NCBI GenBank assembly: GCA_041652815.1
Contig: JBAZGN010000001.1
Span: 317,855 to 381,854, forward strand
DNA: 64,000 nt
Reading direction: 5' to 3'
Source: Candidatus Omnitrophota bacterium
Lineage (GTDB): Bacteria > Omnitrophota > Gorgyraeia > Duberdicusellales > 4484-171
In this document: positions 1-64,000 of the stretch, piece by piece
Position numbering within the stretch: position 1 is the stretch's first letter
How the letters are laid out: the number at the start of each line of letters is the position of its first letter
Program-made: the position numbers and the translations under genes
Notes under the pieces: model-generated
Told to the model about the DNA's origin: nothing
What the model saw: only the letters and a program-made list of their open reading frames with translations
The model's database searches: none

Positions 1-722
1 GCGCAAAAAAAGAATACACGGAAGCAATGCTTAAAGCAAAATTCCTTACTCAGGGCCTCGACGGTTTTTCTCTCATAGAAACAATCCTCTGGGCAGAGAA
101 AGGATATTTCCTGAATGATTTACATTTAAACCGGCTTAAAAAATCCTGTGAATATTTTTCAATAAAACTAAATTTCGACAAACTCAAAAAAGAGTTGAAT
201 ATTTTAGCAAAAAAACTAAAAGCAAAAGGCGGAAGATTTAAAATAAGAATATTGGCAAACCTCGAGGGAAATTTCATGATAGAAAATTCTCCTCTCGGCG
301 AACTGGGTTTCCCCGTAAAAGTTAAAATCAGCAGAAAAAAAATAAACCCACAGGATATTTTTCTTTACCATAAGACAACCAAGAGAAAATTTTATGAGGA
401 AGAAAGAGAAAAAGCCAAAAACGCCGGATGCTTTGAGGCAATTTTCTTTAATAAATACGGAGAACTTACCGAAGGAAGCATTTCCAATGTTTTTGTCCCA
501 AAGAACGGAATGCTTTATACTCCGCCGGTTAAATGCGGGCTTTTAAACGGTGTTTTACGCCAGCATCTTTTAAGAACCGATAAAGCAAAAGAGAAAACTC
601 TTTATTTACGGGATATTTTGGCGGCCGATGCGATATATATAGGTAATTCCGTAAGGGGATTGATGAAAGCGGAAATTTCCCTTGCCTCTTTGAGAAATAA
701 CAGTAAAATAAAAATACCCTAA
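1..722 (+). CDS. Class IV aminotransferase / 4-amino-4-deoxychorismate lyase family protein; the N-terminus probably lies beyond the window edge
   Basis: The ORF track starts at 27 but the frame is open to nt 3. The protein aligns with the paralog at 49647-50459 (GFSLIETILWAEKGYFLNDLHLNRL vs GWGVFETLRAYNGKVPFLDLHIARL), and that paralog has about 12 more N-terminal residues. Confidence 0.6.
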   Translation, partial: AKKEYTEAMLKAKFLTQGLDGFSLIETILWAEKGYFLNDLHLNRLKKSCEYFSIKLNFDKLKKELNILAKKLKAKGGRFKIRILANLEGNFMIENSPLGELGFPVKVKISRKKINPQDIFLYHKTTKRKFYEEEREKAKNAGCFEAIFFNKYGELTEGSISNVFVPKNGMLYTPPVKCGLLNGVLRQHLLRTDKAKEKTLYLRDILAADAIYIGNSVRGLMKAEISLASLRNNSKIKIP

Positions 723-736
723 ACGCAGTACTATCC

Positions 737-760
737 CATATTCGCACGAATAAGGGTAAT
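737..760 (+). promoter_or_regulatory. 24-nt box CATATTCGCACGAATAAGGGTAAT abutting the start codon. It contains a perfect 6-2-6 dyad TATTCG-ca-CGAATA (739-752), a candidate ArsR-family operator.
   Basis: The same 24-mer occurs at 1036-1059 in front of pyrK. The dyad geometry is typical of ArsR/SmtB operators, and the box overlaps the SD-like AAGGG. Confidence 0.5.
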
Positions 761-1033
761 ATGAGTAAAGAAACAAAAGTATTTAAGGTTTTGGCTAATT
801 CGCGCCGGCTAAAAATAATGGAGATGCTTCTTGCGAAAGAACGGCTTAGCGTCTCTACCATTTCGCACAAATTGAACCTTTCTTTTAAAAGCACCTCTAG
901 GCACCTTTGCCTTTTGGAAAACAGCGGTTTACTGGAACGGGAGCAAGAGGGGCTTTTTGCGTTTTATAAAATCAAGAAAGATTTAAAGGCAGCATTTAAA
1001 AAACTTTTAGAAGGAATGTCCGTATTTGTATAA
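761..1033 (+). CDS. ArsR/SmtB-family winged-helix transcriptional regulator
   Basis: 90 aa with an HTH region (LSVSTISHKLNLSFKSTSRHLCLLENSGLL) and the ArsR-like N-terminus KVLANSRRLKIMEML. Confidence 0.8.
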   Translation: MSKETKVFKVLANSRRLKIMEMLLAKERLSVSTISHKLNLSFKSTSRHLCLLENSGLLEREQEGLFAFYKIKKDLKAAFKKLLEGMSVFV

Positions 1034-1035
1034 GA

Positions 1036-1059
1036 CATATTCGCACGAATAAGGGTAAT
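1036..1059 (+). promoter_or_regulatory. Second copy of the 24-nt ArsR-like operator box (dyad 1038-1051), directly upstream of pyrK
   Basis: Exact 24/24 match to 737-760. Confidence 0.5.
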
Positions 1060-1060
1060 A

Positions 1061-1852
1061 ATGCCGAAAGAGCTGGAAGTCAAAATTGAGTTTTCGAAAA
1101 AAATAAAAAACGATGTTTATCTTATAGGGTTTAAGTCAGCTTACATCGCAAGCAGCGCTCGATGCGGGCAATTTTTGCATCTAAAAGTAGACGACAAAAT
1201 TACAATTCTGCGCCGGCCGTTAAGTATTCATAAAATTGAAAAAAACCTTATCTATCTCCTTTTCCGTGTCAGGGGAAGAGGAACCAAGCTCCTTTCACAG
1301 TGTAAAAAAGGAGATGTTTTTGATGCTATTGGGCCCCTCGGCAATGGCTTCCACGTCCCACGCCCTACGCCTAACGCCCAACGTATTCTAGTAGCTGGAG
1401 GAATGGGAGTAGCGCCCTTAGTTTTTCTTGCAGAAAAACTAAGGGAAATCCGAAGCCCTAAATCCGAAACTCGAAACTTAATACTCTTGGGGGCTAAGAG
1501 TAAAAAGGAAGTATTAGCCGAAAGCGAATTCAAAAAGCTTGGGTTTGAAGTTCATATCGCAACCGACGACGGTTCTAGAGGGTTTAAGGGGTCGGTTGTG
1601 GAATTATTAAAAGAACAACTTAGAACTTACAACTTAGAACTTAGAACTAATATTTACGCCTGCGGCCCTAAAGAAATGTTTTATGAAATAAAAAAAGTTT
1701 TGGAAAAATATCCGCAAATACAGGCTCAGGTTTCTTTTGAGCAGTTTATGGGTTGCGGCCTTGGAATATGTTACGGCTGCGCCATTGAGACGAAAGAAGG
1801 ATACAAAAAAGTATGTAAAGACGGCCCGGTATTTGATTTAAAAATTATATGA
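1061..1852 (+). CDS. pyrK: Dihydroorotate dehydrogenase electron-transfer subunit (FAD/NAD-binding, 2Fe-2S)
   Basis: 263 aa. The C-terminal CGLGICYGCAIET...VCKDGPVF 2Fe-2S motif and the RPLSIH flavin-reductase fold are typical of PyrK. Confidence 0.85.
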   Translation: MPKELEVKIEFSKKIKNDVYLIGFKSAYIASSARCGQFLHLKVDDKITILRRPLSIHKIEKNLIYLLFRVRGRGTKLLSQCKKGDVFDAIGPLGNGFHVPRPTPNAQRILVAGGMGVAPLVFLAEKLREIRSPKSETRNLILLGAKSKKEVLAESEFKKLGFEVHIATDDGSRGFKGSVVELLKEQLRTYNLELRTNIYACGPKEMFYEIKKVLEKYPQIQAQVSFEQFMGCGLGICYGCAIETKEGYKKVCKDGPVFDLKII

Positions 1853-3348
1853 TAAAAAAATTAATTTTATTTTTGTTTTGTATATTAATTACAATTTCCG
1901 TTTACGCTCAAATCACGGTGTATCTCAAAAACGGCAGGCAGGTGCAGGGTTATTTCGTAAGCATAGATAATTCCAAGATAGTAATTGCCCAGGGTAGGGG
2001 TAATATTCGAATGAGCCTTTACAAAGAAGAGATAGATAAAATCGAAGGTTTTACTTTTGAGGAATTTTCAAGGGCAAAAGACACCTACGAAGCCGGCCAC
2101 TTCGAGGGCAAGGAAAAAGGATTTGCTTCTTCGTATAAAGATGCCGTTAAGATGGTTTCCGAAAAACGGGGATTAGAATTTATATCAGAAGTTAAAAATG
2201 AAATGATTTCGCGTGAGAACATAAAAAAATACATGGAAAAAAAGCTGCAAGAAGAGGTTAAAGACGAAGAAATTGAGCAAGACAAAAAGCTGCTGGTTAA
2301 ATTAGGAATTATAAGCCCGGGCGCAGACTATAAAAAGATGATTATTGAGCTTTTTACCCGTAACGTTGCCGGTTTCTATGAGCCGAAAGAAAACAAAATG
2401 TATGTTGTGGATGAGGCTGCCTCTTCGTTTTCTCCTTTCCTGCCGTCAGAAGTTGTAATACATGAGCTGGTCCATGCGCTGCAGGACCAATATATTATGC
2501 TTGATTATCTGGATGAAGATCTTAAAAAGGCAAACGACGATAAAGCCCTCGCAATGAAATCCGTCATCGAAGGGGAAGCAACTTATGTATCTTTTAGCAT
2601 CATGGCAGATTATATTAAAAAAAGAACCAGCGGCGGCCCGCAAAGTAAAGTATTTGATTCGATGGATATGGAAAAGTTTATTTTGGAATCGATGATGCTT
2701 ATGACAAAGAGCCTTTCCCCGGAATTTGAAAACAAAGCACTTATTCACTATTTGCTTTTTCCTTACATAAACGGCGGCCTGTTTATTAAATACGCCTACG
2801 ATAACGGTGGCTGGAAAAAGGTCGATTCCGTATACAAAAATTATCCGCTTTCAACTGAGCAGATAATTCATCCTGAGAAATATTTTCTTGTTGAAGATAA
2901 GCCTCTCCCGTTGCCAGGGAAAAATTTTTCATTTCTCGCTCAGGACGGCTACAAAGAAATTTCAAAAGGAACCCTGGGGGAGTTTACCATTTATACATTA
3001 GGAATCACATTCCTGGACGACCTTTATGCGAAAATGCTTTCTGTTGGGTGGGGGAATGATAGCTATTATCTTTATGAAAAAGAAGGTAAACTTACGCTGA
3101 TTATGGATACGCGCTGGGATTCCGTGCTTGAGGCAGAAGAATTCTTTAAAGGGATGAAGGCTCTTATGGATAAAAAATATGCGAACCTTAAATGGAATGA
3201 TAAACAAAACTTTATGATTGCCGAAAACGAAGGCAACATAATTTATATAGGCAAAAAAGATGACGGAGTTATGATAATAGAAGAAGAAGGAAAAGATAAA
3301 AGCACAATAGAAAAAGTAACAAAAATTTGTGTTTTTCCTTATTCATAA
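1849..3348 (+). CDS. Secreted putative zinc metalloprotease (HExxH)
   Basis: N-terminal signal peptide MIKKLILFLFCILITISVYAQ, motif VVIHELVHALQD followed by EGEATY. Its start overlaps the pyrK stop (ATGA), so the two are translationally coupled. Confidence 0.55.
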   Translation: MIKKLILFLFCILITISVYAQITVYLKNGRQVQGYFVSIDNSKIVIAQGRGNIRMSLYKEEIDKIEGFTFEEFSRAKDTYEAGHFEGKEKGFASSYKDAVKMVSEKRGLEFISEVKNEMISRENIKKYMEKKLQEEVKDEEIEQDKKLLVKLGIISPGADYKKMIIELFTRNVAGFYEPKENKMYVVDEAASSFSPFLPSEVVIHELVHALQDQYIMLDYLDEDLKKANDDKALAMKSVIEGEATYVSFSIMADYIKKRTSGGPQSKVFDSMDMEKFILESMMLMTKSLSPEFENKALIHYLLFPYINGGLFIKYAYDNGGWKKVDSVYKNYPLSTEQIIHPEKYFLVEDKPLPLPGKNFSFLAQDGYKEISKGTLGEFTIYTLGITFLDDLYAKMLSVGWGNDSYYLYEKEGKLTLIMDTRWDSVLEAEEFFKGMKALMDKKYANLKWNDKQNFMIAENEGNIIYIGKKDDGVMIIEEEGKDKSTIEKVTKICVFPYS

Positions 3349-3368
3349 AGTTTAAAAAGGAGGAAACT

Positions 3369-3560
3369 ATGTCGAATTTTATAACCGCCCTGATTCCCTT
3401 GATGATTGGAATTGTTATTCTGGCCTTTCCCCAGGTCTTTACGCAAAAAGATTTGAAAAGTAAAGAAAATGCGCCCACAAGAAAGACAATACAGATAATA
3501 GGCATAGCGGCTATTGTCGTCAGCGTGATTATTTTTTTAAAAGTAACAGCTTTTAAATGA
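3369..3560 (+). CDS. Small two-helix membrane protein (63 aa)
   Basis: SD AAAGGAGG lies 6 nt upstream of the ATG at 3369. There are two hydrophobic segments. The ORF-track 5' extension from 3327 is unlikely. Confidence 0.45.
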   Translation: MSNFITALIPLMIGIVILAFPQVFTQKDLKSKENAPTRKTIQIIGIAAIVVSVIIFLKVTAFK

Positions 3561-3689
3561 TTTACATTCAAATGAAACCAACATTTTTTCATCGCTTCGC
3601 TTAAAAAAATGATGTGCTAAATGGAAATTTAACCGGAGCGCTTCGGGTTAAATTGTCCAACTAAAGTTGGACAATTTAAGGAGGTCAAG

Positions 3690-4838
3690 ATGGAGCCTTT
3701 CATCTCTATAATTGTGCCGGTAAGGAATATGGAAAGAACCATAGGTAAAACCTTCGAATATCTTATGGGTGCAGAGTACCCCCGCGATAAAATGGAAATT
3801 GTATTTGCTGATGGTGGAAGCACCGATAGCACAATTTCAATAATAAAAAACTATCAAAAAGAACACCCTTACATCAAACTTGTAGAAATTCCCAAATGCC
3901 CTTCTCCGGGCTTTGCCAGGACTAAGGCCTTAGAAGTTGTGAAAGGAGATCTTGTGTTCTTCACCGACGGAGATTGCGCACCCTGCAAAGACTGGATATA
4001 TAAAATGCTCGAAGTATTTAAAACGGACGCAAAAATAGGTGCTGTAGGCGGAGAAATACTTACGTTAAAAGTTGACCCAAATAATCTGGTTGAGATTTTC
4101 TGCCAGGCGTTCGGCTTTAACCGGGTTTCCTGGCGTTACGGGAATCTACAGGAAGGCTACTACCCGGATTTAAGCGATATGGCGCCGACTCAAGTATGCG
4201 GGCACAGAGCATATTTCTTTGTTACAGCCAATGTTGCCTACAGAAAAGAAGTCATAGATGAAAATTCACGAAAATTCTGGGACTTGCCTACCGGTGAAGA
4301 TATTGATTTCGGCATAAGAGCAAGAAAAAAGGGGTGGAAATTTTATTTTCTTCCCTCAGCTTCGGTTGAGCACATGCATAGAGCGGATTTGCCGGCGCTT
4401 TTAAAAGTATGGAAATCATACGGCGCAGCGCACCCGCCGCTACTTCGTGCACATAGCACAGACCGCATGGAAATAATTTTTCAGTTTCTCGGCAAATACC
4501 CCGAGCACCCGATATTGCGCATACCATTTTTTGTAAAAGGATTCATTTACATAGGCAACTTTCATCTGATGCATATCTTTGGCGCATTGTTTTTGCTGTT
4601 TTTTATTTTACAATGGGGGTTCCCTTGCTCTTTCTGGCTTAAATTGTTTGCCTGGGTATCGTTGGCGATAACTTCATATGTAAAATTTAAATACTTTAGA
4701 ATGATATTTAACATAGAGCCCTATGACAAATGGATTGAATTCGCGAAGATGAAATATCTAACTAATCTTTATTTTGTTAAAGGCGGGCTGAAAGGTTCAT
4801 TTAAAAACGGAACTTTTTGTATAGAACCTAGCTTCTAA
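3690..4838 (+). CDS. Family 2 glycosyltransferase with a C-terminal multi-pass membrane domain
   Basis: GT-A motifs IIVPVRNMERTI, DGGSTDST and FTDGDC. The C-terminal ~120 aa is hydrophobic. SD GGAGG lies upstream. Confidence 0.75.
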   Translation: MEPFISIIVPVRNMERTIGKTFEYLMGAEYPRDKMEIVFADGGSTDSTISIIKNYQKEHPYIKLVEIPKCPSPGFARTKALEVVKGDLVFFTDGDCAPCKDWIYKMLEVFKTDAKIGAVGGEILTLKVDPNNLVEIFCQAFGFNRVSWRYGNLQEGYYPDLSDMAPTQVCGHRAYFFVTANVAYRKEVIDENSRKFWDLPTGEDIDFGIRARKKGWKFYFLPSASVEHMHRADLPALLKVWKSYGAAHPPLLRAHSTDRMEIIFQFLGKYPEHPILRIPFFVKGFIYIGNFHLMHIFGALFLLFFILQWGFPCSFWLKLFAWVSLAITSYVKFKYFRMIFNIEPYDKWIEFAKMKYLTNLYFVKGGLKGSFKNGTFCIEPSF

Positions 4839-4840
4839 AG

Positions 4841-4905
4841 AAAGCTTTCAGCTATCAGTCTTCAGCTCTCAGCTGAAAGCTGACGACTGAAGGCAGAGAG
4901 CTTTA
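4841..4905. repeat. Compound palindrome, CAGCTGAAAGCTG family (B1)
   Basis: aagctttcagctatcagtcttcagc / gctgaaagctgacgactgaaggc arms. Related copies are at 18589, 20403, 39496, 46402 and 63749. Confidence 0.85.
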
Positions 4906-4915
4906 AAGGAGACGT

Positions 4916-5272
4916 ATGTGGATTGGTTATGTAATTTTGGGTTTGGCTGCTGGGACGCTTAGTGGGCTTTTAGGCATCGGCGGAGGATTAATCCTTATAC
5001 CAGCACTTGTTTATATCTTTGGGTTAACACAACATCAAGCTCAGGGCACGACCCTTGCCTTTATGATTCCACCCATAGGTTTACTTGCCGCGCTTAAATA
5101 TTATCACGACGGCAACGTAAAACTTAATATTGCTATGTTCATGTGCTTGGGGTTTTTTATTGGCGGACTGTTGGGGGCAATGTTCGTTAACAAAATACCA
5201 GAACTTTTGCTTAAAAGGATATTCGGCATAGCTTTATTGTTGGCTTCTCTGCGGATGATTTTTGGAAAATGA
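4916..5272 (+). CDS. Half-size TauE/SafE (DUF81, TSUP) family membrane protein
   Basis: 118 aa, LGIGGGLILIPALVYIFGL motif, 4 TM segments. Confidence 0.6.
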   Translation: MWIGYVILGLAAGTLSGLLGIGGGLILIPALVYIFGLTQHQAQGTTLAFMIPPIGLLAALKYYHDGNVKLNIAMFMCLGFFIGGLLGAMFVNKIPELLLKRIFGIALLLASLRMIFGK

Positions 5273-5327
5273 ACCCTTTCCTAAGCCCTAACGGCGTTTA
5301 GTTTAAAAGGCAAAAGAGAATAATTCA

Positions 5328-5759
5328 TCAACGCACGTCTTTCTCGATTATTTTAAGTAAATCTTCTCTTAATTTATCTTTTGTCCACAGGCAGTAACCT
5401 ACATAAAGGTCATATTTCAGCGAATAAAATACATTAGGAGCGCATTCCCAGGTTTTAAAACTCATCGGTAATTTACTATAAGAAATATCAATATACGTAC
5501 CTTCTTTCTTTCCGATTTTCTTCCATGGTTCACCATATGTAATGTAAAGCTCGTCCCTGCGCGATTTCTTTAGCGCAGTATTATCAAAAGCCTTGAGGTC
5601 ACTGTGGTTTTGTTTTAACACAATGATATCATCATAAATCTTCTTGATTATTTCGTTGCCGCCTTGGATGTAAGATTCGGCGAAAGCATTTGGAGCAAAG
5701 GGTATCAAGGAAACGAAAAATAGAATTGCCAGAATGCACGCTTGCATATTTTTTGTCAT
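5328..5759 (-). CDS. Hypothetical secreted protein (island gene 6)
   Basis: Signal peptide MTKNMQACILAILFFVSLIPFAPNAFA. No recognisable domain. Confidence 0.5.
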   Translation of the reverse strand: MTKNMQACILAILFFVSLIPFAPNAFAESYIQGGNEIIKKIYDDIIVLKQNHSDLKAFDNTALKKSRRDELYITYGEPWKKIGKKEGTYIDISYSKLPMSFKTWECAPNVFYSLKYDLYVGYCLWTKDKLREDLLKIIEKDVR

Positions 5760-5853
5760 TTTTACCCCTTTCTTAAAAGTACCCCAGTCACCGGTCTTAA
5801 GCCGCCCAGTTTTGACTTGCCAGTAGAGCTATGGGGCGCTTCTTTAGCAAAAA

Positions 5854-6189
5854 TTACTTTATAAACCTAATACATAGGGGATACTTAAAATCTTCACCTT
5901 TACTTGTCTTTACGGCTGCAATGATTACCATAACATAATTAAAAATTATTACCGCAGGGAAAAGAAAAAAGCCAATCAGCATAAATGCCGAAAGCCACGC
6001 CCCAATTAGATAAATTATGATAGAAATCTGAAAATTTAAAGATTCTTTGCCATTCTTGTCGACGGCTGCCGATTCGCCATTCTTAACTAACCAGAGAATC
6101 AAAGGTCCCAAAAATCCGATTAGCCCCAAAAGATGACATGCCATTGCTAAATTGTTCTCTTGTTTATTCTGCGCTTCTGCCATAAACAC
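5854..6189 (-). CDS. Small membrane protein, DUF4870-like
   Basis: 111 aa with two to three TM helices (HLLGLIGFLGPLILWL). Confidence 0.45.
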   Translation of the reverse strand: MFMAEAQNKQENNLAMACHLLGLIGFLGPLILWLVKNGESAAVDKNGKESLNFQISIIIYLIGAWLSAFMLIGFFLFPAVIIFNYVMVIIAAVKTSKGEDFKYPLCIRFIK

Positions 6190-6237
6190 CTCCTTAATGA
6201 CCCCGACGTAACGTCGGCGGGATACAATAAAATAATA

Positions 6238-6648
6238 CTATCCCCAAAATATCCATCCGAATAACCGTACAGCTATATAATAAAGCTTTGCAAACCCAAA
6301 GCCATTATTTTTCAAAATAATATAAAATTCTCTATCAACTTCCTTGCGTTTGATGAATGATTTTACATCTCGGCTAAACTGGTAAAAAACGTCGTGGATT
6401 AAAGAAGCATAATAAGTTTTGCTTTGCCCTGTATCAAAATTTAAAACCCCTTCAAATGTCCCGACATAAACATCTTTTATCTTTAACTTAGGGCTGCAGC
6501 CATCCCAGGCATAGCCTTTATAATTGCTGCCTTTTACGATAACCGTGCCATCAGAATCAAGCTTAAGCCACTCATTTTCGAATGCGCGTTCTTTTATCAG
6601 TGATGGATAGTTATAATCTTTCTTTATACAATATACGTAAACACCCAT
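6238..6648 (-). CDS. Hypothetical protein, DUF1353-like
   Basis: Motifs YAWDGCSPK and SLIHDVFYQ recall the phage-associated DUF1353. Confidence 0.45.
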   Translation of the reverse strand: MGVYVYCIKKDYNYPSLIKERAFENEWLKLDSDGTVIVKGSNYKGYAWDGCSPKLKIKDVYVGTFEGVLNFDTGQSKTYYASLIHDVFYQFSRDVKSFIKRKEVDREFYIILKNNGFGFAKLYYIAVRLFGWIFWG

Positions 6649-6651
6649 ACT

Positions 6652-6903
6652 TTACTTTTTTCTTGCCGTTGTTATGAGGGGCAACGCAAAGCAAAATACT
6701 AAAACTATTGCGCCGACAGCTATGGTATATTGCGCAATAAACAAATGTAATGAAACCGCCGCTTTAGGTATTGTCCCCAGGGCAACAGGTGAATTTTTCC
6801 AGCTTTCCATTGCTATTTGCATTACCAGGTTGAACATAATATTCAAGGCGATAAATGAAAGAAATAAAATAATCGCACGTAAGATTACTGATACCCACTT
6901 CAT
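6652..6903 (-). CDS. Small membrane protein (83 aa)
   Basis: Two to three hydrophobic helices, with a 3-nt gap to the downstream gene. Confidence 0.45.
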   Translation of the reverse strand: MKWVSVILRAIILFLSFIALNIMFNLVMQIAMESWKNSPVALGTIPKAAVSLHLFIAQYTIAVGAIVLVFCFALPLITTARKK

Positions 6904-6967
6904 TTTTTATCCTCCTTATTGCCAACGATAAACTATTTCGCCATCCAAGATTTACACTTTACTATTT

Positions 6968-7216
6968 TTATTCTTCTTTACGCAGTTTCCTTTTCAAGAA
7001 TTCCCCGAAAAGAAAAAGCATTGATGAACAAAACAGGCCTTTGGCAAAAAAATACATCTGAAGATTCATCTCTGCCGGGTCAATAATGTTTTTACCTCTT
7101 AAAAACGGCGATTTATCGCCAAAGCTTACAAAATACCCGCCGAAATAGAGCCAAGAACAAATAATCAGAATCAAAAGCGCTACGATTGGGTTTATCCATT
7201 TGAGATAGAATCTCAT
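6968..7216 (-). CDS. Small membrane protein (82 aa)
   Basis: Hydrophobic N-terminal helices and a basic C-terminus. Confidence 0.4.
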   Translation of the reverse strand: MRFYLKWINPIVALLILIICSWLYFGGYFVSFGDKSPFLRGKNIIDPAEMNLQMYFFAKGLFCSSMLFLFGEFLKRKLRKEE

Positions 7217-7243
7217 TTGACCTCTTTTTTAGTAAATAGTATC

Positions 7244-8071
7244 TTATTTATTCCGCAATTTTTCTATTTTTTCTATATGTAATTTGTCCTTAATAGTTAA
7301 TGCTTTTCCAGCAAAATATTCTTTTTTATTGCGAAAAGAAAAACTTATTTCATGATTTTCTTGTGATGCTATTTTTATATCGGTTACTAAAAGATTAGTA
7401 TAAGAAATTTTTTGTTCATGCAACTCTGTTTCAATAACCCATTTTGTTGGTTTTTTTATATTTGTTCCAGGGATATTATACGGCAATTGTGACATTGCCA
7501 AAGTGGCGTGGCGTATAGTTTTAATAAAATCAGCCAGTCTCATTAGTTGTTTTGATGGGTGACAATTTGGCGGAAGCAGTAAGCCAATTATTTTCTTATG
7601 TTGCTTTTTTACAATGCTGATAGATTCTGCAAGGTCACTGTCATTCGAAATTATCACAGCACAGTCATATTGATTCATCCAGGCATCGTTTAGTAAATGA
7701 ACAGCAAGATTAACATCCGAGCCTTTTTCTTCAGTTTTAATTATTTTGACAAATTTTTGATTATCTGTGGGGTTGGCTAATATAGCCCAGGCGTCATGGC
7801 TAAGAAAATGTCCGTAGTATTCAGAAAATCCGGAAGTATATTCTTTTAATGCCTTTATATATGTTTGTTGATTTTTGGGTTTATGGGGGTCAGTTTTACC
7901 AGAAACCGTGGCCGTGAAGTATTTAATCTCTTCGATTTTGTGTGTTTTATCTAAGATCGTTTGGCAAAGTTTTTTTAAGTCCAACCATTTGTAAGGAGAA
8001 TCTTTCAGGCCGCGATAATAGAGGTTAAAGCCATCAATATATATCCACGTTCTTTGAGTCATTGTGGACAA
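7244..8071 (-). CDS. NYN-domain (LabA-like) putative RNase with a C-terminal extension of unknown function
   Basis: WIYIDGFNLYY, KGSDVNLAVHLLNDA and AVIISNDSDLAESI are hallmark NYN/PIN-like acidic-residue motifs. Confidence 0.65.
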   Translation of the reverse strand: MSTMTQRTWIYIDGFNLYYRGLKDSPYKWLDLKKLCQTILDKTHKIEEIKYFTATVSGKTDPHKPKNQQTYIKALKEYTSGFSEYYGHFLSHDAWAILANPTDNQKFVKIIKTEEKGSDVNLAVHLLNDAWMNQYDCAVIISNDSDLAESISIVKKQHKKIIGLLLPPNCHPSKQLMRLADFIKTIRHATLAMSQLPYNIPGTNIKKPTKWVIETELHEQKISYTNLLVTDIKIASQENHEISFSFRNKKEYFAGKALTIKDKLHIEKIEKLRNK

Positions 8072-8319
8072 AAATAAGCAGGGGCTGCCAAAAGGCAGCC
8101 CCGCGCCTTGGGTCGAAGCCCAAGGGTAGTTAGCATATTTCTTTCAATTAAAATATATACCATAACAACCATTTTTGTCAAATTTTTATTTTACTCATTA
8201 TACCACCCCCATCATAAATCAAAAGTATTTTTAAGCACAGATTGTATAGCTAGAGTTAACCTAAATCAACGAATAAACTAACATTTGAAACTACCCGCAT
8301 TCTATAATACAATAGGTAA

Positions 8320-9222
8320 ATGAATTTACGCGTAAAAGTAGGTAATTTCAACCTTCCAACCCCGGTTATTTGCGCTTCCGGGACTTTTGGCTACGGAGAA
8401 GAGTTAAAAGGCCTGGTTAACTTTAAAAATATCGGCGCAATAACTACCAAAACCATTACTCCGCAGGCGCGTGCCGGAAACCCTCCCCCTAGAATTTATG
8501 AGACAGAATACGGAGTTATCAATTCAATCGGACTGGAAAATCCCGGGCTAGAGGGCTTTCTGGAAGAAAAACTCCCAATGCTTGTTAAGCTGCCCGTAAA
8601 ATCAATCATAAGCGTCGGCGGGTTTTCGCAGGAAGATTACGAGGAAATAGTTAAGCGGCTCGAAGACAAAAAAATAGAAGCTCTTGAAATTAATCTTTCC
8701 TGCCCTAATATCAAAATGAAAAAAATGTTTTCTCAAAACAAAGAGTTAACTTACAATCTAGTGAAGTCTTTACGAGCGCTTACCAAAAAAACTCTGATCA
8801 TAAAAATTACACCGGAAATAGATGATATTGTAGAAATCGCAAAGGCAAGCAAAGAAGCAGGTGCGGATGCACTTTCCCTTGTAAACACTTTCTTTGCTCT
8901 TGCAATAAACATCGAAACAAAAAAGCCTTATTTGGGAAGTATTCATGGCGGCTATTCAAGCCGGGCAATCAAGCCGCTTGCCTTATATAAAATCTGGCAG
9001 GTTTACAAGAGTGTGGATATACCAATTATTGGCGGAGGCGGCATTGAGAATACAAACGATGCCATTGAGTTTTTTCTTGCCGGAGCAACCGCAATAAGCA
9101 TCGGCACGATAAATTTAGTTTATCCAAACCGGGCAACTGATATAGTAAAAGGGCTGAAAGATTACATGAAGAGAAAAAAGATAAGCGATATAAATGAATT
9201 AAGGGGAGGAATGCTCGCATGA
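8320..9222 (+). CDS. pyrD: Dihydroorotate dehydrogenase catalytic subunit (class 1B)
   Basis: NLPTPVICASGTFGYGEE, LSCPN and IIGGGGIE motifs. Confidence 0.9.
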   Translation: MNLRVKVGNFNLPTPVICASGTFGYGEELKGLVNFKNIGAITTKTITPQARAGNPPPRIYETEYGVINSIGLENPGLEGFLEEKLPMLVKLPVKSIISVGGFSQEDYEEIVKRLEDKKIEALEINLSCPNIKMKKMFSQNKELTYNLVKSLRALTKKTLIIKITPEIDDIVEIAKASKEAGADALSLVNTFFALAINIETKKPYLGSIHGGYSSRAIKPLALYKIWQVYKSVDIPIIGGGGIENTNDAIEFFLAGATAISIGTINLVYPNRATDIVKGLKDYMKRKKISDINELRGGMLA

Positions 9223-9899
9223 CAGACCAAAGACTTCCTTGGGGTAGGTTAATTGTGGCGCTGGATTTGGGCAACGAAAAGGAAATAGAAAAAGTAGTAG
9301 AAATCCTTGCGCCGAAAAAGGCTAAATTTAAAATCGGCTCAATTGCTTTTACAAAATTTGGCCCGGCCCTTGTGCAAAAATTTACAAAGAAAAATATAGA
9401 TATATTCGTAGACTTAAAGCTTTATGATATTCCAAACACAATGAAGGAAACCGCTCGCGTGATAACCGAAATTGGTTGTTGGGCATTTACCGTGCACATA
9501 AAAGCAGGTGCGGATGCGCTAGCTGCCGTAAGAGACGAGGTAAAGAGAGCTGCGGAAGAAAAAAATATCCGAAAACCGCTAATTCTTGGTGTTACTGAGC
9601 TGACCAGCTCAAAGGCTTCCCCTGAAGACGTGCTAAAATTAGTAACTCTTGCCAACGATGCAAAACTTGATGGCGTTATTGCCTCAGCGCAGGAAGCCCC
9701 GGCAATAAAAGCCAAGTTTGATAATTTAAAAGTTATTACTCCCGGCATTCGTTCGCCTTTTGATGCAAAAGGAGACCAGCAACGAATAACTACTGCAAAA
9801 ACCGCTTTTGAATCAGGCGCAGACTATATTGTTGTCGGCCGGCCGATTATTTCAAAGAAAGATTATTTAAAAGCTGCCGAAGAAGTGCTTAGCGCGTAA
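9219..9899 (+). CDS. pyrF: Orotidine-5'-phosphate decarboxylase
   Basis: LIVALDL, FVDLKLYDIPNT, and an ATGA overlap with pyrD. Confidence 0.85.
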   Translation: MTDQRLPWGRLIVALDLGNEKEIEKVVEILAPKKAKFKIGSIAFTKFGPALVQKFTKKNIDIFVDLKLYDIPNTMKETARVITEIGCWAFTVHIKAGADALAAVRDEVKRAAEEKNIRKPLILGVTELTSSKASPEDVLKLVTLANDAKLDGVIASAQEAPAIKAKFDNLKVITPGIRSPFDAKGDQQRITTAKTAFESGADYIVVGRPIISKKDYLKAAEEVLSA

Positions 9900-9959
9900 T
9901 TGCGCGATGTATAAGATAATACAAGGCCGAATGCGCACGCCTGCAAGAAAGGATCAAAA

Positions 9960-10214
9960 ATGTTAGGTTTTATATTACTTCCAACTTTTATTGTAATGTT
10001 GTGTGTTATTGGATTTCATGAAGGTTGGAAAAAGGTATTGAAAATACTTGGCTTATGGCTAGGCTCCTTTGTTTTAATGGCCGTTATAGAAACAGCCTTT
10101 GGAATAAAAGCTAAAAGCCCCACCTTTAATGTCATCTCTTTATTGCTGTGGGGTTTATGGATTGTTGGGTTAATTATCTATAATGTTAAGGAAGGCCATA
10201 TTGGAAAATTTTGA
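9960..10214 (+). CDS. Small membrane protein (84 aa)
   Basis: Three hydrophobic helices. Confidence 0.4.
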   Translation: MLGFILLPTFIVMLCVIGFHEGWKKVLKILGLWLGSFVLMAVIETAFGIKAKSPTFNVISLLLWGLWIVGLIIYNVKEGHIGKF

Positions 10215-10230
10215 TAAAATTTAGATAAAT

Positions 10231-10500
10231 ATGATTATTGCAATTGGTATCCTCTTAGGCGTTCTAACCGGAGTGATTAATTTTTTCATCTTTGAAAAGC
10301 AGATGAAAGAATTTTTAGCTGGCAAGAAATGGCATTTAATAATCGCCGGTTATATAGCCAGATACGCCCTGATAGGCCTTGTTTTCTATTTTTCAAGTAA
10401 AAAAGCAAAGCCGCTTTTTATAGGAACTTTGCTTGGATTTTTCCTTGCACAGGTTATATTTTTTTCAAAAAAAGCCAGGTCCTCCAGGCTTACTTCATAG
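10231..10500 (+). CDS. Small membrane protein (89 aa), possibly an AtpI-like accessory of the ATPase operon
   Basis: Hydrophobic helices. It lies immediately upstream of the V-type ATPase genes. Confidence 0.35.
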   Translation: MIIAIGILLGVLTGVINFFIFEKQMKEFLAGKKWHLIIAGYIARYALIGLVFYFSSKKAKPLFIGTLLGFFLAQVIFFSKKARSSRLTS

Positions 10501-10599
10501 GAATAAGCATCTTCCCCATCGATTTTAAATCCCTTGAATTTATTAGGTAAATAGCTTATAATTGAAAGACTGGCAAAGATATTTGCCAGTCTTTCATCC

Positions 10600-10735
10600 T
10601 GAAGCCCGAAGGGCTGAAGGATCTGAGGAGCAAAGTGATGAAGGACCTATAATATTTGGAGTACTTATCCTCCTTCGCCCTTCAGCAATTCATAGCTGGT
10701 AGGGCTTCGGAGGACGTCACCAGATAAATACATTA
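10600..10735. repeat. Degenerate compound palindrome (CCCGAAGGGCTGAAGG ... CCTTCGCCCTTCAGC ... GGGCTTCGG) upstream of the ATPase operon
   Basis: Inverted arms seen directly. An earlier perfect 13-bp hairpin is at 10567-10598 (gaaagactggcaaagatatttgccagtctttc). Confidence 0.6.
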
Positions 10736-10737
10736 AG

Positions 10738-11367
10738 GTGTTCCACATGGCAGAAGACTTAAAAAGACTTATTGAGAAAATTCAAAAAGAAGGCATTGAG
10801 GCTGCAAAAGAAAAGGCTTCTAAAATCGAAGCCCAGGCCCATGCCCAGGCCCAGGCGATAATTTCAAAGGCTAAAGAAGAGGCTAACCGGTTGCTTGAAC
10901 AGGCAAAAGCCGAAATTATACGCCAGAAAGAAGCCACTACAAATTTACTTCGCCAGTCCGCGAGAGATACAGTTATCGGCCTACGCCAGGAATTGCTTCA
11001 GAAGCTATCAAATGTCATAAAAAAAGAAACTCACGCCGCCCTAAAAGCCAAGGACTTATCTGAAATCCTGATTAAATTGATGAAGGAATGCTCTAAAGAA
11101 ACCGGTTCAAACGTGGAAATAACATTAAGCAAGGAAGATGCAGATAAGCTTACCCAGGCATTTATTTCGGGTTTCAAGGAAGAGCTTAAAAAGGGAATTA
11201 CTTTAAAAACTTCCGACGAAATATCAGGAGGTTTTCTTATCAGCTACGATGCCGGTAAATCCCAATTCGATTTTACTGATTCTGCTTTGGCCCAATATCT
11301 CGCCCAGTATGTGCAGGGCAGGCTTGATGATATTTTGCAGCCCGCATCCACGAAAACCAAGCCTTAA
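10738..11367 (+). CDS. ntpE: V/A-type ATPase subunit E
   Basis: Coiled-coil, Ala/Lys/Glu-rich N-terminus, first gene of the E-X-A-B-D-I-K operon. Confidence 0.65.
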   Translation: MFHMAEDLKRLIEKIQKEGIEAAKEKASKIEAQAHAQAQAIISKAKEEANRLLEQAKAEIIRQKEATTNLLRQSARDTVIGLRQELLQKLSNVIKKETHAALKAKDLSEILIKLMKECSKETGSNVEITLSKEDADKLTQAFISGFKEELKKGITLKTSDEISGGFLISYDAGKSQFDFTDSALAQYLAQYVQGRLDDILQPASTKTKP

Positions 11368-11368
11368 T

Positions 11369-11920
11369 ATGCCAAATTATCACCCATATCTTATTTCAAG
11401 TTTACCATATCTTCGGCTCGACATGAAAGCACCGATTGGGTTTAAGCGTTTTTTAGAGCTTTGCAGCGATTCTATACCAAAAGATGAACTCGCGATTTTA
11501 GAAAATTCCCCCGATATTATTAAAGAACAACAGAAATTTTATGTTAAGCCGAAACCCATCGTAAAAGCCTGGCGTGATTTTGAATTTATGCTGCGCAATG
11601 AATTAGTCAAAATTAGGGCAAAACGGCTGCATAAAGATGCCACGTCTTATTTGCGCGCTCCCCTGGATGCGGAATTTTCATCTGCGCATACAATTGGCGA
11701 GATTGCGCGCCAGCCACATCCTCTGGAAACTGAACGTAGGCTTGATGCATTACGTTGGAATAAACTTGATGAATTATGCTTCGGCCATTACTTTGATTTG
11801 GAATTCCTTTTTGTTTACGCCCAGAAATTACTTATCTTGGAACGTTGGGACAGAATTCGCAGCGCAGATAAGCAGAAGTTGCTTAATGGCGTATTGGAAG
11901 CAGTTGCACAACATTTGTGA
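11369..11920 (+). CDS. V-type ATPase operon protein of unknown function (subunit-C-position, DUF2764-like; 183 aa)
   Basis: ATG at 11369, 1 nt after the ntpE stop. The ORF-track 5' extension from 11249 overlaps ntpE and is rejected. Confidence 0.5.
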   Translation: MPNYHPYLISSLPYLRLDMKAPIGFKRFLELCSDSIPKDELAILENSPDIIKEQQKFYVKPKPIVKAWRDFEFMLRNELVKIRAKRLHKDATSYLRAPLDAEFSSAHTIGEIARQPHPLETERRLDALRWNKLDELCFGHYFDLEFLFVYAQKLLILERWDRIRSADKQKLLNGVLEAVAQHL

Positions 11921-11959
11921 CAGATAGCAGATTGCAGATAGTAGATAAAATAAAAACAC

Positions 11960-13714
11960 ATGGATAGAAAAGGAATTATTACAAAAATTGTCGCAAACAT
12001 GGTAAGCGTGCGGGTGGATGGCTCTGTCACCCAGAACGAAGTTGCCTATATTTTGCATGGGCCAGAACGCCTCAAAGCCGAGGTTATCCGCATCCGCGGT
12101 AAAATCGCTGAAACCCAGGTGTATGAATCAACAACAGCCCTTAAGGTTGGAGATGAAGTAGAGCTTACCGGAGAGTTGCTTTCGGTTGAATTAGGCCCTG
12201 GCCTCTTGGGGCAAATTTTCGATGGCCTGCAAAATCCGCTTCCTCAGATAGCAAAAGAATGCGGATTTTTTCTTAAGCGCGGCGTATATAAAAAGGCACT
12301 TGTTGATAGTACAACCTGGGAATTTAATCCTCTGATTAAAAAGGGCGATACTCGCCGGGCGGGAGATAAAATTGGATATGTCAACGAACACATTTTTAAG
12401 CACTACATCATGGTGCCCTTTGGTTTAAAGGGAATACTTAAAATAAATTCCATAGCCGCCAAAGGCACCTATGATCTTACACAGCCTATAGCTACGATTG
12501 AAGAGCCAAACGGAAAAACACACGAAGTATTTTTAAAACAAATCTGGCCGGTAAAAATTCCTATTGAAGCCTACGCTGAAAAAATAAAGCCAATTGAACC
12601 ATTGGTTACTAAAATACGTATCATAGATTCGCTTTTTCCGGTTAGCCTTGGGGGAACTTATTGCGTTCCCGGGCCTTTCGGCGCAGGCAAAACTGTCTTA
12701 CAGCAATTAATCAGCCGGCACGCCGAAGTTGATGTAGTAGTTATTGCTGCCTGCGGCGAACGCGCCGGCGAAGTTGTCGAAACCTTAAAAACTTTTCCGC
12801 AGATAAAAGACCCGCGCACAAATTTACCTTTATCCGAGCGCACAGTTATTATTTGTAATACCAGCTCAATGCCTGTTGCGGCACGTGAATCAAGCGTCTA
12901 TACCGCTGTAACTATTGCCGAATACTACAGGCTTATGGGTTTAAACGTAATGCTTCTGGCTGATTCAACAAGCCGCTGGGCGCAGGCGATGAGAGAAATG
13001 TCCGGCCGGCTAGAAGAGATTCCGGGAGAGGAAGCTTTTCCTGCTTACCTTGAATCTCGGATTGCCTCATTTTATGAGCGAGCAGGTTTAGTTCGTTTAA
13101 ACGACGGCACATTCGGTTCGGTTACAATTGGTGGGACGGTAAGCCCTGCCGGAGGAAATTTCGAAGAACCGGTAACGCAGGCGACATTAAAAGTTGTCGG
13201 AACATTCCATGGCCTGTCACGCGACAGGTCAAACGCAAGAAGGTATCCGGCAATTGACCCGCTAATAAGCTGGAGTAAATATAAAGGTATTATTGAAGAT
13301 AGTTTAATTGCGCGCGGGCATGCAGTGCTTGATAAAAGCCATGAAGTTGAGCAGATGATGAAAGTTATTGGTGAGGAAGGAACCTCTCTGCCGGATTTTG
13401 TAGAATATCTTAAGGGTGAATTTTTCGATTTTGTATATTTGCAGCAGAATGCATTTGACGCGGTGGATGAATCGACAGAAGCGCCCCGCCAAAAATATAT
13501 TTTTGGTTTTATTTATTCAAATATTTTTGAAAAAGATTTTAACTTTATTGATAAAGACGCAGCCAGGCATTTTTTCCATACCCTTCGGCAAGCTTTCAGA
13601 GGATGGAACTCAAGCGAGTTTGAGAGCGAAGAGTTTAGAAGAATAGAAAGAGAAATAGTTAGTGCAATTAGTATAAAAATAACCAAGCTCCAAGATACAA
13701 TAACCAAACAATGA
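11960..13714 (+). CDS. ntpA: V/A-type ATPase catalytic subunit A
   Basis: P-loop GPFGAGKTVL, 584 aa. The last codons and stop codon lie inside repeat E1. Confidence 0.95.
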   Translation: MDRKGIITKIVANMVSVRVDGSVTQNEVAYILHGPERLKAEVIRIRGKIAETQVYESTTALKVGDEVELTGELLSVELGPGLLGQIFDGLQNPLPQIAKECGFFLKRGVYKKALVDSTTWEFNPLIKKGDTRRAGDKIGYVNEHIFKHYIMVPFGLKGILKINSIAAKGTYDLTQPIATIEEPNGKTHEVFLKQIWPVKIPIEAYAEKIKPIEPLVTKIRIIDSLFPVSLGGTYCVPGPFGAGKTVLQQLISRHAEVDVVVIAACGERAGEVVETLKTFPQIKDPRTNLPLSERTVIICNTSSMPVAARESSVYTAVTIAEYYRLMGLNVMLLADSTSRWAQAMREMSGRLEEIPGEEAFPAYLESRIASFYERAGLVRLNDGTFGSVTIGGTVSPAGGNFEEPVTQATLKVVGTFHGLSRDRSNARRYPAIDPLISWSKYKGIIEDSLIARGHAVLDKSHEVEQMMKVIGEEGTSLPDFVEYLKGEFFDFVYLQQNAFDAVDESTEAPRQKYIFGFIYSNIFEKDFNFIDKDAARHFFHTLRQAFRGWNSSEFESEEFRRIEREIVSAISIKITKLQDTITKQ

Positions 13715-13794
13715 CCAATAACCAAATCTCAATAACCAAACAAAAACCAATATCTCCGTTTGGTTATTGGATATTGGAATTTGTTTGGAGCTTG
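13677..13794. repeat. Compound palindrome, AACCAAACAA family (E1), overlapping the ntpA 3' end
   Basis: aaataaccaagctccaagatacaataaccaaacaatgaccaataaccaaat...ccgtttggttattgg. It is >90% identical over ~60 nt to E2 at 33439. Confidence 0.85.
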
Positions 13795-13795
13795 C

Positions 13796-13856
13796 CCGTC
13801 AATTTGCTGTAGGCAAATTGACGAGGTCTCGTCAAATTCAAAGAATTTGACGGATA
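13796..13856. repeat. Second hairpin built from CGTCAATTTG / CAAATTGACG words
   Basis: cgtcaatttgctgtaggcaaattgacgaggtctcgtcaaattcaaagaatttgacgg. Confidence 0.7.
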
Positions 13857-13905
13857 TCTTGATTATTGATTATTTAATCACATTTCAACTTGTATAGAGG
13901 CAAAG

Positions 13906-15213
13906 ATGCATAAAATTTATACAAACATCAGCCAGATTTCCGGAGACGTTATTACTGTAGCTGCTTCCGGCGTAGGCTACATGGAAATTGCCCAAGTTGA
14001 GACACGTCTTGGCATGTCCCTCGCGCAGGTAATAAGGCTTGATGGCGACAAGGTTTATTTACAGGTTTTTGCCGGAAGCAAAGGCATATCAACCGGAGAT
14101 AAAGTCCGTTTCTTGGGGCACTCCATGAATGTATCGAGCGGCGAAAGCTTACTCGGCCGTATATTTAACGGAGTAGGCTTACCTCTGGATAAAGGCCCGG
14201 CTCTCTCAGAAAATATAATTGAAATAGGAGGGCCGCCGGTCAATCCTGTCAAACGCATCATACCCAATAAAATGATACGTACAGGCATACCAATGATAGA
14301 TGTTTTTAATTCGCTGGTTGAATCACAGAAGCTTCCGATTTTTTCTATTGCCGGTGAGCCTTACAACGAAGTGCTTGCGCGAATAGCCACTCAGGCAGAA
14401 ATAGATATTATAGTTTTAGGCGGTATGGGCTTAAAGTATGACGACTATCTTTTTTTTAGAGACAACCTGCGCGCGCGCGGCGCACTTAGCCGCTCCGTAT
14501 TTTTTATTCATACAGCCGCAGACCCTACGGTTGAATGCCTGCTTGTTCCGGACATTGCGCTTGCGGTAGCCGAGGATTTCGCTCTTTCCGGAAAACGCGT
14601 ATTGGTATTGCTTTCTGATATGACTAATTTTTGCGACGCGCTTAAAGAAATATCAATTACAATGGAGCAGGTTCCTTCTAACCGCGGTTATCCCGGAGAC
14701 CTTTACTCCCAGCTGGCAAGCCGGTATGAAAAAGCCGTAGATTTTGATACAGCCGGTTCAATTACAATCCTTGCAGTTACTACAATGCCCGGCGATGATG
14801 TAACGCACCCGGTGCCGGATAATACCGGCTATATCACCGAAGGGCAATTCTATCTTAAGGGTGGGGTTATCGAACCGTTTGGTTCTTTAAGCCGGCTCAA
14901 ACAGCAGGTTAATGGAAAAACCCGCGATGACCACAGAACGATTATGGATACAATGATTCAGCTTTTTGCCAGTTACCGTGAAACGCTGGAGAAGCAGGCA
15001 ATGGGTTTTCATATGAGCGCCTGGGATAAAAAACTCTTGAAATACGGCCTTTTGTTTGAAGAGCGAATGATGTCTTTAAAAGTAAACATACCGCTTGAAG
15101 AAGCTCTTAACTTAGGCTGGGCAATTATGAAAACTTGTTTTTCGCCTGAAGAAACAGGAATACGGAAAGCAATAATTGAGAAGTATTGGGATAAAGCCGA
15201 AATAATAAGTTAG
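13906..15213 (+). CDS. ntpB: V/A-type ATPase subunit B
   Basis: 435 aa, non-catalytic subunit signature ([19 protein letters not shown]). Confidence 0.95.
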
Positions 15214-15318
15214 GTTACGAAGGTTACGAAAGTTACGCAGGTTACGAAGGTTACAACAAACCTTCGATGTTTTAAAAGTAACATTGTAACTTCTCGTAAC
15301 ACCCGTAACCTTCGTAAC
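15212..15318. repeat. Compound palindrome, GGTTACGAAGG family (A1)
   Basis: taggttacgaaggttacgaaagttacgcaggttacgaaggttacaa ... cttctcgtaacacccgtaaccttcgtaac. Copies are at 30582, 39134 and 42995. Confidence 0.9.
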
Positions 15319-15326
15319 AGATACAT

Positions 15327-15947
15327 ATGTCAAAAGTAAAACTAACCAAGGGTGAACTAAAACGGCAGCGCGATAGCTTGCACCAGTTTGAGCGGTTTCT
15401 GCCAACTTTGCAGCTTAAAAAACAGCAGCTGCAGATGGAGATACTTTCTCATTACGGGCTTTTGGAAAAAACAAAACACGAGGAAGAATTAAAACGAAAA
15501 AGCTTTGAAAACTGGCTTTTGCTTTTGGCAGAGCCCCAGGTTGATATTAGCAAATTGTTAACAATAAAAGAAATCAATCTAAGTTCTAAAAATATCGCAG
15601 GCATAGATATTCCTGTGTTTGAATCCTGCGAGTTTAAAGAAATCGAATACGATTTATTCACAACTCCTTTGTGGGTTGACCATGCAATAAGCGCTTTTCG
15701 CGAATTGATTTCTATACGTAGCTCAATTAAAGCCATCGAGGAAAGCATTCTTATTCTGAAGCAGGAATTACGTATTACAACCCAGCGGGTTAATCTCTTT
15801 GAAAAGGTGAAGATTCCCGAAGCAGAAGAAGCAATACGGCTGATTAAAATTTATATCGGCGACCAGCTAACCAATGCTGTAGGCCGCAGCAAAATCGCAA
15901 AGCGTAAAATTGAATACGCGAATGAACGCGAATTTGCACCTTTATAA
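15327..15947 (+). CDS. ntpD: V/A-type ATPase subunit D
   Basis: N-terminus KLTKGELKRQRDSLHQFERFLPTLQLKKQQL. The C-terminal codons and stop lie inside repeat I1. Confidence 0.8.
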   Translation: MSKVKLTKGELKRQRDSLHQFERFLPTLQLKKQQLQMEILSHYGLLEKTKHEEELKRKSFENWLLLLAEPQVDISKLLTIKEINLSSKNIAGIDIPVFESCEFKEIEYDLFTTPLWVDHAISAFRELISIRSSIKAIEESILILKQELRITTQRVNLFEKVKIPEAEEAIRLIKIYIGDQLTNAVGRSKIAKRKIEYANEREFAPL

Positions 15948-16040
15948 TTTGATTTAGGTATAAACGCGAATAAACGCAAATGGAAAAAATGTAAAAATTA
16001 TTCGCGACCATTCGTAAGAATTCGCGAGAATTTGCGTTAA
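15915..16040. repeat. Compound palindrome, CGCGAATA family (I1)
   Basis: gaatacgcgaatgaacgcgaatttgc ... aaacgcgaataaacgcaaatgg ... attcgcgaccattcgtaagaattcgcgagaatttgcg. The paralog is at 56011-56140. Confidence 0.85.
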
Positions 16041-16045
16041 ATCTT

Positions 16046-17809
16046 ATGATAGTTAAAATGAAAAAAGCCACAATTTTGGTGCAGGGTAAAGACGCTAAAA
16101 GCGCTACGCTTAAGCTGCGAAAGCTGGGGTTATTGCACGTAGAACATCAAGCTACCCCCCAAGGGAAAGAGCTTAATGCATTGCAGGAAGAAATAGCATT
16201 TATGAGCGAAGCAATTACAATATTATCTATGCCCAAATACAATAAAAATGTACCAGAGCATAAACAGCTCGAGGGCGATTGGAAAATAACTGCAAAGCAT
16301 ATCGTTGATGTTTATAAACGTATTGACCATCTCAAAGAGTATGGCCGCCGGCTCTCTGCGCAGACAGAAGAATGGGGCAATTGGGGTGATTTTGAGCCGG
16401 AAACAATAAAGGCGCTATCAGCCAAGGGTATTTTCGTAAAGCTTTATCAAATTCCCGTTAAAGAGCTGACGCAGGTTCCGGAAAGCGTGGTAGTTTCGCA
16501 AATAAAAGTTTTAAAAGGCGTTGCGCTTGTTGCGCTTGTGAGCCTTAAAACCATTGAGCTTCCCTTTAAAGAATTAGCATTGCCGAATTTAAGTATTTCA
16601 AAAATGAAAGCGCGTTTAGAAGAAGATGCAAAAGTTTCTTCGGCGCTGTCAGAAGAATTAAGCGGGCTTTGCTTATATAGAGAAAGCTTTTTAAGCATAA
16701 AGAAAAATCTTTTAAAGCAATTTGAATTCGAGGAAGCCTTAAAAGGCATGGGCCAGCACGAAAATATTATGTACTTGACAGGATATAGTCCTTGCGATAA
16801 AACTGATATGCTCTTAGCTGCCGCTAAAGATAATACCTGGGGGATATATGTGCGAGACCCGGATGAGTCAGATAATGTCCCGACACTTATCTCTAATCCG
16901 CGTTGGATATCCATAATTAACCCTGTTTTTAAGTTTATAGAAATTACTCCAGGCTACAAAGAGCTTGATATAAGCCTGTGGTTTTTGATATTCTTTTCCA
17001 TATTCTTCGGCATGCTTATCGGAGACGCCGGTATCGGCGCAATCTTTTGCCTGCTTACTTTTTTAGCGCAAAGAAAGTTTGCCGCAAAAGTTAAGAATAT
17101 CAAAATTTTTGTTCTTTTTTATTTACTGAGCGGTTGCGCTATCGTGTGGGGTGTGGCCAGCGGCACAATTTTCGGGCAGGAGTGGCTCAAAGGATTTATA
17201 AAACCGGTTTTTCCGGTATTACAAAACGAAAAATTCGTGCAAAGTTTATGTTTTTTACTTGGCGCAATCCACTTAAGCATAGCCCATTCCTGGCGCGCAA
17301 TATTGAAGGCCCCTTCGCTTAAGGCTTTATCCGACATCGGCTGGATTTTAATTCTATGGGGTGGGTTTTTTCTGGCCAAAACCCTGGTTCTTGCGGACGC
17401 ATTTCCAGATTTTGGCAAATGGCTATTTTTATCCGGAACGCTTTTGGTTATAGTATTTTCCGAACCGAATAGAAATATTTTGAAAGCCATCAGCAAAGGC
17501 CTGGGCGCATTCGCCCTAAGTGCCGTTAATAGTTTTACCGATATAGTTTCGTATGTGAGGCTTTTTGCGGTTGGCCTTGCTACAGTTGCCGTTGCCGATG
17601 CTTTTAACAATATGGCTATGGGGTTGTGGGGCAACGGAATTCTTGCAGCTTTCCTGGGCGCATTTATACTTTTTATTGGCCAGGCGTTAAACGTTATTTT
17701 AGGTCCTATCGCTGTTTTGGTGCACGGGGTAAGGCTTAATGTTCTTGAGTTTTGCAATCATATAGATCTTAAATGGTCAGGATTTAGCTATAAACCGTTA
17801 CATGAATAA
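16046..17809 (+). CDS. ntpI: V/A-type ATPase subunit I (membrane a-subunit)
   Basis: 587 aa with a hydrophilic N-terminal half, then 7-8 TM helices with a conserved Arg-containing helix. Confidence 0.85.
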   Translation: MIVKMKKATILVQGKDAKSATLKLRKLGLLHVEHQATPQGKELNALQEEIAFMSEAITILSMPKYNKNVPEHKQLEGDWKITAKHIVDVYKRIDHLKEYGRRLSAQTEEWGNWGDFEPETIKALSAKGIFVKLYQIPVKELTQVPESVVVSQIKVLKGVALVALVSLKTIELPFKELALPNLSISKMKARLEEDAKVSSALSEELSGLCLYRESFLSIKKNLLKQFEFEEALKGMGQHENIMYLTGYSPCDKTDMLLAAAKDNTWGIYVRDPDESDNVPTLISNPRWISIINPVFKFIEITPGYKELDISLWFLIFFSIFFGMLIGDAGIGAIFCLLTFLAQRKFAAKVKNIKIFVLFYLLSGCAIVWGVASGTIFGQEWLKGFIKPVFPVLQNEKFVQSLCFLLGAIHLSIAHSWRAILKAPSLKALSDIGWILILWGGFFLAKTLVLADAFPDFGKWLFLSGTLLVIVFSEPNRNILKAISKGLGAFALSAVNSFTDIVSYVRLFAVGLATVAVADAFNNMAMGLWGNGILAAFLGAFILFIGQALNVILGPIAVLVHGVRLNVLEFCNHIDLKWSGFSYKPLHE

Positions 17810-17819
17810 TTTTATGACA

Positions 17820-17948
17820 AACTCTAAACCCGAAATCCTAAACTCTAAACAAACTCGAAACTACAAATTACAAATTCCAAACGTTTTGAGTTTAGAGTTT
17901 CGAGTTTATAGTTTATTTAGAGTTTCGAGTTTAGTGTTTAGGGTTTAT
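17820..17948. repeat. Compound palindrome, AACTCTAAAC family (C1)
   Basis: aactctaaacccgaaatcctaaactctaaacaaactcgaaac ... gtttagagtttcgagtttagtgtttagggtt. The copy is at 23709. Confidence 0.9.
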
Positions 17949-17964
17949 CTTAAAGGGAGGAGTT

Positions 17965-18423
17965 ATGGAAGCAACTAACTTTTTGATACAGTTTAAAGAT
18001 TTAGGGGCAGCTGCAGTGCTTGCGCTTAGCGCCGCAGGTTCTGCTCTTGGCGCGGGAGTAGCCGGGCTTGCCGCAATAGGCGCGTGGAAGAAGAGTTTCG
18101 CTCAAAATAAAAACGCCTCTTTCGCTATTGTTGCATTTGTCGGCGCGCCCCTTACTCAGACTATTTACGGAATGATTGTAATGAATAAAATCGTCGAACT
18201 CTCCTTGAAAGGAGTTTATGTATGGAGCGTCGGTATATTTTGCGGTTTAGCCATAGGCCTTTCTGCGTTATGGCAGGGAAAGGCTGCGGCAGTTGCCTGT
18301 GACGCATTGGGTGAAACCGAAAAAGGCTTTGCGAATTATATAATAGTTTTAGGAATCATTGAAACGGTTGCTCTATTTGTAATGGCATTTTCTCTCGGAT
18401 TGTTAGGCAGATTGGCAGGATAG
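17965..18423 (+). CDS. ntpK: V/A-type ATPase proteolipid subunit K (4-TM c-subunit)
   Basis: 152 aa, Ala/Gly-rich TM hairpins. SD GGGAGG lies upstream. Confidence 0.8.
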   Translation: MEATNFLIQFKDLGAAAVLALSAAGSALGAGVAGLAAIGAWKKSFAQNKNASFAIVAFVGAPLTQTIYGMIVMNKIVELSLKGVYVWSVGIFCGLAIGLSALWQGKAAAVACDALGETEKGFANYIIVLGIIETVALFVMAFSLGLLGRLAG

Positions 18424-18508
18424 GTTTTGTTTTTTAAGGCACTTCGAAAATATTTTCTCAGTGCCGCTAAAAAACAAGGAATAACCCTGGATAAAGTTCT
18501 TTTTTAGC

Positions 18509-18582
18509 GGGCGCATAGCTCAGCTGGTTAGAGCACTTCTTTTACAAGGAAGGGGTCTAAGGTTCGAATCCTTATGCGCCCA
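18509..18582 (+). tRNA. tRNA-Val (anticodon TAC)
   Basis: Cloverleaf folded by hand: acceptor GGGCGCA/TGCGCCC, D-arm GCTC-AGCTGGTTA-GAGC, anticodon stem CTTCT/GGAAG with loop TTTACAA, T-arm TAAGG-TTCGAAT-CCTTA, discriminator A. CCA is not encoded. Confidence 0.9.
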
Positions 18583-18588
18583 TATAAT

Positions 18589-18677
18589 AGCTTTCAGCCA
18601 TCAGCTATCAGCAATCAGCCCCTCCCAAGGGGCGCCCTTGAAGGGTGGCTGAAGACTGACGACTGATAGCTGAAAGC
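18589..18677. repeat. Compound palindrome, CAGCTGAAAGCTG family (B2), with a GC-rich core cccaaggggcgcccttgaaggg
   Basis: agctttcagccatcagctatcagcaatcagcc...ggctgaagactgacgactgatagctgaaagc. Confidence 0.9.
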
Positions 18678-18685
18678 GTAAAAAA

Positions 18686-20398
18686 ATGGATTTACAAACA
18701 CTCAGGCATTCTTGTTCGCACATTATGGCCAGCGCGGTTAAGAAAATTTATCCGCAGGCAAAATTAGGTATTGGCCCGGCTATTGAAGGAGGCTTTTACT
18801 ATGATTTTGAAATCCCCGGCGGCATAAAGGAAGAAGATTTAGGTAGAATTGAACAATTAATGCGCGAAGAAATCAACAAAAAATTACCTTTCGTTCATGA
18901 AGATTGGGAAAGCGAAAAGGCGATTGATTTTTTTAAATCTAACGGCGAAACTTTTAAGGTTGAGTTAATAAAAGATTTGGCGCAACCCAAAGTTTCTATA
19001 TATAAGCACGGTGATTTTGTAGATTTGTGCAAGGGCCCGCATATTGCCTCAACCAAAGAGGCAAAATATTTCAAAATACTTTCAACTTCAGGCGCTTACT
19101 GGAAAGGCATAGACTCAAATCCGCAGCTCGTGCGTATTTACGGTACGGTATTTTTTACCAAAGAAGAATTAGAAGCTCATCTAAAGCTTCTGGAAGAGGC
19201 TAAGCTAAGAGATCACAGGACGCTCGGACGTGAGCTCGGGCTTTTTGAATTATTTTACAATGAAGCCGGAGCAGGCCTTGTGTTTTATTTGCCGGACGGC
19301 GCGCGCTTAAAAAGAATAATCGAAGACTGGGAAATCAAAGAGCATTACCGGCGCGGATATAAAATGGTGCAAACTCCGCACATAATGGATAAGAAATTAT
19401 GGCAGAAAAGCGGCCACCTTGATTACTATCAGGATTATATGTATCCGGTAACCAAGGAAAATCAGGAATTTATTTTAAAGCCGATGAATTGCCCGGGGCA
19501 TATACTGATTTATAAAGCAAGCCTTCGCAGCTGGAGAGAATTGCCTTTAAGAATGTTTGAACTGGGCACGGTTTATCGTTATGAAAAAAGCGGAGTGTTA
19601 CACGGTTTACTTCGGGTAAGAGGCTTTACCCAGGATGACGCGCATATATTTTGCAGAAAGGAAGATTTATACTCCGAAATAGAAGGAGTTTTGGATTTTG
19701 TAAAAGAAGCAATGAATAAATTCGGTTTTATTGATTTCACCGCGGAATTAAGCACGCGGCCGGAAAAATTTATCGGAGAAAAAGAAAATTGGGATGCCGC
19801 CGAAGGTATCTTGGAAGAAGTGCTTAAGAAAAAGAAGTTTAATTACAAAATAAATCCGGGTGACGGAGCTTTTTACGGCCCCAAGATAGACATAAAACTT
19901 AAAGATGCTCTAAATAGAGAGTGGCAATGCGCAACTGTCCAGCTGGATTATGCTATTCCTGAAAGATTCGATTTAACCTATCGTGCTCCTGATGGGAAAG
20001 ATACACGCGTGGTTATGATTCACCGCGTAATTTTAGGAAGCCTGGAGAGGTTTATCGCAACATTGATTGAGCACTACGCAGGTAAATTTCCTCTCTGGCT
20101 TTCTCCGGTTCAGGTGAGTGTTTTAAATATTACGGAAGATGTTGAGGCTTACGCTAAAGAAATAAAAGATATTTTAGAAAAAGAAAATATTCGCGTGGAA
20201 GTAGATTTACGTAATGAAACTTTGCAGAGAAAAATAAGAGAAAAAGAAATGCGTAAGGTGCCATATATGGTTATAGTCGGGAAGAAAGAACGCGATAGCA
20301 AACAGATTTCGGTACGGGCGAGAGGTATGCAGAATTTAGGCAATATGGATATGGAAAGCTTTTTGAATATCTTGAAAAAAGAAATAAAGGGAGCCTAG
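18686..20398 (+). CDS. thrS: Threonyl-tRNA synthetase (short form lacking the N-terminal TGS domain)
   Basis: 570 aa. It starts at the N2 editing-domain motif RHSCSHIMA. Class II motifs and the anticodon-binding domain are present. Confidence 0.9.
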   Translation: MDLQTLRHSCSHIMASAVKKIYPQAKLGIGPAIEGGFYYDFEIPGGIKEEDLGRIEQLMREEINKKLPFVHEDWESEKAIDFFKSNGETFKVELIKDLAQPKVSIYKHGDFVDLCKGPHIASTKEAKYFKILSTSGAYWKGIDSNPQLVRIYGTVFFTKEELEAHLKLLEEAKLRDHRTLGRELGLFELFYNEAGAGLVFYLPDGARLKRIIEDWEIKEHYRRGYKMVQTPHIMDKKLWQKSGHLDYYQDYMYPVTKENQEFILKPMNCPGHILIYKASLRSWRELPLRMFELGTVYRYEKSGVLHGLLRVRGFTQDDAHIFCRKEDLYSEIEGVLDFVKEAMNKFGFIDFTAELSTRPEKFIGEKENWDAAEGILEEVLKKKKFNYKINPGDGAFYGPKIDIKLKDALNREWQCATVQLDYAIPERFDLTYRAPDGKDTRVVMIHRVILGSLERFIATLIEHYAGKFPLWLSPVQVSVLNITEDVEAYAKEIKDILEKENIRVEVDLRNETLQRKIREKEMRKVPYMVIVGKKERDSKQISVRARGMQNLGNMDMESFLNILKKEIKGA

Positions 20399-20402
20399 TA
20401 TG

Positions 20403-20467
20403 GCTCTCAGCTTTCAGGCGTCAGCTGCCAGCCGCTGAAAGCTGAAGACCGATAGCTGACAGCTTTT
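20403..20467. repeat. Compound palindrome, CAGCTGAAAGCTG family (B3)
   Basis: gctctcagctttcaggcgtcagctgccagccgctgaaagctgaagaccgatagctgacagc. Confidence 0.85.
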
Positions 20468-20486
20468 AAAAAGGAGGTACGAGCGA

Positions 20487-20990
20487 GTGAGGTATATAAG
20501 AGTTAACGAAAAGATATTTGCAAAAACCTTAAGGATCATTGGGCCAGAAGGAGAACAGCTTGGAATTTTTCCAAAAGAACTTGCGTTAAAAAAAGCAGAC
20601 GAGGCAGAGCTTGACTTAGTAGAAGTTGCCCCTGCAGCAAATCCGCCGGTTTGCCGGATAATGGATTTTTCAAAATACCGCTATGAACAGGAAAAACGCG
20701 AGAGAGAAGTAAAGAAGCATCAAAAACAAGCCCAGCTTAAAGAAATACGTGTGAGCCCCAGGATAGATATCCACGATTATGAAATAAAATTAAAGCATAT
20801 AAAAGAGTTTCTTGAAAAAGGGCATAAAGTAAGAATAAGAATGCTGTTTCGTGGCAGAGAGCTTGCTCATAAAGACTTAGGAAACAGGGTAATCGCGAAA
20901 CTCGTTCAGGATATAGAAAAAATAGGTAAAATCGATAAAGACCCGATAATGCTTGGTAGAGCACTGGTGATGGTATTGGGGCCGAAGTAA
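20487..20990 (+). CDS. infC: Translation initiation factor IF-3 (GTG start)
   Basis: GTG at 20487 after SD AAGGAGG. LDLVEVAPAANPPVCRIMDFSKYRYEQ is the IF-3 N-domain/linker signature. Confidence 0.9.
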   Translation: MRYIRVNEKIFAKTLRIIGPEGEQLGIFPKELALKKADEAELDLVEVAPAANPPVCRIMDFSKYRYEQEKREREVKKHQKQAQLKEIRVSPRIDIHDYEIKLKHIKEFLEKGHKVRIRMLFRGRELAHKDLGNRVIAKLVQDIEKIGKIDKDPIMLGRALVMVLGPK

Positions 20991-21167
20991 CACAAATTAC
21001 CACGATGGTCTTTTACACGGTAGGTACGGTTGGAAAAATATTGTATTTTGTATACCCCTTGCGCCCAAATATCACGTAAATTTTCCTGGCCGTAGGCCGA
21101 GAAAATTTACGTGAAGCGCTTCGGGGTTAAATTTTGCGACTGCGTCGCAAAATTTAAGGAGTAAAAT

Positions 21168-21368
21168 ATGCCAAAGCTAAAAACAAAAAAAGCGTTCGCG
21201 AAAAGAGTAAAGGTTACAAAAAATAAAAAGATCCTTCGTTCAAAAGGAAGCAGGAGGCATCTTTTAAGCGCACGGAGTGAAAAAAGAAAAAGATTTTTAC
21301 GCAAAAAAGCGCTTGTCGCTGGCGTAGACAGAATGGCGGTAAAAAGGTCATTGCCGTATTCATTCTGA
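21168..21368 (+). CDS. rpmI: 50S ribosomal protein L35
   Basis: MPKLKTKKAFAKRVKVT canonical N-terminus, 66 aa. Confidence 0.9.
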   Translation: MPKLKTKKAFAKRVKVTKNKKILRSKGSRRHLLSARSEKRKRFLRKKALVAGVDRMAVKRSLPYSF

Positions 21369-21650
21369 AATGAAGCCAACATTTTTCCAAGCTGACTGTC
21401 GCAAGACAGGCGCGCAGGAAAAATGTTAGGCTGAATTTCACCCCGCCCTTTTGGCTGGGCGGATTTAAGGCTTCGCGGTATAGTGTTTAATTAGAGGATA
21501 GGTTCTGTTTCAGATTAAGTAATTATAGTTCCGCCAAAAGGGCGGGGTTTAATTCGCAGGCGGCATTGGCGCTGTTGTGCCAATGTCTATGACTTACGCT
21601 CGCAGATTCGCTCGCGTAAGTCATCTGCTCATTAAAGGAGGATAAAAGAA

Positions 21651-21995
21651 ATGCGAGTAAAACAACAACCGGCTTCACGGGCACGCAAGAAAAAAGTCCT
21701 GAAAATGGCAAAAGGCTATTGGGGAAGGCGTTCAAAAAACTACCGCCGCGCGATTGAAACAGTGCGCCGCGCGCTTGTTTATTCTTATAGGGATAGACGC
21801 GCCAGAAGAAGAGAATTCCGCGCGCTTTGGATTACGCGTATAAATGCTGCGGTAAGAGGAAAAGGGCTAACCTACAATGATTTTATGCATGATTTACAGA
21901 AGAAAAATGTCCTTCTCTCAAGAGATATGCTTGCAAAAATAGCAGCTGAATATCCTGAAGTTTTTGGTAAAATAGTTGAGGAAGTAAAAAAGTGA
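21651..21995 (+). CDS. rplT: 50S ribosomal protein L20
   Basis: RARKKKVLKMAKGYWGRRSKNYRRA canonical L20. SD AAAGGAGG. Confidence 0.9.
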   Translation: MRVKQQPASRARKKKVLKMAKGYWGRRSKNYRRAIETVRRALVYSYRDRRARRREFRALWITRINAAVRGKGLTYNDFMHDLQKKNVLLSRDMLAKIAAEYPEVFGKIVEEVKK

Positions 21996-22002
21996 TAAAA
22001 GA

Positions 22003-22078
22003 AACCAGAAACCAGAGTACAGAAACCAGAAAAAATGTTTTTTATTATCTGGTTTCTGGTTACTGGTTTCTGTAAACT
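22003..22078. repeat. Compound palindrome, GAAACCAGA family (single copy in window)
   Basis: agaaaccagaaaccagagtacagaaaccagaaaaaatg...ctggtttctggttactggtttctg. Confidence 0.85.
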
Positions 22079-22100
22079 TTCCGAGCGAAGCGAGGAAAAT

Positions 22101-22745
22101 ATGTACGTTATAATCGTTGGTTGCGGCCGTGTAGGTTCAGAGCTTGCCAAGCTTCTTTCAAACGAAGGGCACGATGTCGTTATTATCGACAAGAGCCCTT
22201 CTTCTTTTGAAAGGCTGGGCGCGGCATTCAATGGGATGACGTTCGTCGGCAATGGTTTCGACCAGGATTTATTAAAAAACGCCGGGATTGAAAAAGCCGA
22301 TGCCTTTTGTTCTGTAACCAACGGCGACAATACCAATCTTATTTCCGCGCAAGTAGCAAAAAAAATATTCAACGTGCCAAAGGTTATCGCAAGAGTATAT
22401 GACCCGCAGCGCGCGCATATATATGCAGCGCTTGGTATGGACATAATAAGCGGAACTATACTTTTTGCCGCTATGCTTAGAGACAAAATCATTGAAAGCC
22501 ATTTCTCAAGTTACCTGATTGAAACAAAAGATTTAGGAGTTATAGAAATAGACCCGAAGAAAAATCTTATCGGTAAACCCGCTGTAAGTTTAAATATCCC
22601 GGGCGAATTTATGGTAGTTGCCGTAAGGCGTATGGATGGGGTTATAATTCCTGACGAACAAACAACAATTGATGAAAATGATATACTTATGGGCATAGTC
22701 AAGGTTAAGGCTCTTGCGAAGATAAAGGAACGATTCAGTTTATAA
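22101..22745 (+). CDS. trkA: TrkA-type RCK protein (NAD-binding TrkA-N plus TrkA-C), half-size
   Basis: MYVIIVGCGRVGSELAKLL Rossmann motif. The ORF-track 5' extension from 22035 reads through the palindrome and is rejected. Confidence 0.8.
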   Translation: MYVIIVGCGRVGSELAKLLSNEGHDVVIIDKSPSSFERLGAAFNGMTFVGNGFDQDLLKNAGIEKADAFCSVTNGDNTNLISAQVAKKIFNVPKVIARVYDPQRAHIYAALGMDIISGTILFAAMLRDKIIESHFSSYLIETKDLGVIEIDPKKNLIGKPAVSLNIPGEFMVVAVRRMDGVIIPDEQTTIDENDILMGIVKVKALAKIKERFSL

Positions 22746-22749
22746 AAAG

Positions 22750-22830
22750 ATTACAGTGATTATGAAATGATTTCAGTGATTTAAAAATCTCTGCAATCAT
22801 TCTCCTGGATCACAGTAATCAATGCGAACG
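22750..22830. repeat. Compound palindrome, GATTACAGTGAT family
   Basis: gattacagtgattatgaaatgatttcagtgatttaaaaatctctgcaatcattctcctggatcacagtaatcaatg. Confidence 0.75.
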
Positions 22831-22832
22831 GA

Positions 22833-23501
22833 GTGAGTATGAATATAGTAATTATAGGGGCGGGAAAAGTCGGTTATTACTTGGCCAAAAGGCTCTATCA
22901 AAACAAGCACGCAGTAAGCATCATCGAGAAAGACAGAATAGTCTGCGATGAGCTGGCCAAACAGCTCGACATTTTGGTTATTAACGGCGATGGTTGTGAG
23001 CCGGATATTCTGGAACAAGCGGGTATAACGCGGGCAGATGTTTTAGCCGCGGTAACCGGAGACGACGAAGACAATCTTATAATCTGCCAGCTTGCCAAGG
23101 AAAAGTTCAAGGTGCACAGGACGGTCGGGCGGGTGAATAATCCCGATAATGAAAAAACATTTTCGGAACTCGGAATTGACGTTCCGGTTGACGATACTAA
23201 AATAATTGCGAAAATAATTGAGGAAGAAGCTTCATATTCCGATTTCGTAAACCTCTTAAGCTTTAAACGCGGGAAGTTAGCGATAGTTCGTGTAGACCTT
23301 CCGAAAGATTCCCCAGTAATAGGAAAATCAGTACACGAAATTACCTGGCCGGAGAATTCTACGCTCGTGTCTATTCTAAGGGCAGAGGAAGTTATCATAC
23401 CAAAGGGTGACACCGTACTTAAGCCCGGAGACGATATAATTGCTTTAACGCTTATTGGCAATGAACCGTCGCTTTTAAGCCTTTTAGTGGGCAAATTATA
23501 A
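22833..23501 (+). CDS. trkA: Second half-size TrkA-type RCK protein
   Basis: MSMNIVIIGAGKVGYYLAKRL, plus a TrkA-C domain. Confidence 0.8.
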   Translation: MSMNIVIIGAGKVGYYLAKRLYQNKHAVSIIEKDRIVCDELAKQLDILVINGDGCEPDILEQAGITRADVLAAVTGDDEDNLIICQLAKEKFKVHRTVGRVNNPDNEKTFSELGIDVPVDDTKIIAKIIEEEASYSDFVNLLSFKRGKLAIVRVDLPKDSPVIGKSVHEITWPENSTLVSILRAEEVIIPKGDTVLKPGDDIIALTLIGNEPSLLSLLVGKL

Positions 23502-23623
23502 TGCAAAGGTTTTGTAATCTGCCTGCGGATAGGTTTTTTATAGCCACCATCATTAATCTATAAATGTTTAAAAAAGTAAATGTAAGCAAGAAAATAATTT
23601 TTAATGCCATAGAAGGTATTTCT

Positions 23624-23692
23624 ATGGAAATACTTTATGCACTGGCAATTATGGCGGTAGCTTTCTTGATCTGTCTCGTTATTATTAGGTAA
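23624..23692 (+). CDS. Candidate 22-aa hydrophobic micro-protein (MEILYALAIMAVAFLICLVIIR), KdpF-like in position only
   Basis: ATG at 23624, preceded by GAAGGT 7 nt upstream. A single predicted TM helix. It lies between trkA and trkH and is not in the ORF track (below 60 aa). Confidence 0.3.
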   Translation: MEILYALAIMAVAFLICLVIIR

Positions 23693-23708
23693 GAAACAAT
23701 ATTATGAA

Positions 23709-23880
23709 AAACTCTAAACCCGAAATCCTAAACTCCCTGCCTGCCGGCCCTCGGCACAGCCTAAGGCGAGCAGGCAGGAAGACAAACTCGAAACTATAAA
23801 TCACAAACCCTAAACGCTTCGAGTTTGGAGTTTCGTGTTTGTGATTTGTTTAGAGTTTCGAGTTCAGTGTTTAGAGTTAT
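23709..23880. repeat. Compound palindrome, AACTCTAAAC family (C2), with a nested GC-rich hairpin (cctgcctgccggccctcggcacagcctaaggcgagcaggcaggaag)
   Basis: The first 24 nt are identical to C1. The nested core is absent from C1. Confidence 0.9.
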
Positions 23881-23888
23881 AAAAAAAT

Positions 23889-25391
23889 ATGGTTCTAAAA
23901 CCACATTTAGACGATTTCAAAATAATCGGTTATTATCTTGGTAAAATTACAATAGGTATCGGCCTTTTTATGCTGATACCTATTATTTGTGCATTGGGTT
24001 TTAGAGAAATAGGCCCTACCTTAGATTTTCTTATCGGAATCGGGGTGTCATTCCTTTCAGGATTTATACTCACCAAGGCATGTTTTACCGACAGAGATTT
24101 AAACTGGATGCAGGGAATGATTGTTGTTTCTTTGTCCTGGTTGGTTGCAACAATAATCGGAGCAATACCTCTACATTTAAGCGGGCACTTTAAATCTTAC
24201 CTTGATGCATGTTTTGATGCGATGTCCGGTTTTTCAACAACAGGTTTAACCCTGGTCCAGGATCTTGACCATCTCTCTTATACCCACAATCTATGGCGGC
24301 ACCTTATAATGTTTATAGGCGGCCAAGGCATTGTTATTGTTGCCCTCTCTCTCTTTGTAAAAGGCCTTTCAGGAGCTTTCAAGATGTATGTGGGAGAGGC
24401 TCGTGATGAAAGGCTGCTTCCTAACGTAATACATACCGCGAGATTTATCTGGCTGGTAAGTGTAGTTTATCTTATCTTAGGAACTTTAGCCTTATCTATA
24501 GCTGCAATCTCCGGAGGCATAAAGATTCATAATGCGCTCTTTCACTCCGTATGCATTTTTATGACAGCCTTTGATACAGGAGGATTTTCTCCCCAATCCC
24601 AAAGCATACTTTATTATCACAATGCTTCTTTTGAAATCATAACAATAGTAATTATGATATTAGGAGCTATCAATTTTAATTTACATTACCATCTTTGGTC
24701 GGGTAAACTCAAAGAATTATTCCATAATATAGAAATAAAAACTTTTTCCTTAAGTGTAATCATTATATTTATAATTACAGCCGTAGGGCTTGAAAGGGTA
24801 ATGCTTTATTTAACGCCGGGGGCCCTTTTTAGGAAAGGGTTTTACCAATTTATTTCCGCCCATACCGGCACGGGTTTTCAAACAGTATACGCTCAACAAT
24901 TTATAAATGGATGGAGCCAGCTTTCCTTAACCGGCTTGATTTTTGCAATGTCTCTCGGCGGTGCAGTTTGTTCGACAACCGGCGCAATAAAAATGCTTCG
25001 TATCGGGATAATCATGAAAGCCATCAAAGAAGATATAAGAAGAATAATGCTTCCGGAAAAGGCAATAGTTGTGCAAAGGTTTCATCATATAAAAACCATT
25101 TTTCTTGAAGATAAACAAGTGCGGGCGGCTCTTTTGATTAGTTTGTGCTACCTTGTTCTTTATTCATCCGGCGCGCTGGTGGGAATGTTTTTCGGCCACC
25201 CTTTTATTAATTCATTATTTGAATCAACATCCGCTACGGCAAACGTCGGGCTTTCCTGCGGTATTACAAATGCGGGAATGCCCGCAATCTTAAAAATTAC
25301 CTATATGATACAAATGTGGGCAGGACGTTTGGAATTTATGTCCATATTTACATTGCTGGGATTTTTAATTGCGGCGATAAAGGGGAAATAA
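23889..25391 (+). CDS. trkH: TrkH/KtrB-family K+ transporter membrane subunit
   Basis: 500 aa with a repeated M1-P-M2 architecture and GFSTTG / TGFQT selectivity-filter-like motifs. Confidence 0.85.
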   Translation: MVLKPHLDDFKIIGYYLGKITIGIGLFMLIPIICALGFREIGPTLDFLIGIGVSFLSGFILTKACFTDRDLNWMQGMIVVSLSWLVATIIGAIPLHLSGHFKSYLDACFDAMSGFSTTGLTLVQDLDHLSYTHNLWRHLIMFIGGQGIVIVALSLFVKGLSGAFKMYVGEARDERLLPNVIHTARFIWLVSVVYLILGTLALSIAAISGGIKIHNALFHSVCIFMTAFDTGGFSPQSQSILYYHNASFEIITIVIMILGAINFNLHYHLWSGKLKELFHNIEIKTFSLSVIIIFIITAVGLERVMLYLTPGALFRKGFYQFISAHTGTGFQTVYAQQFINGWSQLSLTGLIFAMSLGGAVCSTTGAIKMLRIGIIMKAIKEDIRRIMLPEKAIVVQRFHHIKTIFLEDKQVRAALLISLCYLVLYSSGALVGMFFGHPFINSLFESTSATANVGLSCGITNAGMPAILKITYMIQMWAGRLEFMSIFTLLGFLIAAIKGK

Positions 25392-25395
25392 TAAA

Positions 25396-25926
25396 ATGTC
25401 ACAGGTCACAGGTCACAGGTCACAGGTCAAAATTTTTATAAAGTTTATATTAATTATCATTTCAACCTGTTACCTGTTACCGGTTACGTGCTATTCTCAG
25501 ATTTCAAGTTCTGACTTAATCAACAATGCCAAGCAATATGACGGACAAGAGATAGTTTATACCGGAGAAGTTATCGGTGACGTGATGATAAGAGGAAAAT
25601 TTGCCTGGATAAATGTAAATGATACAAAAAACGCAATAGGAATATGGCTCTCCAAAGATTTCGCTAAAGAAATTCTCTACACCGGCAGTTATAGGGCCAA
25701 AGGTGACATTGTTGAGGTAAAAGGAAAGTTTAATCGTGCCTGCACTGAGCACGGAGGAGATTTAGACATACACGCATCTACTTTACAGGTTATCCAAAAA
25801 GGCGCAAATGTGGATGAAGTAATTTCCCCGCGTAAAATTAAGGTAGCAATTACATTTCTTATAATTTGTTTGACATTAACGGTTATTTATTTTATAAGAT
25901 TAGGCTATGGTTTTAAACACAGATGA
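25396..25926 (+). CDS. Hypothetical exported/membrane-anchored protein; start codon unresolved because the annotated 5' end runs through repeat L3
   Basis: Hydrophobic N-terminal region encoded by the repeat itself, a C-terminal TM helix, no recognisable domain. Confidence 0.4.
   Translation: MSQVTGHRSQVKIFIKFILIIISTCYLLPVTCYSQISSSDLINNAKQYDGQEIVYTGEVIGDVMIRGKFAWINVNDTKNAIGIWLSKDFAKEILYTGSYRAKGDIVEVKGKFNRACTEHGGDLDIHASTLQVIQKGANVDEVISPRKIKVAITFLIICLTLTVIYFIRLGYGFKHR
25397..25495. repeat. Compound imperfect palindrome, GTCACAG x4 facing CCTGTTACC repeats
   Basis: gtcacaggtcacaggtcacaggtca ... cctgttacctgttaccggttacgtg. Confidence 0.8.
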
Positions 25927-25960
25927 TCGCAGATTGAAAAGCAGATGATTACAGATTTGG
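25918..25960. repeat. CACAGAT-family left arm (outer arm of the nested element around F1)
   Basis: cacagatgatcgcagattgaaaagcagatgattacagattt. The partner arm ctatctgtgatttcttatctgtgccaatctgtg is at 26107-26142. Confidence 0.8.
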
Positions 25961-25974
25961 CATATTGTCATACG

Positions 25975-26105
25975 GCTATGGGTTGCGCCACTCGTTACGT
26001 CTATCGTTAATCGGTTGCGTTTTAAATGACGATAGACGATTAACGTAACCGAGACGAGCTCGCCCGCCTCCGGCGGACAGGCAACCGCAACCGATTTACG
26101 CAACC
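25975..26105. repeat. Compound palindrome, GCGGTTGCG / CGATAGACG family (F1), nested inside CACAGAT arms
   Basis: ggttgcgccactcgttacgtctatcgttaatcggttgcg...cgatagacgattaacgtaaccgagacgagc...caaccgcaaccg. Confidence 0.85.
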
Positions 26106-26106
26106 G

Positions 26107-26142
26107 CTATCTGTGATTTCTTATCTGTGCCAATCTGTGTGG
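26107..26142. repeat. CACAGAT-family right arm (ATCTGTG x3)
   Basis: ctatctgtgatttcttatctgtgccaatctgtg. Confidence 0.8.
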
Positions 26143-26157
26143 AAAAAAAGTTTTCCA

Positions 26158-27189
26158 ATGGAAACAGAAGTTAAAAAACTGGAAGAAGAATTCGGGAAGG
26201 ATTTATCAGGGGTTTGTGATGCTTTAGGTATTGAGGCGCTACGAGTAAAATACCTCGGAAGAAAAGCTGAAATTAACCGGCTTTTTTCAATGGTTCCCTC
26301 CTTAAGCAAAGAAGCAAAAGGCATCTGGGGTAAGAATTTAAACATTCTTAAAAATAAAATATCACTTGCCATTGAAGAAAAATTAAAAAGTTTAGGCACG
26401 AAAGAGGAAAAAATCGATTTAACTTATCCCGCAGCCAGGCTGGAAAAAGGAAGCCGCCATATTTTAAGTGCGGTAAGCGAAGAAATTTGTTCGGTTTTTG
26501 AAAAGCTTGGGTTTACCGTAGTTGAAGGAACCGAAATAGAAGATGAATGGCATAACTTTAGCGCTTTAAATATACCGCTGGATCATCCTTCGCGCGATGC
26601 TTTCGATACTTTTTATCTGGATATACCGCAGCCGCAAGAAAAACACAGAGGAAAGTTTTTGCTGCGCAGCCACACCTCGCCGTCTCAAGCACGCGTGATG
26701 AGCGTATCCAAACCTCCCCTTGCGGTTATTTCTCCGGGAAGAGTTTACAGGCCGGATGCAGTTGATGCTTCGCATTCTTTTATGTTCCATCAGGTTGAAG
26801 GTTTTGCCATAGATAAAAACATAAATTTTGCGCACCTTAAAGGCGTGCTTCTTAATTTTGTAAAACTCTTTTTTTCTCCCGATGTTAATTTGCGTTTCCG
26901 GCCGCACTTTTTTCCTTTTACTGAACCTTCGGCTGAAGTTGATATTTCATGTTTTATCTGTAAGGGCAAAAAAGATAAATGCAGCTTATGTAAAGGAAAA
27001 GGCTGGCTCGAAATACTTGGCTGCGGAATGATTCATCCCAAAGTTCTTGAAAATTGCGGTATAGATTCGAAAAAATACAAAGGCTTTGCGTTTGGTATGG
27101 GGGTGGAACGGCCGGCAATGCTTAAATACGGCATAAATGATATTCGGCTGTTTTATGAGAATGATGTTAAGTTCCTTGAACAATTTTAA
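26158..27189 (+). CDS. pheS: Phenylalanyl-tRNA synthetase alpha subunit
   Basis: Class II motifs (FRPHFFPFTEPS, GFAFGMGVERPAML). The start METEVKKLEE at 26158 is preferred over the ORF-track 26113. Confidence 0.9.
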   Translation: METEVKKLEEEFGKDLSGVCDALGIEALRVKYLGRKAEINRLFSMVPSLSKEAKGIWGKNLNILKNKISLAIEEKLKSLGTKEEKIDLTYPAARLEKGSRHILSAVSEEICSVFEKLGFTVVEGTEIEDEWHNFSALNIPLDHPSRDAFDTFYLDIPQPQEKHRGKFLLRSHTSPSQARVMSVSKPPLAVISPGRVYRPDAVDASHSFMFHQVEGFAIDKNINFAHLKGVLLNFVKLFFSPDVNLRFRPHFFPFTEPSAEVDISCFICKGKKDKCSLCKGKGWLEILGCGMIHPKVLENCGIDSKKYKGFAFGMGVERPAMLKYGINDIRLFYENDVKFLEQF

Positions 27190-27194
27190 TGGAG

Positions 27195-27292
27195 AATACG
27201 AATTAATACTAGATGCTTGATGCTCGATGCCAGATGTTGTGAAAAATAAAATAACGAGCATCTAGTATCGGGCATCTAGCATCCCTCGCGGA
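27195..27292. repeat. Compound palindrome, GCATCTAGATGC family
   Basis: actagatgcttgatgctcgatgccagatg...gagcatctagtatcgggcatctagcatc. Confidence 0.85.
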
Positions 27293-27303
27293 TTTTAAAT
27301 ATT

Positions 27304-29286
27304 ATGCGTTTTAGCTTAAATTTCGTCAAAGAATTAATAAAAATCGATTTACCTGCTGAAAAAGTGGCACAGCTTCTTACTATGGCTGGTATTGAGGTTG
27401 AGCATTTTGAAAGGCAAGGCGAAGATTACGTTTTTGATATTGAAATCACCTCAAACAGGTACGATTGGCTTTCTATCGTGGGTATAGCAAGGGAAATTGC
27501 TGCCTGCCTCGGTAAAAAGCTGGACATAAAATACCCTAAAGTTATCAAATCTCCGCTCATCAAAGATAAGCTAATAAAAATAGAAAATAGTACAGACTGC
27601 CCGTTTTATATAGCGCGGCGTATTCGCGGTGTAACCATATCAGCTTCTCCGGGCCAGCTCAAAGAAAGAGTTATAAACTGCCGGATAAATTCCATAAATA
27701 ACGCGGTTGACATTACAAATTATTGCATGCTCAAATGGGGTAATCCTTTGCATGCTTTTGACGAAGATAAAATTGAGGGAAATATTTATATCCGCAGGGC
27801 AAAAGAAGGCGAAAAATTTATCGGCATAGACGAGAAAGAAAGAATTTTAAATCGCGAAAACCTTGTCATTGCCGACGATAGCAAGGTTATTGCGCTTGCA
27901 GGGGTAATGGGAGCAAAGAATACAGAAGTAACCGAAAAAACAAAAAATGTCCTTTTGGAAGCAGCCATATTTTCTCCTCTTTGGATACGCCATTCAAGAA
28001 GAGCAGCCGGCATAGACACAGATTCTTCCTACCGCTTTGAAAGACAGGTATTCGCCGATTACCTTGAGCATGCTTCAGCTGAAGCAGCTGGGTTGATAGT
28101 TGATATTTGCGGTGGAAAAATTGCAGCCTACGGCCAGGCAGGCCGCAGGCCGCAATCCAAAGATAAAAAAGTACTGCTTGAACTTGATAAATTAAACGAA
28201 TATCTTGGCGTACAATATCCAAAAAGCAAAGTAAAAAGCATTCTTGTAAATTTAGGTTTTAAGGTTAAAGAGCCAGGGAAAAATAAACTCGCACTTCTAG
28301 CACCAAAACATAGATCCGACATCACAGAAGATGTAGACGTATATGAAGAGATTTCAAGAATTTATGGTTACGATAAAATAAAGCAACAAATACCGGCGAT
28401 TGCGCATGAAGTGGTTAAAAATGAAATTTATGAATTTAAAAAAGAATTGAGGCAATTTCTTTGCGCGTTAGAATTGAATGAAATAATTACCTATAGTATC
28501 GAATCCGACGAGGAGCTTAATAAATTAGGTTATGGCAATTTAATAAAATTGGTAAATCCTTTAAGAGCACAGGAAAATTCACTACGCCCAGGCCTTTCCT
28601 TGGGGATGATTAAGGCAATCAGTTATAATTTAAACAGAAACCGCAGTAATTTACGTTTCTTTGAAATAGCAAATGTTTATTCCAGAGGGCAGGGTAGCTT
28701 TTGCGAATTGCCCCGCCTTTCAATAGGCATTTGCGAGGAAGGAAAAGATTTATTTTATCTCAAAGGAATTATAGAGGAAGTTTTTAAGTTTCTTAATATA
28801 AATGATTTTGAATTCAAAGAGAAAAGCCTTTTTTTCTGTGTGAATGCCTTGGAAGTGTTTGTAAATAAAAAATCCGCAGGTTTTCTGGGAAAACTCGATG
28901 AAAAATTCGAGAGCGAACTCGAACTTAAAAAAGATTTATACCTATCCGAGTTTGATATAACAATTCTTCAGGCCGCGCGAAAGCTTAAATGCTATTCGGC
29001 AATGAGCCCGTATCCGGCTGTGTTTCGCGACATAAGCATAGCAATGCGCGCGAGCAAACATTTTAGCGATGTCGAAAAAACAATAAAGGAGAAGAAAGAG
29101 TATATCTCTGACTACAGAATAATAGATACATATAAAGGAAAGGATTTAGAGCAAGGCTTCTGCGCTTTTTCGCTGCGTATCTTCTATCAATCCAACCAGC
29201 GCACGCTTACTTCGCAAGAGGTGGATGAGATTCATAACGCCATTCGTACAAACCTCAGCGTGCAGGAAGGAATTAAGCTGCGATAA
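27304..29286 (+). CDS. pheT: Phenylalanyl-tRNA synthetase beta subunit (compact 660-aa form)
   Basis: N-terminus MRFSLNFVKELIKIDLPAEKVAQLLTMAGIEVE, B3/4 and B5 domains. Confidence 0.9.
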   Translation: MRFSLNFVKELIKIDLPAEKVAQLLTMAGIEVEHFERQGEDYVFDIEITSNRYDWLSIVGIAREIAACLGKKLDIKYPKVIKSPLIKDKLIKIENSTDCPFYIARRIRGVTISASPGQLKERVINCRINSINNAVDITNYCMLKWGNPLHAFDEDKIEGNIYIRRAKEGEKFIGIDEKERILNRENLVIADDSKVIALAGVMGAKNTEVTEKTKNVLLEAAIFSPLWIRHSRRAAGIDTDSSYRFERQVFADYLEHASAEAAGLIVDICGGKIAAYGQAGRRPQSKDKKVLLELDKLNEYLGVQYPKSKVKSILVNLGFKVKEPGKNKLALLAPKHRSDITEDVDVYEEISRIYGYDKIKQQIPAIAHEVVKNEIYEFKKELRQFLCALELNEIITYSIESDEELNKLGYGNLIKLVNPLRAQENSLRPGLSLGMIKAISYNLNRNRSNLRFFEIANVYSRGQGSFCELPRLSIGICEEGKDLFYLKGIIEEVFKFLNINDFEFKEKSLFFCVNALEVFVNKKSAGFLGKLDEKFESELELKKDLYLSEFDITILQAARKLKCYSAMSPYPAVFRDISIAMRASKHFSDVEKTIKEKKEYISDYRIIDTYKGKDLEQGFCAFSLRIFYQSNQRTLTSQEVDEIHNAIRTNLSVQEGIKLR

Positions 29287-29289
29287 ACG

Positions 29290-29325
29290 CAGATTAGCGC
29301 AGATTTGAACGGATTAGCACAGATA
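29290..29325. repeat. CACAGAT-family left arm (outer arm around F2)
   Basis: cagattagcgcagatttgaacggattagcacagat. Confidence 0.8.
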
Positions 29326-29331
29326 AAGGGT

Positions 29332-29460
29332 GCGTCTATCGGTTGCGGTTACGCAGCTCGTCTCGTCATACGTTAATCGGTTGTGTTAAAGAAAGTATTT
29401 AAAATAAAGACGATAGACGTAAAACGCAACCGACACGAGCATCGCAACCGTATGACGAAT
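29332..29460. repeat. Compound palindrome, GCGGTTGCG family (F2), nested inside CACAGAT arms
   Basis: gtctatcggttgcggttacgcagctcgtctcgtcatacgttaatcggttg...cgatagacgtaaaacgcaaccgacacgagcatcgcaaccg. Confidence 0.85.
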
Positions 29461-29510
29461 ATCATCTGTGATCATCTGCTTTCCAATCCGTGATCATCTG
29501 TGTAAAAAAG
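29461..29510. repeat. CACAGAT-family right arm (ATCTGTG x3)
   Basis: atcatctgtgatcatctgctttccaatccgtgatcatctgtg. Confidence 0.85.
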
Positions 29511-29518
29511 GAGGAAGC

Positions 29519-29731
29519 ATGAAATACGAAAGGAAAGATAAATACACAAAGCCCGGCACTCCGGCAGAAATTTTAGAACTGGCACTCCAGAAAGAAGAGT
29601 CTTCCTATAGATTTTATGACGAGATGCTTAAAATTACCGAAAGCCCAGCATTAAAGCAGCTTTTAGAAGAGTTGAGAGACGCAGAATTAGGCCATATTGA
29701 GAAAATAAAAAATAAAATGGCCCGCGCTTAA
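29519..29731 (+). CDS. Small helical protein (70 aa), possibly a ferritin/rubrerythrin-like fragment
   Basis: SD AAAAAGGAGG precedes ATG 29519. The ORF-track extension from 29468 lies in the repeat. Motif ELGHIEKI. Confidence 0.4.
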   Translation: MKYERKDKYTKPGTPAEILELALQKEESSYRFYDEMLKITESPALKQLLEELRDAELGHIEKIKNKMARA

Positions 29732-29744
29732 AGAATATTCTTTA

Positions 29745-29800
29745 AAATCACAAATCACAATTTACAAACCACAAACAAATCACAATAAACAATGGCCAAA
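29745..29800. repeat. One-armed (decayed) copy of the CAAATCACAAT family (D1)
   Basis: aatcacaaatcacaatttacaaaccacaaacaaatcacaataaacaa with no convincing reverse arm. The full element is at 50475-50608. Confidence 0.7.
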
Positions 29801-29922
29801 ATTCCAAAAATTTTCTTGGTAATTGTCCGCCACCAATGATTAATCATATATAGGCGGATCAGCCTTTGGCTGATAATTTTGGATTTGTATATTGTGATTT
29901 AAACTTGAAGGAGAGATGTAAT

Positions 29923-30576
29923 ATGGACACCCATAAAACAAAGTCTATGAAAAACATTGAAGAGCAAATGCAAAACGTAGGAGAGGATTCTTTGCGCTAC
30001 CATGTACTTGAGAGTGCCAAGAATTTTAAAACATCCTGGGTTGCATTGGGCCGTTCGCTTTATACAGTATGGAAGGATAAGCTTTATAAAGATTGGGGTT
30101 TTAATACGCTGGAAGGCTATACTTCCAAGGAAATCGGCATAAAAAAATTAACTGCGATGAAATTGCTGCGGTCTTATTATTTTCTTGAAAAAGAAGAGCC
30201 GCAATACTTAAGTTCCGAATACGCGGAGCAAGCTCCGGCAACTACAGTTCCTACTTATGAATCCGTTGATTTACTTCGAAAAGCAAAAAATAACAAAATT
30301 CTTGATAACCAGGATTACGCAAATCTTAAAAAAGATATATTTGAAAAAGGAAGAGATGCCCAGGTCGTAAAGAAAGATTTAACTAATTTAATCAGGCAGC
30401 GTAAGGAAATCGACCCTGAAGAGAGCCACGAAAAAGAACGCGTAAGCGTTATAAAAAGATACTTAAGCGTGTTAAAATCCATGAAAAAAGAAATAGAAAT
30501 ATCAAAACTCCTCCCCCCGACACTCCTTAAAGAAACTGAGAGCTTGATAAAGAAGCTGGAGGAAGAAGTATCTTAA
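29923..30576 (+). CDS. Hypothetical protein (217 aa)
   Basis: ATG at 29923 (MDTHKTKSMKN). No recognisable domain. Charged, helical C-terminus. Confidence 0.45.
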   Translation: MDTHKTKSMKNIEEQMQNVGEDSLRYHVLESAKNFKTSWVALGRSLYTVWKDKLYKDWGFNTLEGYTSKEIGIKKLTAMKLLRSYYFLEKEEPQYLSSEYAEQAPATTVPTYESVDLLRKAKNNKILDNQDYANLKKDIFEKGRDAQVVKKDLTNLIRQRKEIDPEESHEKERVSVIKRYLSVLKSMKKEIEISKLLPPTLLKETESLIKKLEEEVS

Positions 30577-30581
30577 TTTTA

Positions 30582-30688
30582 GGTTACGAATGTTACGAAA
30601 GTTACGCAGGTTACGAAGGTTACAATAAATCTAACTGTTTTTAAATGTAACTTTCGTAACTTCCCGTAACATCCGTAACCTTCGTAAC
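30582..30688. repeat. Compound palindrome, GGTTACGAAGG family (A2), between convergent genes
   Basis: taggttacgaatgttacgaaagttacgcaggttacgaaggttacaa...cttcccgtaacatccgtaaccttcgtaac. Confidence 0.9.
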
Positions 30689-30689
30689 A

Positions 30690-31667
30690 TTAATTATCAG
30701 GCAAGCTGTTTATAAAGGTAAGCAATTCGCTGTAACTATTAACTTTACATATTGAGCCGCGCACTCTGGCGCAGGCCTCAAAATCCCTAAGATACCACAG
30801 GCTAATTTTCCTCATAAAACCGACCCTTACCGAATCTTTTACTTCCTTATATTTTTCTAAAAGGCTAAGGTGCTTTTTAAGCACTGCCTTTCTTATTTCC
30901 ATGTTTACCGCAGTTACAGCTTTACCTTCCATGTAATTAGCGATATCTTTAAGCATCCATGGCCTTCCTAAAGCGCCCCTCGCCACAAGAATTCCGTCGC
31001 AACCCGTTTCATCAAACATTTTTTTTGCTAAGTGCGGTATCAGAATATTCCCGCTGCCAAATACAGGAATATTTACTGCATCTTTTATTGCTTTTATTAA
31101 ATTATAATCAACGTTTCCGCTATAGCCTTGAGTTTTAGTCCTGCCGTGGACAAAAAGAGCAGCTGCGCCGCTACCTTCGCATGATTTTGCCAGTTCGGTT
31201 ATCTGTTTTTTATCTTTGTCCAGATAGCCTACCCTGATTTTCGCTGTTACCGGAACATTGAGGCTGCTTGAAAGTTTTTTGATGATTTTTGATAAAGCCT
31301 CGAGATCATTTAATAAATAGGCACCGCATTTTTTCTTAATCACTTTTCTTACCGGACAGGCGCAATTGATATCTAAAAAAGAAATACCCGTTAAATCTAT
31401 AAGCTGATGTGCGGCTTCCAGCATTTTTTCCGGGTCCCTTCCCAGTAACTGTCCGGCAATAGGCTTGTCTTCCTCGGTTGTCTTAATGAGTCTTAAGCTG
31501 CGAATCCGGCTATAAATGAGAGAGTTGGCATCCAGCATCTCAAAGAAACAAAATTTAGCGCCATGTTCACGGCAAATAAGCCGGAAAGCCAGGTCAGAAC
31601 ATCCTGCCAGAGGAGCAAGGAATACATTGGTATTTATAACTTTAGAGCCTATTTTGATTGAATGCAT
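30690..31667 (-). CDS. dusB: tRNA-dihydrouridine synthase
   Basis: FLAPLAGCSDLAFR, LDINCACPVRKV and the C-terminal helical domain. The symbol is assigned by family only. Confidence 0.8.
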   Translation of the reverse strand: MHSIKIGSKVINTNVFLAPLAGCSDLAFRLICREHGAKFCFFEMLDANSLIYSRIRSLRLIKTTEEDKPIAGQLLGRDPEKMLEAAHQLIDLTGISFLDINCACPVRKVIKKKCGAYLLNDLEALSKIIKKLSSSLNVPVTAKIRVGYLDKDKKQITELAKSCEGSGAAALFVHGRTKTQGYSGNVDYNLIKAIKDAVNIPVFGSGNILIPHLAKKMFDETGCDGILVARGALGRPWMLKDIANYMEGKAVTAVNMEIRKAVLKKHLSLLEKYKEVKDSVRVGFMRKISLWYLRDFEACARVRGSICKVNSYSELLTFINSLPDN

Positions 31668-31677
31668 ATTTTCCCGT

Positions 31678-31771
31678 ATAGAAGCGGATTCCCGCGGAGC
31701 TAAACGCGGATGTACGCACGGTAATCGGTTTGCATTTATCCGCGTTGATATCCGCGGCCATCCGCTTCTAT
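31678..31771. repeat. Compound palindrome, CCGCGGATA family (K1), with perfect 12-bp terminal inverted repeats ATAGAAGCGGAT / ATCCGCTTCTAT
   Basis: Seen directly. The paralog K2 at 37790-37883 has identical termini. Confidence 0.9.
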
Positions 31772-31892
31772 TTCTTCAAAAAACACTTGACTAAAAAACC
31801 TTTAATAGTAAAATTTTACTATTAAAATTTAACTAAAGCACCTCAGCTTTTAAGGAATGCCTAGTGTGCGCTTTCCGTGTAAGGAGGACCAT

Positions 31893-33416
31893 ATGAATGT
31901 AAAAGAATTACTTATAAACCAAGCTTCGTTATTTCCTCAAAAAAGCGCTTTTATCTTTGAAGGCAAAGAAACAACCTTTTTGCAACTCAAAGATGCCGCA
32001 TTTAAGATTGCCAATTATTTTACAAGGCAAGGCATAAAAAAGCCAGATAAAATTGCTATTTTTACCCCAAACACTCCGGAAGCTATTTGTGCGCAGATGG
32101 CGGCATATTCTATAGGTGCAACCTTGATACCTTTTGATTACATGCTCACAGAAAATGAGATTATTCATTTCTTAAACCATAGCGAAGCAAAAGTATTAAT
32201 CATGCAGCCGAGAAAAGACATAAACGTATTAAACATCCGGGAAAACTGTTATTCTGTAAAATATATAATAACCTGTAAAGAGCGCCTTGCGGATTGCGAT
32301 TTCCTTGATGATCTTTTGGCAGAGGAAAGTAGTGAAGCTCCGATTCCGCAATCTTTTGATAAAGACCTCGCGGCAATATTTTATACCTCAGGCTCAACTG
32401 GCCACCCTAAGGGCGTAATGCTTAGCTATAAACAGTTTGATAATCCGGTTGATACAATAAACCATTTTTTAGGGGTTTCGGAAAACGATGTTTATTGTAC
32501 CGGCGGCATACCTTTTTCCCATGTGGGCGGGCTTAATTACCTGCTTTTAATGATTCGTTTTGCATCAACCGTTATTGTAATGGGAAGGTTTCATCCGATG
32601 GAATTTTTAAAAAATATAGAAAGATATAAAGTCACGATATTTTGCATAGTGCCTTCGATGTATGTTGCGATTTTATCTCTAAAAGAATACGAGAGGTTTA
32701 ACCTTTCGTCTTTAAGGTATGCAGTTGTTTTTGGTGCGCCTTCTTCGCCTCTTTTGCTTAAGAAATTTCACAGGTCATGCCCTAAAGCAATTGTTTTAAA
32801 CGGTTGGGGTATGACTGAAACCGCCGCTCCGAATACTTTTTCGCCCCCGGACGAGCATAAGATATCCAGCATAGGGAAATTCGGATTTCGTATGCAGGCA
32901 AAGATAATCGATGAGGAAGGAAAATCTTTGTTATATGGAGAACAAGGCGAATTATTAGTCAGCGGAGAAGGTGTTACCGGCGGCTATTACAGAGAGCCGA
33001 CCTTAAGCTCAGATGCTTTTTGGGGAGAAGGGTGGCTGCGTACCGGCGATATTGCTTATTTTGGAAAAGACGGGCTGATATATCTTGCCGGGAGAAAAAA
33101 GGACATGATAAAAGTTGCCGGTGAGATAGTTTTTTCCTCGGAAGTTGAAGAAAAAATACAGCTCTATCCAAAGGTTAAAGAAGTTGCTGTCATAGGTGTT
33201 GCCGATGAATTAAGAGGAGAAGTGCCGAAAGCTTTTATTGTTGCAAAAGAATCTGAAGTGATAGATGCTCAGGAGCTAAGGGATTTTTTAAAAGAGCATC
33301 TGGCTCATTTTAAAATTCCGCATTATTTTGAATTTATAAAAGAACTTCCAAAAAATAGAGTGGGAAAAATCGACAAACAGGCACTTAAGAAAACACAGAT
33401 TAGCACAGATTTGTAA
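31893..33416 (+). CDS. AMP-dependent synthetase/ligase (acyl-CoA or aryl-CoA ligase)
   Basis: YTSGSTGHPKGV AMP-binding motif, C-terminal KIDKQALKK. SD AAGGAGG before ATG 31893. Confidence 0.85.
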   Translation: MNVKELLINQASLFPQKSAFIFEGKETTFLQLKDAAFKIANYFTRQGIKKPDKIAIFTPNTPEAICAQMAAYSIGATLIPFDYMLTENEIIHFLNHSEAKVLIMQPRKDINVLNIRENCYSVKYIITCKERLADCDFLDDLLAEESSEAPIPQSFDKDLAAIFYTSGSTGHPKGVMLSYKQFDNPVDTINHFLGVSENDVYCTGGIPFSHVGGLNYLLLMIRFASTVIVMGRFHPMEFLKNIERYKVTIFCIVPSMYVAILSLKEYERFNLSSLRYAVVFGAPSSPLLLKKFHRSCPKAIVLNGWGMTETAAPNTFSPPDEHKISSIGKFGFRMQAKIIDEEGKSLLYGEQGELLVSGEGVTGGYYREPTLSSDAFWGEGWLRTGDIAYFGKDGLIYLAGRKKDMIKVAGEIVFSSEVEEKIQLYPKVKEVAVIGVADELRGEVPKAFIVAKESEVIDAQELRDFLKEHLAHFKIPHYFEFIKELPKNRVGKIDKQALKKTQISTDL

Positions 33417-33436
33417 GCGAATGAGCACAGATTGCA
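33395..33436. repeat. CACAGAT-family left arm (outer arm around E2)
   Basis: cacagattagcacagatttgtaagcgaatgagcacagattgc. Confidence 0.8.
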
Positions 33437-33438
33437 AT

Positions 33439-33588
33439 AAATAACCAAGTTCCAAGATACAATAACCAAACAATGGCCAATAACCAAATTTCAATAACCA
33501 AACAAAAAAATAACAAATCCGTTTGGTTATTGGGTATTGAATATTGTAATTTGTTTGGAACTTGTATCTTGGTTATTGGTTATTTCTA
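33439..33588. repeat. Compound palindrome, AACCAAACAA family (E2), nested inside CACAGAT arms
   Basis: aaataaccaagttccaagatacaataaccaaacaatggccaataaccaaat...ccgtttggttattgggtattgaatattgtaatttgtttggaacttgtatcttggttattggttatt. Confidence 0.9.
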
Positions 33589-33589
33589 A

Positions 33590-33640
33590 AATATCTGTGG
33601 TTATCTGTGATTTTTTATCTGCGATCATCTGTGTATAAAA
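33590..33640. repeat. CACAGAT-family right arm
   Basis: atatctgtggttatctgtgattttttatctgcgatcatctgtg. Confidence 0.8.
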
Positions 33641-33652
33641 AGGAGTAAAACA

Positions 33653-34381
33653 ATGATGCAAAGAGATGTGCACTTGCACGCAAAAGGATTACTTGAATCT
33701 TTACAATTCCGCCAGGGTGATTTTGGCGAAATCGGCATTATCAGCGGACAAATGCAGCGAGCCCAAAGATGCCTTCAGTATCTGGAAAATCCTGTAAAAA
33801 ATTTTACTTTTTTGGGTTACACTTTCTGGACAGGTATATATAAAGGAAAGAAAGTCACTGTAGGCAATGGCGGTTTCTATGCACCGGATTCAGCGTTTGT
33901 CACGGAAATTTTATGCGTGGGAGGGATTAAAACACTTATCCGGCTTGGCTCCTGTGGGGCAATGTTGCAGGAAATGACTGTTGGAGATTTTGTCGTGGTT
34001 GATAAAGTTATCAGAGGTGATGGAGCCACGCGCTATTACGTCGATGATAATTTTGTTCCGCAAGTGGACAAAGAATTATCCAAAAAGTTAGTAACAATTT
34101 TTGAAAAACAGGGCAAAGTTTATCAGGGTGCCTGCTGGACTACTGATGCAATGTTTAGAGAAACAAAGGAAATCGTAAATCCTTATATAGAAAAAGGCGC
34201 AATTTGTGTGGATATGGTAACCAGCCCGTTTGTTACTGTCGCTAATGTTTATAAAACAAAGGTTGCCGCTATCTTGGTAGTTTCGGATAATCTTTTAACC
34301 GGCGAAATGGGTTTTGCCGATTTTCGTTTGTTCGATGCAGAAGAAAAAATGACAAAAACGGTGTTTGAGATTATTGCCTAA
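33653..34381 (+). CDS. PNP/UDP family-1 nucleoside phosphorylase (candidate MTA / 5'-deoxyadenosine phosphorylase)
   Basis: IRLGSCGAM, TVGNGGFYAPDSA and an ICVDMVTS-like C-terminal motif, characteristic of DeoD/MTAP-type phosphorylases. Confidence 0.65.
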   Translation: MMQRDVHLHAKGLLESLQFRQGDFGEIGIISGQMQRAQRCLQYLENPVKNFTFLGYTFWTGIYKGKKVTVGNGGFYAPDSAFVTEILCVGGIKTLIRLGSCGAMLQEMTVGDFVVVDKVIRGDGATRYYVDDNFVPQVDKELSKKLVTIFEKQGKVYQGACWTTDAMFRETKEIVNPYIEKGAICVDMVTSPFVTVANVYKTKVAAILVVSDNLLTGEMGFADFRLFDAEEKMTKTVFEIIA

Positions 34382-34389
34382 CAAATTTG

Positions 34390-34470
34390 TATCACGTCGC
34401 ACGTATCACGTATCACGTATCACGTCTTTTTAAAACCTGTTACGTGCTACCTGATACGTGGTACGTTAAA
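34390..34470. repeat. Compound imperfect palindrome, GTATCACG x4 facing CGTGCTACCTGATACGTGGTACG
   Basis: Seen directly. It overlaps the false 5' extension of the next ORF. Confidence 0.75.
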
Positions 34471-34482
34471 AGAGAGGTTTAT

Positions 34483-34746
34483 ATGCCCGATATGCAATGG
34501 AGTGCAAAAGCAAAGGAAATTTTTGATAAGGTGATCAGCAATCTTCCGCAATTTCATCGCTCAATTGCCGAAAGATTAGTTAAAGAGTCAGCTGAAGAAA
34601 TTGCTAAAAACAAAAATATGGCTATGGTCGAGGAAAAAGAACTTATAGAGGCATTTTTTAAAGAAATACCCCCGGCGTTTAAAGATATGTTGAAAAGATT
34701 ATTGACTAAGCTGGGTATTGACTACGAAAAATACGGAGTTTCTTGA
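34483..34746 (+). CDS. Small cytoplasmic protein (87 aa) of unknown function
   Basis: SD AGAGAGG before ATG 34483 (MPDMQWSAKAKEIF). Helical. Confidence 0.45.
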   Translation: MPDMQWSAKAKEIFDKVISNLPQFHRSIAERLVKESAEEIAKNKNMAMVEEKELIEAFFKEIPPAFKDMLKRLLTKLGIDYEKYGVS

Positions 34747-34751
34747 TGGCA

Positions 34752-34842
34752 CAGATTAGCACAGATTTTAAAGCGGATGATCACAGATAAAAACCATCTG
34801 CGATCATCTGTGATCTCTTTCTGTGATCATCTGTGTAATAAA
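34752..34842. repeat. Stand-alone CACAGAT-family palindrome (3 CACAGAT words / 3 ATCTGTG words, 7-nt loop)
   Basis: gcacagattagcacagattttaaagcggatgatcacagataaaaaccatctgcgatcatctgtgatctctttctgtgatcatctgtg. Confidence 0.9.
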
Positions 34843-34852
34843 AAAATATAAT

Positions 34853-36469
34853 ATGAAAATAGCGGTTATAGGCCCAGGGGCAATCGGCGGTTTAGTTGCA
34901 GGGTATCTTAAAGAGCAGGGCGAAGACGTATCCCTTGTTGGCACTAAAGATACAGTTGAAGCAATTAATAAGAAAGGCCTGTCAATTTCCGGTGTGCGTG
35001 GGAATGTTAAGGTAAATATTCAGGCGGCAGTTTCTTTAGATAAAAAAGTAGACCTTATAATTTTAACTACCAAAACACAGGATATAGAAAAGGCCTTAAG
35101 GGAAAATAAGCAATATCTGGCAGGCGCAATTATTTTAACCGCGCAAAATGGTGTAGAGGCTGACGAAATTGTTGCGCAATTTGTTCCCAGGGAAAATATT
35201 ATCTCAAGTATTGTAATGTTTGGCGCAACATACCTTAAGCCGGGCGAGATAGTTCATAATTTTGAGAGAAAATGGGTAATCGGCAAGCCTTTCGGCAAAA
35301 ATGATGATTGGGTTAAGCGTGTGTCTATATTGCTTGGCAGGATTTTTCCTATAGAAATAAGTGATGATATCAAAGGAATGAAATGGCTTAAAGTTTTCGC
35401 AAATGCCAATAACTGCATTGCGGGTATTACCGGCAAAAGCATGCAGGAGTGTTTCGCTAATTTGGATTTATGTGAAATAAGTCTCGGTATTTGGCAGGAA
35501 GGCTTGGGCGTGATTAAAAAAGCCGGCATAAAGCTGGTTAATTTGCCTGATTTTACCGTAGAACAAGTAACAAAACTTACATCTTTACCCATAAAAGAAG
35601 CAGCAAAGATATTTTCCGGCATAATGATAAATTTAAGCAAAGAACCTCTATACGGTTCAATCTTGCAAAGCATTAAAAGAGGCAAGGCTTCAGAAATAGA
35701 TTATTTAAACGGAGCATTTGTTAAATTAGCAAGACAATGCGGATATCACACCCCTTTAAATAAAAAATTAACGGAGCTGGTGCATAAAGTTGAAGAGGAG
35801 CATAAATTTTTTACGATAGATGACCTGATTGAAAAAACAAAAAATTTAATCCCGCAACAAAGCTGCGATGATAGTGGCAAGGTAAACACTCCTTTTCCAA
35901 AACTTAAGCTTACCGTGGTAAAGGTTGAGGGAGATTGTTATCACGGCTATAAACAAGGCGATGAAATAGTTTTGGAAGATTTTACCCATCCGCCAAAGCA
36001 TTTTTGTTTGGGCTTAGCCCATGCTTTGTTTCCCGTAATTTACGCTTTAAGTTTTGGCGCAAAATTTGGTTTTCGCGATAACCAGCGTTCGCTTTTAGTA
36101 ACCTGCCCGGACGGCGGAAAACTTGAATTTAAAGCAGAAATCTTCGATAAGGAAGGAAAAATCGAAGTAATAGAAAAAGACCCAAATCATAAAGGGCCAA
36201 ACCCTAAAGAAATGGTTTTGGAGGTAGTGCAATCAAAAGGCAAGTGCGCTTACGGCTACAAATTAGGCGACAGAATAGAAGTTAAAGGGCTAAAGTGCCC
36301 GGAAGGATTTTGCGGCGCAGCATACCATTGTGCATTTCCCGCGCTTTTCGCACTTAACTTCGGCGCAAAATTCTTCTTTATGGATGACCCGGATGGTATT
36401 AATACCGTAACCTGCCCGGATGGCGGGAATATTGTGTTTAAGGTGAGCCGCAAAAAAGTCAGTCTATAG
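34853..36469 (+). CDS. Ketopantoate-reductase-like (ApbA/PanE) NAD(P)-binding enzyme fused to a tandemly duplicated Cys-rich ~95-aa domain (TIGR04076-like)
   Basis: N-terminus MKIAVIGPGAIGG with an ApbA_C signature (GKASEIDYLNGAFVKLARQCGYHTPLN). The C-terminus has two repeats sharing G.C.[HY]GYK.GD ... FC ... FP.[IL][YF]AL.FGA ... VTCPDGG ... FK. Confidence 0.7.
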   Translation: MKIAVIGPGAIGGLVAGYLKEQGEDVSLVGTKDTVEAINKKGLSISGVRGNVKVNIQAAVSLDKKVDLIILTTKTQDIEKALRENKQYLAGAIILTAQNGVEADEIVAQFVPRENIISSIVMFGATYLKPGEIVHNFERKWVIGKPFGKNDDWVKRVSILLGRIFPIEISDDIKGMKWLKVFANANNCIAGITGKSMQECFANLDLCEISLGIWQEGLGVIKKAGIKLVNLPDFTVEQVTKLTSLPIKEAAKIFSGIMINLSKEPLYGSILQSIKRGKASEIDYLNGAFVKLARQCGYHTPLNKKLTELVHKVEEEHKFFTIDDLIEKTKNLIPQQSCDDSGKVNTPFPKLKLTVVKVEGDCYHGYKQGDEIVLEDFTHPPKHFCLGLAHALFPVIYALSFGAKFGFRDNQRSLLVTCPDGGKLEFKAEIFDKEGKIEVIEKDPNHKGPNPKEMVLEVVQSKGKCAYGYKLGDRIEVKGLKCPEGFCGAAYHCAFPALFALNFGAKFFFMDDPDGINTVTCPDGGNIVFKVSRKKVSL

Positions 36470-36530
36470 TCGACAGTCGATAGTCCATAGATTAAAACTG
36501 TGGACTGTAGATTATGGACTGTGGACTAAA
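36458..36530. repeat. Compound palindrome, GGACTATGGACT family (H1)
   Basis: agtctatagtcgacagtcgatagtccatagattaaaactgtggactgtagattatggactgtggact. The paralog is at 60299. Confidence 0.85.
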
Positions 36531-36545
36531 ATAGGAGATAGAAGA

Positions 36546-37793
36546 ATGAGACGAGTAGTCATAACCGGCATTGGCGTAATCTGTGCAGCTGGCGAGGATA
36601 AAAACACTTTTTACGATAATATTGTCGCCGGTAAACCCTTTATTGAAAGAGTAGAGAATTTTGATGTAAGTTTATTTGTGTCAAAAATAGCTTCACAGGA
36701 TTTAGGCTTTGACCCGCTCAAATTTGGCATAAAAGACCACCAGCGTATGGATAGATATGTCCAATTTGGTATTGCCGCGGCAAAACAGGCAGTTGAAGAC
36801 AGCCACATTGATTTTAATAAAATAAACAGAAAAAAATGCGGTGTAATTTTAGCAAACGCAATTTGCGGCACGCGTTTTATGGAGGAGGAATTCCTTCTTG
36901 TAACTGACTGGGGAAAGAGGCCAATCGATCCGCGTAAAGGCCGGCCTTATCTTTATGATGCGGCAATGTTTAATACGCCAAGCGCAGAAATCGGAGCAAT
37001 TTATCATACGCAAGGGCTTAATTGCACGGTTTCTACCGGTTGCACTGCTGCTACAGATTCTTTAGGATTTTCTTTTGAACTTATCCGCGAAGGCAGGCAG
37101 GATATAATTATTGCCGGTGGTACTGAAGCGCCGGTTTGCCCGATTACTTTTGGAGCTTTTGACGTGGTAAATGTTTTGGCAAAAAATAACGATGAACCGC
37201 ATAAAGCCAGCCGGCCTTTCGATAATAAAAGAAACGGTTTTGTAATTTCTGAAGGCGCGGGCGTTGTAGTGCTTGAAGAATTAGAGCACGCAAAAAAGCG
37301 CGGCGCGCATATTTACGGAGAATTGGTTGGTTACGGTACAAGCTGTAATGCCTTTCATATGACGGATTTACCTGAGGACGGCGAAGCGATGGAGCGCTGC
37401 ATCAAAGATGCGATGAAAGACGCAGGAGTTAAAAATGAAGATATAGACTATATAAATACGCATGGCTCATCAACCAGGCAAAATGACGTTTTTGAGACAA
37501 ATGCTTACAAGGCAGTGTTCGGTGATTATGCTTACAAAATTCCGATAAGCTCTATAAAATCAATGATTGGCCATCCTTTGGCGGCAGCCAATGCTGTAGA
37601 GAGTGTTTTATGCGCGATGATTTTTGAAAAAGGATATTTGCCCCCCACGATAAATCAGGAAGAGCCAGACCCAAAATGCGATTTGGATTATATTCCAAAC
37701 GTGAAAAGACAATATATGCCTAATTACATATTAAAAACAAGCAGCGGATTTTCCGGAATACATTCGTCTATTATATTTAAGAAATATAAATAG
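36546..37793 (+). CDS. Beta-ketoacyl synthase, KS-alpha (FabF-like, catalytically complete)
   Basis: Cys in STGCTAATDS, His in INTHGSSTRQND, His in SMIGHPLAAANAVE. The stop codon TAG lies inside the terminus of repeat K2. Confidence 0.85.
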   Translation: MRRVVITGIGVICAAGEDKNTFYDNIVAGKPFIERVENFDVSLFVSKIASQDLGFDPLKFGIKDHQRMDRYVQFGIAAAKQAVEDSHIDFNKINRKKCGVILANAICGTRFMEEEFLLVTDWGKRPIDPRKGRPYLYDAAMFNTPSAEIGAIYHTQGLNCTVSTGCTAATDSLGFSFELIREGRQDIIIAGGTEAPVCPITFGAFDVVNVLAKNNDEPHKASRPFDNKRNGFVISEGAGVVVLEELEHAKKRGAHIYGELVGYGTSCNAFHMTDLPEDGEAMERCIKDAMKDAGVKNEDIDYINTHGSSTRQNDVFETNAYKAVFGDYAYKIPISSIKSMIGHPLAAANAVESVLCAMIFEKGYLPPTINQEEPDPKCDLDYIPNVKRQYMPNYILKTSSGFSGIHSSIIFKKYK

Positions 37794-37883
37794 AAGCGGA
37801 TATCCGCGGATAGCTACGCGGATAAACGCCAGCGAATTTCTGTGCGTCTATCCGCGTTTAAATCCGCGGCAATCCGCTTCTAT
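37790..37883. repeat. Compound palindrome, CCGCGGATA family (K2), termini ATAGAAGCGGAT / ATCCGCTTCTAT
   Basis: atagaagcggatatccgcggatagctacgcggataaacgcc...gtctatccgcgtttaaatccgcggcaatccgcttctat. Confidence 0.9.
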
Positions 37884-37897
37884 AGTAAGGAGCTTAA

Positions 37898-39130
37898 ATG
37901 AAAGAACGTGTAGCAATAACAGGCGTGGGAGTTGTTTCACCAGCCGGTTTAAAAAAAGAAACTTTTTGGGCAAATTTGAAACGAGGCGACTCATTTATAG
38001 ATGAAGTTACGCGCTTTGACGCATCGCTTTACCCGTCTCGCATAGCCGGCCAGGTTCATGAGTTGGATCATTATTCGCATTTGCCAAGCCGCCTGGTAAA
38101 AAAGATTGATGTGTTTTCTCATATGGCGCTTGTTGCAACCGAGCAGGCTTTGCAAGATGCAAAGATAGATTTAAATAACGTTGATAAAAAACGTGTAGGC
38201 GTTTTTATGGGTAATGCTATCGGCGGCTGGCTTTTTGCCGAAACCGAACTACGCGATATGTATATTGAAGGCAGAGAAGGTGTATCTCCCTATATGGCTT
38301 CTGCCTGGTTTCCAGCAGCACCCCAAGGGCAAATTACAATTTTCTATGGATTTAAGGGCTACAGTAAAACTGTGGTAGCTGACAAGGCTTCTTCTGCGCT
38401 TGCTCTGTGGTATGCGGCGAAAAATATAAGCGAAGGCAAAAATGATTACGTTGTCGCCGGAGGAATGGAAGCGCCAATTACGCCATACGCGCTTTTAAGT
38501 TCCAATTCCTGCGGCCAACTGTCCAAAAATAACCTTAACCCCAGGAAAGCTTATAAGCCTTATGATTTATATCGAGACGGTTTTGTTTTAGGCGAGGGCT
38601 CCGGAATAGTAAATTTAGAAAAAGAAGAGCATGCCAAAAAAAGAGGGGCACACATTTATGGATTTTTAAAAGGCGTTGGTTTTTCCTCCGATGGTTATCA
38701 TTATGAACGTTATAGCCCGAATTCAGAAAGTTTTGAATATGCAATAGAAGAGTGTTTAAAAGACGCAGGCTGGGCAAAAAAAGAAGTAGATTATATTTGT
38801 TTGGATGCAGAAGCGACAACTATGGGCGATTATCTTGAAACGCAAGCGTTAAAAAATGTGTTCGGAAAGGAACTAAAAAATATTTCACTTAGTGCGCCAA
38901 AGAGTATGTATGGAAACCTTTTAGGTGCACAAACGGCACTGGATTTGATATCAACATTGTATTCAATGAGTAACAACCTGGTCTTCCCGACAATTAATTA
39001 CGAGATGAACGACCCTTATTGCGATTTGGATTATACGCCAAATGTTGCAAGGGAAAGAAAAATAAATAAAGCCCTGCTTCTTGCTCGCGGAAGAGGTGGG
39101 ATAAATGTGGTATTAGCTATTGAAAAGTAA
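37898..39130 (+). CDS. KS-beta / chain-length-factor-like ketosynthase paralog (all three catalytic residues substituted)
   Basis: It aligns with KS-alpha throughout. The active-site Cys position reads VVADKASSAL, and both His positions are replaced (LDAEATTMGD and MYGNLLGAQTA). Confidence 0.75.
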   Translation: MKERVAITGVGVVSPAGLKKETFWANLKRGDSFIDEVTRFDASLYPSRIAGQVHELDHYSHLPSRLVKKIDVFSHMALVATEQALQDAKIDLNNVDKKRVGVFMGNAIGGWLFAETELRDMYIEGREGVSPYMASAWFPAAPQGQITIFYGFKGYSKTVVADKASSALALWYAAKNISEGKNDYVVAGGMEAPITPYALLSSNSCGQLSKNNLNPRKAYKPYDLYRDGFVLGEGSGIVNLEKEEHAKKRGAHIYGFLKGVGFSSDGYHYERYSPNSESFEYAIEECLKDAGWAKKEVDYICLDAEATTMGDYLETQALKNVFGKELKNISLSAPKSMYGNLLGAQTALDLISTLYSMSNNLVFPTINYEMNDPYCDLDYTPNVARERKINKALLLARGRGGINVVLAIEK

Positions 39131-39133
39131 ATT

Positions 39134-39240
39134 AGGTTACGAACGTTACGAAAGTTACGCAGGTTACGAAGGTTACAATAACCTTAAGTGTTTCAAGGGT
39201 AACCTTCGTAACTTCCCGTAACATCCGTAACCTTCGTAAC
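39134..39240. repeat. Compound palindrome, GGTTACGAAGG family (A3)
   Basis: ttaggttacgaacgttacgaaagttacgcaggttacgaaggttacaa...cttcccgtaacatccgtaaccttcgtaac. Confidence 0.9.
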
Positions 39241-39260
39241 ATACAATAAGGAGGTTTTAA

Positions 39261-39494
39261 ATGGCATTAAAAGAAGACGTTGTGAATGCGATTGCCGACA
39301 TCTTGGATGTAAAAGCTGATGAATTGAAAGATAGCGAAAAATTATACGATTCAGTTGGAGTAGATTCAACAGAAATGGTTGAACTTTGCGTTTCTTTGGG
39401 GAAAAAGTTCGGCGTAAAAATTGCCACAAATGAAATAACAAAATCTTCAACACCGCTTGAAATAACGGCGTTGATTGAAAAGAAGAAGCAATAA
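39261..39494 (+). CDS. Acyl carrier protein
   Basis: 77 aa. The phosphopantetheine-attachment Ser sits in GVDSTEMVEL. SD AAGGAGG. Confidence 0.8.
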   Translation: MALKEDVVNAIADILDVKADELKDSEKLYDSVGVDSTEMVELCVSLGKKFGVKIATNEITKSSTPLEITALIEKKKQ

Positions 39495-39495
39495 T

Positions 39496-39558
39496 TAGCT
39501 GTCAGCCATCAGCTTTCAGCTATCAGCTGAAGACTGACGACTGAAGGCTGAAAGCTTA
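39496..39558. repeat. Compound palindrome, CAGCTGAAAGCTG family (B4)
   Basis: agctgtcagccatcagctttcagctatcagctgaagactgacgactgaaggctgaaagct. Confidence 0.85.
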
Positions 39559-39563
39559 TAAAT

Positions 39564-40367
39564 ATGCAAATAATCGATTTAAGCCTACCAATTGACGATC
39601 GTGCCTTTGAAGTGCATCACGTTGAAATTGAGCGCGTATCTCATAAGGCAGGAGTTGAAAAATTTAACCGCGTTTTAATGGGGAAAACCTTAAAAGGCAA
39701 GCTCCAATATATATTAGGTAAGCGTATTGTTAAAAAAGAAGACTTGCCGAATGAAGAGTTTTTATCTTTGGAAATCGTGCATTCACCGGTTCATATCGGC
39801 ACACATTTAGATTATTCTTTCCATTACGGTTCAAAGTCAGAAGGCCGCGCCTCTAAAACTGCGGAAGAAATTCCTCTTGAATGGTGCTATCAAAATGGCG
39901 TTAAGCTCGATGTTTCGCATAAAAAATCAAACGAAGCGATAACGGCGGCAGATTTAGAAAACGCTTTAAAGAAAATAAACTATACGTTAAAGCCCTTAGA
40001 TATTGTTTTATTATATACAGGAGCTGATAAATTATACGGAGGCCCAAAATATTTTAGCGATTACCCGGGCGTAGACATTTCGGCGATAGATTATCTTTTG
40101 GATAAAGGTATTAAAATCTTTGGCGTAGACACTATGGGCATAGACCGGCCATATAGATTTATGCTTAAAGAATTTTTGGAAACCAAGGACACGAAAAAAT
40201 TATATCCAGCACATTTCTATGGAAGAAAACGCGAATTTATTCATATAGAACGATTAGCAAATTTAGATAAATTACCTGACTTTGGATTTAAGATTATTTG
40301 TTTCCCCGTAAAAATTAAGTGTACCGGGGCTGCCTGGGCAAGAGCAGTTGGGATAATTAAAAGCTAA
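39564..40367 (+). CDS. Cyclase-family protein (PF04199; kynurenine-formamidase / polyketide-cyclase fold)
   Basis: The HIGTHLDYSFH motif matches the HxGTHxDxPxH metal site, plus GVDTMGIDRP. Confidence 0.7.
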   Translation: MQIIDLSLPIDDRAFEVHHVEIERVSHKAGVEKFNRVLMGKTLKGKLQYILGKRIVKKEDLPNEEFLSLEIVHSPVHIGTHLDYSFHYGSKSEGRASKTAEEIPLEWCYQNGVKLDVSHKKSNEAITAADLENALKKINYTLKPLDIVLLYTGADKLYGGPKYFSDYPGVDISAIDYLLDKGIKIFGVDTMGIDRPYRFMLKEFLETKDTKKLYPAHFYGRKREFIHIERLANLDKLPDFGFKIICFPVKIKCTGAAWARAVGIIKS

Positions 40368-40424
40368 CGCAGATTTACGCAGATAATTTACCTAAGATCA
40401 CCTGCGTTAGGAAAAGGAGGAAGA

Positions 40425-41204
40425 ATGAAGAAGGGAATGAATTTTTTAAGTATAACTAAAATTTCGTTCTACTTATTTTGTTTGCTAATTCTTTTTGTTT
40501 CTTGTTCCAGCAAGCCAGCATATACAATTAGGAAATTTCCAAATGGTAAGGAAATCAAAGTCTTAAATATAGGAACAATGTATAACCCATCTTTAAATGG
40601 CCCCGCTTTGTTATTTAACTATGAAACGGATGCCAATTTTGAGGATAGAGCAGCTATAGATAAAGAAGTGCAAGAAATCTGGAATTATTTTCGTCTTGAT
40701 GCAGAAGAGCAAGGTTTTAAGAATGCAATAATCAAAGTGAACTCAACGTACAATAAAGTATTTTTTATGCGACTCAATAAAACTCGTTGGTTTTTCTTCA
40801 AAAAAGACAGAAATAATGATTGGCAATTAGGAGATAGCAGTATTTCTAAAAAAGAACTTTTTGATCAAGGAGTAACCTTAATTAAGGGAAAAAATTACGA
40901 TGAGGCTATAGCCAAATTTACTAAAGCAATAGAAATGGATCCTGGACTCTATGTTGCTTATAATGGGCGAGGGGCTGCTTATTGTGAAAAAGGAAATTTT
41001 AACCTTGCTATAGTTGATTTGAATAAAGCAATAGAAATTAATCCAAATTATGCCCCGCCTTACAATAATCGTGCGGCTATATATCTTTCCAAAAAAGAAT
41101 ACGATAAAGCTTGGATAGATGTGCATAAGGCAGAGTCTTTAAGCTATAAAATTAATCCAGAACTTCTTGAAAAACTTAAGAAAGAATCCGGCCGAGAAAA
41201 ATAA
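40425..41204 (+). CDS. Lipoprotein with C-terminal TPR repeats
   Basis: Signal peptide plus lipobox LFVSCSS. Three TPR units (AIAKFTKAIEMDP, LAIVDLNKAIEINP). Confidence 0.65.
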   Translation: MKKGMNFLSITKISFYLFCLLILFVSCSSKPAYTIRKFPNGKEIKVLNIGTMYNPSLNGPALLFNYETDANFEDRAAIDKEVQEIWNYFRLDAEEQGFKNAIIKVNSTYNKVFFMRLNKTRWFFFKKDRNNDWQLGDSSISKKELFDQGVTLIKGKNYDEAIAKFTKAIEMDPGLYVAYNGRGAAYCEKGNFNLAIVDLNKAIEINPNYAPPYNNRAAIYLSKKEYDKAWIDVHKAESLSYKINPELLEKLKKESGREK

Positions 41205-41283
41205 TTTTAGTTTCTATAAGTTTTTATTCGTGGTAATTCGTCTTTAATCCGTGGCCATTCGTGTCAAAAGAAAGGAGGTTAAA

Positions 41284-41724
41284 ATGGGACATACAGTTAA
41301 TTCAATTATAATCAATGCGCCTTACGAGAAAATTTTTGATATCTCTAATGACATTGAACGTTGGACAGAATTATTTGGTGATGAATATAAAGAAGCAACC
41401 GTGGAAAAGAAAGAAGGCAACAAAATAACTTTTAAACTTATGGATGATGAAGGTAGAACCTGGAAATCATGGCGGCTTTTATTCAAAGATAAGAATTTTG
41501 CCTATGCCGAGCGCGAAGAGCCGAAATTTCCTTTTAAGTTTATGAAAATCATCTGGCTTTATATACCAAGGCCAAGCGGCATTGAAATGGTTTGGATCCA
41601 GCATTTTGAAATGGATGAAAAAGCTAAATTTAATGACGAGCAGGTAGAAGGTTTCATCAATAAGCATTCTAAAGATAATTTGAAGATATTTAAGGACGTA
41701 ATTGAGAAAGAAGCAGGTAGATAA
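41284..41724 (+). CDS. SRPBCC (Bet v1-like) polyketide cyclase/dehydrase-family protein
   Basis: The HTVNSIIINAPYEKIFDISNDIERWTELF N-terminus matches the Polyketide_cyc2 signature. SD AAAGGAGG before ATG 41284. Confidence 0.65.
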   Translation: MGHTVNSIIINAPYEKIFDISNDIERWTELFGDEYKEATVEKKEGNKITFKLMDDEGRTWKSWRLLFKDKNFAYAEREEPKFPFKFMKIIWLYIPRPSGIEMVWIQHFEMDEKAKFNDEQVEGFINKHSKDNLKIFKDVIEKEAGR

Positions 41725-41725
41725 A

Positions 41726-41850
41726 ACGATTACAGTTGCGTCAAGCGGTTGCGGTTGCGCCGCTCGTCACGGTTGCGTCTAACGTAAGACGTAACCGCAT
41801 GACGAAACGAGTCGCGTAACCGATAGACGCAAAACGTAACCCCATAGATA
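41726..41850. repeat. Compound palindrome, GCGGTTGCG family (F3)
   Basis: gttgcgtcaagcggttgcggttgcgccgctcgtcacggttgcgtctaacgtaagacgtaaccgcatgacgaaacgagtcgcgtaaccgatagacgcaaaacgtaacc. Confidence 0.85.
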
Positions 41851-41868
41851 ACGAGATAAGTTCAATTT

Positions 41869-42990
41869 ATGAATAAGCTAACTTTTGTTATTCTCTGTTT
41901 GGAGGGCGCAATTCTTTCTTTTAATGTTGCTGCGGCAGCTGCGCTTATCCCCTCTGTTGCAACAGATTTTGGAGTTTCCGAGTTTATTGCCGGAAGAATT
42001 GTCTGGCTTTATATGATTCCTTACGGCTTTGCCGCTCTCCTTTACGGCCCCTTGGTGCGGGCGTTTGACGCGAAAAAGATTGAGCTAATTTGCCTTTTAT
42101 CTTTTTCCGCGGCGAATCTATTAGCTGCTTTTTCAAAAAATATCGCGATGCTCTTTGCGGCGAGATTCTTTATGGGAGTTTTTGGCGCATCTGTTATACC
42201 TCTTGCTTTAATTTTAATAGCGCAGTCATTTGCCAGCGAAAAAAGAGGAAAAATAGTTGGGCTATTTTTTGCCTCCACATTCATCGCTTCGCTTCTCGGG
42301 TTATTTTTAAGCGGTATTTTACCCTGGCGCTTGATTTTCTTGTTGCCGGCCATTGCCGGATTTTTGCTTTTGCCTTTAATGTATTTTTATCTGCCGCGTT
42401 TTGCGCCGGAAAATAAAAAATTTGCCATCAATTATATAGAGCCGTTTAAAGATAAGGTTATATTGTATATGTTTACCTATATATTTATTATAAGCTTACT
42501 TTACCACGGCCTGCAGCAATGGCTCTCGGTTTATTTCTCTACCAAATATAGCCTGGGGCAGTTTGCAATCAGCATGCTTATTACTTTAACCAGTTTAAGC
42601 GGCATATTTGGAGAAACCATCGGTGGAATGCTTGCCGATAAAATTGGCAGGATAAAGACCGTTAATTTAGGAATAATTTTAATGATTATAAGTGTATTAT
42701 TTCTTATTTTTAAAATGCCGGTTTTTATACTTGGTTTGATTATGATTATCTGGGGGCTGGGTTGGACATTTAACCATGCGGGAATCTCTACAATGCTTAC
42801 GGATCTGCCTAAAAAATTTTTACATGAAGCCGCAAGCTTAAATTCAAGTGTACGTTTTGTCTCCGGCGGTATTGGAGTGGCTGCTTCAGGGTTGATTATG
42901 CAAAAAAGTTTTATTGCCGGATTTATGTTATTTGGTGGCTGTTTAATTGCATTATTACTTTGTACGAAATATCTGGTTATTAAAATATAA
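41869..42990 (+). CDS. MFS transporter (putative product exporter)
   Basis: 373 aa with about 12 TM segments and MFS motifs (FFMGVFGASVIPLAL). Confidence 0.75.
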   Translation: MNKLTFVILCLEGAILSFNVAAAAALIPSVATDFGVSEFIAGRIVWLYMIPYGFAALLYGPLVRAFDAKKIELICLLSFSAANLLAAFSKNIAMLFAARFFMGVFGASVIPLALILIAQSFASEKRGKIVGLFFASTFIASLLGLFLSGILPWRLIFLLPAIAGFLLLPLMYFYLPRFAPENKKFAINYIEPFKDKVILYMFTYIFIISLLYHGLQQWLSVYFSTKYSLGQFAISMLITLTSLSGIFGETIGGMLADKIGRIKTVNLGIILMIISVLFLIFKMPVFILGLIMIIWGLGWTFNHAGISTMLTDLPKKFLHEAASLNSSVRFVSGGIGVAASGLIMQKSFIAGFMLFGGCLIALLLCTKYLVIKI

Positions 42991-42994
42991 ACTT

Positions 42995-43131
42995 AGGTTA
43001 CGAACGTTAGTGAGGTTACGCAGGTTACGAAGGTTACAACAAACCTTCGATATTTGAAATGTAACATTCGTAACTTCCCGTAACTTAATTCTTCCGTCGA
43101 AGGTGGAAGAATTAACGTAACCTTCGTAACT
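42995..43131. repeat. Compound palindrome, GGTTACGAAGG family (A4), with an extra internal hairpin cttccgtcgaaggtggaag
   Basis: Seen directly. Confidence 0.9.
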
Positions 43132-43151
43132 TATAATTTAAGGAGGAGAGA

Positions 43152-43928
43152 ATGAGTAGCGAGCTTAAAGGTAAAACTGCAATTGTAACCGGCGCAAGCC
43201 GCGGGATAGGCAAGGCTCTTGCTTGTGTGGCAGCAAGTTTAGGCGCGAATGTAGCTATCGCAGCAAGAGGGGAAGGGCCGCTTAAAGAAACCGCTGCGGA
43301 GATAGAGAAAAAATATAAAGTTAAGGTTCTGGCCGTTCCCTGCGATGTTACAAAACTGGAAGATCTAGAAAACTTAGTAAATAAAACAAAAGAAAAATTT
43401 GGACAGATAGATATTTTGATAAATAATGCAGGAGTTTCTAGCCAATATCCTTTTGAAAAACAGCCGATTGAAGATTTTGAGCGTCTCGCCCATACAAACT
43501 ATTTAGGTTATGTGCGCTTGATTCGTTTGGTGATAAACGATATGATAAATAGAAAATCTGGGGCAATAATCAATATGGTTTCCGGCTCAACGCTTTGTGA
43601 CCCCCTTCCGAGAAATTTTATTGTTTATAGCTCATTGAAAGTAGGGCTTCGCGCTTTTTCTAAAGCTCTGTTTTGGGAAATGCGCGACCACGGTATAAAA
43701 GTTACTTCGCTTTTACCGGGAGTCACAGATACCGATTTAACAGGTAAATTGGAAGAAATAACAGCAAACGCCTCGCGCTTGATGACCACAGAGGCTATTG
43801 AAAATGCAGTGAGGTTCGCTTTAACTGTTCCGGCGAATGTCTGTCCGCTTGAGATAGCAGTTATTAATCAGCAAACGCCATGGACAAAGCCGGTGATACC
43901 GTATAAGCAGGATCATCCTAATAAGTAG
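43152..43928 (+). CDS. SDR-family ketoreductase (FabG/ActIII-like 3-oxoacyl-ACP reductase)
   Basis: TGASRGIGKA cofactor motif, NNAG, catalytic YSSLK. Confidence 0.85.
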   Translation: MSSELKGKTAIVTGASRGIGKALACVAASLGANVAIAARGEGPLKETAAEIEKKYKVKVLAVPCDVTKLEDLENLVNKTKEKFGQIDILINNAGVSSQYPFEKQPIEDFERLAHTNYLGYVRLIRLVINDMINRKSGAIINMVSGSTLCDPLPRNFIVYSSLKVGLRAFSKALFWEMRDHGIKVTSLLPGVTDTDLTGKLEEITANASRLMTTEAIENAVRFALTVPANVCPLEIAVINQQTPWTKPVIPYKQDHPNK

Positions 43929-43963
43929 AGAGTAGCAAGTAAAGAGTAGAGAGAGGAGGTATC

Positions 43964-44362
43964 ATGAAAGAAAAAAACGTCAGTATTTTAATTGGTTTAG
44001 GAATAGGCGGTGTTATTAGTTTTATAATGTTGATTATATTTATTTTCATTATTATTTTTATGAACCAAAGGATACAATCACGAGAGCAGCTTATCCAGAA
44101 GCTTATTAGAGAAGGACAACTTGTTGAGGCTGTGGTTGCCAAAGGAGATATTCCAAAAGAAACTATCATCACTAGTGAAGTTGTTAAAATAAAGATAGTT
44201 TCACTCAAGACTCTTCAGCCGGGAGATTTAACCTCTTTAGATTCCGTGATGGGCAAGAAAACAACCAGAGAGATATTTAAGGATCAACATGTTAATGCGG
44301 ATTTTCTAAAAATTTCAGAGAAAATAGACAGTGGTAGTGTGAGTAAACAGGAACAGCCGTAA
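43964..44362 (+). CDS. N-terminally membrane-anchored protein of unknown function (132 aa)
   Basis: One TM helix, then a beta-rich soluble domain. Confidence 0.4.
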   Translation: MKEKNVSILIGLGIGGVISFIMLIIFIFIIIFMNQRIQSREQLIQKLIREGQLVEAVVAKGDIPKETIITSEVVKIKIVSLKTLQPGDLTSLDSVMGKKTTREIFKDQHVNADFLKISEKIDSGSVSKQEQP

Positions 44363-44467
44363 AAATAGAAACGAGACACCAGGAGCATCCGGATAAATAA
44401 AAGGTTTTCTGAGGTTGCAAAATATTATTTATAAAGGCAACCTTCCCGTTGTAAAAAGGAGGTAATA

Positions 44468-44896
44468 ATGGCTAAGGAAAGTAAAATAGCCACCTTGGTT
44501 TTATTAACAACATTCTTAGCTTTCGGTAATATTTATGCTCAAGAAACTGCCAAAGAACTCCTTGAAAAAGGAAAACAGTTTTATGAAGAACACAAATATG
44601 ATGAGGCAATTACTGAGTATAATAAAGCTATAGAACTAAATCCTAACTATGCTGAAGCCTATAATAATCGAGGGGTTGCTTATAATGTTAAAGGCAGCTA
44701 CGACCAAGCTATCTCTGATTTTACCAGAGCAATAGAAATTAATCCTAGCTATGCTGAAGCTTACTACGATCGAGCAGTAGCATATTATTGGAAGCATGAA
44801 CCTGACAAAGGCTGGGATGATATGCAGAAAGCAGAAAAGTTAGGGGCTATAGGTAACCCAGATCTTATTAAATTATTCGAGGAGACACAAGAATAA
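44468..44896 (+). CDS. Secreted TPR-repeat protein
   Basis: Signal peptide. Three TPR units (AITEYNKAIELNPNYAEAYNNRGVAY ...). Confidence 0.7.
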   Translation: MAKESKIATLVLLTTFLAFGNIYAQETAKELLEKGKQFYEEHKYDEAITEYNKAIELNPNYAEAYNNRGVAYNVKGSYDQAISDFTRAIEINPSYAEAYYDRAVAYYWKHEPDKGWDDMQKAEKLGAIGNPDLIKLFEETQE

Positions 44897-44944
44897 TAAC
44901 TTTATTCCAAAGTAAAGGAACATTTTAAATAAGGAGGAAATGCG

Positions 44945-46402
44945 ATGAAGATACTGTTCGTCATGCCGAAAATCGGCGCTTGGGCAACCCATGGAAATCA
45001 TTTTGCACCTAACCAGTTATATGCCCAGTGGGGAGCATATATCCGTGAGAAAGGTTATGACAATCTTGAGGTTTTAGACGCAACTGTCTTGGGTATTCCC
45101 ATTGAACACTTGGCTGAGAAAGTTAAAGAAAAAAATCCTGACGTGGTTGTCTTGGGCGATATGATTCATTGCTCGGTAGGCTTTGGCATAATCTGGCATT
45201 TTAACCAGGCTGCCGCAAGAATAAAACAGGTTTTACCAAAAACGAAAATAATTATGGGCGGGCTTTGGTATTCAGCCTTACCCGTTCAGACCTTGGAGGA
45301 TAATCCCGCGATAGATTATGTGGTTATGGGCGAAGAAGAATCCTTTTATGACCTTATCGATGCAATCGATAAAAATAAAAATATGAAAGATGTTGCGGGG
45401 GTAACCAGCCGCATAGATGGTAAGCCGGTAATGGGCCCGCATAAGCCGCTATTGCAGGATTTGGATAAATTGCCGCTTCCGGCTTATGATTTATTTCCTA
45501 TGGATAAATACATAGGGCATACTTTCTGGAAACCGTTTGTTGAAATGATAACGTCCCGTGGCTGCCCCTCAGCTTGTACTTTCTGTTATGAATGGGACCA
45601 GTATGACCCGCGCAGCCCGCAGGATTTTTTAACCTGGCGCGCAAAATCACCGGAGCGCGTTATTGAAGAGCTCGAGCTTTTAAAGAAAATGGGCACAAAA
45701 GTTGTGGTTATACAGGATGATAATTTTAATGTTAATCCCGAGAGAGTTGAAAAATTTTGTAACTTAAAGAAACAAAAAAACAATCCGATTAAATGGGTTT
45801 CTTTAGGAAGAGCTGTTGACTGGATTAATTGCGAAAAAATTTTGCCTCTAATGAAAGAAACCGGATTATTTATGGGGGTATTTGGAATTGAAGTGACCAC
45901 GCCGGAAGAGCTTAAAAAAATCGCCAAAGGAATAACCATTGATCAGATTAAAAAAACAATCGATATTTTACGCGCCCAGAATATCGCAATTGTCGCTGAT
46001 ATTATGATGGGCTTTGATGACGATACGGAATATTCCATAAAGCAGAGATTTGAATTTACCGACGAAGTTGACCCGGATATTCTTTGGGTTGGTTACGTTA
46101 CCCCTGCTCCTAATTCACCTATCTGGAGGCAAAGGGTAAAACGCGGGGAAATAGACCTTAAAAAAATTGATTTTCTTAAGTGGGATTTTTTACACCCGGT
46201 TATGCCGACAAAGCATTTAACCTTGGAAGATTACGGAAGGCTTGGCGCCTGGTGTATGCGCGAATTTTTCTCAAAACCGGGGCGCATTCAGAGAATTATG
46301 ACCAGTAATTTCGACCCGCTGGCAAAACTCTGCTTCGAGGATGTTATGCGCGGAGTTTCAAAGTGGGAAGCAGGAGCGGTTAAGGGGGAAAAGCATATTT
46401 AA
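44945..46402 (+). CDS. Class B (cobalamin-binding) radical SAM enzyme
   Basis: N-terminal B12-binding-like domain. CPSACTFC is a CxxxCxxC motif. Confidence 0.8.
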   Translation: MKILFVMPKIGAWATHGNHFAPNQLYAQWGAYIREKGYDNLEVLDATVLGIPIEHLAEKVKEKNPDVVVLGDMIHCSVGFGIIWHFNQAAARIKQVLPKTKIIMGGLWYSALPVQTLEDNPAIDYVVMGEEESFYDLIDAIDKNKNMKDVAGVTSRIDGKPVMGPHKPLLQDLDKLPLPAYDLFPMDKYIGHTFWKPFVEMITSRGCPSACTFCYEWDQYDPRSPQDFLTWRAKSPERVIEELELLKKMGTKVVVIQDDNFNVNPERVEKFCNLKKQKNNPIKWVSLGRAVDWINCEKILPLMKETGLFMGVFGIEVTTPEELKKIAKGITIDQIKKTIDILRAQNIAIVADIMMGFDDDTEYSIKQRFEFTDEVDPDILWVGYVTPAPNSPIWRQRVKRGEIDLKKIDFLKWDFLHPVMPTKHLTLEDYGRLGAWCMREFFSKPGRIQRIMTSNFDPLAKLCFEDVMRGVSKWEAGAVKGEKHI

Positions 46403-46463
46403 GCTTTCAGTCGTCAGCCGTCAGCTTTCAGCTGATGACTGAAAGCTGATAGCTGATAGCTGT
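46402..46463. repeat. Compound palindrome, CAGCTGAAAGCTG family (B5)
   Basis: agctttcagtcgtcagccgtcagctttcagctgatgactgaaagctgatagctgatagctg. Confidence 0.85.
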
Positions 46464-46464
46464 T

Positions 46465-47343
46465 ATGATTTGCGATAGCCATATACATTTTATTCCTCAG
46501 GAGATATCGGAAAATACTTCCTTTTATAAAGGGATATGGTCGGATAAAGTCCGGCTTTTTGAATTTCTGGATGTAAACAAGATTAATAAAGCGCTTTTGG
46601 TTTATCCGGCTACAGACGCGCATGTAAAATTAGGCTGGCAGAAATTATGTGAACTTTATAACTTTTTTTTGGCAGCATTAGTAGAAGAAAATCCCAAAAT
46701 TATCGGCTTTGGGATAGTTGATTTAAGTAGTAACATCTCTGCGCAGGTAAAGCATTTAAGAGAAGAGGGTTTCAAAGGAATCAGTATACCTTCTAGCCAG
46801 GACGGCGCATTCATTTTAGACAAACTTAAACCTTTGTTTGAGGCAGCAGAAAAACATAAACTTGCCATTTTCGTACACCCGCAGACAATAAACCCGATAG
46901 GTTTTGAACGCGTAAAAGACCCGCTTTTAATGCCGGTTTTAGAATACAGCTTTGATAGTTCTATGTTTTTAGGCGCTTTGATGATGGAAGGGATTTTAGA
47001 AAAATTTAATGTAAATTTTATTTTTTCATCTCTTGGCGGGGTCGTGCCATTCTTAAAGGACAGGTTCGACAGGGTTTATATGATGCTTAGGTCCCGCGAT
47101 ATGGTTAAAGATTTAGGCAAGCCGCCTTCAGAAATACTTAAAAAAGTATACGTCGATACTTCTGGTTCCTCCTTGGCAAACATCAAACTCGCAATTGATT
47201 TATTCGGTGAAGATAAAATTCTCTGGGGCTCGGATTATCCGGTAAATGCTAACATTCCAGAGAATTTAAATATATTGCAAGATTTAGATATAAATACAAA
47301 AAATAAAATTTTAAAAGAAAATTTTATCAGCCTGTTTAAATAA
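46465..47343 (+). CDS. Amidohydrolase-2 (ACMSD / aromatic-acid decarboxylase-like TIM-barrel metal hydrolase)
   Basis: N-terminal SHIHFIP, C-terminal LWGSDYP motif. Confidence 0.65.
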   Translation: MICDSHIHFIPQEISENTSFYKGIWSDKVRLFEFLDVNKINKALLVYPATDAHVKLGWQKLCELYNFFLAALVEENPKIIGFGIVDLSSNISAQVKHLREEGFKGISIPSSQDGAFILDKLKPLFEAAEKHKLAIFVHPQTINPIGFERVKDPLLMPVLEYSFDSSMFLGALMMEGILEKFNVNFIFSSLGGVVPFLKDRFDRVYMMLRSRDMVKDLGKPPSEILKKVYVDTSGSSLANIKLAIDLFGEDKILWGSDYPVNANIPENLNILQDLDINTKNKILKENFISLFK

Positions 47344-47360
47344 AGAAAAGAGGAGGTATT

Positions 47361-48176
47361 ATGAGCAATCCTGACAAAAACAAAAGAAGGGATATAGAAA
47401 AACCGGCAGTTCATACTACCATCGTTGGCGGCCGGCCACCAGGCTGCGGCAAAGAGATAGACAAAGTACCCAGGGGTATTGAAATTTTAGTTAAAAAAGC
47501 ATCTGTAGATCCTTCTTTTCGGGAAATTCTATTAAAGGAAAGAGCTGCTGCAGCAAAACATATAAACCTTTGTCTGGTAGAAAGCGAAGCAATTATTCTA
47601 AATACTATTTCAAAAGCTCAGCTAGAAGGAATGATTTTAGCAACGAAAGTGCATCCAAACTTAAAAGAGGTTTTTTTAGGCTGTACTGCCGCAGTGATGT
47701 TAGCGGCACTAACTACTACCGTAAATGCTTCAGATGATAGACGCGAAGTCGGAGGAATTAGGCCCGATGATGCTCCTGTTTCTTGCGATGAGAAGGAGAA
47801 CCCTTCATTTTTTAAGGCGGAAGAAGATAAACAGTTAGAAACAGGGATTTTGTTAGTAGAAGTTTTTGACCGCGCTACCAACAAGCCCGTAAAGGATGCA
47901 AAAATATATTTTCATAAACACAATGCAGGAGAAAAGCCACGCACGCCTACGTATGGAAAAGGGTATACTGACGAAAAGGGGCAATACATAATAAAAGAAA
48001 TACCCGTGGGAAGATTTTATATTCTCGTAAGTGATTGCAGTGGCAGAACGCCATACGAGAACACTTATCTAGACATTGCTGCCGGCAAGGAAAATAAAAT
48101 CACATTTAAAGTAAATAAAGATAATAACCCTCCATCATTATGGCACTACCAAACAAGAGGGATTAGTCCCAAATAA
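47361..48176 (+). CDS. Hypothetical protein with a C-terminal carboxypeptidase-regulatory-like (Ig-fold) domain
   Basis: GILLVEVFDRATNKPVKDAKIYF...TDEKGQYIIKEIPVGRFYILV. A hydrophobic central segment. SD AGAGGAGG. Confidence 0.45.
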   Translation: MSNPDKNKRRDIEKPAVHTTIVGGRPPGCGKEIDKVPRGIEILVKKASVDPSFREILLKERAAAAKHINLCLVESEAIILNTISKAQLEGMILATKVHPNLKEVFLGCTAAVMLAALTTTVNASDDRREVGGIRPDDAPVSCDEKENPSFFKAEEDKQLETGILLVEVFDRATNKPVKDAKIYFHKHNAGEKPRTPTYGKGYTDEKGQYIIKEIPVGRFYILVSDCSGRTPYENTYLDIAAGKENKITFKVNKDNNPPSLWHYQTRGISPK

Positions 48177-48186
48177 TATTAAGCCA

Positions 48187-49650
48187 ATGCGTGCAGACAT
48201 AACTTTGATTAATCTTAATATGCTTTTTATTCATTACGCCAATGGATTTGAAAAGGAACGTCATGTTCCGCTTGGCCCTTTATATCTTACTAGAGCGTTG
48301 GAGGATGCAGGCTTTGAAGTTGATTTTCGCGATTATCAAACTTGGTCCTGTAAAGACCCTTTTGATTTGAATGAATTTCTCGATTTCATGAAGGACCCTT
48401 CTCCTATTGTAGGATTTTCCTGCATGGCCAATTTATTGCCATTTACTATTCTGGCTACAAGGGCATTTAAACAGCGACATCCAAATTGTAAAATTATCTT
48501 AGGTGGCGTAGGGTCAAAATGCGTTGAAGAAAAAATACTAAAACGGTTTCCCTGGATAGAGTTAATCTGCCGCGGTGAAGGCGAAATAACCGGCCCTCAG
48601 CTTTTAAAAGCTCTAAAAACCGGGCAGAACCTGCGTGATATTAGGGGCATATCCTACCGGGAGGGTGAAGAAATTATCCATAATCTAGACCAGGAAAGGA
48701 TAACCAATCTTGACGTAATTCCTTTCCCGCAATTTAACAAAGTCAACCTTAAGGATTATGTCGGCTATGGTATGATGACCAGCCGCGGCTGCCCTTATCC
48801 TTGCACTTTTTGTTCTGTAGCGCCGATATGGAATTTGAATTATTATTCAAGAAGCCCCAAAAATATTGTTTCCGAAATGAAGCGCCTGCACCAAGAAGCA
48901 GGGATTGAAATATGCCTTTTTCAGGACGAATTTTTTGTTTCCGGCAAAAGACAAGTTATGGAATTCTGTAAAGAGTTTTCTGATTCAGGGCTTAAAATAC
49001 GATGGAAAGCTTTCGGCAGAATTAATCTTTGCGACACAGAAATGATGCAGGCTATGGCTGATACTGGCTGTGTTGAGCTTCGTTTTGGTATTGAATCGGG
49101 CTCTGACAATGTGCTTAAGCGCATAAAAAAAGGATTTACTACAAGCGAGGTTATGGAGATAATCCCCAAGGCTATTGAGATGTTTCCAAGAGTAGATACT
49201 TTCTATGTCTGGGGTTTTCCCTTCGAAAGCATGGAAGATTTTAATCAAACTCTTTTTCAGATGATTTCGTTTCGTTCAATGGGCGCCCGCATTCTCCCGA
49301 GCCTTCTTTCTCTATTGCCACAAACCGAAATTTATAAAGAGTGGGCGCCTCAGGCAAAGTTGGAACTTTGCCCTGATTTACTTCCGGAATTCGTGCTTAC
49401 TGGCCATGAGATTTGTAGCGGCATAGATATCTCTATACCCGAAAATTACAAAGATTATTTTAAACTTATTAAGGACAATCCGGATATATTCTCCGGTTTT
49501 TTTCTTATTGACACAAAAAACAATGTTTTACCTAAGCTTGAGCTTTTACGGCAATTCGGTTTCTATCCTTATTCCGAGAAACATAATAAAGATGAGCAGG
49601 CAGAAAGTTGCGGTGCGCATTCTCCTCATATAGCGCCTTCAAAAAAATGA
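48187..49650 (+). CDS. Second class B (cobalamin-binding) radical SAM enzyme
   Basis: The CPYPCTFC motif, with an N-terminal B12-binding-like domain. Confidence 0.8.
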   Translation: MRADITLINLNMLFIHYANGFEKERHVPLGPLYLTRALEDAGFEVDFRDYQTWSCKDPFDLNEFLDFMKDPSPIVGFSCMANLLPFTILATRAFKQRHPNCKIILGGVGSKCVEEKILKRFPWIELICRGEGEITGPQLLKALKTGQNLRDIRGISYREGEEIIHNLDQERITNLDVIPFPQFNKVNLKDYVGYGMMTSRGCPYPCTFCSVAPIWNLNYYSRSPKNIVSEMKRLHQEAGIEICLFQDEFFVSGKRQVMEFCKEFSDSGLKIRWKAFGRINLCDTEMMQAMADTGCVELRFGIESGSDNVLKRIKKGFTTSEVMEIIPKAIEMFPRVDTFYVWGFPFESMEDFNQTLFQMISFRSMGARILPSLLSLLPQTEIYKEWAPQAKLELCPDLLPEFVLTGHEICSGIDISIPENYKDYFKLIKDNPDIFSGFFLIDTKNNVLPKLELLRQFGFYPYSEKHNKDEQAESCGAHSPHIAPSKK

Positions 49651-50459
49651 TTATGAAAATATACCACAATGGAAAAATTGCTGATAAAGATACTTTAGAA
49701 GAAATTTTTGAACCGGGATTTCTTTTTGGTTGGGGTGTTTTTGAAACCTTACGCGCATATAATGGCAAAGTGCCATTTTTGGATTTACATATTGCCCGGT
49801 TAAATGATGCTCTTAATACATTAGGCATAGAAGAGCTCAAAACAGATTTCAAAGCTAAGATAAACGAACTTTTAAAGGTAAATAATTTAGAAGATGCCTA
49901 TATAAGAATTACTGCTTATAAAAAAAGAGAGTCTACTGGAGTGCTTATCTATGCAGATAAGTTCGGCTATTACCCTCAAAGCGCGTACGAAAAAGGATTT
50001 AGCGCCGTTATCTCTCCTTACCGGCGAAATATAAAAAATAACTTTTATACCATTAAATCATTGAGTTACCTTGAAAACAGGCTTTCCTGGTTTGAAGCGC
50101 AAAAGCAAAATAAAGATGAAGCTTTAGTTTTAAATGAAGATGGGTTTTTATCGGGTGGTTCCCGCAGCAATTTATTCATTGTAAAAGATCAGGACGTAAT
50201 TACTTCAAGCATTGAGAGCGGAGCATTTGACGGCATAACAAGAAAAATAGTAATTAGTGAGTTGAAAAAAATGAATATAAGCGTAAAAGAAGCACAAATT
50301 AGCATTGAAAATTTGTTTTCCTGTGCAAAAGAGGCATTCCTGACCAGCGCTTTACTGGAAGCAATGCCTTTGGTAGAATGTGGGGGCAAAAAGATAGGGG
50401 ATGGTAAACCCGGCAAGGTCACACTTAATGTTTTGGAGCAATACAGAAGCATCTTATAA
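49647..50459 (+). CDS. Class IV aminotransferase / aminodeoxychorismate-lyase family protein
   Basis: An ATGA overlap with the upstream radical SAM gene. Fold-type IV PLP motifs (RLNDAL, EAFLTSA). Confidence 0.7.
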   Translation: MIMKIYHNGKIADKDTLEEIFEPGFLFGWGVFETLRAYNGKVPFLDLHIARLNDALNTLGIEELKTDFKAKINELLKVNNLEDAYIRITAYKKRESTGVLIYADKFGYYPQSAYEKGFSAVISPYRRNIKNNFYTIKSLSYLENRLSWFEAQKQNKDEALVLNEDGFLSGGSRSNLFIVKDQDVITSSIESGAFDGITRKIVISELKKMNISVKEAQISIENLFSCAKEAFLTSALLEAMPLVECGGKKIGDGKPGKVTLNVLEQYRSIL

Positions 50460-50474
50460 GGCTAATCCAGGAAT

Positions 50475-50608
50475 TTAAATCACAAATTACAATGTACAAA
50501 TTACAAACAAATCACAATTCCGAAATCACAATAAACAAACATTTTTGTTATTTTGGAATTGTTTATTGTGTATTGTTTGTAATTTGTGGTTTGTGTATTG
50601 TAAATTAA
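50475..50608. repeat. Compound palindrome, CAAATCACAAT family (D2), complete
   Basis: aaatcacaaattacaatgtacaaattacaaacaaatcacaattccgaaatcacaataaacaaac...gtttattgtgtattgtttgtaatttgtggtttgtgtattgtaaatt. Confidence 0.85.
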
Positions 50609-50627
50609 TAATTTCATTCTAAATAGC

Positions 50628-51569
50628 ATGAAACTGTCACCATTATTCTGGCCGATTGAATTAAAAGGGAAAACTATTTATATCCTTGATGAAACCCTTC
50701 TGCCGCATAAAGTCAAATATATAAAGGCAAAAGATTATAAGCAGGCAGTCCGAGCGATAAAGGATATGAAAACCCGGGCAGTCGGACAGGTAATTCTTGT
50801 CTTTTATATTTTTCTTCTGGTTATAAGAAAGAATAAAAATAAGAAAGATATAAAACCAATTTTGTTTAAACTTGCCGAAATCATAAATGCTGCGCGGCCA
50901 ACCTTATCATTTAAATATCTAACCGATATGGTTTTGGGTTGGATGGTCTCTGGCGCGCCGCTTGAAGAAAGCATACTTGGATTTTTGGAAACACTTAAGA
51001 ATAAACGCATTCAGCAGGCGCGCGCGATGAGCGAATTACTGGCCGACGGCGATAGTATCTTGACGCATTGCAATATCAGCGGGCAGATGCCGGCAATTGG
51101 AGAATTCGCTCGCCAGCAAAAGAAGCATATAAGTTTTTTTGCGACGGAAACAAGGCCTTATCTGCAGGGCTCACGCTTAACCGCCTGGGAATTGCAAAAG
51201 CAAGGTTTTGACGTGACATTAATTTCGGATAATATGGTTGCGCAAATAATGCATGAGAAAAAAATAAATAAAGTAATTGTAGGAGCCGACCATTTAGCCC
51301 AAAACGGTGACATTGCCAATAAAGTTGGGACTTACCAGATTGCTATTTTGGCAAAACATTTTGGCATTCCTTTTTATGTTTTATGCCCGCCAGCTTCTCG
51401 CGCAAAAACCGGCAAGGATATTACAATTGAAATCAGGCCGCAAGTCGAATTACTCGAATATCAAGGGATTAAGCTTGCGCCGAAAGGTGTAAAAGGTTAT
51501 TATCCGGCGTTTGATGTAACACCGAATAATTTGATTACGGAACATATCTATTTGGATATTGAAAGATGA
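50628..51569 (+). CDS. eIF-2B alpha/beta/delta-family sugar-phosphate isomerase (MtnA-like 5-methylthioribose-1-P / 5-deoxyribose-1-P isomerase)
   Basis: IVGADHLAQNGDIANKVGTYQIAILAKHFGIPFYVLCP and N-terminal LDETLLP. Confidence 0.7.
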   Translation: MKLSPLFWPIELKGKTIYILDETLLPHKVKYIKAKDYKQAVRAIKDMKTRAVGQVILVFYIFLLVIRKNKNKKDIKPILFKLAEIINAARPTLSFKYLTDMVLGWMVSGAPLEESILGFLETLKNKRIQQARAMSELLADGDSILTHCNISGQMPAIGEFARQQKKHISFFATETRPYLQGSRLTAWELQKQGFDVTLISDNMVAQIMHEKKINKVIVGADHLAQNGDIANKVGTYQIAILAKHFGIPFYVLCPPASRAKTGKDITIEIRPQVELLEYQGIKLAPKGVKGYYPAFDVTPNNLITEHIYLDIER

Positions 51570-52567
51570 TATTCACAAAAGAAAAGACGCTCAAAGCCGA
51601 GATAATCAATATAGGTAAGAAACTATATGAATTACGCCTTGTAGTCGCACGTTCAGGGAATTTAAGCACCAGAATAGAGGGGAATAATATTTTAGTTACA
51701 GCCAGCGGCGCAAGCCTTGGCAGCTTAACCTATGAAGATATAATAAAAGTGGACCTCGACAATGACAAGGAGATTAAAAACCCTTGCTTAACCAGCGAAT
51801 TCCCTTTACACCGCCTGGTCTATAAAAATTTCTCAAATAAAATAATTATTCATTGCCATCCGACGCTGGTTAACGCTTACTTCGCGATTTATTCCGACCT
51901 TAAGGCGTTAACTTTTGAAACCAAACTTTATCTGGGTAATATCCCTGTGGTCGAGCAGGAGACCCCTGCAATTACTAAACCGGAATTAGTAATTAATGCC
52001 TTAAAAATTAACAATCTCGTTGTAGTAAAGAACCACGGTGTAGTAGCTATTGCAGATAAGTTTAGCGACGCTTTATATTTAATCGAATCCTTAGAGGAAG
52101 CAGTAAAGTTAGCCGCGACCGCGCGTTTATTTAAAAAAGAAATTCTTGATGGTTTGGATAAAGAATTGAAGGAAGATTTAACCCATGACAAGGCATATTT
52201 AATGTTTTCAGAAGAGCATATTCGCGCAATCGTGGAATTGGTGAACAAAGATGAATTTATCACAACCAAAGGCAAGGAATTAGATTTAACTCTACAGTAT
52301 GCCATAAAGCTTAACGGCACAGACAAGGTTTATAAATTTAATTTCGAAAAAGGAAAAATTACTAAATTAGAATTTGATGGTAATGCCCCTTTTGTAGCTT
52401 CGGCTTCCACGGATATCTGGCAATCGATTTTTTTAGGAAAGCTTGACCCCTTTGTAGCGGTCACCCAAGGCAAAATGAAGCTCGAGGGGCAGTTAGGCCA
52501 GCTTGCCCGCTGGTATGTTCCGTTTAGCAGGCTGTTTCAGATATTTAAGCAAGTAAAAATTAAATAA
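51566..52567 (+). CDS. Class II aldolase/adducin-domain protein (MtnB / Ald2-like) fused to a C-terminal SCP2 sterol-carrier-like domain
   Basis: ARSGNLSTRIEG ... IIIHCHPTLVNAY (aldolase II). The C-terminus GKMKLEGQLGQLARW is SCP2-like. ATGA overlap with the upstream gene. Confidence 0.65.
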   Translation: MIFTKEKTLKAEIINIGKKLYELRLVVARSGNLSTRIEGNNILVTASGASLGSLTYEDIIKVDLDNDKEIKNPCLTSEFPLHRLVYKNFSNKIIIHCHPTLVNAYFAIYSDLKALTFETKLYLGNIPVVEQETPAITKPELVINALKINNLVVVKNHGVVAIADKFSDALYLIESLEEAVKLAATARLFKKEILDGLDKELKEDLTHDKAYLMFSEEHIRAIVELVNKDEFITTKGKELDLTLQYAIKLNGTDKVYKFNFEKGKITKLEFDGNAPFVASASTDIWQSIFLGKLDPFVAVTQGKMKLEGQLGQLARWYVPFSRLFQIFKQVKIK

Positions 52568-52586
52568 TTTTTAATTGGAGGTGCGT

Positions 52587-53372
52587 ATGGATTGGGGAAT
52601 GAAAAACCGATTAAATCAGCTTATTCCTAATGGCCGCTGTTTCTTTTTACCTATCGACCACGGATATTTTCAGGGCCCAACCAGTTGTTTGGAAAAGCCC
52701 GGCGAAACCATAAAGCCCATACTTTCTTATTGCGACGCTCTTTTTGTAACCAGAGGGGTCTTGCGCGCAGCAGTGGATGCGGCTAATACCAAGCCGATTA
52801 TATTAAGAGTTTCCGGCGGCACAAGTATGGTAGGTAAAGATTTAGCTAATGAAGGAATTACTACTTCCGTAGAAGAGATTATTCGCCTTAATGCCTCTGC
52901 CGTAGGTGTTTCTGTTTTTATAGGAAGTGATTATGAGCACCAAACATTAATGAATCTCACAAAACTTGTTAACGAATGTGAGAATTATGGAATTCCGGTA
53001 ATGGCTGTTACTGCCGTTGGTAAAGAATTAGAAAAACGCGACGCGCGATACCTTGGTTTGGCTTGCCGTATTGCTGCGGAGCTCGGCGCACGCATCGTTA
53101 AAACTTATTGGTGCGAGAATTTTGATAAAGTCGTATGCGGCTGTCCGGTTCCTGTGGTTATTGCCGGAGGGCCTAAATGCGAAACCGAAAAAGAAGTATT
53201 TGAATTTGTGTATGATGGAATTCAAAAAGGAGCTATCGGTATAAATTTAGGCAGGAATGTCTGGCAGTGTGCCCAGCCGCAAGCAATGGCAGCGGCACTA
53301 CGGGCCATAATCCATGAAAATTGTAACGTAAAGAAAGCGCAAGAGATATTTAACGAGGTTAAAAAGAAGTAG
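52587..53372 (+). CDS. DeoC/LacD-family class I aldolase (DhnA-type)
   Basis: FFLPIDHGYFQGP N-terminus with a Schiff-base Lys context RIVKTYW. SD GGAGGTG before ATG 52587. Confidence 0.65.
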   Translation: MDWGMKNRLNQLIPNGRCFFLPIDHGYFQGPTSCLEKPGETIKPILSYCDALFVTRGVLRAAVDAANTKPIILRVSGGTSMVGKDLANEGITTSVEEIIRLNASAVGVSVFIGSDYEHQTLMNLTKLVNECENYGIPVMAVTAVGKELEKRDARYLGLACRIAAELGARIVKTYWCENFDKVVCGCPVPVVIAGGPKCETEKEVFEFVYDGIQKGAIGINLGRNVWQCAQPQAMAAALRAIIHENCNVKKAQEIFNEVKKK

Positions 53373-53489
53373 AGAATAGAGAGGCAATTAATTTCTATAA
53401 ATTTCAATGGCAATCGAAATTGGTATAAATTAAGGAATTAGTAGAAATTGATTGTGTAATGAATCTCTCCACCTAATAAATATAAAATA

Positions 53490-54518
53490 ATGAAAGTTGC
53501 AATGTATTATAACAACCGGGACGTGCGGATAGAAGAATTGCCAAAGCCAAAAATTGGCGCGGGAGAATTATTGGTAAAGGTGATTGCAAGCGGCATCTGC
53601 GGCAGCGATTGCTTAGAGTGGTACAGGGTAAAAAAAGCGCCACTTGTTTTAGGCCATGAAATAGCCGGTGAAATAGCCGAGGTTGGCAAAGATGTAGATA
53701 AGTATAAAGTTGGCGACAGGGTTTTTGTTTCGCATCACGTTCCCTGTAATACCTGCCGTTATTGTTTAAGCGGCAATCATACTGTATGCGAAACTCTGCA
53801 TACCACAAATTTCTCCCCCGGTGGTTTTTCCGAATACATTCGCGTGCCCCAGATAAATGTCGACAGAGGGGTTTTTCTCTTACCTAAAGAATTATCTTTT
53901 GAAGAGGCCACTTTCATTGAGCCTTTAGCTTGTTGTTTACGCGGCCAAAGAATGATAAATCTACAACCCGGCCAAACTCTACTTATTCTAGGTGCCGGCA
54001 TTTCCGGATTACTGCATCTTTTAGCGGCCCGCAGCCAGGGAGTATCTCGTATAGTAGTTACCGATATAAATGAATATAGGCTGAAATTAGCAAAGGAATT
54101 AGGGGCAACCAGCGCAATTGATGCGCGAAATGATTTGGTTGAGTGCCTTAAGCAGGCAAACGATAACCGGCTCGCAGACGTTGTTATGGTAGCTACTGGC
54201 GCGGATTCGGCATTTAAACAGGCACTTAAGTGTGTTGACCGCGCAGGAACAATACTTTTCTTTGCCACCACAACACCTGATGTAACTATCCCGATTCCGG
54301 TAAATGAATTCTGGCGCCAGAGTATAAAAATAATGCATTCTTACGGAGCAGCCCCCTTAGATCTAGCTATGGCAATAGATATGCTCCGCGCTAAACTTAT
54401 TCCAGTAAGCAAGTTGATTACCCATCGCCTGGCCATTGCCGATGCTGCCTTAGGTTTTAAATTGGTAGCTGAAGCAAAGGAATGTATCAAGGTTATTCTT
54501 AAGCCGCACATAAATTAG
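53490..54518 (+). CDS. Zinc-dependent medium-chain alcohol dehydrogenase
   Basis: GICGSDCLEWYR, GHEIAGEI, and a structural-Zn Cys cluster CNTCRYCLSGNHTVC. Confidence 0.85.
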   Translation: MKVAMYYNNRDVRIEELPKPKIGAGELLVKVIASGICGSDCLEWYRVKKAPLVLGHEIAGEIAEVGKDVDKYKVGDRVFVSHHVPCNTCRYCLSGNHTVCETLHTTNFSPGGFSEYIRVPQINVDRGVFLLPKELSFEEATFIEPLACCLRGQRMINLQPGQTLLILGAGISGLLHLLAARSQGVSRIVVTDINEYRLKLAKELGATSAIDARNDLVECLKQANDNRLADVVMVATGADSAFKQALKCVDRAGTILFFATTTPDVTIPIPVNEFWRQSIKIMHSYGAAPLDLAMAIDMLRAKLIPVSKLITHRLAIADAALGFKLVAEAKECIKVILKPHIN

Positions 54519-56009
54519 ATGAATACGAATTTATACATCAACGGTGAATTCAAAGAAACTCCAAATAAGCAGGATGTAATTAATCCTTCAACCGGCGAAG
54601 TTATTGCTAAGGTGAGCATTGCGGAAAATGCGGAAGTTGAATATGCTATAAAATCCGCACGCAATTCAATTGATTACGGCTTATGGGGAAAGCTTAGTCT
54701 AGATGAACGCAAAAATTTTATTCTTAAAATATCGCAGGGAATCCTTGACCACGCCGCTGAATTAGCCAGCCTCGAAAGTTTAAATACCGGAAAACCTATC
54801 AAAGAAACAACCTTTATGGATATTCCTTCCAGCGCCGCTGCTTTTGAATATTTTGCAAATAATTTAGAGAAATATCTGGTAAAAGAAAGCATTGAAATAA
54901 ATTCATCTATTGCTAAGGCGCAGGGCAATCTTATACGTGAGCCCCAAGGCGTGGTTGTTTTGATTGTCCCCTGGAATTACCCGCTTCTAATAGCTTCTTG
55001 GAAAATGGCTCAGGCGCTGGCTGCGGGAAATGCTGTAATTCTAAAACCGTCAAGCTTAACGCCGCTTACGGCACTAATACTTGCAAAAATTGTAAATGAT
55101 GCGGGGCTACCCGCCGGTGCAGTAAATATTCTAAATGCCGATGGAGATACGGTTGGCAAGACTCTTTGTTCGGATAAGCGTGTGGATATGGTTTCTTTTA
55201 CAGGCTCAAATGCTGTAGGCAAGAAAATTATGGAATACGCATCTTCAAACGTAAAAAAACTGATTATGGAGCTTGGAGGAAAATCAGCAGGCATAGTTTT
55301 TAAAGATGCTGATTTGGAGTCGGCGGTAAACGGTTGCCTTTGCTCCATATTTTTAAATCAAGGTCAGATGTGTACGGCGATGTCGCGGATTTTTGTCCAA
55401 GATGAAATTTACGATAATTTTATAAATAATTTTTCCGCAAAAGCCGCGCGCATAAAACTGGGTAAGCCGGAAGATTTCGAAACCCAGATGGGCCCTTTAA
55501 TGTCCAGGCCACAACTGGAAAAAGTAATTTCTTATGTACAAAAAGCAAAAGCCCAAGGAGCAAAAATTGTCTGCGGAGGAAAAGCTCCTGATGGTGCGAG
55601 TCTAAAACAGGGATTCTTCTTTGAGCCGACAGTGCTTACGCAAGTTTTGCCATCAATGGCTATTTTCAGAGAAGAAGTTTTTGGGCCGGTAGTTTGCATC
55701 ACCAAATTTTCTGCCATAGAGGAAGTTATAAAACTTGCAAATGCTTCAGATTTTGCTTTAGCGGCATCCATATGGACAAAAGATAGCACAAAGGCGCAGC
55801 ATCTCGCGGCACAAATCAATGCCGGCACCGTATGGATTAATACCTATGGAATGTTTTTTAATGAGCTACCTTACGGCGGATTTAAGCAAAGCGGCTTTGG
55901 AAAAGAACTTGGGAAAGAGGGGTTTCTGGAATACACTAGGCTTAAGAATGTAATTACAGATAAAACTCAAGATTCAAAACCGTTGGTTAATTATTGGTAT
56001 GGCTTTTGA
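54519..56009 (+). CDS. NAD(P)+-dependent aldehyde dehydrogenase
   Basis: LELGGKSA, catalytic Cys in QGQMCTA, GFGKELGKEG. Confidence 0.85.
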   Translation: MNTNLYINGEFKETPNKQDVINPSTGEVIAKVSIAENAEVEYAIKSARNSIDYGLWGKLSLDERKNFILKISQGILDHAAELASLESLNTGKPIKETTFMDIPSSAAAFEYFANNLEKYLVKESIEINSSIAKAQGNLIREPQGVVVLIVPWNYPLLIASWKMAQALAAGNAVILKPSSLTPLTALILAKIVNDAGLPAGAVNILNADGDTVGKTLCSDKRVDMVSFTGSNAVGKKIMEYASSNVKKLIMELGGKSAGIVFKDADLESAVNGCLCSIFLNQGQMCTAMSRIFVQDEIYDNFINNFSAKAARIKLGKPEDFETQMGPLMSRPQLEKVISYVQKAKAQGAKIVCGGKAPDGASLKQGFFFEPTVLTQVLPSMAIFREEVFGPVVCITKFSAIEEVIKLANASDFALAASIWTKDSTKAQHLAAQINAGTVWINTYGMFFNELPYGGFKQSGFGKELGKEGFLEYTRLKNVITDKTQDSKPLVNYWYGF

Positions 56010-56010
56010 G

Positions 56011-56140
56011 ACGCGAATATTCGCGAATTCAAAACCTTGATAGTTTCTTAAGGTATAAACGCGAATCCACGCGAATGGGAAACAAAAGCGGATAAAACTA
56101 TTCGCGACCATTAGCGTTAGATTCGCGAAAATTAGCGTTT
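56011..56140. repeat. Compound palindrome, CGCGAATA family (I2)
   Basis: gacgcgaatattcgcgaattc...aaacgcgaatccacgcgaatggg...attcgcgaccattagcgttagattcgcgaaaattagcg. Confidence 0.85.
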
Positions 56141-56144
56141 AAAT

Positions 56145-57248
56145 ATGAGCGAGCATAAATACCGCGAAGCCGAAAGCCGCGATTATTTTTATAAAATCAT
56201 TAACTCAATACCTGACCCTATTTTCGTAAAAGATAGAGCTCATCGCTGGGTATTGCTTAATGAAGCGCACGCCCAGATGATTGGGATACCTACCGAGGAA
56301 ATGCTTGGTAAAACCGACCATGATTATTTTCCAAAAGAAGAGGCTGATATATTTTGGGCGAAAGACGAAGTTGTTTTTGAAACCGGCACCGAGAACGTAA
56401 ATGAAGAATTATGGACCGACTCTAAAGGGGTTGTACATACGATAGTTACTAAAAAAAATTTATACATAGACGATAAAGGCAATAAATTTATTGTCGGTGT
56501 TATCCGCGATATAACCGATTTAAAAAATACGCAGGAAAAACTAAAAGAAGCAAAGGACATCCAGTCGCGTTTTACTGCGGTTGTTTCGCATGAGCTGCGC
56601 ACCCCCCTTGCCGCAATCCGTACAGGCGTAAATATAATCTTAGACGGCCTCTCCGGGCCGATTAATTATGAGCAGAGGGATTTTCTCGAGATAGTCAAAA
56701 AAAATATTGAACGGCTTTCCCGCTTAATCAACGATGTTTTGGATTTTCAGAAGCTGGATTCAGGTAAGATGCATTTTGATATTAAACCTAATGATATAAA
56801 CGAAGTAATCGAAGAGGTCTATAAAGCAATGCATCATTTGGTAGAGAAGAAATATTTGAAATTTGTATTAAACTTGGATAAAAAAATACCGCACTTTTTA
56901 TTCGACAGGGATAGATTTATACAGGTAGTAACCAATCTAGTCAATAACGCCATAGCTTTTACCGACAAAGGTTCAATTGCTATTACAAGTAAATTGGAAG
57001 ATAAATTTGTGCATGTGGCAATTAAGGATACAGGTGTTGGCATAAGCGAGGAAAGCCTGCCTAGGCTATTTAATCCTTTTGAGCAGGCAGAGCGCCAGGA
57101 CAGCGGGAAAAGACAGGGTACGGGCCTTGGGCTTGCAATCTGCAAGGAAATAATTTTAAAGCATAAAGGAAAAATTTGGGCAGAGTCTAAGAGCGAGGAA
57201 GGCTCGATTTTTCATTTCTTAATGCCGATGGAGATGGAAAATGAGTAA
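56145..57248 (+). CDS. Cytoplasmic PAS-domain sensor histidine kinase
   Basis: PAS region, HisKA VVSHELRTPLAAI, HATPase_c (GTGLGLAICKEI). No TM segment. Confidence 0.85.
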   Translation: MSEHKYREAESRDYFYKIINSIPDPIFVKDRAHRWVLLNEAHAQMIGIPTEEMLGKTDHDYFPKEEADIFWAKDEVVFETGTENVNEELWTDSKGVVHTIVTKKNLYIDDKGNKFIVGVIRDITDLKNTQEKLKEAKDIQSRFTAVVSHELRTPLAAIRTGVNIILDGLSGPINYEQRDFLEIVKKNIERLSRLINDVLDFQKLDSGKMHFDIKPNDINEVIEEVYKAMHHLVEKKYLKFVLNLDKKIPHFLFDRDRFIQVVTNLVNNAIAFTDKGSIAITSKLEDKFVHVAIKDTGVGISEESLPRLFNPFEQAERQDSGKRQGTGLGLAICKEIILKHKGKIWAESKSEEGSIFHFLMPMEMENE

Positions 57249-57603
57249 AAAAATTCTCTTAGTGGATGACGAATCCGATATTCTAAAAGAAATATCTTTT
57301 ATTTTACAAAAAAAAGGCTTTACGGTTTTTACCGGTATAAACGGCAAGCAAGCAATTGAGCTTGCCGAAAAGGTTAGGCCGGATTTGATTATCCTTGATA
57401 TCTTTATGCCGTGTGTAAGCGGTTCGGAAGCCGGTAAGGCAATAAAACAACAATGCCACTTAAAGCACATTCCAATAATTCTGCTCACAGCAAGTATAGA
57501 TAATATCGAAGAAAAAAGATTAGAATGCATGGCGGATGATTATGTCTTTAAGCCCTTTGATTATCAGGAGCTATTGAAAAAAATAGATAAACTTATAAAA
57601 TAA
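57241..57603 (+). CDS. Single-domain response regulator (receiver only)
   Basis: KILLVDDE ... DLIILDIFMP ... KP. 120 aa. Confidence 0.8.
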   Translation: MSKKILLVDDESDILKEISFILQKKGFTVFTGINGKQAIELAEKVRPDLIILDIFMPCVSGSEAGKAIKQQCHLKHIPIILLTASIDNIEEKRLECMADDYVFKPFDYQELLKKIDKLIK

Positions 57604-57607
57604 TAAA

Positions 57608-57988
57608 ATGGATAATAAACGAGTACTGATAATAGATGACGAAGTTGATTTCCTTACCCTGATAAAAAAAAGGGTAGAGTCCTGGGGTTACAGGGTAATT
57701 ACGGCGCGCTGCGGGGAAGATGCCCTTGAAGCATTGGATACTACATCCCCGCGTGTGATTATACTGGATTATATGATGCCGGATATAAACGGTATTGAGT
57801 TGTTGCGGAAAATCCGCAAAACCAACAAGAAAATACCCGTTATAATGTTTACTGCGCAGCCCACGATGAAGGCTATGGCAGAGGCAAAAGAGCTTAATAT
57901 CGTTGCATTTATCCCCAAGGAAAGCTCCATGGTAGATACGGAAAAATCCTTAAAAATGGCCCTGGAGTTGATTTTCCAGAATCCTTGA
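57608..57988 (+). CDS. Second single-domain response regulator
   Basis: RVLIIDDE ... VIILDYMMPDINGIEL ... FIPKE. Confidence 0.8.
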   Translation: MDNKRVLIIDDEVDFLTLIKKRVESWGYRVITARCGEDALEALDTTSPRVIILDYMMPDINGIELLRKIRKTNKKIPVIMFTAQPTMKAMAEAKELNIVAFIPKESSMVDTEKSLKMALELIFQNP

Positions 57989-57989
57989 T

Positions 57990-58082
57990 AGCACAGACTA
58001 TCACAGATTTTTAAGCGGATGATCACAGATAAAATCATCTGCGATTATCTGTGATTTCTCATCTGTGACCATCTGTGTCTTG
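57990..58082. repeat. Stand-alone CACAGAT-family palindrome
   Basis: gcacagactatcacagatttttaagcggatgatcacagataaaatcatctgcgattatctgtgatttctcatctgtgaccatctgtg. Confidence 0.9.
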
Positions 58083-58121
58083 GGGTTTACTTATTCAGCT
58101 AAAAATGGTATACTATCCAAA

Positions 58122-58703
58122 ATGTTGTTAGCCGTGAGTGAAGAAAAAAAAGAAATAAGAAAGAAATTACTAGCCAAACTCTTTTCTTTAACCAGAGAAG
58201 AGTTAAAAAGGAGGAGTCAGAATGTTGAAAAACGCTTATCAAGCTTACCTATATACAAACGTGCAAAAGTCGTCATGGTTTATTACCCTTTAAAGGATGA
58301 AGTAGATATTTTGCGGATGGTTAGGAGAGATTTGGGATTAAAGCGATTTTGCTTTCCATTTATGGATTTAGAAAAAAAAGATTTAGAGGTTTACGAGATA
58401 AATAATCTGGAGGAGGATTTTTCGGCCGGCCCCTATGGAATTATGCAACCTGACCCGAAAAAGACAAAAAAAGTGGACATTAAAGAAATAGATATGGTTA
58501 TTGTGCCGGCTGTTGCCTTTGACCGAAATTATAACCGGTTGGGCAGGGGCAAAGGGTTTTATGACCATTTTCTAAAAAAGATAAATCCTCCTTGTAAAAA
58601 AGTAGGCATCGCTTTCGAATCCCAAATCCTAGACGACCTTCCTATCCATCCTTCCCTGGATGAAAAAGTTGACGTAATCGTCAGCGAAAATTCCTGTGTT
58701 TAA
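58122..58703 (+). CDS. 5-formyltetrahydrofolate cyclo-ligase (MTHFS)
   Basis: IVPAVAFDRNYNRLGRGKGFYD. Start ATG 58122 (MLLAVSEEKKEIRKKL). The ORF-track extension from 58065 lies in the repeat. Confidence 0.75.
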   Translation: MLLAVSEEKKEIRKKLLAKLFSLTREELKRRSQNVEKRLSSLPIYKRAKVVMVYYPLKDEVDILRMVRRDLGLKRFCFPFMDLEKKDLEVYEINNLEEDFSAGPYGIMQPDPKKTKKVDIKEIDMVIVPAVAFDRNYNRLGRGKGFYDHFLKKINPPCKKVGIAFESQILDDLPIHPSLDEKVDVIVSENSCV

Positions 58704-58749
58704 TTAAACTAAAACTTGGCTTAAATTAGTTCCTTCGAAGGAGGTAATT

Positions 58750-60300
58750 ATGGGTATTATTTACGTATTATTGGGTATTGTTGCCGGCCTGGTTTCAGGA
58801 TGGTGGCTCGGCGAAATTTTCGAAAAAAATAAGCTTAAAAAAGCAAAAGATGATGCGGACAAAATCCTAAAAGAAGCAAAGTTAAAAGGCGAAGAAGCCA
58901 TTCGCAAGGCCGATTTAGACGGAAAAGAATTGCTTTATAAACTGCGAATGGATTTCGATAAGCAGCACGCCGGAAAAAAAGAAGAACTGTTTCAATTAGA
59001 AAAAAGGCTCATCCAGCGCGAAGAAAATCTTGAAAAAAGGCTGGATTTTATCGAGACCAAAGAACAGGAGCTTTCTGCAAGAGAGGCAAACCTTAAAAAA
59101 CTTTCCCAGGAGCTTGAAAATAAGAATGAAAATTTACGGCAGTTAATTGAAGAAGAAAAAGAAAAATTAAAAAAGATTTCTTCTCTTACCCAGGAAGAAG
59201 CAAGAGAGCTTCTGCTTAAACGATATGAAGAAGAATTAAGGTCAGAAAAAGCAAAATTGATAAGGGTAATGGAAGAAGAAGTTAAGGAAGAAGCTGAAAA
59301 GAAAGCTAAAGAAGTAGTTTCTCTTGCCATACAAAGATGTGCGGTTGAGCAGACTACCGAAACTACAGTAAGCGTTGTGCAGCTTCCTAATGATGAAATA
59401 AAAGGCAGAATTATAGGCCGCGAGGGCAGAAATATCAGGGCATTTGAAATGGCAACCGGGGTCGATTTGGTTATAGACGATACGCCCGAGGCGGTTAATC
59501 TTTCAAGCTTTGATCCAATAAGAAGAGAAGTCGCGCGCATCTCGCTTGAAAGGCTTATCCAGGACGGAAGAATCCATCCGGCAAGGATAGAAGAGATTGT
59601 TGAGAAAACCAAGCAGGATTTTGAAAAGCAATTAATGGAGGAAGGCAAGGCCGCTGCTTTTGAAATAGGCGTGCACAATCTTCATCCGGAGATGATAAAG
59701 CTTTTGGGGAAATTAAAATACCGTACCAGTTTTGGCCAGAATGCGCTTCAGCACTCGAAAGAAGTGGCTTTTATCATGGGAGTTCTTGCTTCAGAGCTTG
59801 AACTTGACCCCCGGCTTGCAAAAAGAGCAGGCCTCTTGCATGATATCGGCAAAGCAGTAGACCATCAGGTTGAAGGAACGCATGCTCAAATAGGCGCGGA
59901 ACTTTTAAAAAAGTACGGTGAAAACGAAACAGTTGTAAACGCCGCAGAAGCTCATCACGAAGAAAAAGAATTTAGTTCCATATATTCGCTTCTCGCTCTT
60001 ATATCCGATGCTATTTCCGCGTCCCGTCCCGGAGCAAGAAGGGAAACGCTCGAGAGTTATATTAAAAGATTAAGACAGCTTGAGACTATAGCCAATTCTT
60101 TCCCGGGCGTTGATAAAAGTTATGCTATTTCTGCCGGACGCGAAATAAGAGTGATAATTCAGCCAAGCAAGGTAAAAGATGAAGAGGTTGCCCTTCTCGC
60201 TCATGAAGTAAAAAAGAAGATAGAGGCTGAAATGGATTACCCCGGTAACATAAAGATAACAGCGATACGGGAAACCAGGGCAATCGATTACGCTAAATAG
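58750..60300 (+). CDS. rny: Ribonuclease Y
   Basis: N-terminal TM helix, coiled coil, KH domain (GRIIGREGRNIRAFE), HD domain (LLHDIGKA). Confidence 0.9.
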   Translation: MGIIYVLLGIVAGLVSGWWLGEIFEKNKLKKAKDDADKILKEAKLKGEEAIRKADLDGKELLYKLRMDFDKQHAGKKEELFQLEKRLIQREENLEKRLDFIETKEQELSAREANLKKLSQELENKNENLRQLIEEEKEKLKKISSLTQEEARELLLKRYEEELRSEKAKLIRVMEEEVKEEAEKKAKEVVSLAIQRCAVEQTTETTVSVVQLPNDEIKGRIIGREGRNIRAFEMATGVDLVIDDTPEAVNLSSFDPIRREVARISLERLIQDGRIHPARIEEIVEKTKQDFEKQLMEEGKAAAFEIGVHNLHPEMIKLLGKLKYRTSFGQNALQHSKEVAFIMGVLASELELDPRLAKRAGLLHDIGKAVDHQVEGTHAQIGAELLKKYGENETVVNAAEAHHEEKEFSSIYSLLALISDAISASRPGARRETLESYIKRLRQLETIANSFPGVDKSYAISAGREIRVIIQPSKVKDEEVALLAHEVKKKIEAEMDYPGNIKITAIRETRAIDYAK

Positions 60301-60375
60301 TCTACAGTCCATAGAGAGCGAAGCCTCCCCGCAGGGGACCATAGTCCACAGTTCCAATCTATGGACTATGGACTA
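60299..60375. repeat. Compound palindrome, GGACTATGGACT family (H2)
   Basis: agtctacagtccatagagagcgaagcctccccgcaggggaccatagtccacagttccaatctatggactatggact. Confidence 0.85.
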
Positions 60376-60421
60376 AAATTAAGATTGTTGATTCAACAAA
60401 AAGTATTAAAATATAATAATT

Positions 60422-61213
60422 ATGAAGATTTTATTCCTTGGCGATATAGTGGGAAAGCCGGCCAGAATCTATCTGAAAGAGCTTCTCCCGTCTTTAAGAA
60501 AAAGCTTAAGCCTTGATTTTATAGTTGCAAACGGAGAAAACGCTGCCGGCGGTTCAAGTATTACTCCGGATACAGCATCGGATCTTTTTAACAGCTCAAT
60601 TGATGTAATTACCACAGGCGACCACATATTCAAAAAGCAGGAATCAAAGCAGGTGCTTGAGACAATGGATGTTGTGCGTCCGCTTAATTATGGCGAACTC
60701 GCAGCAGGCAGGGGCTATCTCATAAAAGAAGTAAGCAATAAAAAAATAGGCGTCGTTAATCTCCTGGGAAGGGTATTTATGCCGCCGATGGACTGTCCTT
60801 TTAGAGCAGTCAGAAATATAATCGAAGACTTAAGAAGTAAAGTTAAGGTAATTATTGTTGATATGCATGCTGAGGCAACGAGCGAAAAGCTTGCAATGGG
60901 GTATTTTCTTTCAGGCAAAGTGACAGCTGTAGTTGGCACGCACACGCACATACCAACAGCGGATGAAAGAATAATCGACGATTTTACTGCCTACATTACC
61001 GACGTTGGAATGACAGGAAGCTTTGATTCGGTTTTAGGCAGGGAAAAACATCAGATAATTGAGCGTTTTGTTACAAATATGCCGGTTCGTTTTAATTTAG
61101 CACAAGGCGATGTGCGTATGCAGGGCGTAATAATTGAAACAGATGATACAACCGGCAAGGCGCTTTCTATAAAAAGGGTGGAATATAAACAAGACACAGA
61201 TGATCACAGATGA
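60422..61213 (+). CDS. ymdB: YmdB-like metallophosphoesterase (TIGR00282 family)
   Basis: MKILFLGDIVGKPAR, GENAAGG. Conserved position downstream of rny, as in Firmicutes. Confidence 0.8.
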   Translation: MKILFLGDIVGKPARIYLKELLPSLRKSLSLDFIVANGENAAGGSSITPDTASDLFNSSIDVITTGDHIFKKQESKQVLETMDVVRPLNYGELAAGRGYLIKEVSNKKIGVVNLLGRVFMPPMDCPFRAVRNIIEDLRSKVKVIIVDMHAEATSEKLAMGYFLSGKVTAVVGTHTHIPTADERIIDDFTAYITDVGMTGSFDSVLGREKHQIIERFVTNMPVRFNLAQGDVRMQGVIIETDDTTGKALSIKRVEYKQDTDDHR

Positions 61214-61285
61214 GAAGAAAAAACACAGATGATCACAGAAGATTTTATCTGCGATCATCTGTTTTGCATCTGTGCTAATCTGTGT
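61192..61285. repeat. Stand-alone CACAGAT-family palindrome (overlaps the ymdB 3' end)
   Basis: acacagatgatcacagatgagaagaaaaaacacagatgatcacagaagattttatctgcgatcatctgttttgcatctgtgctaatctgtg. Confidence 0.9.
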
Positions 61286-61307
61286 AACCGAACGAAGTGA
61301 GGTTAAA

Positions 61308-61667
61308 ATGGATTATCAAGGTATAGAAAAACGTAGATTCGTAAGAGCAAAATTCCCTTGCTGTATTACCATTCATACTTTACACGACCACATAATAACT
61401 ACGTATACCGAAAATATTTCCGCCGGGGGAGTGCGTGTGATAATTGAAGAAAAACTCGAGATGGCTTCTACGGTTGGTTTGGAAATACAGATTAATAAAA
61501 ACATTATCGTATGCAAGGGAAGGATAGTCTGGGTTGTCGACCGTGAAAGCCCTTATAAAAAAGGCGTGCTTTATCATGATACCGGTATAGAATTCTATGA
61601 AATAAAGGAAAGTGACAGGTGCATCATACACGATGCCATAGACGAAATTCTTAAAGGCGAAAAATGA
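61308..61667 (+). CDS. PilZ-domain protein (putative c-di-GMP receptor)
   Basis: RRFVRAKF and ENISAGGVRV match the PilZ RxxxR / DxSxxG motifs. SD GAGG before ATG 61308. Confidence 0.7.
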   Translation: MDYQGIEKRRFVRAKFPCCITIHTLHDHIITTYTENISAGGVRVIIEEKLEMASTVGLEIQINKNIIVCKGRIVWVVDRESPYKKGVLYHDTGIEFYEIKESDRCIIHDAIDEILKGEK

Positions 61668-63538
61668 TTCTAGAGAATATAAATTCCCCAAAAGACCTTA
61701 AGGCTCTTGATATCGATAAGCTAAATATTCTAAGCCAGGAAATAAGAGACTTAATCGTTACGGTAGTTTCCAAAAAAGGCGGCCATCTTGCCTCATCTTT
61801 AGGCGCGGTTGAATTAACTATTGCGCTACACTATCTTCTCGATACTCCGCAAGATACAATTATTTTTGACGTCGGGCATCAAATCTATGCGCACAAGATA
61901 TTAACCGGCAGGCGGCAATCTTTTGTTAATTTGCGAGAACATAAGGGTATAAGCGGATTTCCGAACTCAGCGGAATCCGCATACGATACTTATATATCAG
62001 GGCATGCTTCAACAGCTGTTTCCTGGGTGCAAGGCATATCTGAGGCAAAGAAAATAAAGAAAAACAATTCAAAGACTGTTGCGATAGTCGGTGATGGCTC
62101 TCTAACCGGTGGTATGTGTTTTGAGGCACTTAACGCCTGCGGGCACGCTCAAAGCGATTGTTTGGTTATTTTAAATCATAACGAAATGAGTATCTCTCCA
62201 TCAGTAGGCGCACTTAGCAACTATCTTGTTAAGATTACTTCAATGCCGGTTTATAACCGCATAAAAAATGAATTGGAATCTTTTCTCGACCACTTTGCGA
62301 TTACAAAAAAATTAACCATTAAAGCAAAGAGATTTGAAGAAGCCCTCAAGGGCCTGATTGTTCCTGGTATATTTTTCGAAGAACTCGGGTTTAGGTATTT
62401 CGGGCCTATTGACGGGCACGATTTTAATAAACTCCTCCCAACGCTTAAAAACATTATTCCCTTAAAAGGGCCAAAAATACTTCATATTATTACCAAGAAA
62501 GGAAAAGGCTATAAACCCTCAGAAGACAATCCGGAAGATTTTCATAGCGCATCGAAATTCGATGTAGCTACCGGATTGGCCGTAAGCGAAACTAAAGACG
62601 GTTTTGGCGAAGTTTTTTCAAAGAAACTGATTGAGCTTGCCAAGAAAGATAAAAGAATTGTTGCTATAACCGCGGCTATGCCTAAGGGAACCGGACTGCA
62701 TTTATTTAAAGAGCAATTCCCGGACAGGCTTTATGATGTGGGTATTGCCGAGCCTCACGCAGTGGGCTTTGCCAGCGGCCTCGCTAAGGGAGGGATTAAG
62801 CCGGTAGTTGCACTGTATTCTACATTCCTCCAAAGGTCATTTGACCAGATAATTCACGACGTGGCATTGCAGAATTTAAACGTAGTTTTTGCGATAGACC
62901 GCGCAGGCGCCGTAGGCGAAGATGGACCAACGCATCATGGTGTTTTTGATATAGGTTATTTAAGAATGATTCCTAACATGGTTTGTGTGGCGCCTAAAGA
63001 CAGCCGCGAGCTTGAGGATAGTTTGGAATTTGCACTTAGCCTGAATTCGCCTTGCAGTATCCGTTATCCAAAAGGTGAAGCTTATTCGTTAGGGTTCGAT
63101 GAAAAAATTTCATTAGGAAAATCACAAATTATCTGCGAAGGAAAAGATGTGTGCATAATTGCGCTCGGTGCCATGGTTAAAAATGCTCTTAATTGTGTAG
63201 CGTTGCTTAAAGGCGAGGGAATCAGCGCTTTATTAGTAAATGCCAGGTTTATAAAACCTCTCGATGAAAACCTGCTTAATTATATAGGAAACAATTTTAA
63301 AGTGATAGTTACGCTTGAGGAAGGCAATTTGGCTTGCGGTTTCGGCAGCGCTATCGCAGAATTTTTCGGTAATGTTGGTATTTCTGAAAAAGTTAAATTA
63401 ATCCGCGCGGGCTTTCCTGATGAATTCATTACTTTCGCAAAAAGAGAGAAACTTTTTGAAATATATGGCTTAGACGGCGCCTCTTTAGCAAGCCGCATCA
63501 AACACGTTTTGGTAAATGAAATTCTTCTTCAAAAATGA
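61664..63538 (+). CDS. dxs: 1-deoxy-D-xylulose-5-phosphate synthase
   Basis: 624 aa, TPP motif GDGSLTGGM, transketolase-like C-terminus. ATGA overlap with the upstream gene. Confidence 0.9.
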   Translation: MILENINSPKDLKALDIDKLNILSQEIRDLIVTVVSKKGGHLASSLGAVELTIALHYLLDTPQDTIIFDVGHQIYAHKILTGRRQSFVNLREHKGISGFPNSAESAYDTYISGHASTAVSWVQGISEAKKIKKNNSKTVAIVGDGSLTGGMCFEALNACGHAQSDCLVILNHNEMSISPSVGALSNYLVKITSMPVYNRIKNELESFLDHFAITKKLTIKAKRFEEALKGLIVPGIFFEELGFRYFGPIDGHDFNKLLPTLKNIIPLKGPKILHIITKKGKGYKPSEDNPEDFHSASKFDVATGLAVSETKDGFGEVFSKKLIELAKKDKRIVAITAAMPKGTGLHLFKEQFPDRLYDVGIAEPHAVGFASGLAKGGIKPVVALYSTFLQRSFDQIIHDVALQNLNVVFAIDRAGAVGEDGPTHHGVFDIGYLRMIPNMVCVAPKDSRELEDSLEFALSLNSPCSIRYPKGEAYSLGFDEKISLGKSQIICEGKDVCIIALGAMVKNALNCVALLKGEGISALLVNARFIKPLDENLLNYIGNNFKVIVTLEEGNLACGFGSAIAEFFGNVGISEKVKLIRAGFPDEFITFAKREKLFEIYGLDGASLASRIKHVLVNEILLQK

Positions 63539-63750
63539 ATGCTCCAATCATTATCTCAATAGACAAAGAAAAATGCAAAGGTTGTCAGCTTTGTATTTTC
63601 TTTTGTCCTTCAAAAAATCTTGTTTTGTCGCAAGATCTGAATAAAAAAGGAATAAAATACGCTAAAGTCAAAAATACATCCTCTTGCAGCGGATGCGGTT
63701 TCTGTTTCCTGGTTTGCCCGGATTGTTGTATAGAAATATGCGAAAAATAG
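63535..63750 (+). CDS. 2x[4Fe-4S] ferredoxin (probable delta subunit of a 2-oxoacid:ferredoxin oxidoreductase)
   Basis: CKGCQLCIFFCP and CSGCGFCFLVCP. Confidence 0.7.
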   Translation: MNAPIIISIDKEKCKGCQLCIFFCPSKNLVLSQDLNKKGIKYAKVKNTSSCSGCGFCFLVCPDCCIEICEK

Positions 63751-63846
63751 CTATCAGCCCTGCCTGCCGGCAGGCAGCTTTCAGCCCCCCCAAGGGGCGC
63801 CCTTGAAGGGCAGCTGACAACTGACGCCTGAAGGCTGATAGCTTTA
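63749..63846. repeat. Compound palindrome, CAGCTGAAAGCTG family (B6), with nested GC-rich cores
   Basis: agctatcagccctgcctgccggcaggcagctttcagcccccccaaggggcgcccttgaagggcagctgacaactgacgcctgaaggctgatagctt. Confidence 0.9.
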
Positions 63847-63852
63847 TAATAT

Positions 63853-63999
63853 ATGAAAACAAAAAAAATATTAATGAGCGGTAATGAAGCCATGGCAGAG
63901 GCTGCAATCAAAGCAGGCTGCTATTTTTATGCAGGATATCCTATCACTCCGCAAAATGAAATCCCCACCTATATGGCAAGGAGAATGAAGGAAGAAAAG
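63853..63999 (+). CDS. 2-oxoacid (pyruvate/2-ketoisovalerate):ferredoxin oxidoreductase alpha subunit, N-terminal fragment (runs off the window)
   Basis: [49 protein letters not shown]. It is not in the ORF track because it is truncated by the window end. Confidence 0.6.
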
Positions 64000-64000
64000 A

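Follow-up and report, generated by a model that had tools for sequence, protein, structure and literature searches.

The window, by which we mean the whole 64,000-nucleotide stretch of Omnitrophota DNA analyzed here, carries a gene cluster that resembles a type II polyketide synthase (PKS) or fatty acid synthase locus (Table 1). Within it, one gene encodes both a ketopantoate reductase (KPR)-family domain and a tandem TIGR04076 module, and this gene lies immediately upstream of the two ketosynthase-type genes, as an earlier note on this DNA had placed it; KSα begins at position 36546. The fused gene is a single, uninterrupted open reading frame on the plus strand, running from a GTG at 34823 or an ATG at 34853 to position 36469. 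Because MKIAVIG forms the N-terminus in all homologues, we assign the ATG as the start, giving a product of 538 amino acids. Scans for promoters and terminators gave no signal above chance.

Table 1. Features of the fused gene and of the cluster that surrounds it (positions in the window; residues are those of the fused protein)
Feature	Position	Strand	Remarks
AMP-forming acyl ligase	31857..33416	+	Cluster member in the window's clade; elsewhere in a few loci only
PNP_UDP_1 nucleoside phosphorylase/nucleosidase-like protein	33653..34381	+	
Small 87-aa protein	34483..34746	+	Weak DUF2621 match; always precedes the KPR gene
Whole fused gene	34853..36469	+	Encodes 538 aa (range includes the stop codon); KPR domain followed by a linker and two TIGR04076 repeats
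ApbA/PanE ketopantoate-reductase-family domain, residues 1-316	34853..35800	+	Pfam, NCBIfam, 5hws, Foldseek
Linker, residues ~333-346	35849..35890	+	Stands where the split form has a stop codon, a spacer and a start codon
TIGR04076 repeat 1, residues ~347-433	35891..36151	+	Family-invariant C362, C385, C418
TIGR04076 repeat 2, residues ~451-535	36203..36457	+	Family-invariant C465, C487, C521
KSα, FabF-like ketosynthase	36546..37793	+	Cys-His-His triad
KSβ, chain-length-factor (CLF)-like	37898..39130	+	No triad: Lys for Cys, Asp for the first His, Asn for the second
Acyl carrier protein (ACP), 77 aa	39261..39494	+	GVDSTEM motif
PF04199 'putative cyclase'	39564..40367	+	
SRPBCC polyketide cyclase/dehydrase-like protein	41251..41724	+	
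SDR ketoreductase	43152..43928	+	Most conserved cluster protein
B12-binding radical SAM enzyme 1	44945..46402	+	BchE/HpnJ-like, sub-threshold
B12-binding radical SAM enzyme 2	48187..49650	+	

Split and fused forms across Omnitrophota

The loci compared here were sampled with profile-based scans whose narrower alignments bias the set toward Omnitrophota and one stand-alone lineage, and they include 78 Omnitrophota species loci, in 9 of which the two parts are fused and in 69 of which they are separate genes 10 to 25 nt apart. In the split form, a KPR gene (~334 aa) ends in a stop codon and is followed by the 10- to 25-nt spacer, which contains a ribosome-binding site, and then by the ATG of a gene for the tandem TIGR04076 protein (~197 aa). 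In the window's clade about 15 linker residues take the place of this junction, and both forms occupy the same gene cluster. Locus L001 illustrates the relationship: its cluster and gene order are those of the window, with the tandem part 79% and the KPR part about 60% identical, but where the window has one open reading frame, L001 has a stop codon and a 12-nt spacer containing GGAG between its two genes. The fusion is thus the rarer and derived condition; most of the phylum keeps the two neighbors as separate genes. A single clade of 10 tips holds all of the fused loci. This does not establish strict monophyly of the fusion, since two split loci (L062 and L078) nest inside this clade in a simple neighbor-joining tree, a placement that could reflect one fusion followed by fission, two separate fusions, or an error in the tree.

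That most relatives have two genes at this position is what would be expected if a sequencing frameshift or a misassembly had merged them in the window. However, the identical fused layout, with a conserved in-frame linker, recurs in about 35 protein clusters (59 to 100% identity) drawn from assemblies of four data sources (NCBI, JGI, ENA, and Logan), as well as in 9 independent MAGs that serve as species representatives. Independent assemblies carrying the same fused protein exclude an artefactual origin, which we regard as vanishingly improbable, and the earlier note's reading of the gene as a fusion is upheld. We conclude that this is almost certainly a real, derived fusion of two pathway genes. 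The same note had described the fusion as unfamiliar; this is so for the literature searched, where no paper describes it, but the protein has been deposited publicly (MCK9614053.1 and MFA5304343.1). Both records are named '2-dehydropantoate 2-reductase', a name that conceals the second half of the protein and is probably wrong on the substrate.

The two halves of the protein

Several lines of evidence agree on the N-terminal half, which the earlier note had correctly recognized as an ApbA/PanE fold. Pfam places PF02558 (ApbA) at residues 3-145 (E 5e-35, 120.9 bits against a cutoff of 22.2) and PF08546 (ApbA_C) at residues 172-314 (E 8e-18, 65.5 bits against 22.7), and the NCBIfam model TIGR00745 (apbA_panE) scores 183.2 bits against a cutoff of 141.35. 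The nearest solved structure is 5hws (E 6e-26), with which Foldseek aligns about 320 residues (E 4e-25, TM [target] 0.84-0.87). The GxGxxG motif lies at residues 7-12, with G7-x-G9-x-x-G12 invariant. The catalytic-type residues N99, K180, N184, S269, and E281 are intact and invariant in 28 fusion proteins, and they align with N98, K176, N180, S244, and E256 of E. coli PanE, in which K176 and E256 are catalytic and N98, N180, and S244 bind substrate. The family leaves the substrate unfixed, because D-mandelate dehydrogenases fit the fold as well as the Thermococcus KPR does (TM ~0.85 for both). None of the PanE equivalog models reaches its cutoff (best: NF005092, 137 against 500; NF005091, 134 against 252; NF006083, 134 against 371). 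The KPR half is probably catalytically active on a carbonyl other than, or besides, ketopantoate.

The C-terminal half is matched by TIGR04076 in two stretches (NCBIfam; 100.2 bits for the whole protein and 104.7 bits for the C-terminal part, with a cutoff of 33), so that the family likeness that the earlier note had offered is borne out, as is its proposal of a tandem duplication: the repeats are 45% identical over 85 aa (E 1e-20) and contain the motifs it had named. The family unit is about 90 residues long with cysteines in the contexts G-x-C, G-x-C, and C-P-D, together with K-x-G-D, and all of these are present in both repeats. When both repeats are aligned with 45 stand-alone TIGR04076 members, the invariant positions are C, G, C, and C; the four or five conserved Cys/His claimed for each copy thus shrink to three cysteines per repeat family-wide, and the additional His and Cys positions are conserved within Omnitrophota. 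There, H364, H379, and H390 of repeat 1 and H492 of repeat 2 are invariant in 82 of 82 sequences, as are the other candidate ligand residues except C482 of repeat 2, which is kept in 80 of 82, D420 of repeat 1 is invariant, and D523 of repeat 2 is conserved. The fourth position (H379/C482) is usually Thr in TIGR04076 members elsewhere.

The full-length structural model has a pLDDT of 88.6, dropping below 50 at linker residues 338-342, and the tandem module modeled alone (pLDDT 91.9, pTM 0.85) is predicted with high confidence to form a single unit of two repeats. In the predicted secondary structure, Cys1 follows β1, Cys2 is at a helix N-cap, and Cys3 is at the β3-β4 turn. We detected no solved structure for TIGR04076, and no Pfam model covers either the C-terminal half or the multi-repeat relatives. 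The family is small (275 clusters at 50% identity in a set of 1.8 billion proteins), bears the JGI name 'uncharacterized repeat protein, TIGR04076 family', and receives only two passing mentions in the literature searched. A 'fimbriae-associated' remark in a paper on M. smithii is unsupported by any observation here.

The surrounding cluster and TIGR04076 genes in other lineages

In about 80 loci the gene order is small 87-aa protein, KPR, tandem TIGR04076, KSα, KSβ, (B12-binding radical SAM), ACP, cyclase, SRPBCC, (MFS), and SDR; in most split loci, the counterpart of B12-binding radical SAM enzyme 1 directly follows KSβ. Within the cluster, only the SDR is more conserved than the tandem module, whose median identity is 80.9%, compared with 55.8% for KPR, 63.9% for KSα, and 56% for KSβ. 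A distant locus without KPR (L003) retains the small 87-aa protein, here preceding the tandem module, together with KS, CLF, and ACP. The cluster occurs in at least 285 species genomes, with the best 80 matches all being Omnitrophota MAGs, and it is conserved phylum-wide among housekeeping genes rather than being sporadic. From this breadth, and from the place of the tandem module among the two most conserved proteins, it follows that the product is probably a core lipid, quinone, or cofactor of this uncultured phylum and not an accessory metabolite. The core of a type II PKS is present, with a KSα that has the Cys-His-His triad, a triad-less KSβ/CLF, and a discrete ACP; the cyclase-family Pfam matches (PF04199 and SRPBCC) are the only features to suggest an aromatic polyketide product. 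A ladderane-type identity for the two B12-binding radical SAM enzymes was considered and rejected, as they score only 75.9 and 99.1 bits with the equivalog TIGR04072 ('lipid biosynthesis B12-binding/radical SAM'; cutoff 360). Only generic, antiSMASH-style 'ladderane-like BGC' labels for Omnitrophota were found for this cluster in the literature searched.

Elsewhere, TIGR04076 genes are repeatedly found in the company of radical SAM enzymes, an association drawn from about ten sampled contexts, with several of the contigs too short to be informative and one tandem relative (L002) lying outside such a cluster. In three loci (L086, L090, and L172) the gene directly upstream of the TIGR04076 gene encodes a PTO1314-like radical SAM enzyme; in L088 a DUF362-ferredoxin gene intervenes, so that the radical SAM gene is the second one upstream. 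B12-binding radical SAM genes lie near TIGR04076 genes in L086, L087, L088, and L172. For the radical SAM enzymes beside multi-repeat members, PTO1314 is the best-scoring match, followed by the SPASM-type peptide maturases StsB, ScmE, MftC, and WgkB. The DUF362-ferredoxin partner is found next to the TIGR04076 gene in L088, two genes upstream of it in L172, and within the same protein in P0145. A stand-alone TIGR04076 subfamily has an HdrD-like Fer4+CCG membrane protein directly upstream in 16 loci; because the 80 stand-alone loci are essentially one lineage, we count them as a single observation. In Bilophila, a TIGR04076 gene lies two genes from that of the radical SAM activase IslB (PMC8667426), and DUF362 itself belongs to the LarA clan (PMC11770544).

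Possible functions and relation to known systems

Overall, we infer with moderate confidence that the fused protein joins a carbonyl reductase to a metal or redox adaptor module with Cys ligands. The N-terminal half would be an active NAD(P)H-dependent carbonyl reductase of the ketopantoate-reductase/D-mandelate-dehydrogenase type, most likely forming a hydroxy compound from a 2-oxo-acid-type precursor or from a pathway intermediate that bears a keto group. In each repeat, the three family-invariant cysteines and the lineage-invariant His/Cys could provide metal or Fe-S ligands or, alternatively, a redox-active thiol site; we are evenly divided as to whether the repeats bind a metal, as the earlier note had suggested, or an Fe-S center. 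The module might then be a redox or adaptor subunit that connects the reductase with the KS/CLF-ACP machinery as well as with the B12-binding radical SAM enzymes of the cluster, and we suggest only tentatively that it serves radical SAM or electron-transfer chemistry. That the two halves act together is suggested by their adjacency across the phylum and subsequent fusion. The KPR fold has no flavin, however, so hydride transfer from NAD(P)H coupled directly to a one-electron Fe-S center would be unusual chemistry; the halves may simply work on consecutive steps.

The N-terminal half could instead be a housekeeping PanE, supplying pantoate for CoA and for the phosphopantetheine arm of the ACP, with the Cys-rich tail as a regulatory or redox-sensing appendage. 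The TIGR00745 score and the intact catalytic residues are as expected of such an enzyme, the nearest solved relative (5ayv/5hws) is a true KPR under CoA regulation, and locus L001 has a PanD gene some 7 kb upstream. We nonetheless consider this very unlikely given the wide shortfall against every PanE equivalog model and the equally good fit of D-mandelate dehydrogenases; moreover, the KPR gene occupies the same slot of the KS cluster in 78 of 78 loci, no pan genes are present among the scanned open reading frames of the window, and the tail is a gene of its own in most species and also occurs without KPR.

Two further alternatives concern the tandem module. It may be a structural, non-redox adaptor, for example zinc-stabilized, that docks the reductase (or another partner where KPR is absent) onto the KS/CLF heterodimer or the ACP, the cysteines serving only to hold the fold. 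This would account for the module adjoining KS/CLF even without KPR, as in L003, for its extreme conservation, which is typical of interface proteins, and for the prediction of its two repeats as one unit, and three Cys plus one His is a common set of structural zinc ligands. However, Cys-Pro and Gly-x-Cys, the contexts of the invariant cysteines, are no less typical of Fe-S ligands. In lineages without KS genes, moreover, TIGR04076 has radical SAM enzymes, DUF362-ferredoxin, and HdrD-like Fe-S proteins as neighbors, a setting that speaks for redox chemistry over docking to a PKS; a purely structural role therefore seems unlikely to us. Less probable still is that TIGR04076 is a thiol redox carrier analogous to DsrC, or a scaffold whose cysteines are modified by neighboring radical SAM enzymes, with KPR using or regenerating the protein-bound species. 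The HdrD-like protein upstream of the stand-alone subfamily is a CCG oxidoreductase of the HdrD/DsrK type, a class that reduces protein disulfides or heterodisulfides, and the ranking of the SPASM-type maturases just behind PTO1314 is consistent with a modified scaffold. Set against this, the module is well folded (pLDDT ~92), about 80% conserved across the phylum, and fused to enzymes, unlike typical peptide precursors, and the Omnitrophota cluster has B12-binding radical SAM enzymes rather than SPASM-type maturases.

A long-shot reading concerns TIGR04076 as a whole: the family would be an unrecognized class of small Cys-ligated redox domain with an unsolved fold, a dedicated relay of electrons or reducing equivalents to radical SAM enzymes (B12-dependent ones included), driven by an NAD(P)H-binding KPR-type dehydrogenase in Omnitrophota and by DUF362-ferredoxin or HdrD-like proteins in other anaerobes. 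If so, the fused protein would by itself activate the enzymes that carry out the radical SAM steps in a polyketide or lipid pathway found throughout the phylum. The fusion by itself is an ordinary evolutionary event of modest significance, because both families are already catalogued and fusion of neighboring genes is common. Its value is that it ties the wholly uncharacterized TIGR04076 domain to a defined enzyme and pathway, and the recurrent company of PTO1314-like and B12-binding radical SAM enzymes, DUF362-ferredoxin, and HdrD-like proteins offers a testable idea of how anaerobes service some of their radical SAM systems.

Compared with known systems, the KPR half shares the Rossmann and helical ApbA_C domains of PanE/ApbA and of the KPR-family D-mandelate (2-oxo-acid) dehydrogenases (5hws, 5ayv, 3wfj, 5x20, and 1ks9) at a TM of about 0.85, with the catalytic Asn, Lys, Asn, Ser, and Glu kept. 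The solved or characterized members of this family lack a C-terminal Cys-rich extension, however, and the window's KPR sits in a KS/CLF cluster and not in a pantothenate context. The C-terminal repeats have the ~90-aa unit, the three invariant cysteines, and the K-x-G-D of TIGR04076, but TIGR04076 proteins typically stand alone at a length of about 90 aa, whereas the window's protein carries two copies, with extra invariant His/Cys, on a 330-aa reductase. The cluster resembles a minimal type II PKS (KSα/CLF/ACP, ketoreductase, and aromatase/cyclase) in its triad-bearing KS, triad-less partner, ACP, SDR, and SRPBCC and PF04199 proteins; it differs in having Lys at the CLF triad position that is usually Gln in type II PKSs and in the B12-binding radical SAM enzymes that are integral to it in Omnitrophota. 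To our knowledge, and in the literature searched, no described type II PKS has a TIGR04076 or KPR component. Parallels to the arrangement are the P0145 fusion and the L088 and L172 neighborhoods, which like the window pair two or three TIGR04076 repeats physically with a partner of oxidoreductase type and have B12-binding radical SAM genes nearby, although the partner there is a DUF362 plus 2x[4Fe-4S] ferredoxin domain rather than KPR, and KS/CLF genes are absent from the vicinity.

Fusion of a reductase and a tandem module in one Omnitrophota clade

The fused gene is a single unbroken open reading frame, and we set its start at the ATG (538 aa) because MKIAVIG opens all homologues. The reading of its N-terminal half as an ApbA/PanE reductase, offered in an earlier note, is borne out by Pfam (ApbA, residues 3-145; ApbA_C, residues 172-314) and by NCBIfam TIGR00745 apbA_panE (183 bits versus a cutoff of 141), and that note's assignment of the C-terminal half to TIGR04076 proved correct (100 bits versus a cutoff of 33, in two matched stretches). 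The two C-terminal copies carry the motifs claimed for them and are 45% identical over 85 residues (E 1e-20), and the gene does lie directly upstream of the ketosynthase (KS) genes.

An identical protein, from an 811-kb contig of a Candidatus Omnitrophota MAG, is already deposited as MCK9614053.1 and MFA5304343.1, where the name '2-dehydropantoate 2-reductase' ignores the second half. Homologues with the same full-length architecture form ~35 clusters (59-88% identity) from NCBI, JGI, ENA, and Logan assemblies, which excludes a frameshift or other artefact; those with a source name are all Omnitrophota/Omnitrophica MAGs. Below them in the match list are many ketopantoate-reductase-family (KPR)-only proteins of ~334 aa and ~60% identity. 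At L001, a sampled locus with the same cluster, a separate 197-aa gene directly downstream of the KPR gene encodes a tandem TIGR04076 protein (106 bits) that is 79% identical to the window C-terminal half; here KPR ends ...KFVN-stop, followed by 12 bases including GGAG and then ATG-VKSPFPKLKL, and the equivalent junction in the window is a read-through (LIPQQSCDDSGKVNTPFPKLKL). A scan for the tandem module with one genome per species found relatives in at least 285 genomes, the best 80 of 285 all being Omnitrophota MAGs. Both parts are present at 78 loci, nine of them fused and 69 split, with the two split genes 10 to 25 nt apart and, in most cases, in different reading frames; the fused loci are confined to one 10-tip clade, within which two split loci also fall. 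The fusion is real, phylogenetically restricted, and derived.

Some of the best 80 are TPA records titled 'uncultured Planctomycetales'. TPA assemblies titled as uncultured Planctomycetales/Planctomycetia bacterium (L020, L024, L027, L033, L035, L038, L040, L049, L052, L058, L060, L062, L069, L072, L073, L078) carry an Omnitrophota-type cluster at ~80% identity, and their titles are probably mislabels. Broken-frame KPR, KSα, or radical SAM (rSAM) matches at three loci, among them the 1.19-Mb contig L026, are likely sequencing or assembly frameshifts and not real pseudogenes.

Coordinates of features in the window and at the sampled loci
Feature	Location	Remarks
Fused gene	34823 (GTG) or 34853 (ATG) to 36469	+ strand
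KSα	starts 36546
KSβ	37898-39130
Small protein	34387-34746	+ strand; listed as 119-aa TTG ORF; homologues give 87 aa, ATG 34483
PNP_UDP_1 phosphorylase/nucleosidase	33653-34381	cluster flank
IF-2B-family (MtnA-like) isomerase	50628-51569	cluster flank
Class II aldolase (SCP2 tail)	51566-52567	cluster flank
ORF, 499 aa	1849-3348	no Pfam match
ORF, 587 aa	16046-17809	no Pfam match
ORF, 236 aa	29866-30576	no Pfam match
Broken-frame matches	L026 8990-9972, 10606-11766
Broken-frame match	L025 13443-14943
Broken-frame match	L056 10608-11802
~350-aa rSAM	L086 4954-5994	directly upstream of module; four B12-rSAMs and SDR nearby
~350-aa rSAM	L088 1561-2619	rSAM, DUF362-Fer4, module (two genes upstream); B12-rSAM on opposite strand
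~350-aa rSAM	L090 279-1364	directly upstream of module
~350-aa rSAM	L172 2107-3153	DUF362-Fer4, rSAM, module
Module-DUF362-Fer4 fusion (P0145)	L087	then B12-rSAM
Adjacent ~910-aa proteins	L086 7283-10015, 10061-12808	just downstream of three-repeat TIGR04076 gene, amid B12-rSAM genes
HdrD/DsrK-type membrane protein	L161 3439-5496	685 aa; 15 other metagenome loci likewise

Gene cluster and reductase half

Comparison by tblastn of the window proteins on loci from the species scan gave a near-invariant order: 87-aa protein, KPR, 2xTIGR04076, KSα, KSβ, (B12-binding rSAM, B12-rSAM), ACP, PF04199 cyclase, SRPBCC cyclase/dehydrase, (MFS), SDR, and beyond SDR an Amidohydro_2 protein and a PNP_UDP_1 enzyme; in the window's clade, an AMP-forming ligase and a PNP-like gene are added upstream. 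KSα retains its Cys-His-His triad, and because all three triad residues are lost in KSβ (to Lys, Asp, and Asn) we regard the latter as a chain-length-factor (CLF)-like partner. Judged by these domains, the cluster is organised as a type II PKS/FAS-like system. The small protein gives a weak DUF2621 match (33.8 bits versus a cutoff of 27.7) and a still fainter one to the PCP_red domain of protochlorophyllide reductase. No promoter or terminator signal rose above chance in the scans, consistent with an operon. ORFs scanned in the window's first 30 kb and the cluster flanks are housekeeping genes (PyrK/PyrD, V/A-ATPase, ThrRS, TrkH, PheS/T, Dus); three further sizeable ORFs matched nothing in Pfam at the thresholds applied.

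Among solved structures, those nearest in sequence to the KPR half are of Thermococcus kodakarensis KPR (5hws/5ayv, E 6e-26) and other PanE/ApbA proteins, and the AlphaFold model of the fused protein (pLDDT 88.6) superposes on KPR/PanE structures (TM ~0.85 over ~320 residues) and equally well on KPR-family D-mandelate dehydrogenases. Residues N99, K180, N184, S269, and E281 are invariant among 28 fusion proteins and align with N98, K176, N180, S244, and E256 of E. coli PanE; by this alignment the KPR catalytic set is intact. From fold and catalytic residues, the KPR half looks catalytically able to reduce a 2-oxo acid or a comparable carbonyl with NAD(P)H, the substrate not being fixed by family membership.

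Constraint on the Cys-rich module and its possible roles

An exhaustive phmmer census of 1.84 billion representatives (E ≤ 1e-3) yielded only 275 clusters related to the module, mostly stand-alone proteins of ~90 aa, with some tandems of 170 to 230 aa and some members with three matched stretches (350 to 400 aa); the KPR fusion is one cluster. No Pfam domain was found in any longer member scanned but P0145, in which tandem TIGR04076 is joined to DUF362 and a 2x[4Fe-4S] ferredoxin domain, and TIGR04076 itself has no Pfam model and no detectable solved structure. The module is under strong constraint. Median identities to the window proteins across split loci are 84% for SDR, 80.9% for the tandem module, 78% for the cyclase, 75% for rSAM, 73% for SRPBCC, 64% for KSα, 56% for KSβ and for KPR, 49% for ACP, and 43% for the small protein, placing the module among the most constrained pathway proteins and KPR among the least.

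The count of four or five conserved Cys/His per copy calls for a slight correction. An alignment of both window repeats and 45 stand-alone members shows no more and no fewer than three invariant Cys (G-x-C, G-x-C, C-P-D), together with an invariant Gly in K-x-G-D, and the H379/C482 position is usually Thr in other members. Within Omnitrophota, 82 of 82 sequences keep C362, H364, H379, C385, H390, C418, D420, C465, C487, H492, C521, and D523, and 80 keep C482. The candidate Cys/His sets may be ligands of a metal or Fe-S centre, or else make up a redox-active thiol site. That they make the module a structural zinc adaptor is unlikely, and a thiol carrier or rSAM-modified scaffold somewhat more doubtful still.

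We favor a module that would work as a redox or adaptor subunit, serving the KS/CLF-ACP machinery, the B12-rSAM enzymes, or both, with the KPR half and module probably acting together. Successive steps in one complex are ranked above an NAD(P)H-driven electron relay, because a direct path from NAD(P)H to Fe-S without flavin is chemically awkward. That the protein is a housekeeping PanE whose tail acts as a sensor is the least probable of the three alternatives, and quite improbable; PanE equivalog models all fall far below their cutoffs on the fused protein, the scanned ORFs of the window include no pantothenate gene, and the KPR gene stays within the KS cluster at every one of the 78 loci. 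The KPR half may well reduce a pathway carbonyl rather than ketopantoate.

Neighbors in other lineages and known systems

On the high-GC contig L003 the order is PPTase ... 86-aa small-protein homologue, tandem module (48% identical; a database singleton), KS, CLF, ACP; KPR is absent from this series, which ties the module to the KS/CLF pair more closely than to KPR. Multi-repeat members in unrelated low-GC contigs neighbor a particular ~350-aa rSAM, with B12-rSAM and DUF362-ferredoxin genes on the same contigs; the best NCBIfam match of the three scanned (L086, L088, L090) is PTO1314, sub-threshold, and those of L086 and L090 are 41% identical. Together with multi-repeat TIGR04076 this rSAM looks like an undescribed gene pair. 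The one ~910-aa L086 protein scanned has no Pfam match. In a stand-alone subfamily from metagenomes, the gene immediately upstream in 16 loci, in the same orientation, encodes an HdrD/DsrK-type membrane protein that combines two CCG domains and a ferredoxin dicluster, and 13 of these loci have an AMP-forming ligase convergent downstream; being one lineage, the loci count as one observation. Contexts at L002, L084/85, L091, L174, and L175 are uninformative or negative.

Both halves come from families already catalogued, and adjacent genes fuse routinely in evolution; the fusion is unremarkable alone, and its value is as a way into a domain that is unstudied yet strongly conserved: it ties this domain, repeatedly found next to radical SAM and Fe-S partners, to a type II PKS-like pathway that spans the phylum. 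Our literature search found no description of the fusion architecture, TIGR04076 function, or the Omnitrophota cluster. We note that the three enzymes flanking the cluster together resemble the 'DHAP shunt', which salvages 5'-deoxyadenosine, the by-product of radical SAM enzymes. At the unrelated locus L172, three genes including PNP_UDP_1 follow the module, then B12-rSAM, rSAM, and B12-rSAM. In Bilophila, the radical SAM activase IslB is encoded two genes away from a TIGR04076 member (PMC8667426). DUF362 and the LarA N-terminal domain (2-hydroxy-acid racemases) belong to the same Pfam clan (PMC11770544), an at most suggestive parallel to a KPR partner that would make 2-hydroxy acids. Lastly, the active-site Cys is replaced in KSβ by Lys (VVADKASSA), not by the Gln typical of actinomycete chain-length factors.

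Follow-up and report, generated by a model that had tools for sequence, protein, structure and literature searches.

The window analysed here is a 64,000-nucleotide stretch of a Candidatus Omnitrophota genome. It carries five ORFs head to tail on the plus strand (Table 1), which belong, in gene order, to the Pfam families IF-2B, Aldolase_II plus SCP2, DeoC, ADH_N/ADH_zinc_N, and Aldedh. The gaps between them (−4, 7, 117, and 0 bp) are operon-like; the first reflects a 4 bp overlap of the isomerase stop with the aldolase start. An earlier note had described these five genes as a salvage cluster right after radical SAM genes, and the ORF and Pfam check found them to be real, with two genes for B12-binding radical SAM enzymes just 5′. 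The arrangement is not due to chance. Among GTDB species representatives, from which the synteny counts were taken, the isomerase gene lies directly 5′ of the fusion gene in all 14 loci with a readable upstream side, and all 17 fusion loci contain an aldehyde dehydrogenase (ALDH) gene. The gap between an aminotransferase gene and the isomerase gene contains a hairpin with a related copy at 29745–29900, possibly an operon boundary or a regulatory element.

Table 1 Features of the salvage locus and its surroundings (positions in the window)
Feature	Position	Strand	Evidence
AMP-forming acyl-CoA ligase	31857..33416	+	PF00501, PF13193
Nucleoside phosphorylase, hexameric DeoD/Udp-like family	33653..34381	+	PF01048 (PNP_UDP_1), 121 bits
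B12-binding radical SAM enzyme	44945..46402	+	PF02310, PF04055
Second B12-binding radical SAM enzyme	48187..49650	+	PF02310, PF04055
Long imperfect hairpin	50460..50627	+	MFE −44.6 kcal/mol, z-score −5.1 vs shuffles
MtnA-like sugar-1-phosphate isomerase, 313 aa	50628..51569	+	PF01008, 186 bits
Class II (metal-dependent) aldolase + SCP2 fusion	51566..52567	+	PF00596, 113.6 bits; PF02036, 22.6 bits
LsrF-family CoA-dependent thiolase	52575..53372	+	NF006081, 362 bits (cut-off 297)
Zn-dependent medium-chain dehydrogenase, threonine/polyol/butanediol dehydrogenase type	53490..54518	+	PF08240, PF00107
Non-acylating NAD(P)-dependent aldehyde dehydrogenase	54519..56009	+	PF00171, 562 bits

The isomerase passes TIGR00524 (214 bits, cut-off 186) and reaches 241 bits with TIGR00512 (MtnA), which is under the cut-off of 279. 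Its best solved relatives are the MtnA structures 1T9K, 1T5O, and 2YVK. As MtnA models score 241–254 bits and the ribose-1,5-bisphosphate isomerase model only 117 bits, the enzyme is MtnA-like, as had been claimed, and the latter identity was rejected. No RuBisCO motif is present in the window, so the alternative of such an isomerase acting with RuBisCO does not refute the reading. The proposed substrate of the MtnA-like enzyme is 5-deoxyribose-1-P or 5-methylthioribose-1-P, which it would turn into the ribulose-1-P form.

In the fusion protein, the aldolase covers residues 1 to about 195 and SCP2 residues about 209–333. The SCP2 match in Pfam is marginal (cut-off 21.3 bits). The AlphaFold model of residues 204–333 (pLDDT 90.8) fits solved SCP2 proteins, including 2CX7/1WFR (TM about 0.8, E 2e-8), with alkylsulfatases, MFE-2, and UbiJ also among the matches, and this model confirms the predicted SCP2 fold of the C-terminus. 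In the full-length model (pLDDT 80), the linker 196–208 is disordered. The claimed fusion of a class II aldolase to an SCP2-like domain is thus upheld by Pfam for both domains and by the model for the SCP2 fold. A lipid-binding SCP2 domain has no obvious use with small polar substrates.

N32, S77, E78, H96, H98, and H157 of the fusion align with N29, S72, E73, H92, H94, and H155 of E. coli FucA, and all but S77 are invariant across distant fusions. By this alignment, the class II aldolase retains the FucA metal ligands (Zn) and the catalytic Glu acid/base. The domain is no nearer to DrdA (PDB 6BTD, 27.9 bits) than to FucA. A fuculose-1-P aldolase of a fucose operon was considered as well and does not refute the reading, as no fucose genes are found in the window. 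The fusion is proposed to cleave 5-deoxy- or 5-methylthio-ribulose-1-P to DHAP and an aldehyde.

The fusion had been called unprecedented, but an architecture search found more than 120 clusters at 90% identity, all with the 333-aa architecture. About 25 further clusters at 50% identity (318–342 aa) have the domain in the equivalent place at the C-terminus, with identities as low as 25%. Aldolase_II was present in all five of these remoter clusters that were checked, one of the loci being labelled as a Syntrophaceae MAG. The aldolase–SCP2 fusion is a conserved, uncharacterised family, and we know of no characterised example of this domain combination.

The third gene had been read as a DhnA-type class I aldolase. 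This identity is not supported, as the protein passes the LsrF thiolase model NF006081 and shares 45% identity with E. coli LsrF and 52% with the Bacillus LsrF of an lsrR-K-G-F operon. Against MJ0400 and class I FBA, it scores 142 and 92 bits, respectively. The likely true start is 52599; the 257-aa form is that of the NCBI annotation. K168 of this form aligns with the Lys mutated in PDB 4P2V (K203A), and the Schiff-base Lys is kept. 3GKF and 4P2V are LsrF structures. Marques et al. in 2014 reportedly identified LsrF as the 3-hydroxy-2,4-pentanedione-5-phosphate thiolase of the AI-2 (lsr) system, and this compound is the established LsrF substrate. The Omnitrophota protein is likewise proposed to convert 3-hydroxy-2,4-pentanedione-5-P and CoA to acetyl-CoA and DHAP. 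In an NJ tree without support values, the Bacillus lsr-operon LsrF nests among dehydrogenase-linked LsrFs. Genes of the family also occur in other sugar contexts (DhaK/DhaL; FGGY kinase).

The top NCBIfam match of the Zn-dehydrogenase is Tdh (198 bits, under the cut-off of 380). Its best solved relatives are L-threonine 3-dehydrogenase, sorbitol dehydrogenase, and (R,R)-butanediol dehydrogenase, which act oxidatively on secondary CH3-CHOH groups or on polyols. In metagenomes, 51 of 80 loci, from both bacteria and archaea, have a homologue of its gene next to lsrF; three of the 51 are assigned to archaea because they carry TFIIB, and no other recurrent neighbour of the pair was found in the metagenomic loci. 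In Omnitrophota, the two genes are gained or lost jointly (both in seven loci, neither in eight). They keep their order where ALDH moves, remain joined when separated from the isomerase, and sit inside the salvage operon at two different positions.

The family assignment of the claimed Zn alcohol dehydrogenase is correct, but the role of aldehyde reducer is less likely, since the gene pairs with lsrF. As the dehydrogenase is bound to the thiolase in a two-gene module, oxidation of a sugar phosphate is likelier than reduction of an aldehyde. The enzyme is probably not an aldehyde reductase, and we infer that it oxidises C4 of 5-deoxyribulose-1-phosphate. In a plain DHAP shunt, the class II aldolase would cleave the ketose, the Zn-dehydrogenase would reduce or ALDH oxidise the aldehyde according to redox state, and the DeoC-family protein would just be a further aldolase, of class I, that acts on this ketose-1-phosphate or on a related one. 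The known shunt indeed ends in an alcohol dehydrogenase activity (PMC10986504, PMC6302742), the Zn-dependent family includes aldehyde reductases, and most of the DeoC/DhnA superfamily are aldolases. We nevertheless consider this reading unlikely because of the LsrF assignment given above, the oxidative chemistry of the closest solved dehydrogenases, and the behaviour of the dehydrogenase gene, which tracks lsrF and not the aldolase or ALDH gene, is lost with it, and pairs with it far from any aldolase.

Most of the pairs adjoin no isomerase and may therefore act on a different substrate. The pair might be unrelated to the isomerase and act on another pentose-derived phosphate, namely phospho-AI-2 (P-DPD), given the established part of LsrF in the breakdown of AI-2 (PMC7828210), or 1-deoxy-xylulose-5-P. 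Oxidation of the latter at C4 should be formally equivalent and would give the substrate of LsrF as well; together with Dxs and triose-phosphate isomerase, a pyruvate-to-acetyl-CoA bypass would result, and a dxs gene lies at 61664, 6 kb 3′ of the cluster. Both variants appear very improbable. In the window, lsrK, lsrG, and an lsr transporter were not found. The pair also occurs on the TFIIB-carrying contigs, whereas archaea, to our knowledge, lack the MEP pathway. Besides its insertion into the Omnitrophota operon, the pair's thiolase is tied to methylthioribose genes in two unrelated loci, L084 (MtnA paralogue, aldolase/SDR, LsrF, MtnK, MtnA) and L097 (MtnA, a 166-aa protein, LsrF, and further on Zn-ADH), in which MtnK and MtnA exceed the curated cut-offs. 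These loci support a link of LsrF to MTR/5-deoxyribose genes.

The aldehyde dehydrogenase claimed for the cluster is present; every NCBIfam equivalog stays under its cut-off, and its PDB relatives are generic ALDH1/2- or BADH-like enzymes. It is proposed to oxidise the aldehyde freed by the aldolase. More speculatively, the acyl-CoA ligase (422 bits with NF004837, a long-chain-fatty-acid–CoA ligase subfamily, under the cut-off of 476) might activate the resulting acid; its homologues are neighbours of the cluster in L006, L010, L024, L026, L030, L033, and L041.

The radical SAM enzyme encoded at 44945 scores 199 bits with BchE and 146 bits with HpnJ, and the one at 48187 scores 172 bits with ApyD and 152 bits with BchE, all under the cut-offs. 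5′-Deoxyadenosine is a by-product of radical SAM enzymes, and the former enzyme, whose gene co-travels with the salvage genes, is presumed to be its local source. The linkage of the salvage genes to the B12-radical-SAM block outlasts permutations of gene order.

In relatives, a phosphorylase gene lies directly 5′ of the isomerase gene. The order phosphorylase–isomerase–fusion occurs in 11 of 14 GTDB loci, two distant loci, L026 and L027, share it, and the core of phosphorylase, isomerase, and aldolase is kept around the fusion in Omnitrophota and two distant lineages. In the window, the only gene of this kind is that at 33653, which had been counted as part of the pathway. The PNP_UDP_1 gene exists, but it lies 17 kb from the cluster and its product, a candidate entry enzyme, is only 44% identical to the isomerase-adjacent phosphorylases. 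DeoD (89.5 bits) and uridine phosphorylase (69.6 bits) models outscore MTAP (20 bits), all under cut-offs, and an MtnP-like identity was rejected; the family is DeoD/Udp-like, and the substrate cannot be read from the sequence.

This family would also suit a scavenger in which ordinary nucleosides are degraded via ribulose-1-P to DHAP and glycolaldehyde, which ALDH would oxidise to glycolate, a bacterial counterpart to how the non-carboxylating pentose bisphosphate pathway of haloarchaea ends. The aldolase weakly matches the haloarchaeal ribulose-1-P aldolase model (56.8 bits), and methionine-salvage enzymes are promiscuous on ribose derivatives (PMC6302742). Such ribose-1-phosphate catabolism is quite improbable, as the closest family of the isomerase is MtnA, the known acetyl transfer by LsrF needs a 5-deoxy (methyl) substrate, independent LsrF loci contain bona fide MtnK and MtnA, and the lasting radical SAM linkage suits 5′-deoxyadenosine better.

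The SCP2 domain raises another alternative, in which the neighbouring radical SAM and fatty-acid-like genes would produce a lipid-linked adenosine that the operon trims. The processing of adenosylhopane by HpnH and HpnG is the model for this. Once phosphorolysis and isomerisation had taken place, the aldolase would cut DHAP from an SCP2-held 5-alkyl-ribulose-1-P, ALDH would oxidise the lipid aldehyde, and the acyl-CoA ligase would activate the product. In solved enzymes (alkylsulfatases, MFE-2, UbiJ), the SCP2 fold, which the model predicts here, goes with hydrophobic substrates. The fusion co-travels with FabF-like synthases, ACP, SDR, B12-radical SAM enzymes, and a fatty-acyl-CoA-ligase-like gene, and the most distant fusions adjoin ApbA or an AMP-binding ligase without phosphorylase or isomerase. 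However, the radical SAM enzymes are of class B (B12-binding), BchE/HpnJ-like, with HpnH and MqnE models absent from their matches, and Udp/DeoD models outscore HpnG on the phosphorylase. Furthermore, genes for radical SAM enzymes, ketosynthase, and ACP are missing from the vicinity of the trio in L027, where only a lipid A acyltransferase gene lies upstream, and we know of no adenosylated lipid in the phylum Omnitrophota. We regard this alternative as highly unlikely.

Taken from gene content, family assignments, catalytic residues, and synteny, our preferred reading (probability roughly 0.58) is that the operon salvages the ribose part of 5′-deoxyadenosine, and probably of 5′-methylthioadenosine, by a variant of the DHAP shunt/5-deoxyribose disposal with two exits. 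The DHAP-shunt reading of the earlier note stands for its core of phosphorylase, MtnA-like isomerase, and class II aldolase, a layout that matches published clusters (PMC6079011, PMC10986504), but not for the class I aldolase, the aldehyde-reducing Zn-ADH, or the unprecedented fusion. The phosphorylase, here putatively the diverged copy at 33653, would remove the base to give 5-deoxyribose-1-P or 5-methylthioribose-1-P, which the isomerase would turn into the 5-substituted ribulose-1-P. At the first exit, found in all relatives, the aldolase–SCP2 protein would release DHAP and acetaldehyde or 2-methylthioacetaldehyde, and ALDH would convert the aldehyde to the acid. The second exit would be the accessory module present here. 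The threonine-dehydrogenase-like Zn enzyme would oxidise the C4 hydroxyl, beside the methyl group, of 5-deoxyribulose-1-P. The predicted product, CH3-CO-CHOH-CO-CH2OP, is 3-hydroxy-2,4-pentanedione-5-phosphate, from which the LsrF-type thiolase would move the acetyl group to CoA, giving acetyl-CoA and DHAP. A free aldehyde would be avoided and a thioester conserved. Two exits from one intermediate appear redundant, which speaks against this reading.

Among the closest known systems is the DHAP shunt of Rhodospirillum rubrum, Rhodopseudomonas palustris, and extraintestinal E. coli (MtnP or MtnN+MtnK, MtnA, Ald2), which likewise leads from a 5′-deoxynucleoside via sugar-1-P and ribulose-1-P to DHAP and an aldehyde. 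It has MtnP in place of a DeoD/Udp-like phosphorylase; the Omnitrophota aldolase carries SCP2 and shows no particular similarity to Ald2 or DrdA, and the operon includes ALDH and the LsrF/dehydrogenase module. DrdK-DrdI-DrdA of Bacillus thuringiensis is also a paralogous cluster dedicated to salvaging the radical SAM by-product, with DHAP and acetaldehyde as products, but the Omnitrophota cluster has no kinase, its aldolase is remote from DrdA, and the CoA-dependent branch proposed here is missing from Drd. Phosphorylase-type variants of 5-deoxyribose disposal have been reported (Beaudoin et al. 2018, PMC6079011). With LsrF of the lsr system, the Omnitrophota protein shares the identity, model pass, and Schiff-base Lys given above as well as the proposed substrate and products. 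It differs in lacking the E. coli-type N-terminal extension of roughly 30 residues and in the absence of LsrK, LsrG, LsrR, and the Lsr transporter here, and its substrate would come from 5-deoxyribulose-1-P through NAD-dependent oxidation instead of from phospho-AI-2 through isomerisation. Tdh-Kbl (L-threonine 3-dehydrogenase and 2-amino-3-ketobutyrate CoA ligase) offers a parallel for the chemistry, as a Zn-dependent MDR enzyme, the top-scoring though distant relative of the Omnitrophota dehydrogenase, turns CH3-CHOH into a methyl ketone and CoA-dependent C–C cleavage then frees acetyl-CoA. Kbl, however, is a PLP enzyme and not a Schiff-base (DeoC-fold) thiolase, and the proposed Omnitrophota substrate is a sugar phosphate. 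SCP2-domain enzymes (SCPx thiolase-SCP2, MFE-2, the alkylsulfatases SdsA1/Pisa1, UbiJ) also carry a C-terminal SCP2 fold on a catalytic domain, but the partner here is a class II aldolase, and a hydrophobic substrate is not evident in the salvage reading.

Most likely, the operon turns the sugar part of the waste nucleosides of radical SAM and polyamine metabolism into the glycolytic intermediate DHAP. It would do so by the known aldolase route and probably also by an undescribed route through the dehydrogenase and LsrF-type thiolase; if true, the latter would be a new branch of a known pathway, in which acetyl-CoA is made directly.

The five-gene cluster is best described as a variant of the DHAP shunt with a built-in aldehyde oxidation step. 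Its sequences suggest a probable new oxidative-thiolytic exit, formed by a Zn-dependent dehydrogenase (Zn-ADH) and an LsrF homologue. The DHAP-shunt reading of the earlier note was right in outline and went wrong in three details, namely the novelty of the aldolase-SCP2 fusion, the identity of the class I aldolase, and the role of the Zn-ADH.

The five ORFs lie in 50628-56009 with operon-like gaps (-4, 7, 117, and 0 bp), and the gene set claimed for this region is real. The aldolase-SCP2 protein has a 100% identical counterpart in a Candidatus Omnitrophica MAG, which identifies the source of the window. The radical SAM genes said to precede it were also found, as two genes for B12-binding enzymes. 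The same-strand block 31857-50459 further contains DUF2621, an ApbA-TIGR04076 fusion, two FabF-like ketosynthases, a cyclase, an MFS transporter, a FabG-like SDR, an amidohydrolase (Amidohydro_2), and a class IV aminotransferase. In Omnitrophota the block is kept with its genes permuted, and it resembles a lipid or polyketide pathway of an uncharacterised kind. The operon is followed by a PAS histidine kinase, two response regulators, and then housekeeping genes.

Genes of the proposed salvage operon and selected upstream genes in the window
Feature	Position	Length	Strand	Remark
Acyl-CoA ligase	31857		same as operon	upstream of operon
PNP_UDP_1 phosphorylase	33653-34381		same as operon	upstream of operon
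B12-binding radical SAM enzymes (two)	44945, 48187		same as operon	upstream of operon; BchE/HpnJ-like, under every model cut-off
Isomerase, IF-2B/MtnA family	50628-51569	313 aa	+
Class II aldolase with C-terminal SCP2 domain	51566-52567	333 aa	+
DeoC-fold protein (LsrF homologue)	52575-53372	265 aa	+	NCBI annotation 257 aa, start 52599
Zn-dependent medium-chain dehydrogenase (Zn-ADH)	53490-54518	342 aa	+
Aldehyde dehydrogenase (ALDH)	54519-56009	496 aa	+

The 168-bp gap between the aminotransferase and isomerase genes (50460-50627) holds a strong hairpin (z = -5.1), of which a related copy lies at 29745-29900. Long AT-rich imperfect hairpins of short repeated words occupy these two intergenic regions as well as 33440-33585 and 56010-56145. 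ATCTGTG words stand directly 5' of two ribosome-binding sites, one belonging to the phosphorylase gene (33590-33640) and the other to the ORF at 29520, and CGCGAAT words lie 3' of the ALDH gene. A promoter and terminator scan of 49.5-56.4 kb gave counts no higher than the shuffle expectation and was uninformative. The aminotransferase ORF (49608-50459) is listed with a TTG start and shares 43 nt with the 3' end of the radical SAM gene. Hence, the true start may be further downstream.

LsrF homologue: The protein had been taken for a DhnA-type class I aldolase. Instead, it passes the model for 3-hydroxy-5-phosphonooxypentane-2,4-dione thiolase (NF006081, 362 bits vs a cut-off of 297), while the next-best model, ADH synthase, gives 201 bits and is under its cut-off of 241. 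Its identity is 45% to E. coli LsrF and 52% to the Bacillus LsrF of an lsrR-lsrK-lsrG-lsrF operon. The Schiff-base lysine (E. coli K203; K203A in PDB 4P2V) aligns with the K of ARIVKTYW and is invariant in our alignment A3. By its sequence, the protein is thus assigned to the LsrF thiolase family. According to Marques et al. 2014, as cited in PMC7828210, LsrF moves the acetyl group of 3-hydroxy-2,4-pentanedione-5-P onto CoA and so forms acetyl-CoA and DHAP; the E. coli K-12 annotation agrees with this reaction.

An Lsr system for AI-2 processing was rejected because the window has no lsrK or lsrG. Searches (tblastn) with Bacillus LsrK, LsrG, and LsrR gave nothing in the window, and the neighbours of the LsrF homologue are the aldolase and the Zn-ADH instead of lsr genes. 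A neighbour-joining tree without support values places the LsrF of the Bacillus lsr operon within the ADH-linked group and those of the E. coli and Lacticaseibacillus lsr operons in its sister group. Members from lsr contexts thus bracket the ADH-linked clade, which argues for a shared chemistry.

Zn-ADH: The closest relatives are threonine 3-dehydrogenase, butanediol dehydrogenase, and polyol dehydrogenases, which oxidise secondary alcohols of the kind considered here. The substrate of the proposed exit would be 5-deoxyribulose-1-P (CH3-CHOH-CHOH-CO-CH2OP). We infer that the Zn-ADH would oxidise the hydroxyl beside the methyl group to yield CH3-CO-CHOH-CO-CH2OP, which is 3-hydroxy-2,4-pentanedione-5-P, the known substrate of LsrF. 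By analogy, the pair would mirror the two steps of Tdh-Kbl. In our literature search, no paper was found that links LsrF with 5-deoxyribulose or radical SAM.

In Omnitrophota, LsrF and Zn-ADH are both present in seven loci and both absent in eight. The order LsrF then ADH is constant, whether the ALDH stands before or after the pair. In two loci (L024 and L025), the two genes overlap by 4 bp and are far from any isomerase. As a homology search with LsrF gave only relatives of at least 81% identity, plasmid records and a metagenome scan with the LsrF alignment were used for more distant contexts. From the scan, the best 80 of more than 580 loci (50-83% identity) were considered, a sample therefore biased to relatives of the query. 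A Zn-ADH homologue directly adjoins LsrF on the same strand in 51 of these best 80 metagenomic loci and is nearby in two more. Only seven of the 80 have both flanks readable and no Zn-ADH, one being a canonical Bacillus lsr operon. In three of the seven, a class II aldolase-SDR fusion is found instead; a fourth locus, of which one side alone is readable, has this fusion too. The best 80 loci show no other gene family that recurs beside the pair. These unrelated surroundings indicate a widespread, undescribed two-gene module. Hence, the Zn-ADH is probably not an aldehyde reductase.

Most LsrF-ADH pairs have no isomerase next to them. Oxidation of 1-deoxyxylulose-5-P (DXP) at C4 would give the same diketone. 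As a general substrate of the pair, DXP is weakened by the archaeal pairs; three LsrF-ADH contigs (L091, L094, and L096) are archaeal, as they carry TFIIB. The link of LsrF to the 5-deoxyribulose-1-P pathway is supported by two independent loci. In L084, the order is MtnA paralogue, bifunctional class II aldolase/SDR, LsrF, MtnK (396 bits vs a cut-off of 275), MtnA (396 vs 279), and split transketolase. In L097, MtnA (406 bits vs 279) is followed by a 166-aa ORF, LsrF, and, further on, a Zn-ADH 61% identical to that of the window.

The L084 cluster (109-9148), on a GC-rich contig, is a different build of an MTR/5-deoxyribose cluster containing LsrF. In two Bacteroidota plasmid records (L019, 5128-7798; L020, 5198-7780), an LsrF-family gene stands 3' of DhaK-DhaL kinase subunit genes. 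In the alpha-proteobacteria Shinella and Sagittula, an LsrF-family gene occurs with genes for an FGGY kinase, a glycerol-3-P dehydrogenase-like protein, and a class II aldolase(-SDR). Both kinds of LsrF neighbourhood are uncharacterised. The extra C-terminal part of the 397-aa class II aldolase beside LsrF in Sagittula is not SCP2-like. Three related loci (L085, L086, and L090) have BioA-like and BioF-like aminotransferase genes just 5' of the LsrF-dehydrogenase pair. Biotin synthase is a radical SAM enzyme, and this neighbourhood may or may not be a coincidence.

Isomerase: The protein is above the subfamily model TIGR00524 (214 bits vs a cut-off of 186) and under both the MtnA equivalog TIGR00512 (241 vs 279) and PRK05720 (254 vs 271). 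The closest solved structures in a PDB search are MtnA proteins. The model TIGR00511 for ribose-1,5-bisphosphate (R15P) isomerases gives 117 bits (cut-off 314) against 241-254 bits for the MtnA models, and a six-frame scan of the window shows no RuBisCO active-site motif. A nucleoside pathway with R15P isomerase and RuBisCO, which the earlier note had named as a counter-case, was rejected on these grounds. The sequence appears MtnA-like rather than R15P-isomerase-like, a comparison that does not tell MtnA and DrdI types apart.

Phosphorylase: The single phosphorylase of the window is of the DeoD/Udp-like kind, with 20 bits on the MTAP model TIGR01694; a search of the window for MtnK was negative. 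Relatives have phosphorylases of this family directly 5' of the isomerase. The window copy is 44% identical to these, which share 61-85% among themselves. Its family and this low identity make the entry step the weakest link. The window copy is a candidate for the entry enzyme.

Synteny was followed in 17 loci from GTDB species representatives carrying the fusion. The isomerase is immediately 5' of the fusion in all 14 loci with a readable upstream side, and an ALDH is present in 17 of 17; against PDB, the window ALDH has generic relatives only. The phosphorylase (PNP_UDP_1) is directly 5' of the isomerase in 11 loci. The class IV aminotransferase gene of the window stands where most relatives have the phosphorylase, and two of the GTDB loci show the same arrangement. 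Two distant lineages (L026 and L027) also have the PNP-isomerase-fusion order. L026 has, in addition, an ALDH and a B12-radical-SAM/ApbA/KS-KS-ACP/cyclase block in different order, and L027 is without a block of the B12-radical-SAM/ketosynthase type. Both carry a small extra IF-2B-like ORF of 141-172 aa between the isomerase and aldolase-SCP2 genes (L026, 9583-10008; L027, 9361-9879), which has no equivalent in the window. The phosphorylase-isomerase-class II aldolase order of the fusion loci is that of the published 5-deoxyribose/MTA salvage clusters (PMC6079011, PMC10986504). Unlike the MtnP of the DHAP shunt, the phosphorylases around the fusion are DeoD/Udp-like.

The salvage genes travel with the radical SAM/ketosynthase/ACP/SDR/acyl-CoA-ligase block through several gene-order permutations (window, L006, L008-L015, L026, and L030). 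Read simply, this linkage would serve to remove, on the spot, the 5'-deoxyadenosine that radical SAM chemistry releases at high flux.

Aldolase-SCP2 fusion: The aldolase start overlaps the isomerase stop. Aligned to FucA of E. coli K-12, the aldolase domain has equivalents of the phosphate-binding N29, the catalytic E73, and the metal-binding H92, H94, and H155, which are invariant down to the most distant fusions. In NCBIfam, it scores 115 bits on the "aldolase" model PRK08660, 88 on archaeal FucA, 56 on MtnB, and 31 on E. coli-type FucA, and every equivalog is below its cut-off. Its similarity to DrdA is no better than to FucA, with no DrdA-specific resemblance. The domain thus looks competent as a class II aldolase and forms a subfamily of its own; it is predicted to turn 5-deoxyribulose-1-P or MTRu-1-P into DHAP and an aldehyde.

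A fuculose-1-P aldolase in a fucose operon, the other counter-case of the earlier note, was rejected (TIGR01086, 31 bits vs a cut-off of 400), and no fucI/fucK/fucP-type genes are among the ORFs examined in 31.8-64 kb. An MtnB dehydratase was rejected as well (TIGR03328, 56 bits vs 137), the FucA-type Glu being present. MtnB-type enzymes are not known to have a Glu at the FucA E73 position (APIP structure).

The SCP2 match in Pfam is marginal (PF02036, 22.6 bits vs 21.3). As Foldseek with the full-length model gave aldolases only, residues 204-333 were modelled alone (pLDDT 90.8), and the top ~40 PDB matches were all SCP2 proteins or domains. The structure model thus confirms the SCP2 alpha/beta fold, and the SCP2-like domain claimed for the aldolase is real. 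Within the family, it is as conserved as the aldolase domain. The fusion is, however, not unprecedented as had been claimed, since the 333-aa architecture occurs in over 120 clusters made at 90% identity. When the SCP2 part by itself was used in an exhaustive HMMER search, it gave 84 representative clusters; about 25 of them have lengths of 318-342 aa and the domain at the same place, with identity down to 25%. One of these about 25 distant clusters carries a Syntrophaceae MAG label. The most distant fusions adjoin ApbA or an AMP-binding ligase in place of phosphorylase and isomerase. One JGI record is already annotated as aldolase/"putative sterol carrier", and we know of no characterised member. 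Separately, a giant repeat protein of 5745 aa (P0245) has 32 stretches that match SCP2 query residues 53-94, which is unexplained.

It is odd that an enzyme acting on small polar substrates should carry an SCP2 domain, and this leaves room, at low probability, for a lipid-linked substrate. The domain would then mark a hydrophobic substrate, and the radical SAM and fatty-acid-like genes would make a lipid bearing a 5'-deoxyadenosyl group. Phosphorylase, isomerase, and aldolase(SCP2) would remove adenine and DHAP, leaving the lipid longer by a two-carbon aldehyde. Either ALDH and acyl-CoA ligase or dehydrogenase and LsrF would convert this lipid aldehyde to an acyl-CoA. We regard this full scheme as very improbable. 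HpnH/HpnG-like adenosyl-lipid processing is without model support and was retained as a low-probability case only. If true, the scheme would reveal a new route by which SAM-derived carbon is used to build or tailor lipids.

Disposal of 5'-deoxyadenosine is needed in every cell using radical SAM enzymes. Gene clusters known to do this are by no means universal (PMC6079011). If the preferred reading, a DHAP-shunt variant with the dehydrogenase-LsrF exit, is true, this exit would be a second route out of 5-deoxyribulose-1-P, which bypasses free acetaldehyde and keeps the thioester as acetyl-CoA. It would also give a function to many "AI-2 aldolase / LsrF" genes of bacteria and archaea without an AI-2 uptake system, as the module appears widespread (adjacent genes in 51 of the best 80 metagenomic loci, archaeal contigs included). 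In Omnitrophota, the conserved aldolase-SCP2 fusion and its lasting linkage to the B12-radical-SAM/ketosynthase block point to an uncharacterised lipid-related chemistry.
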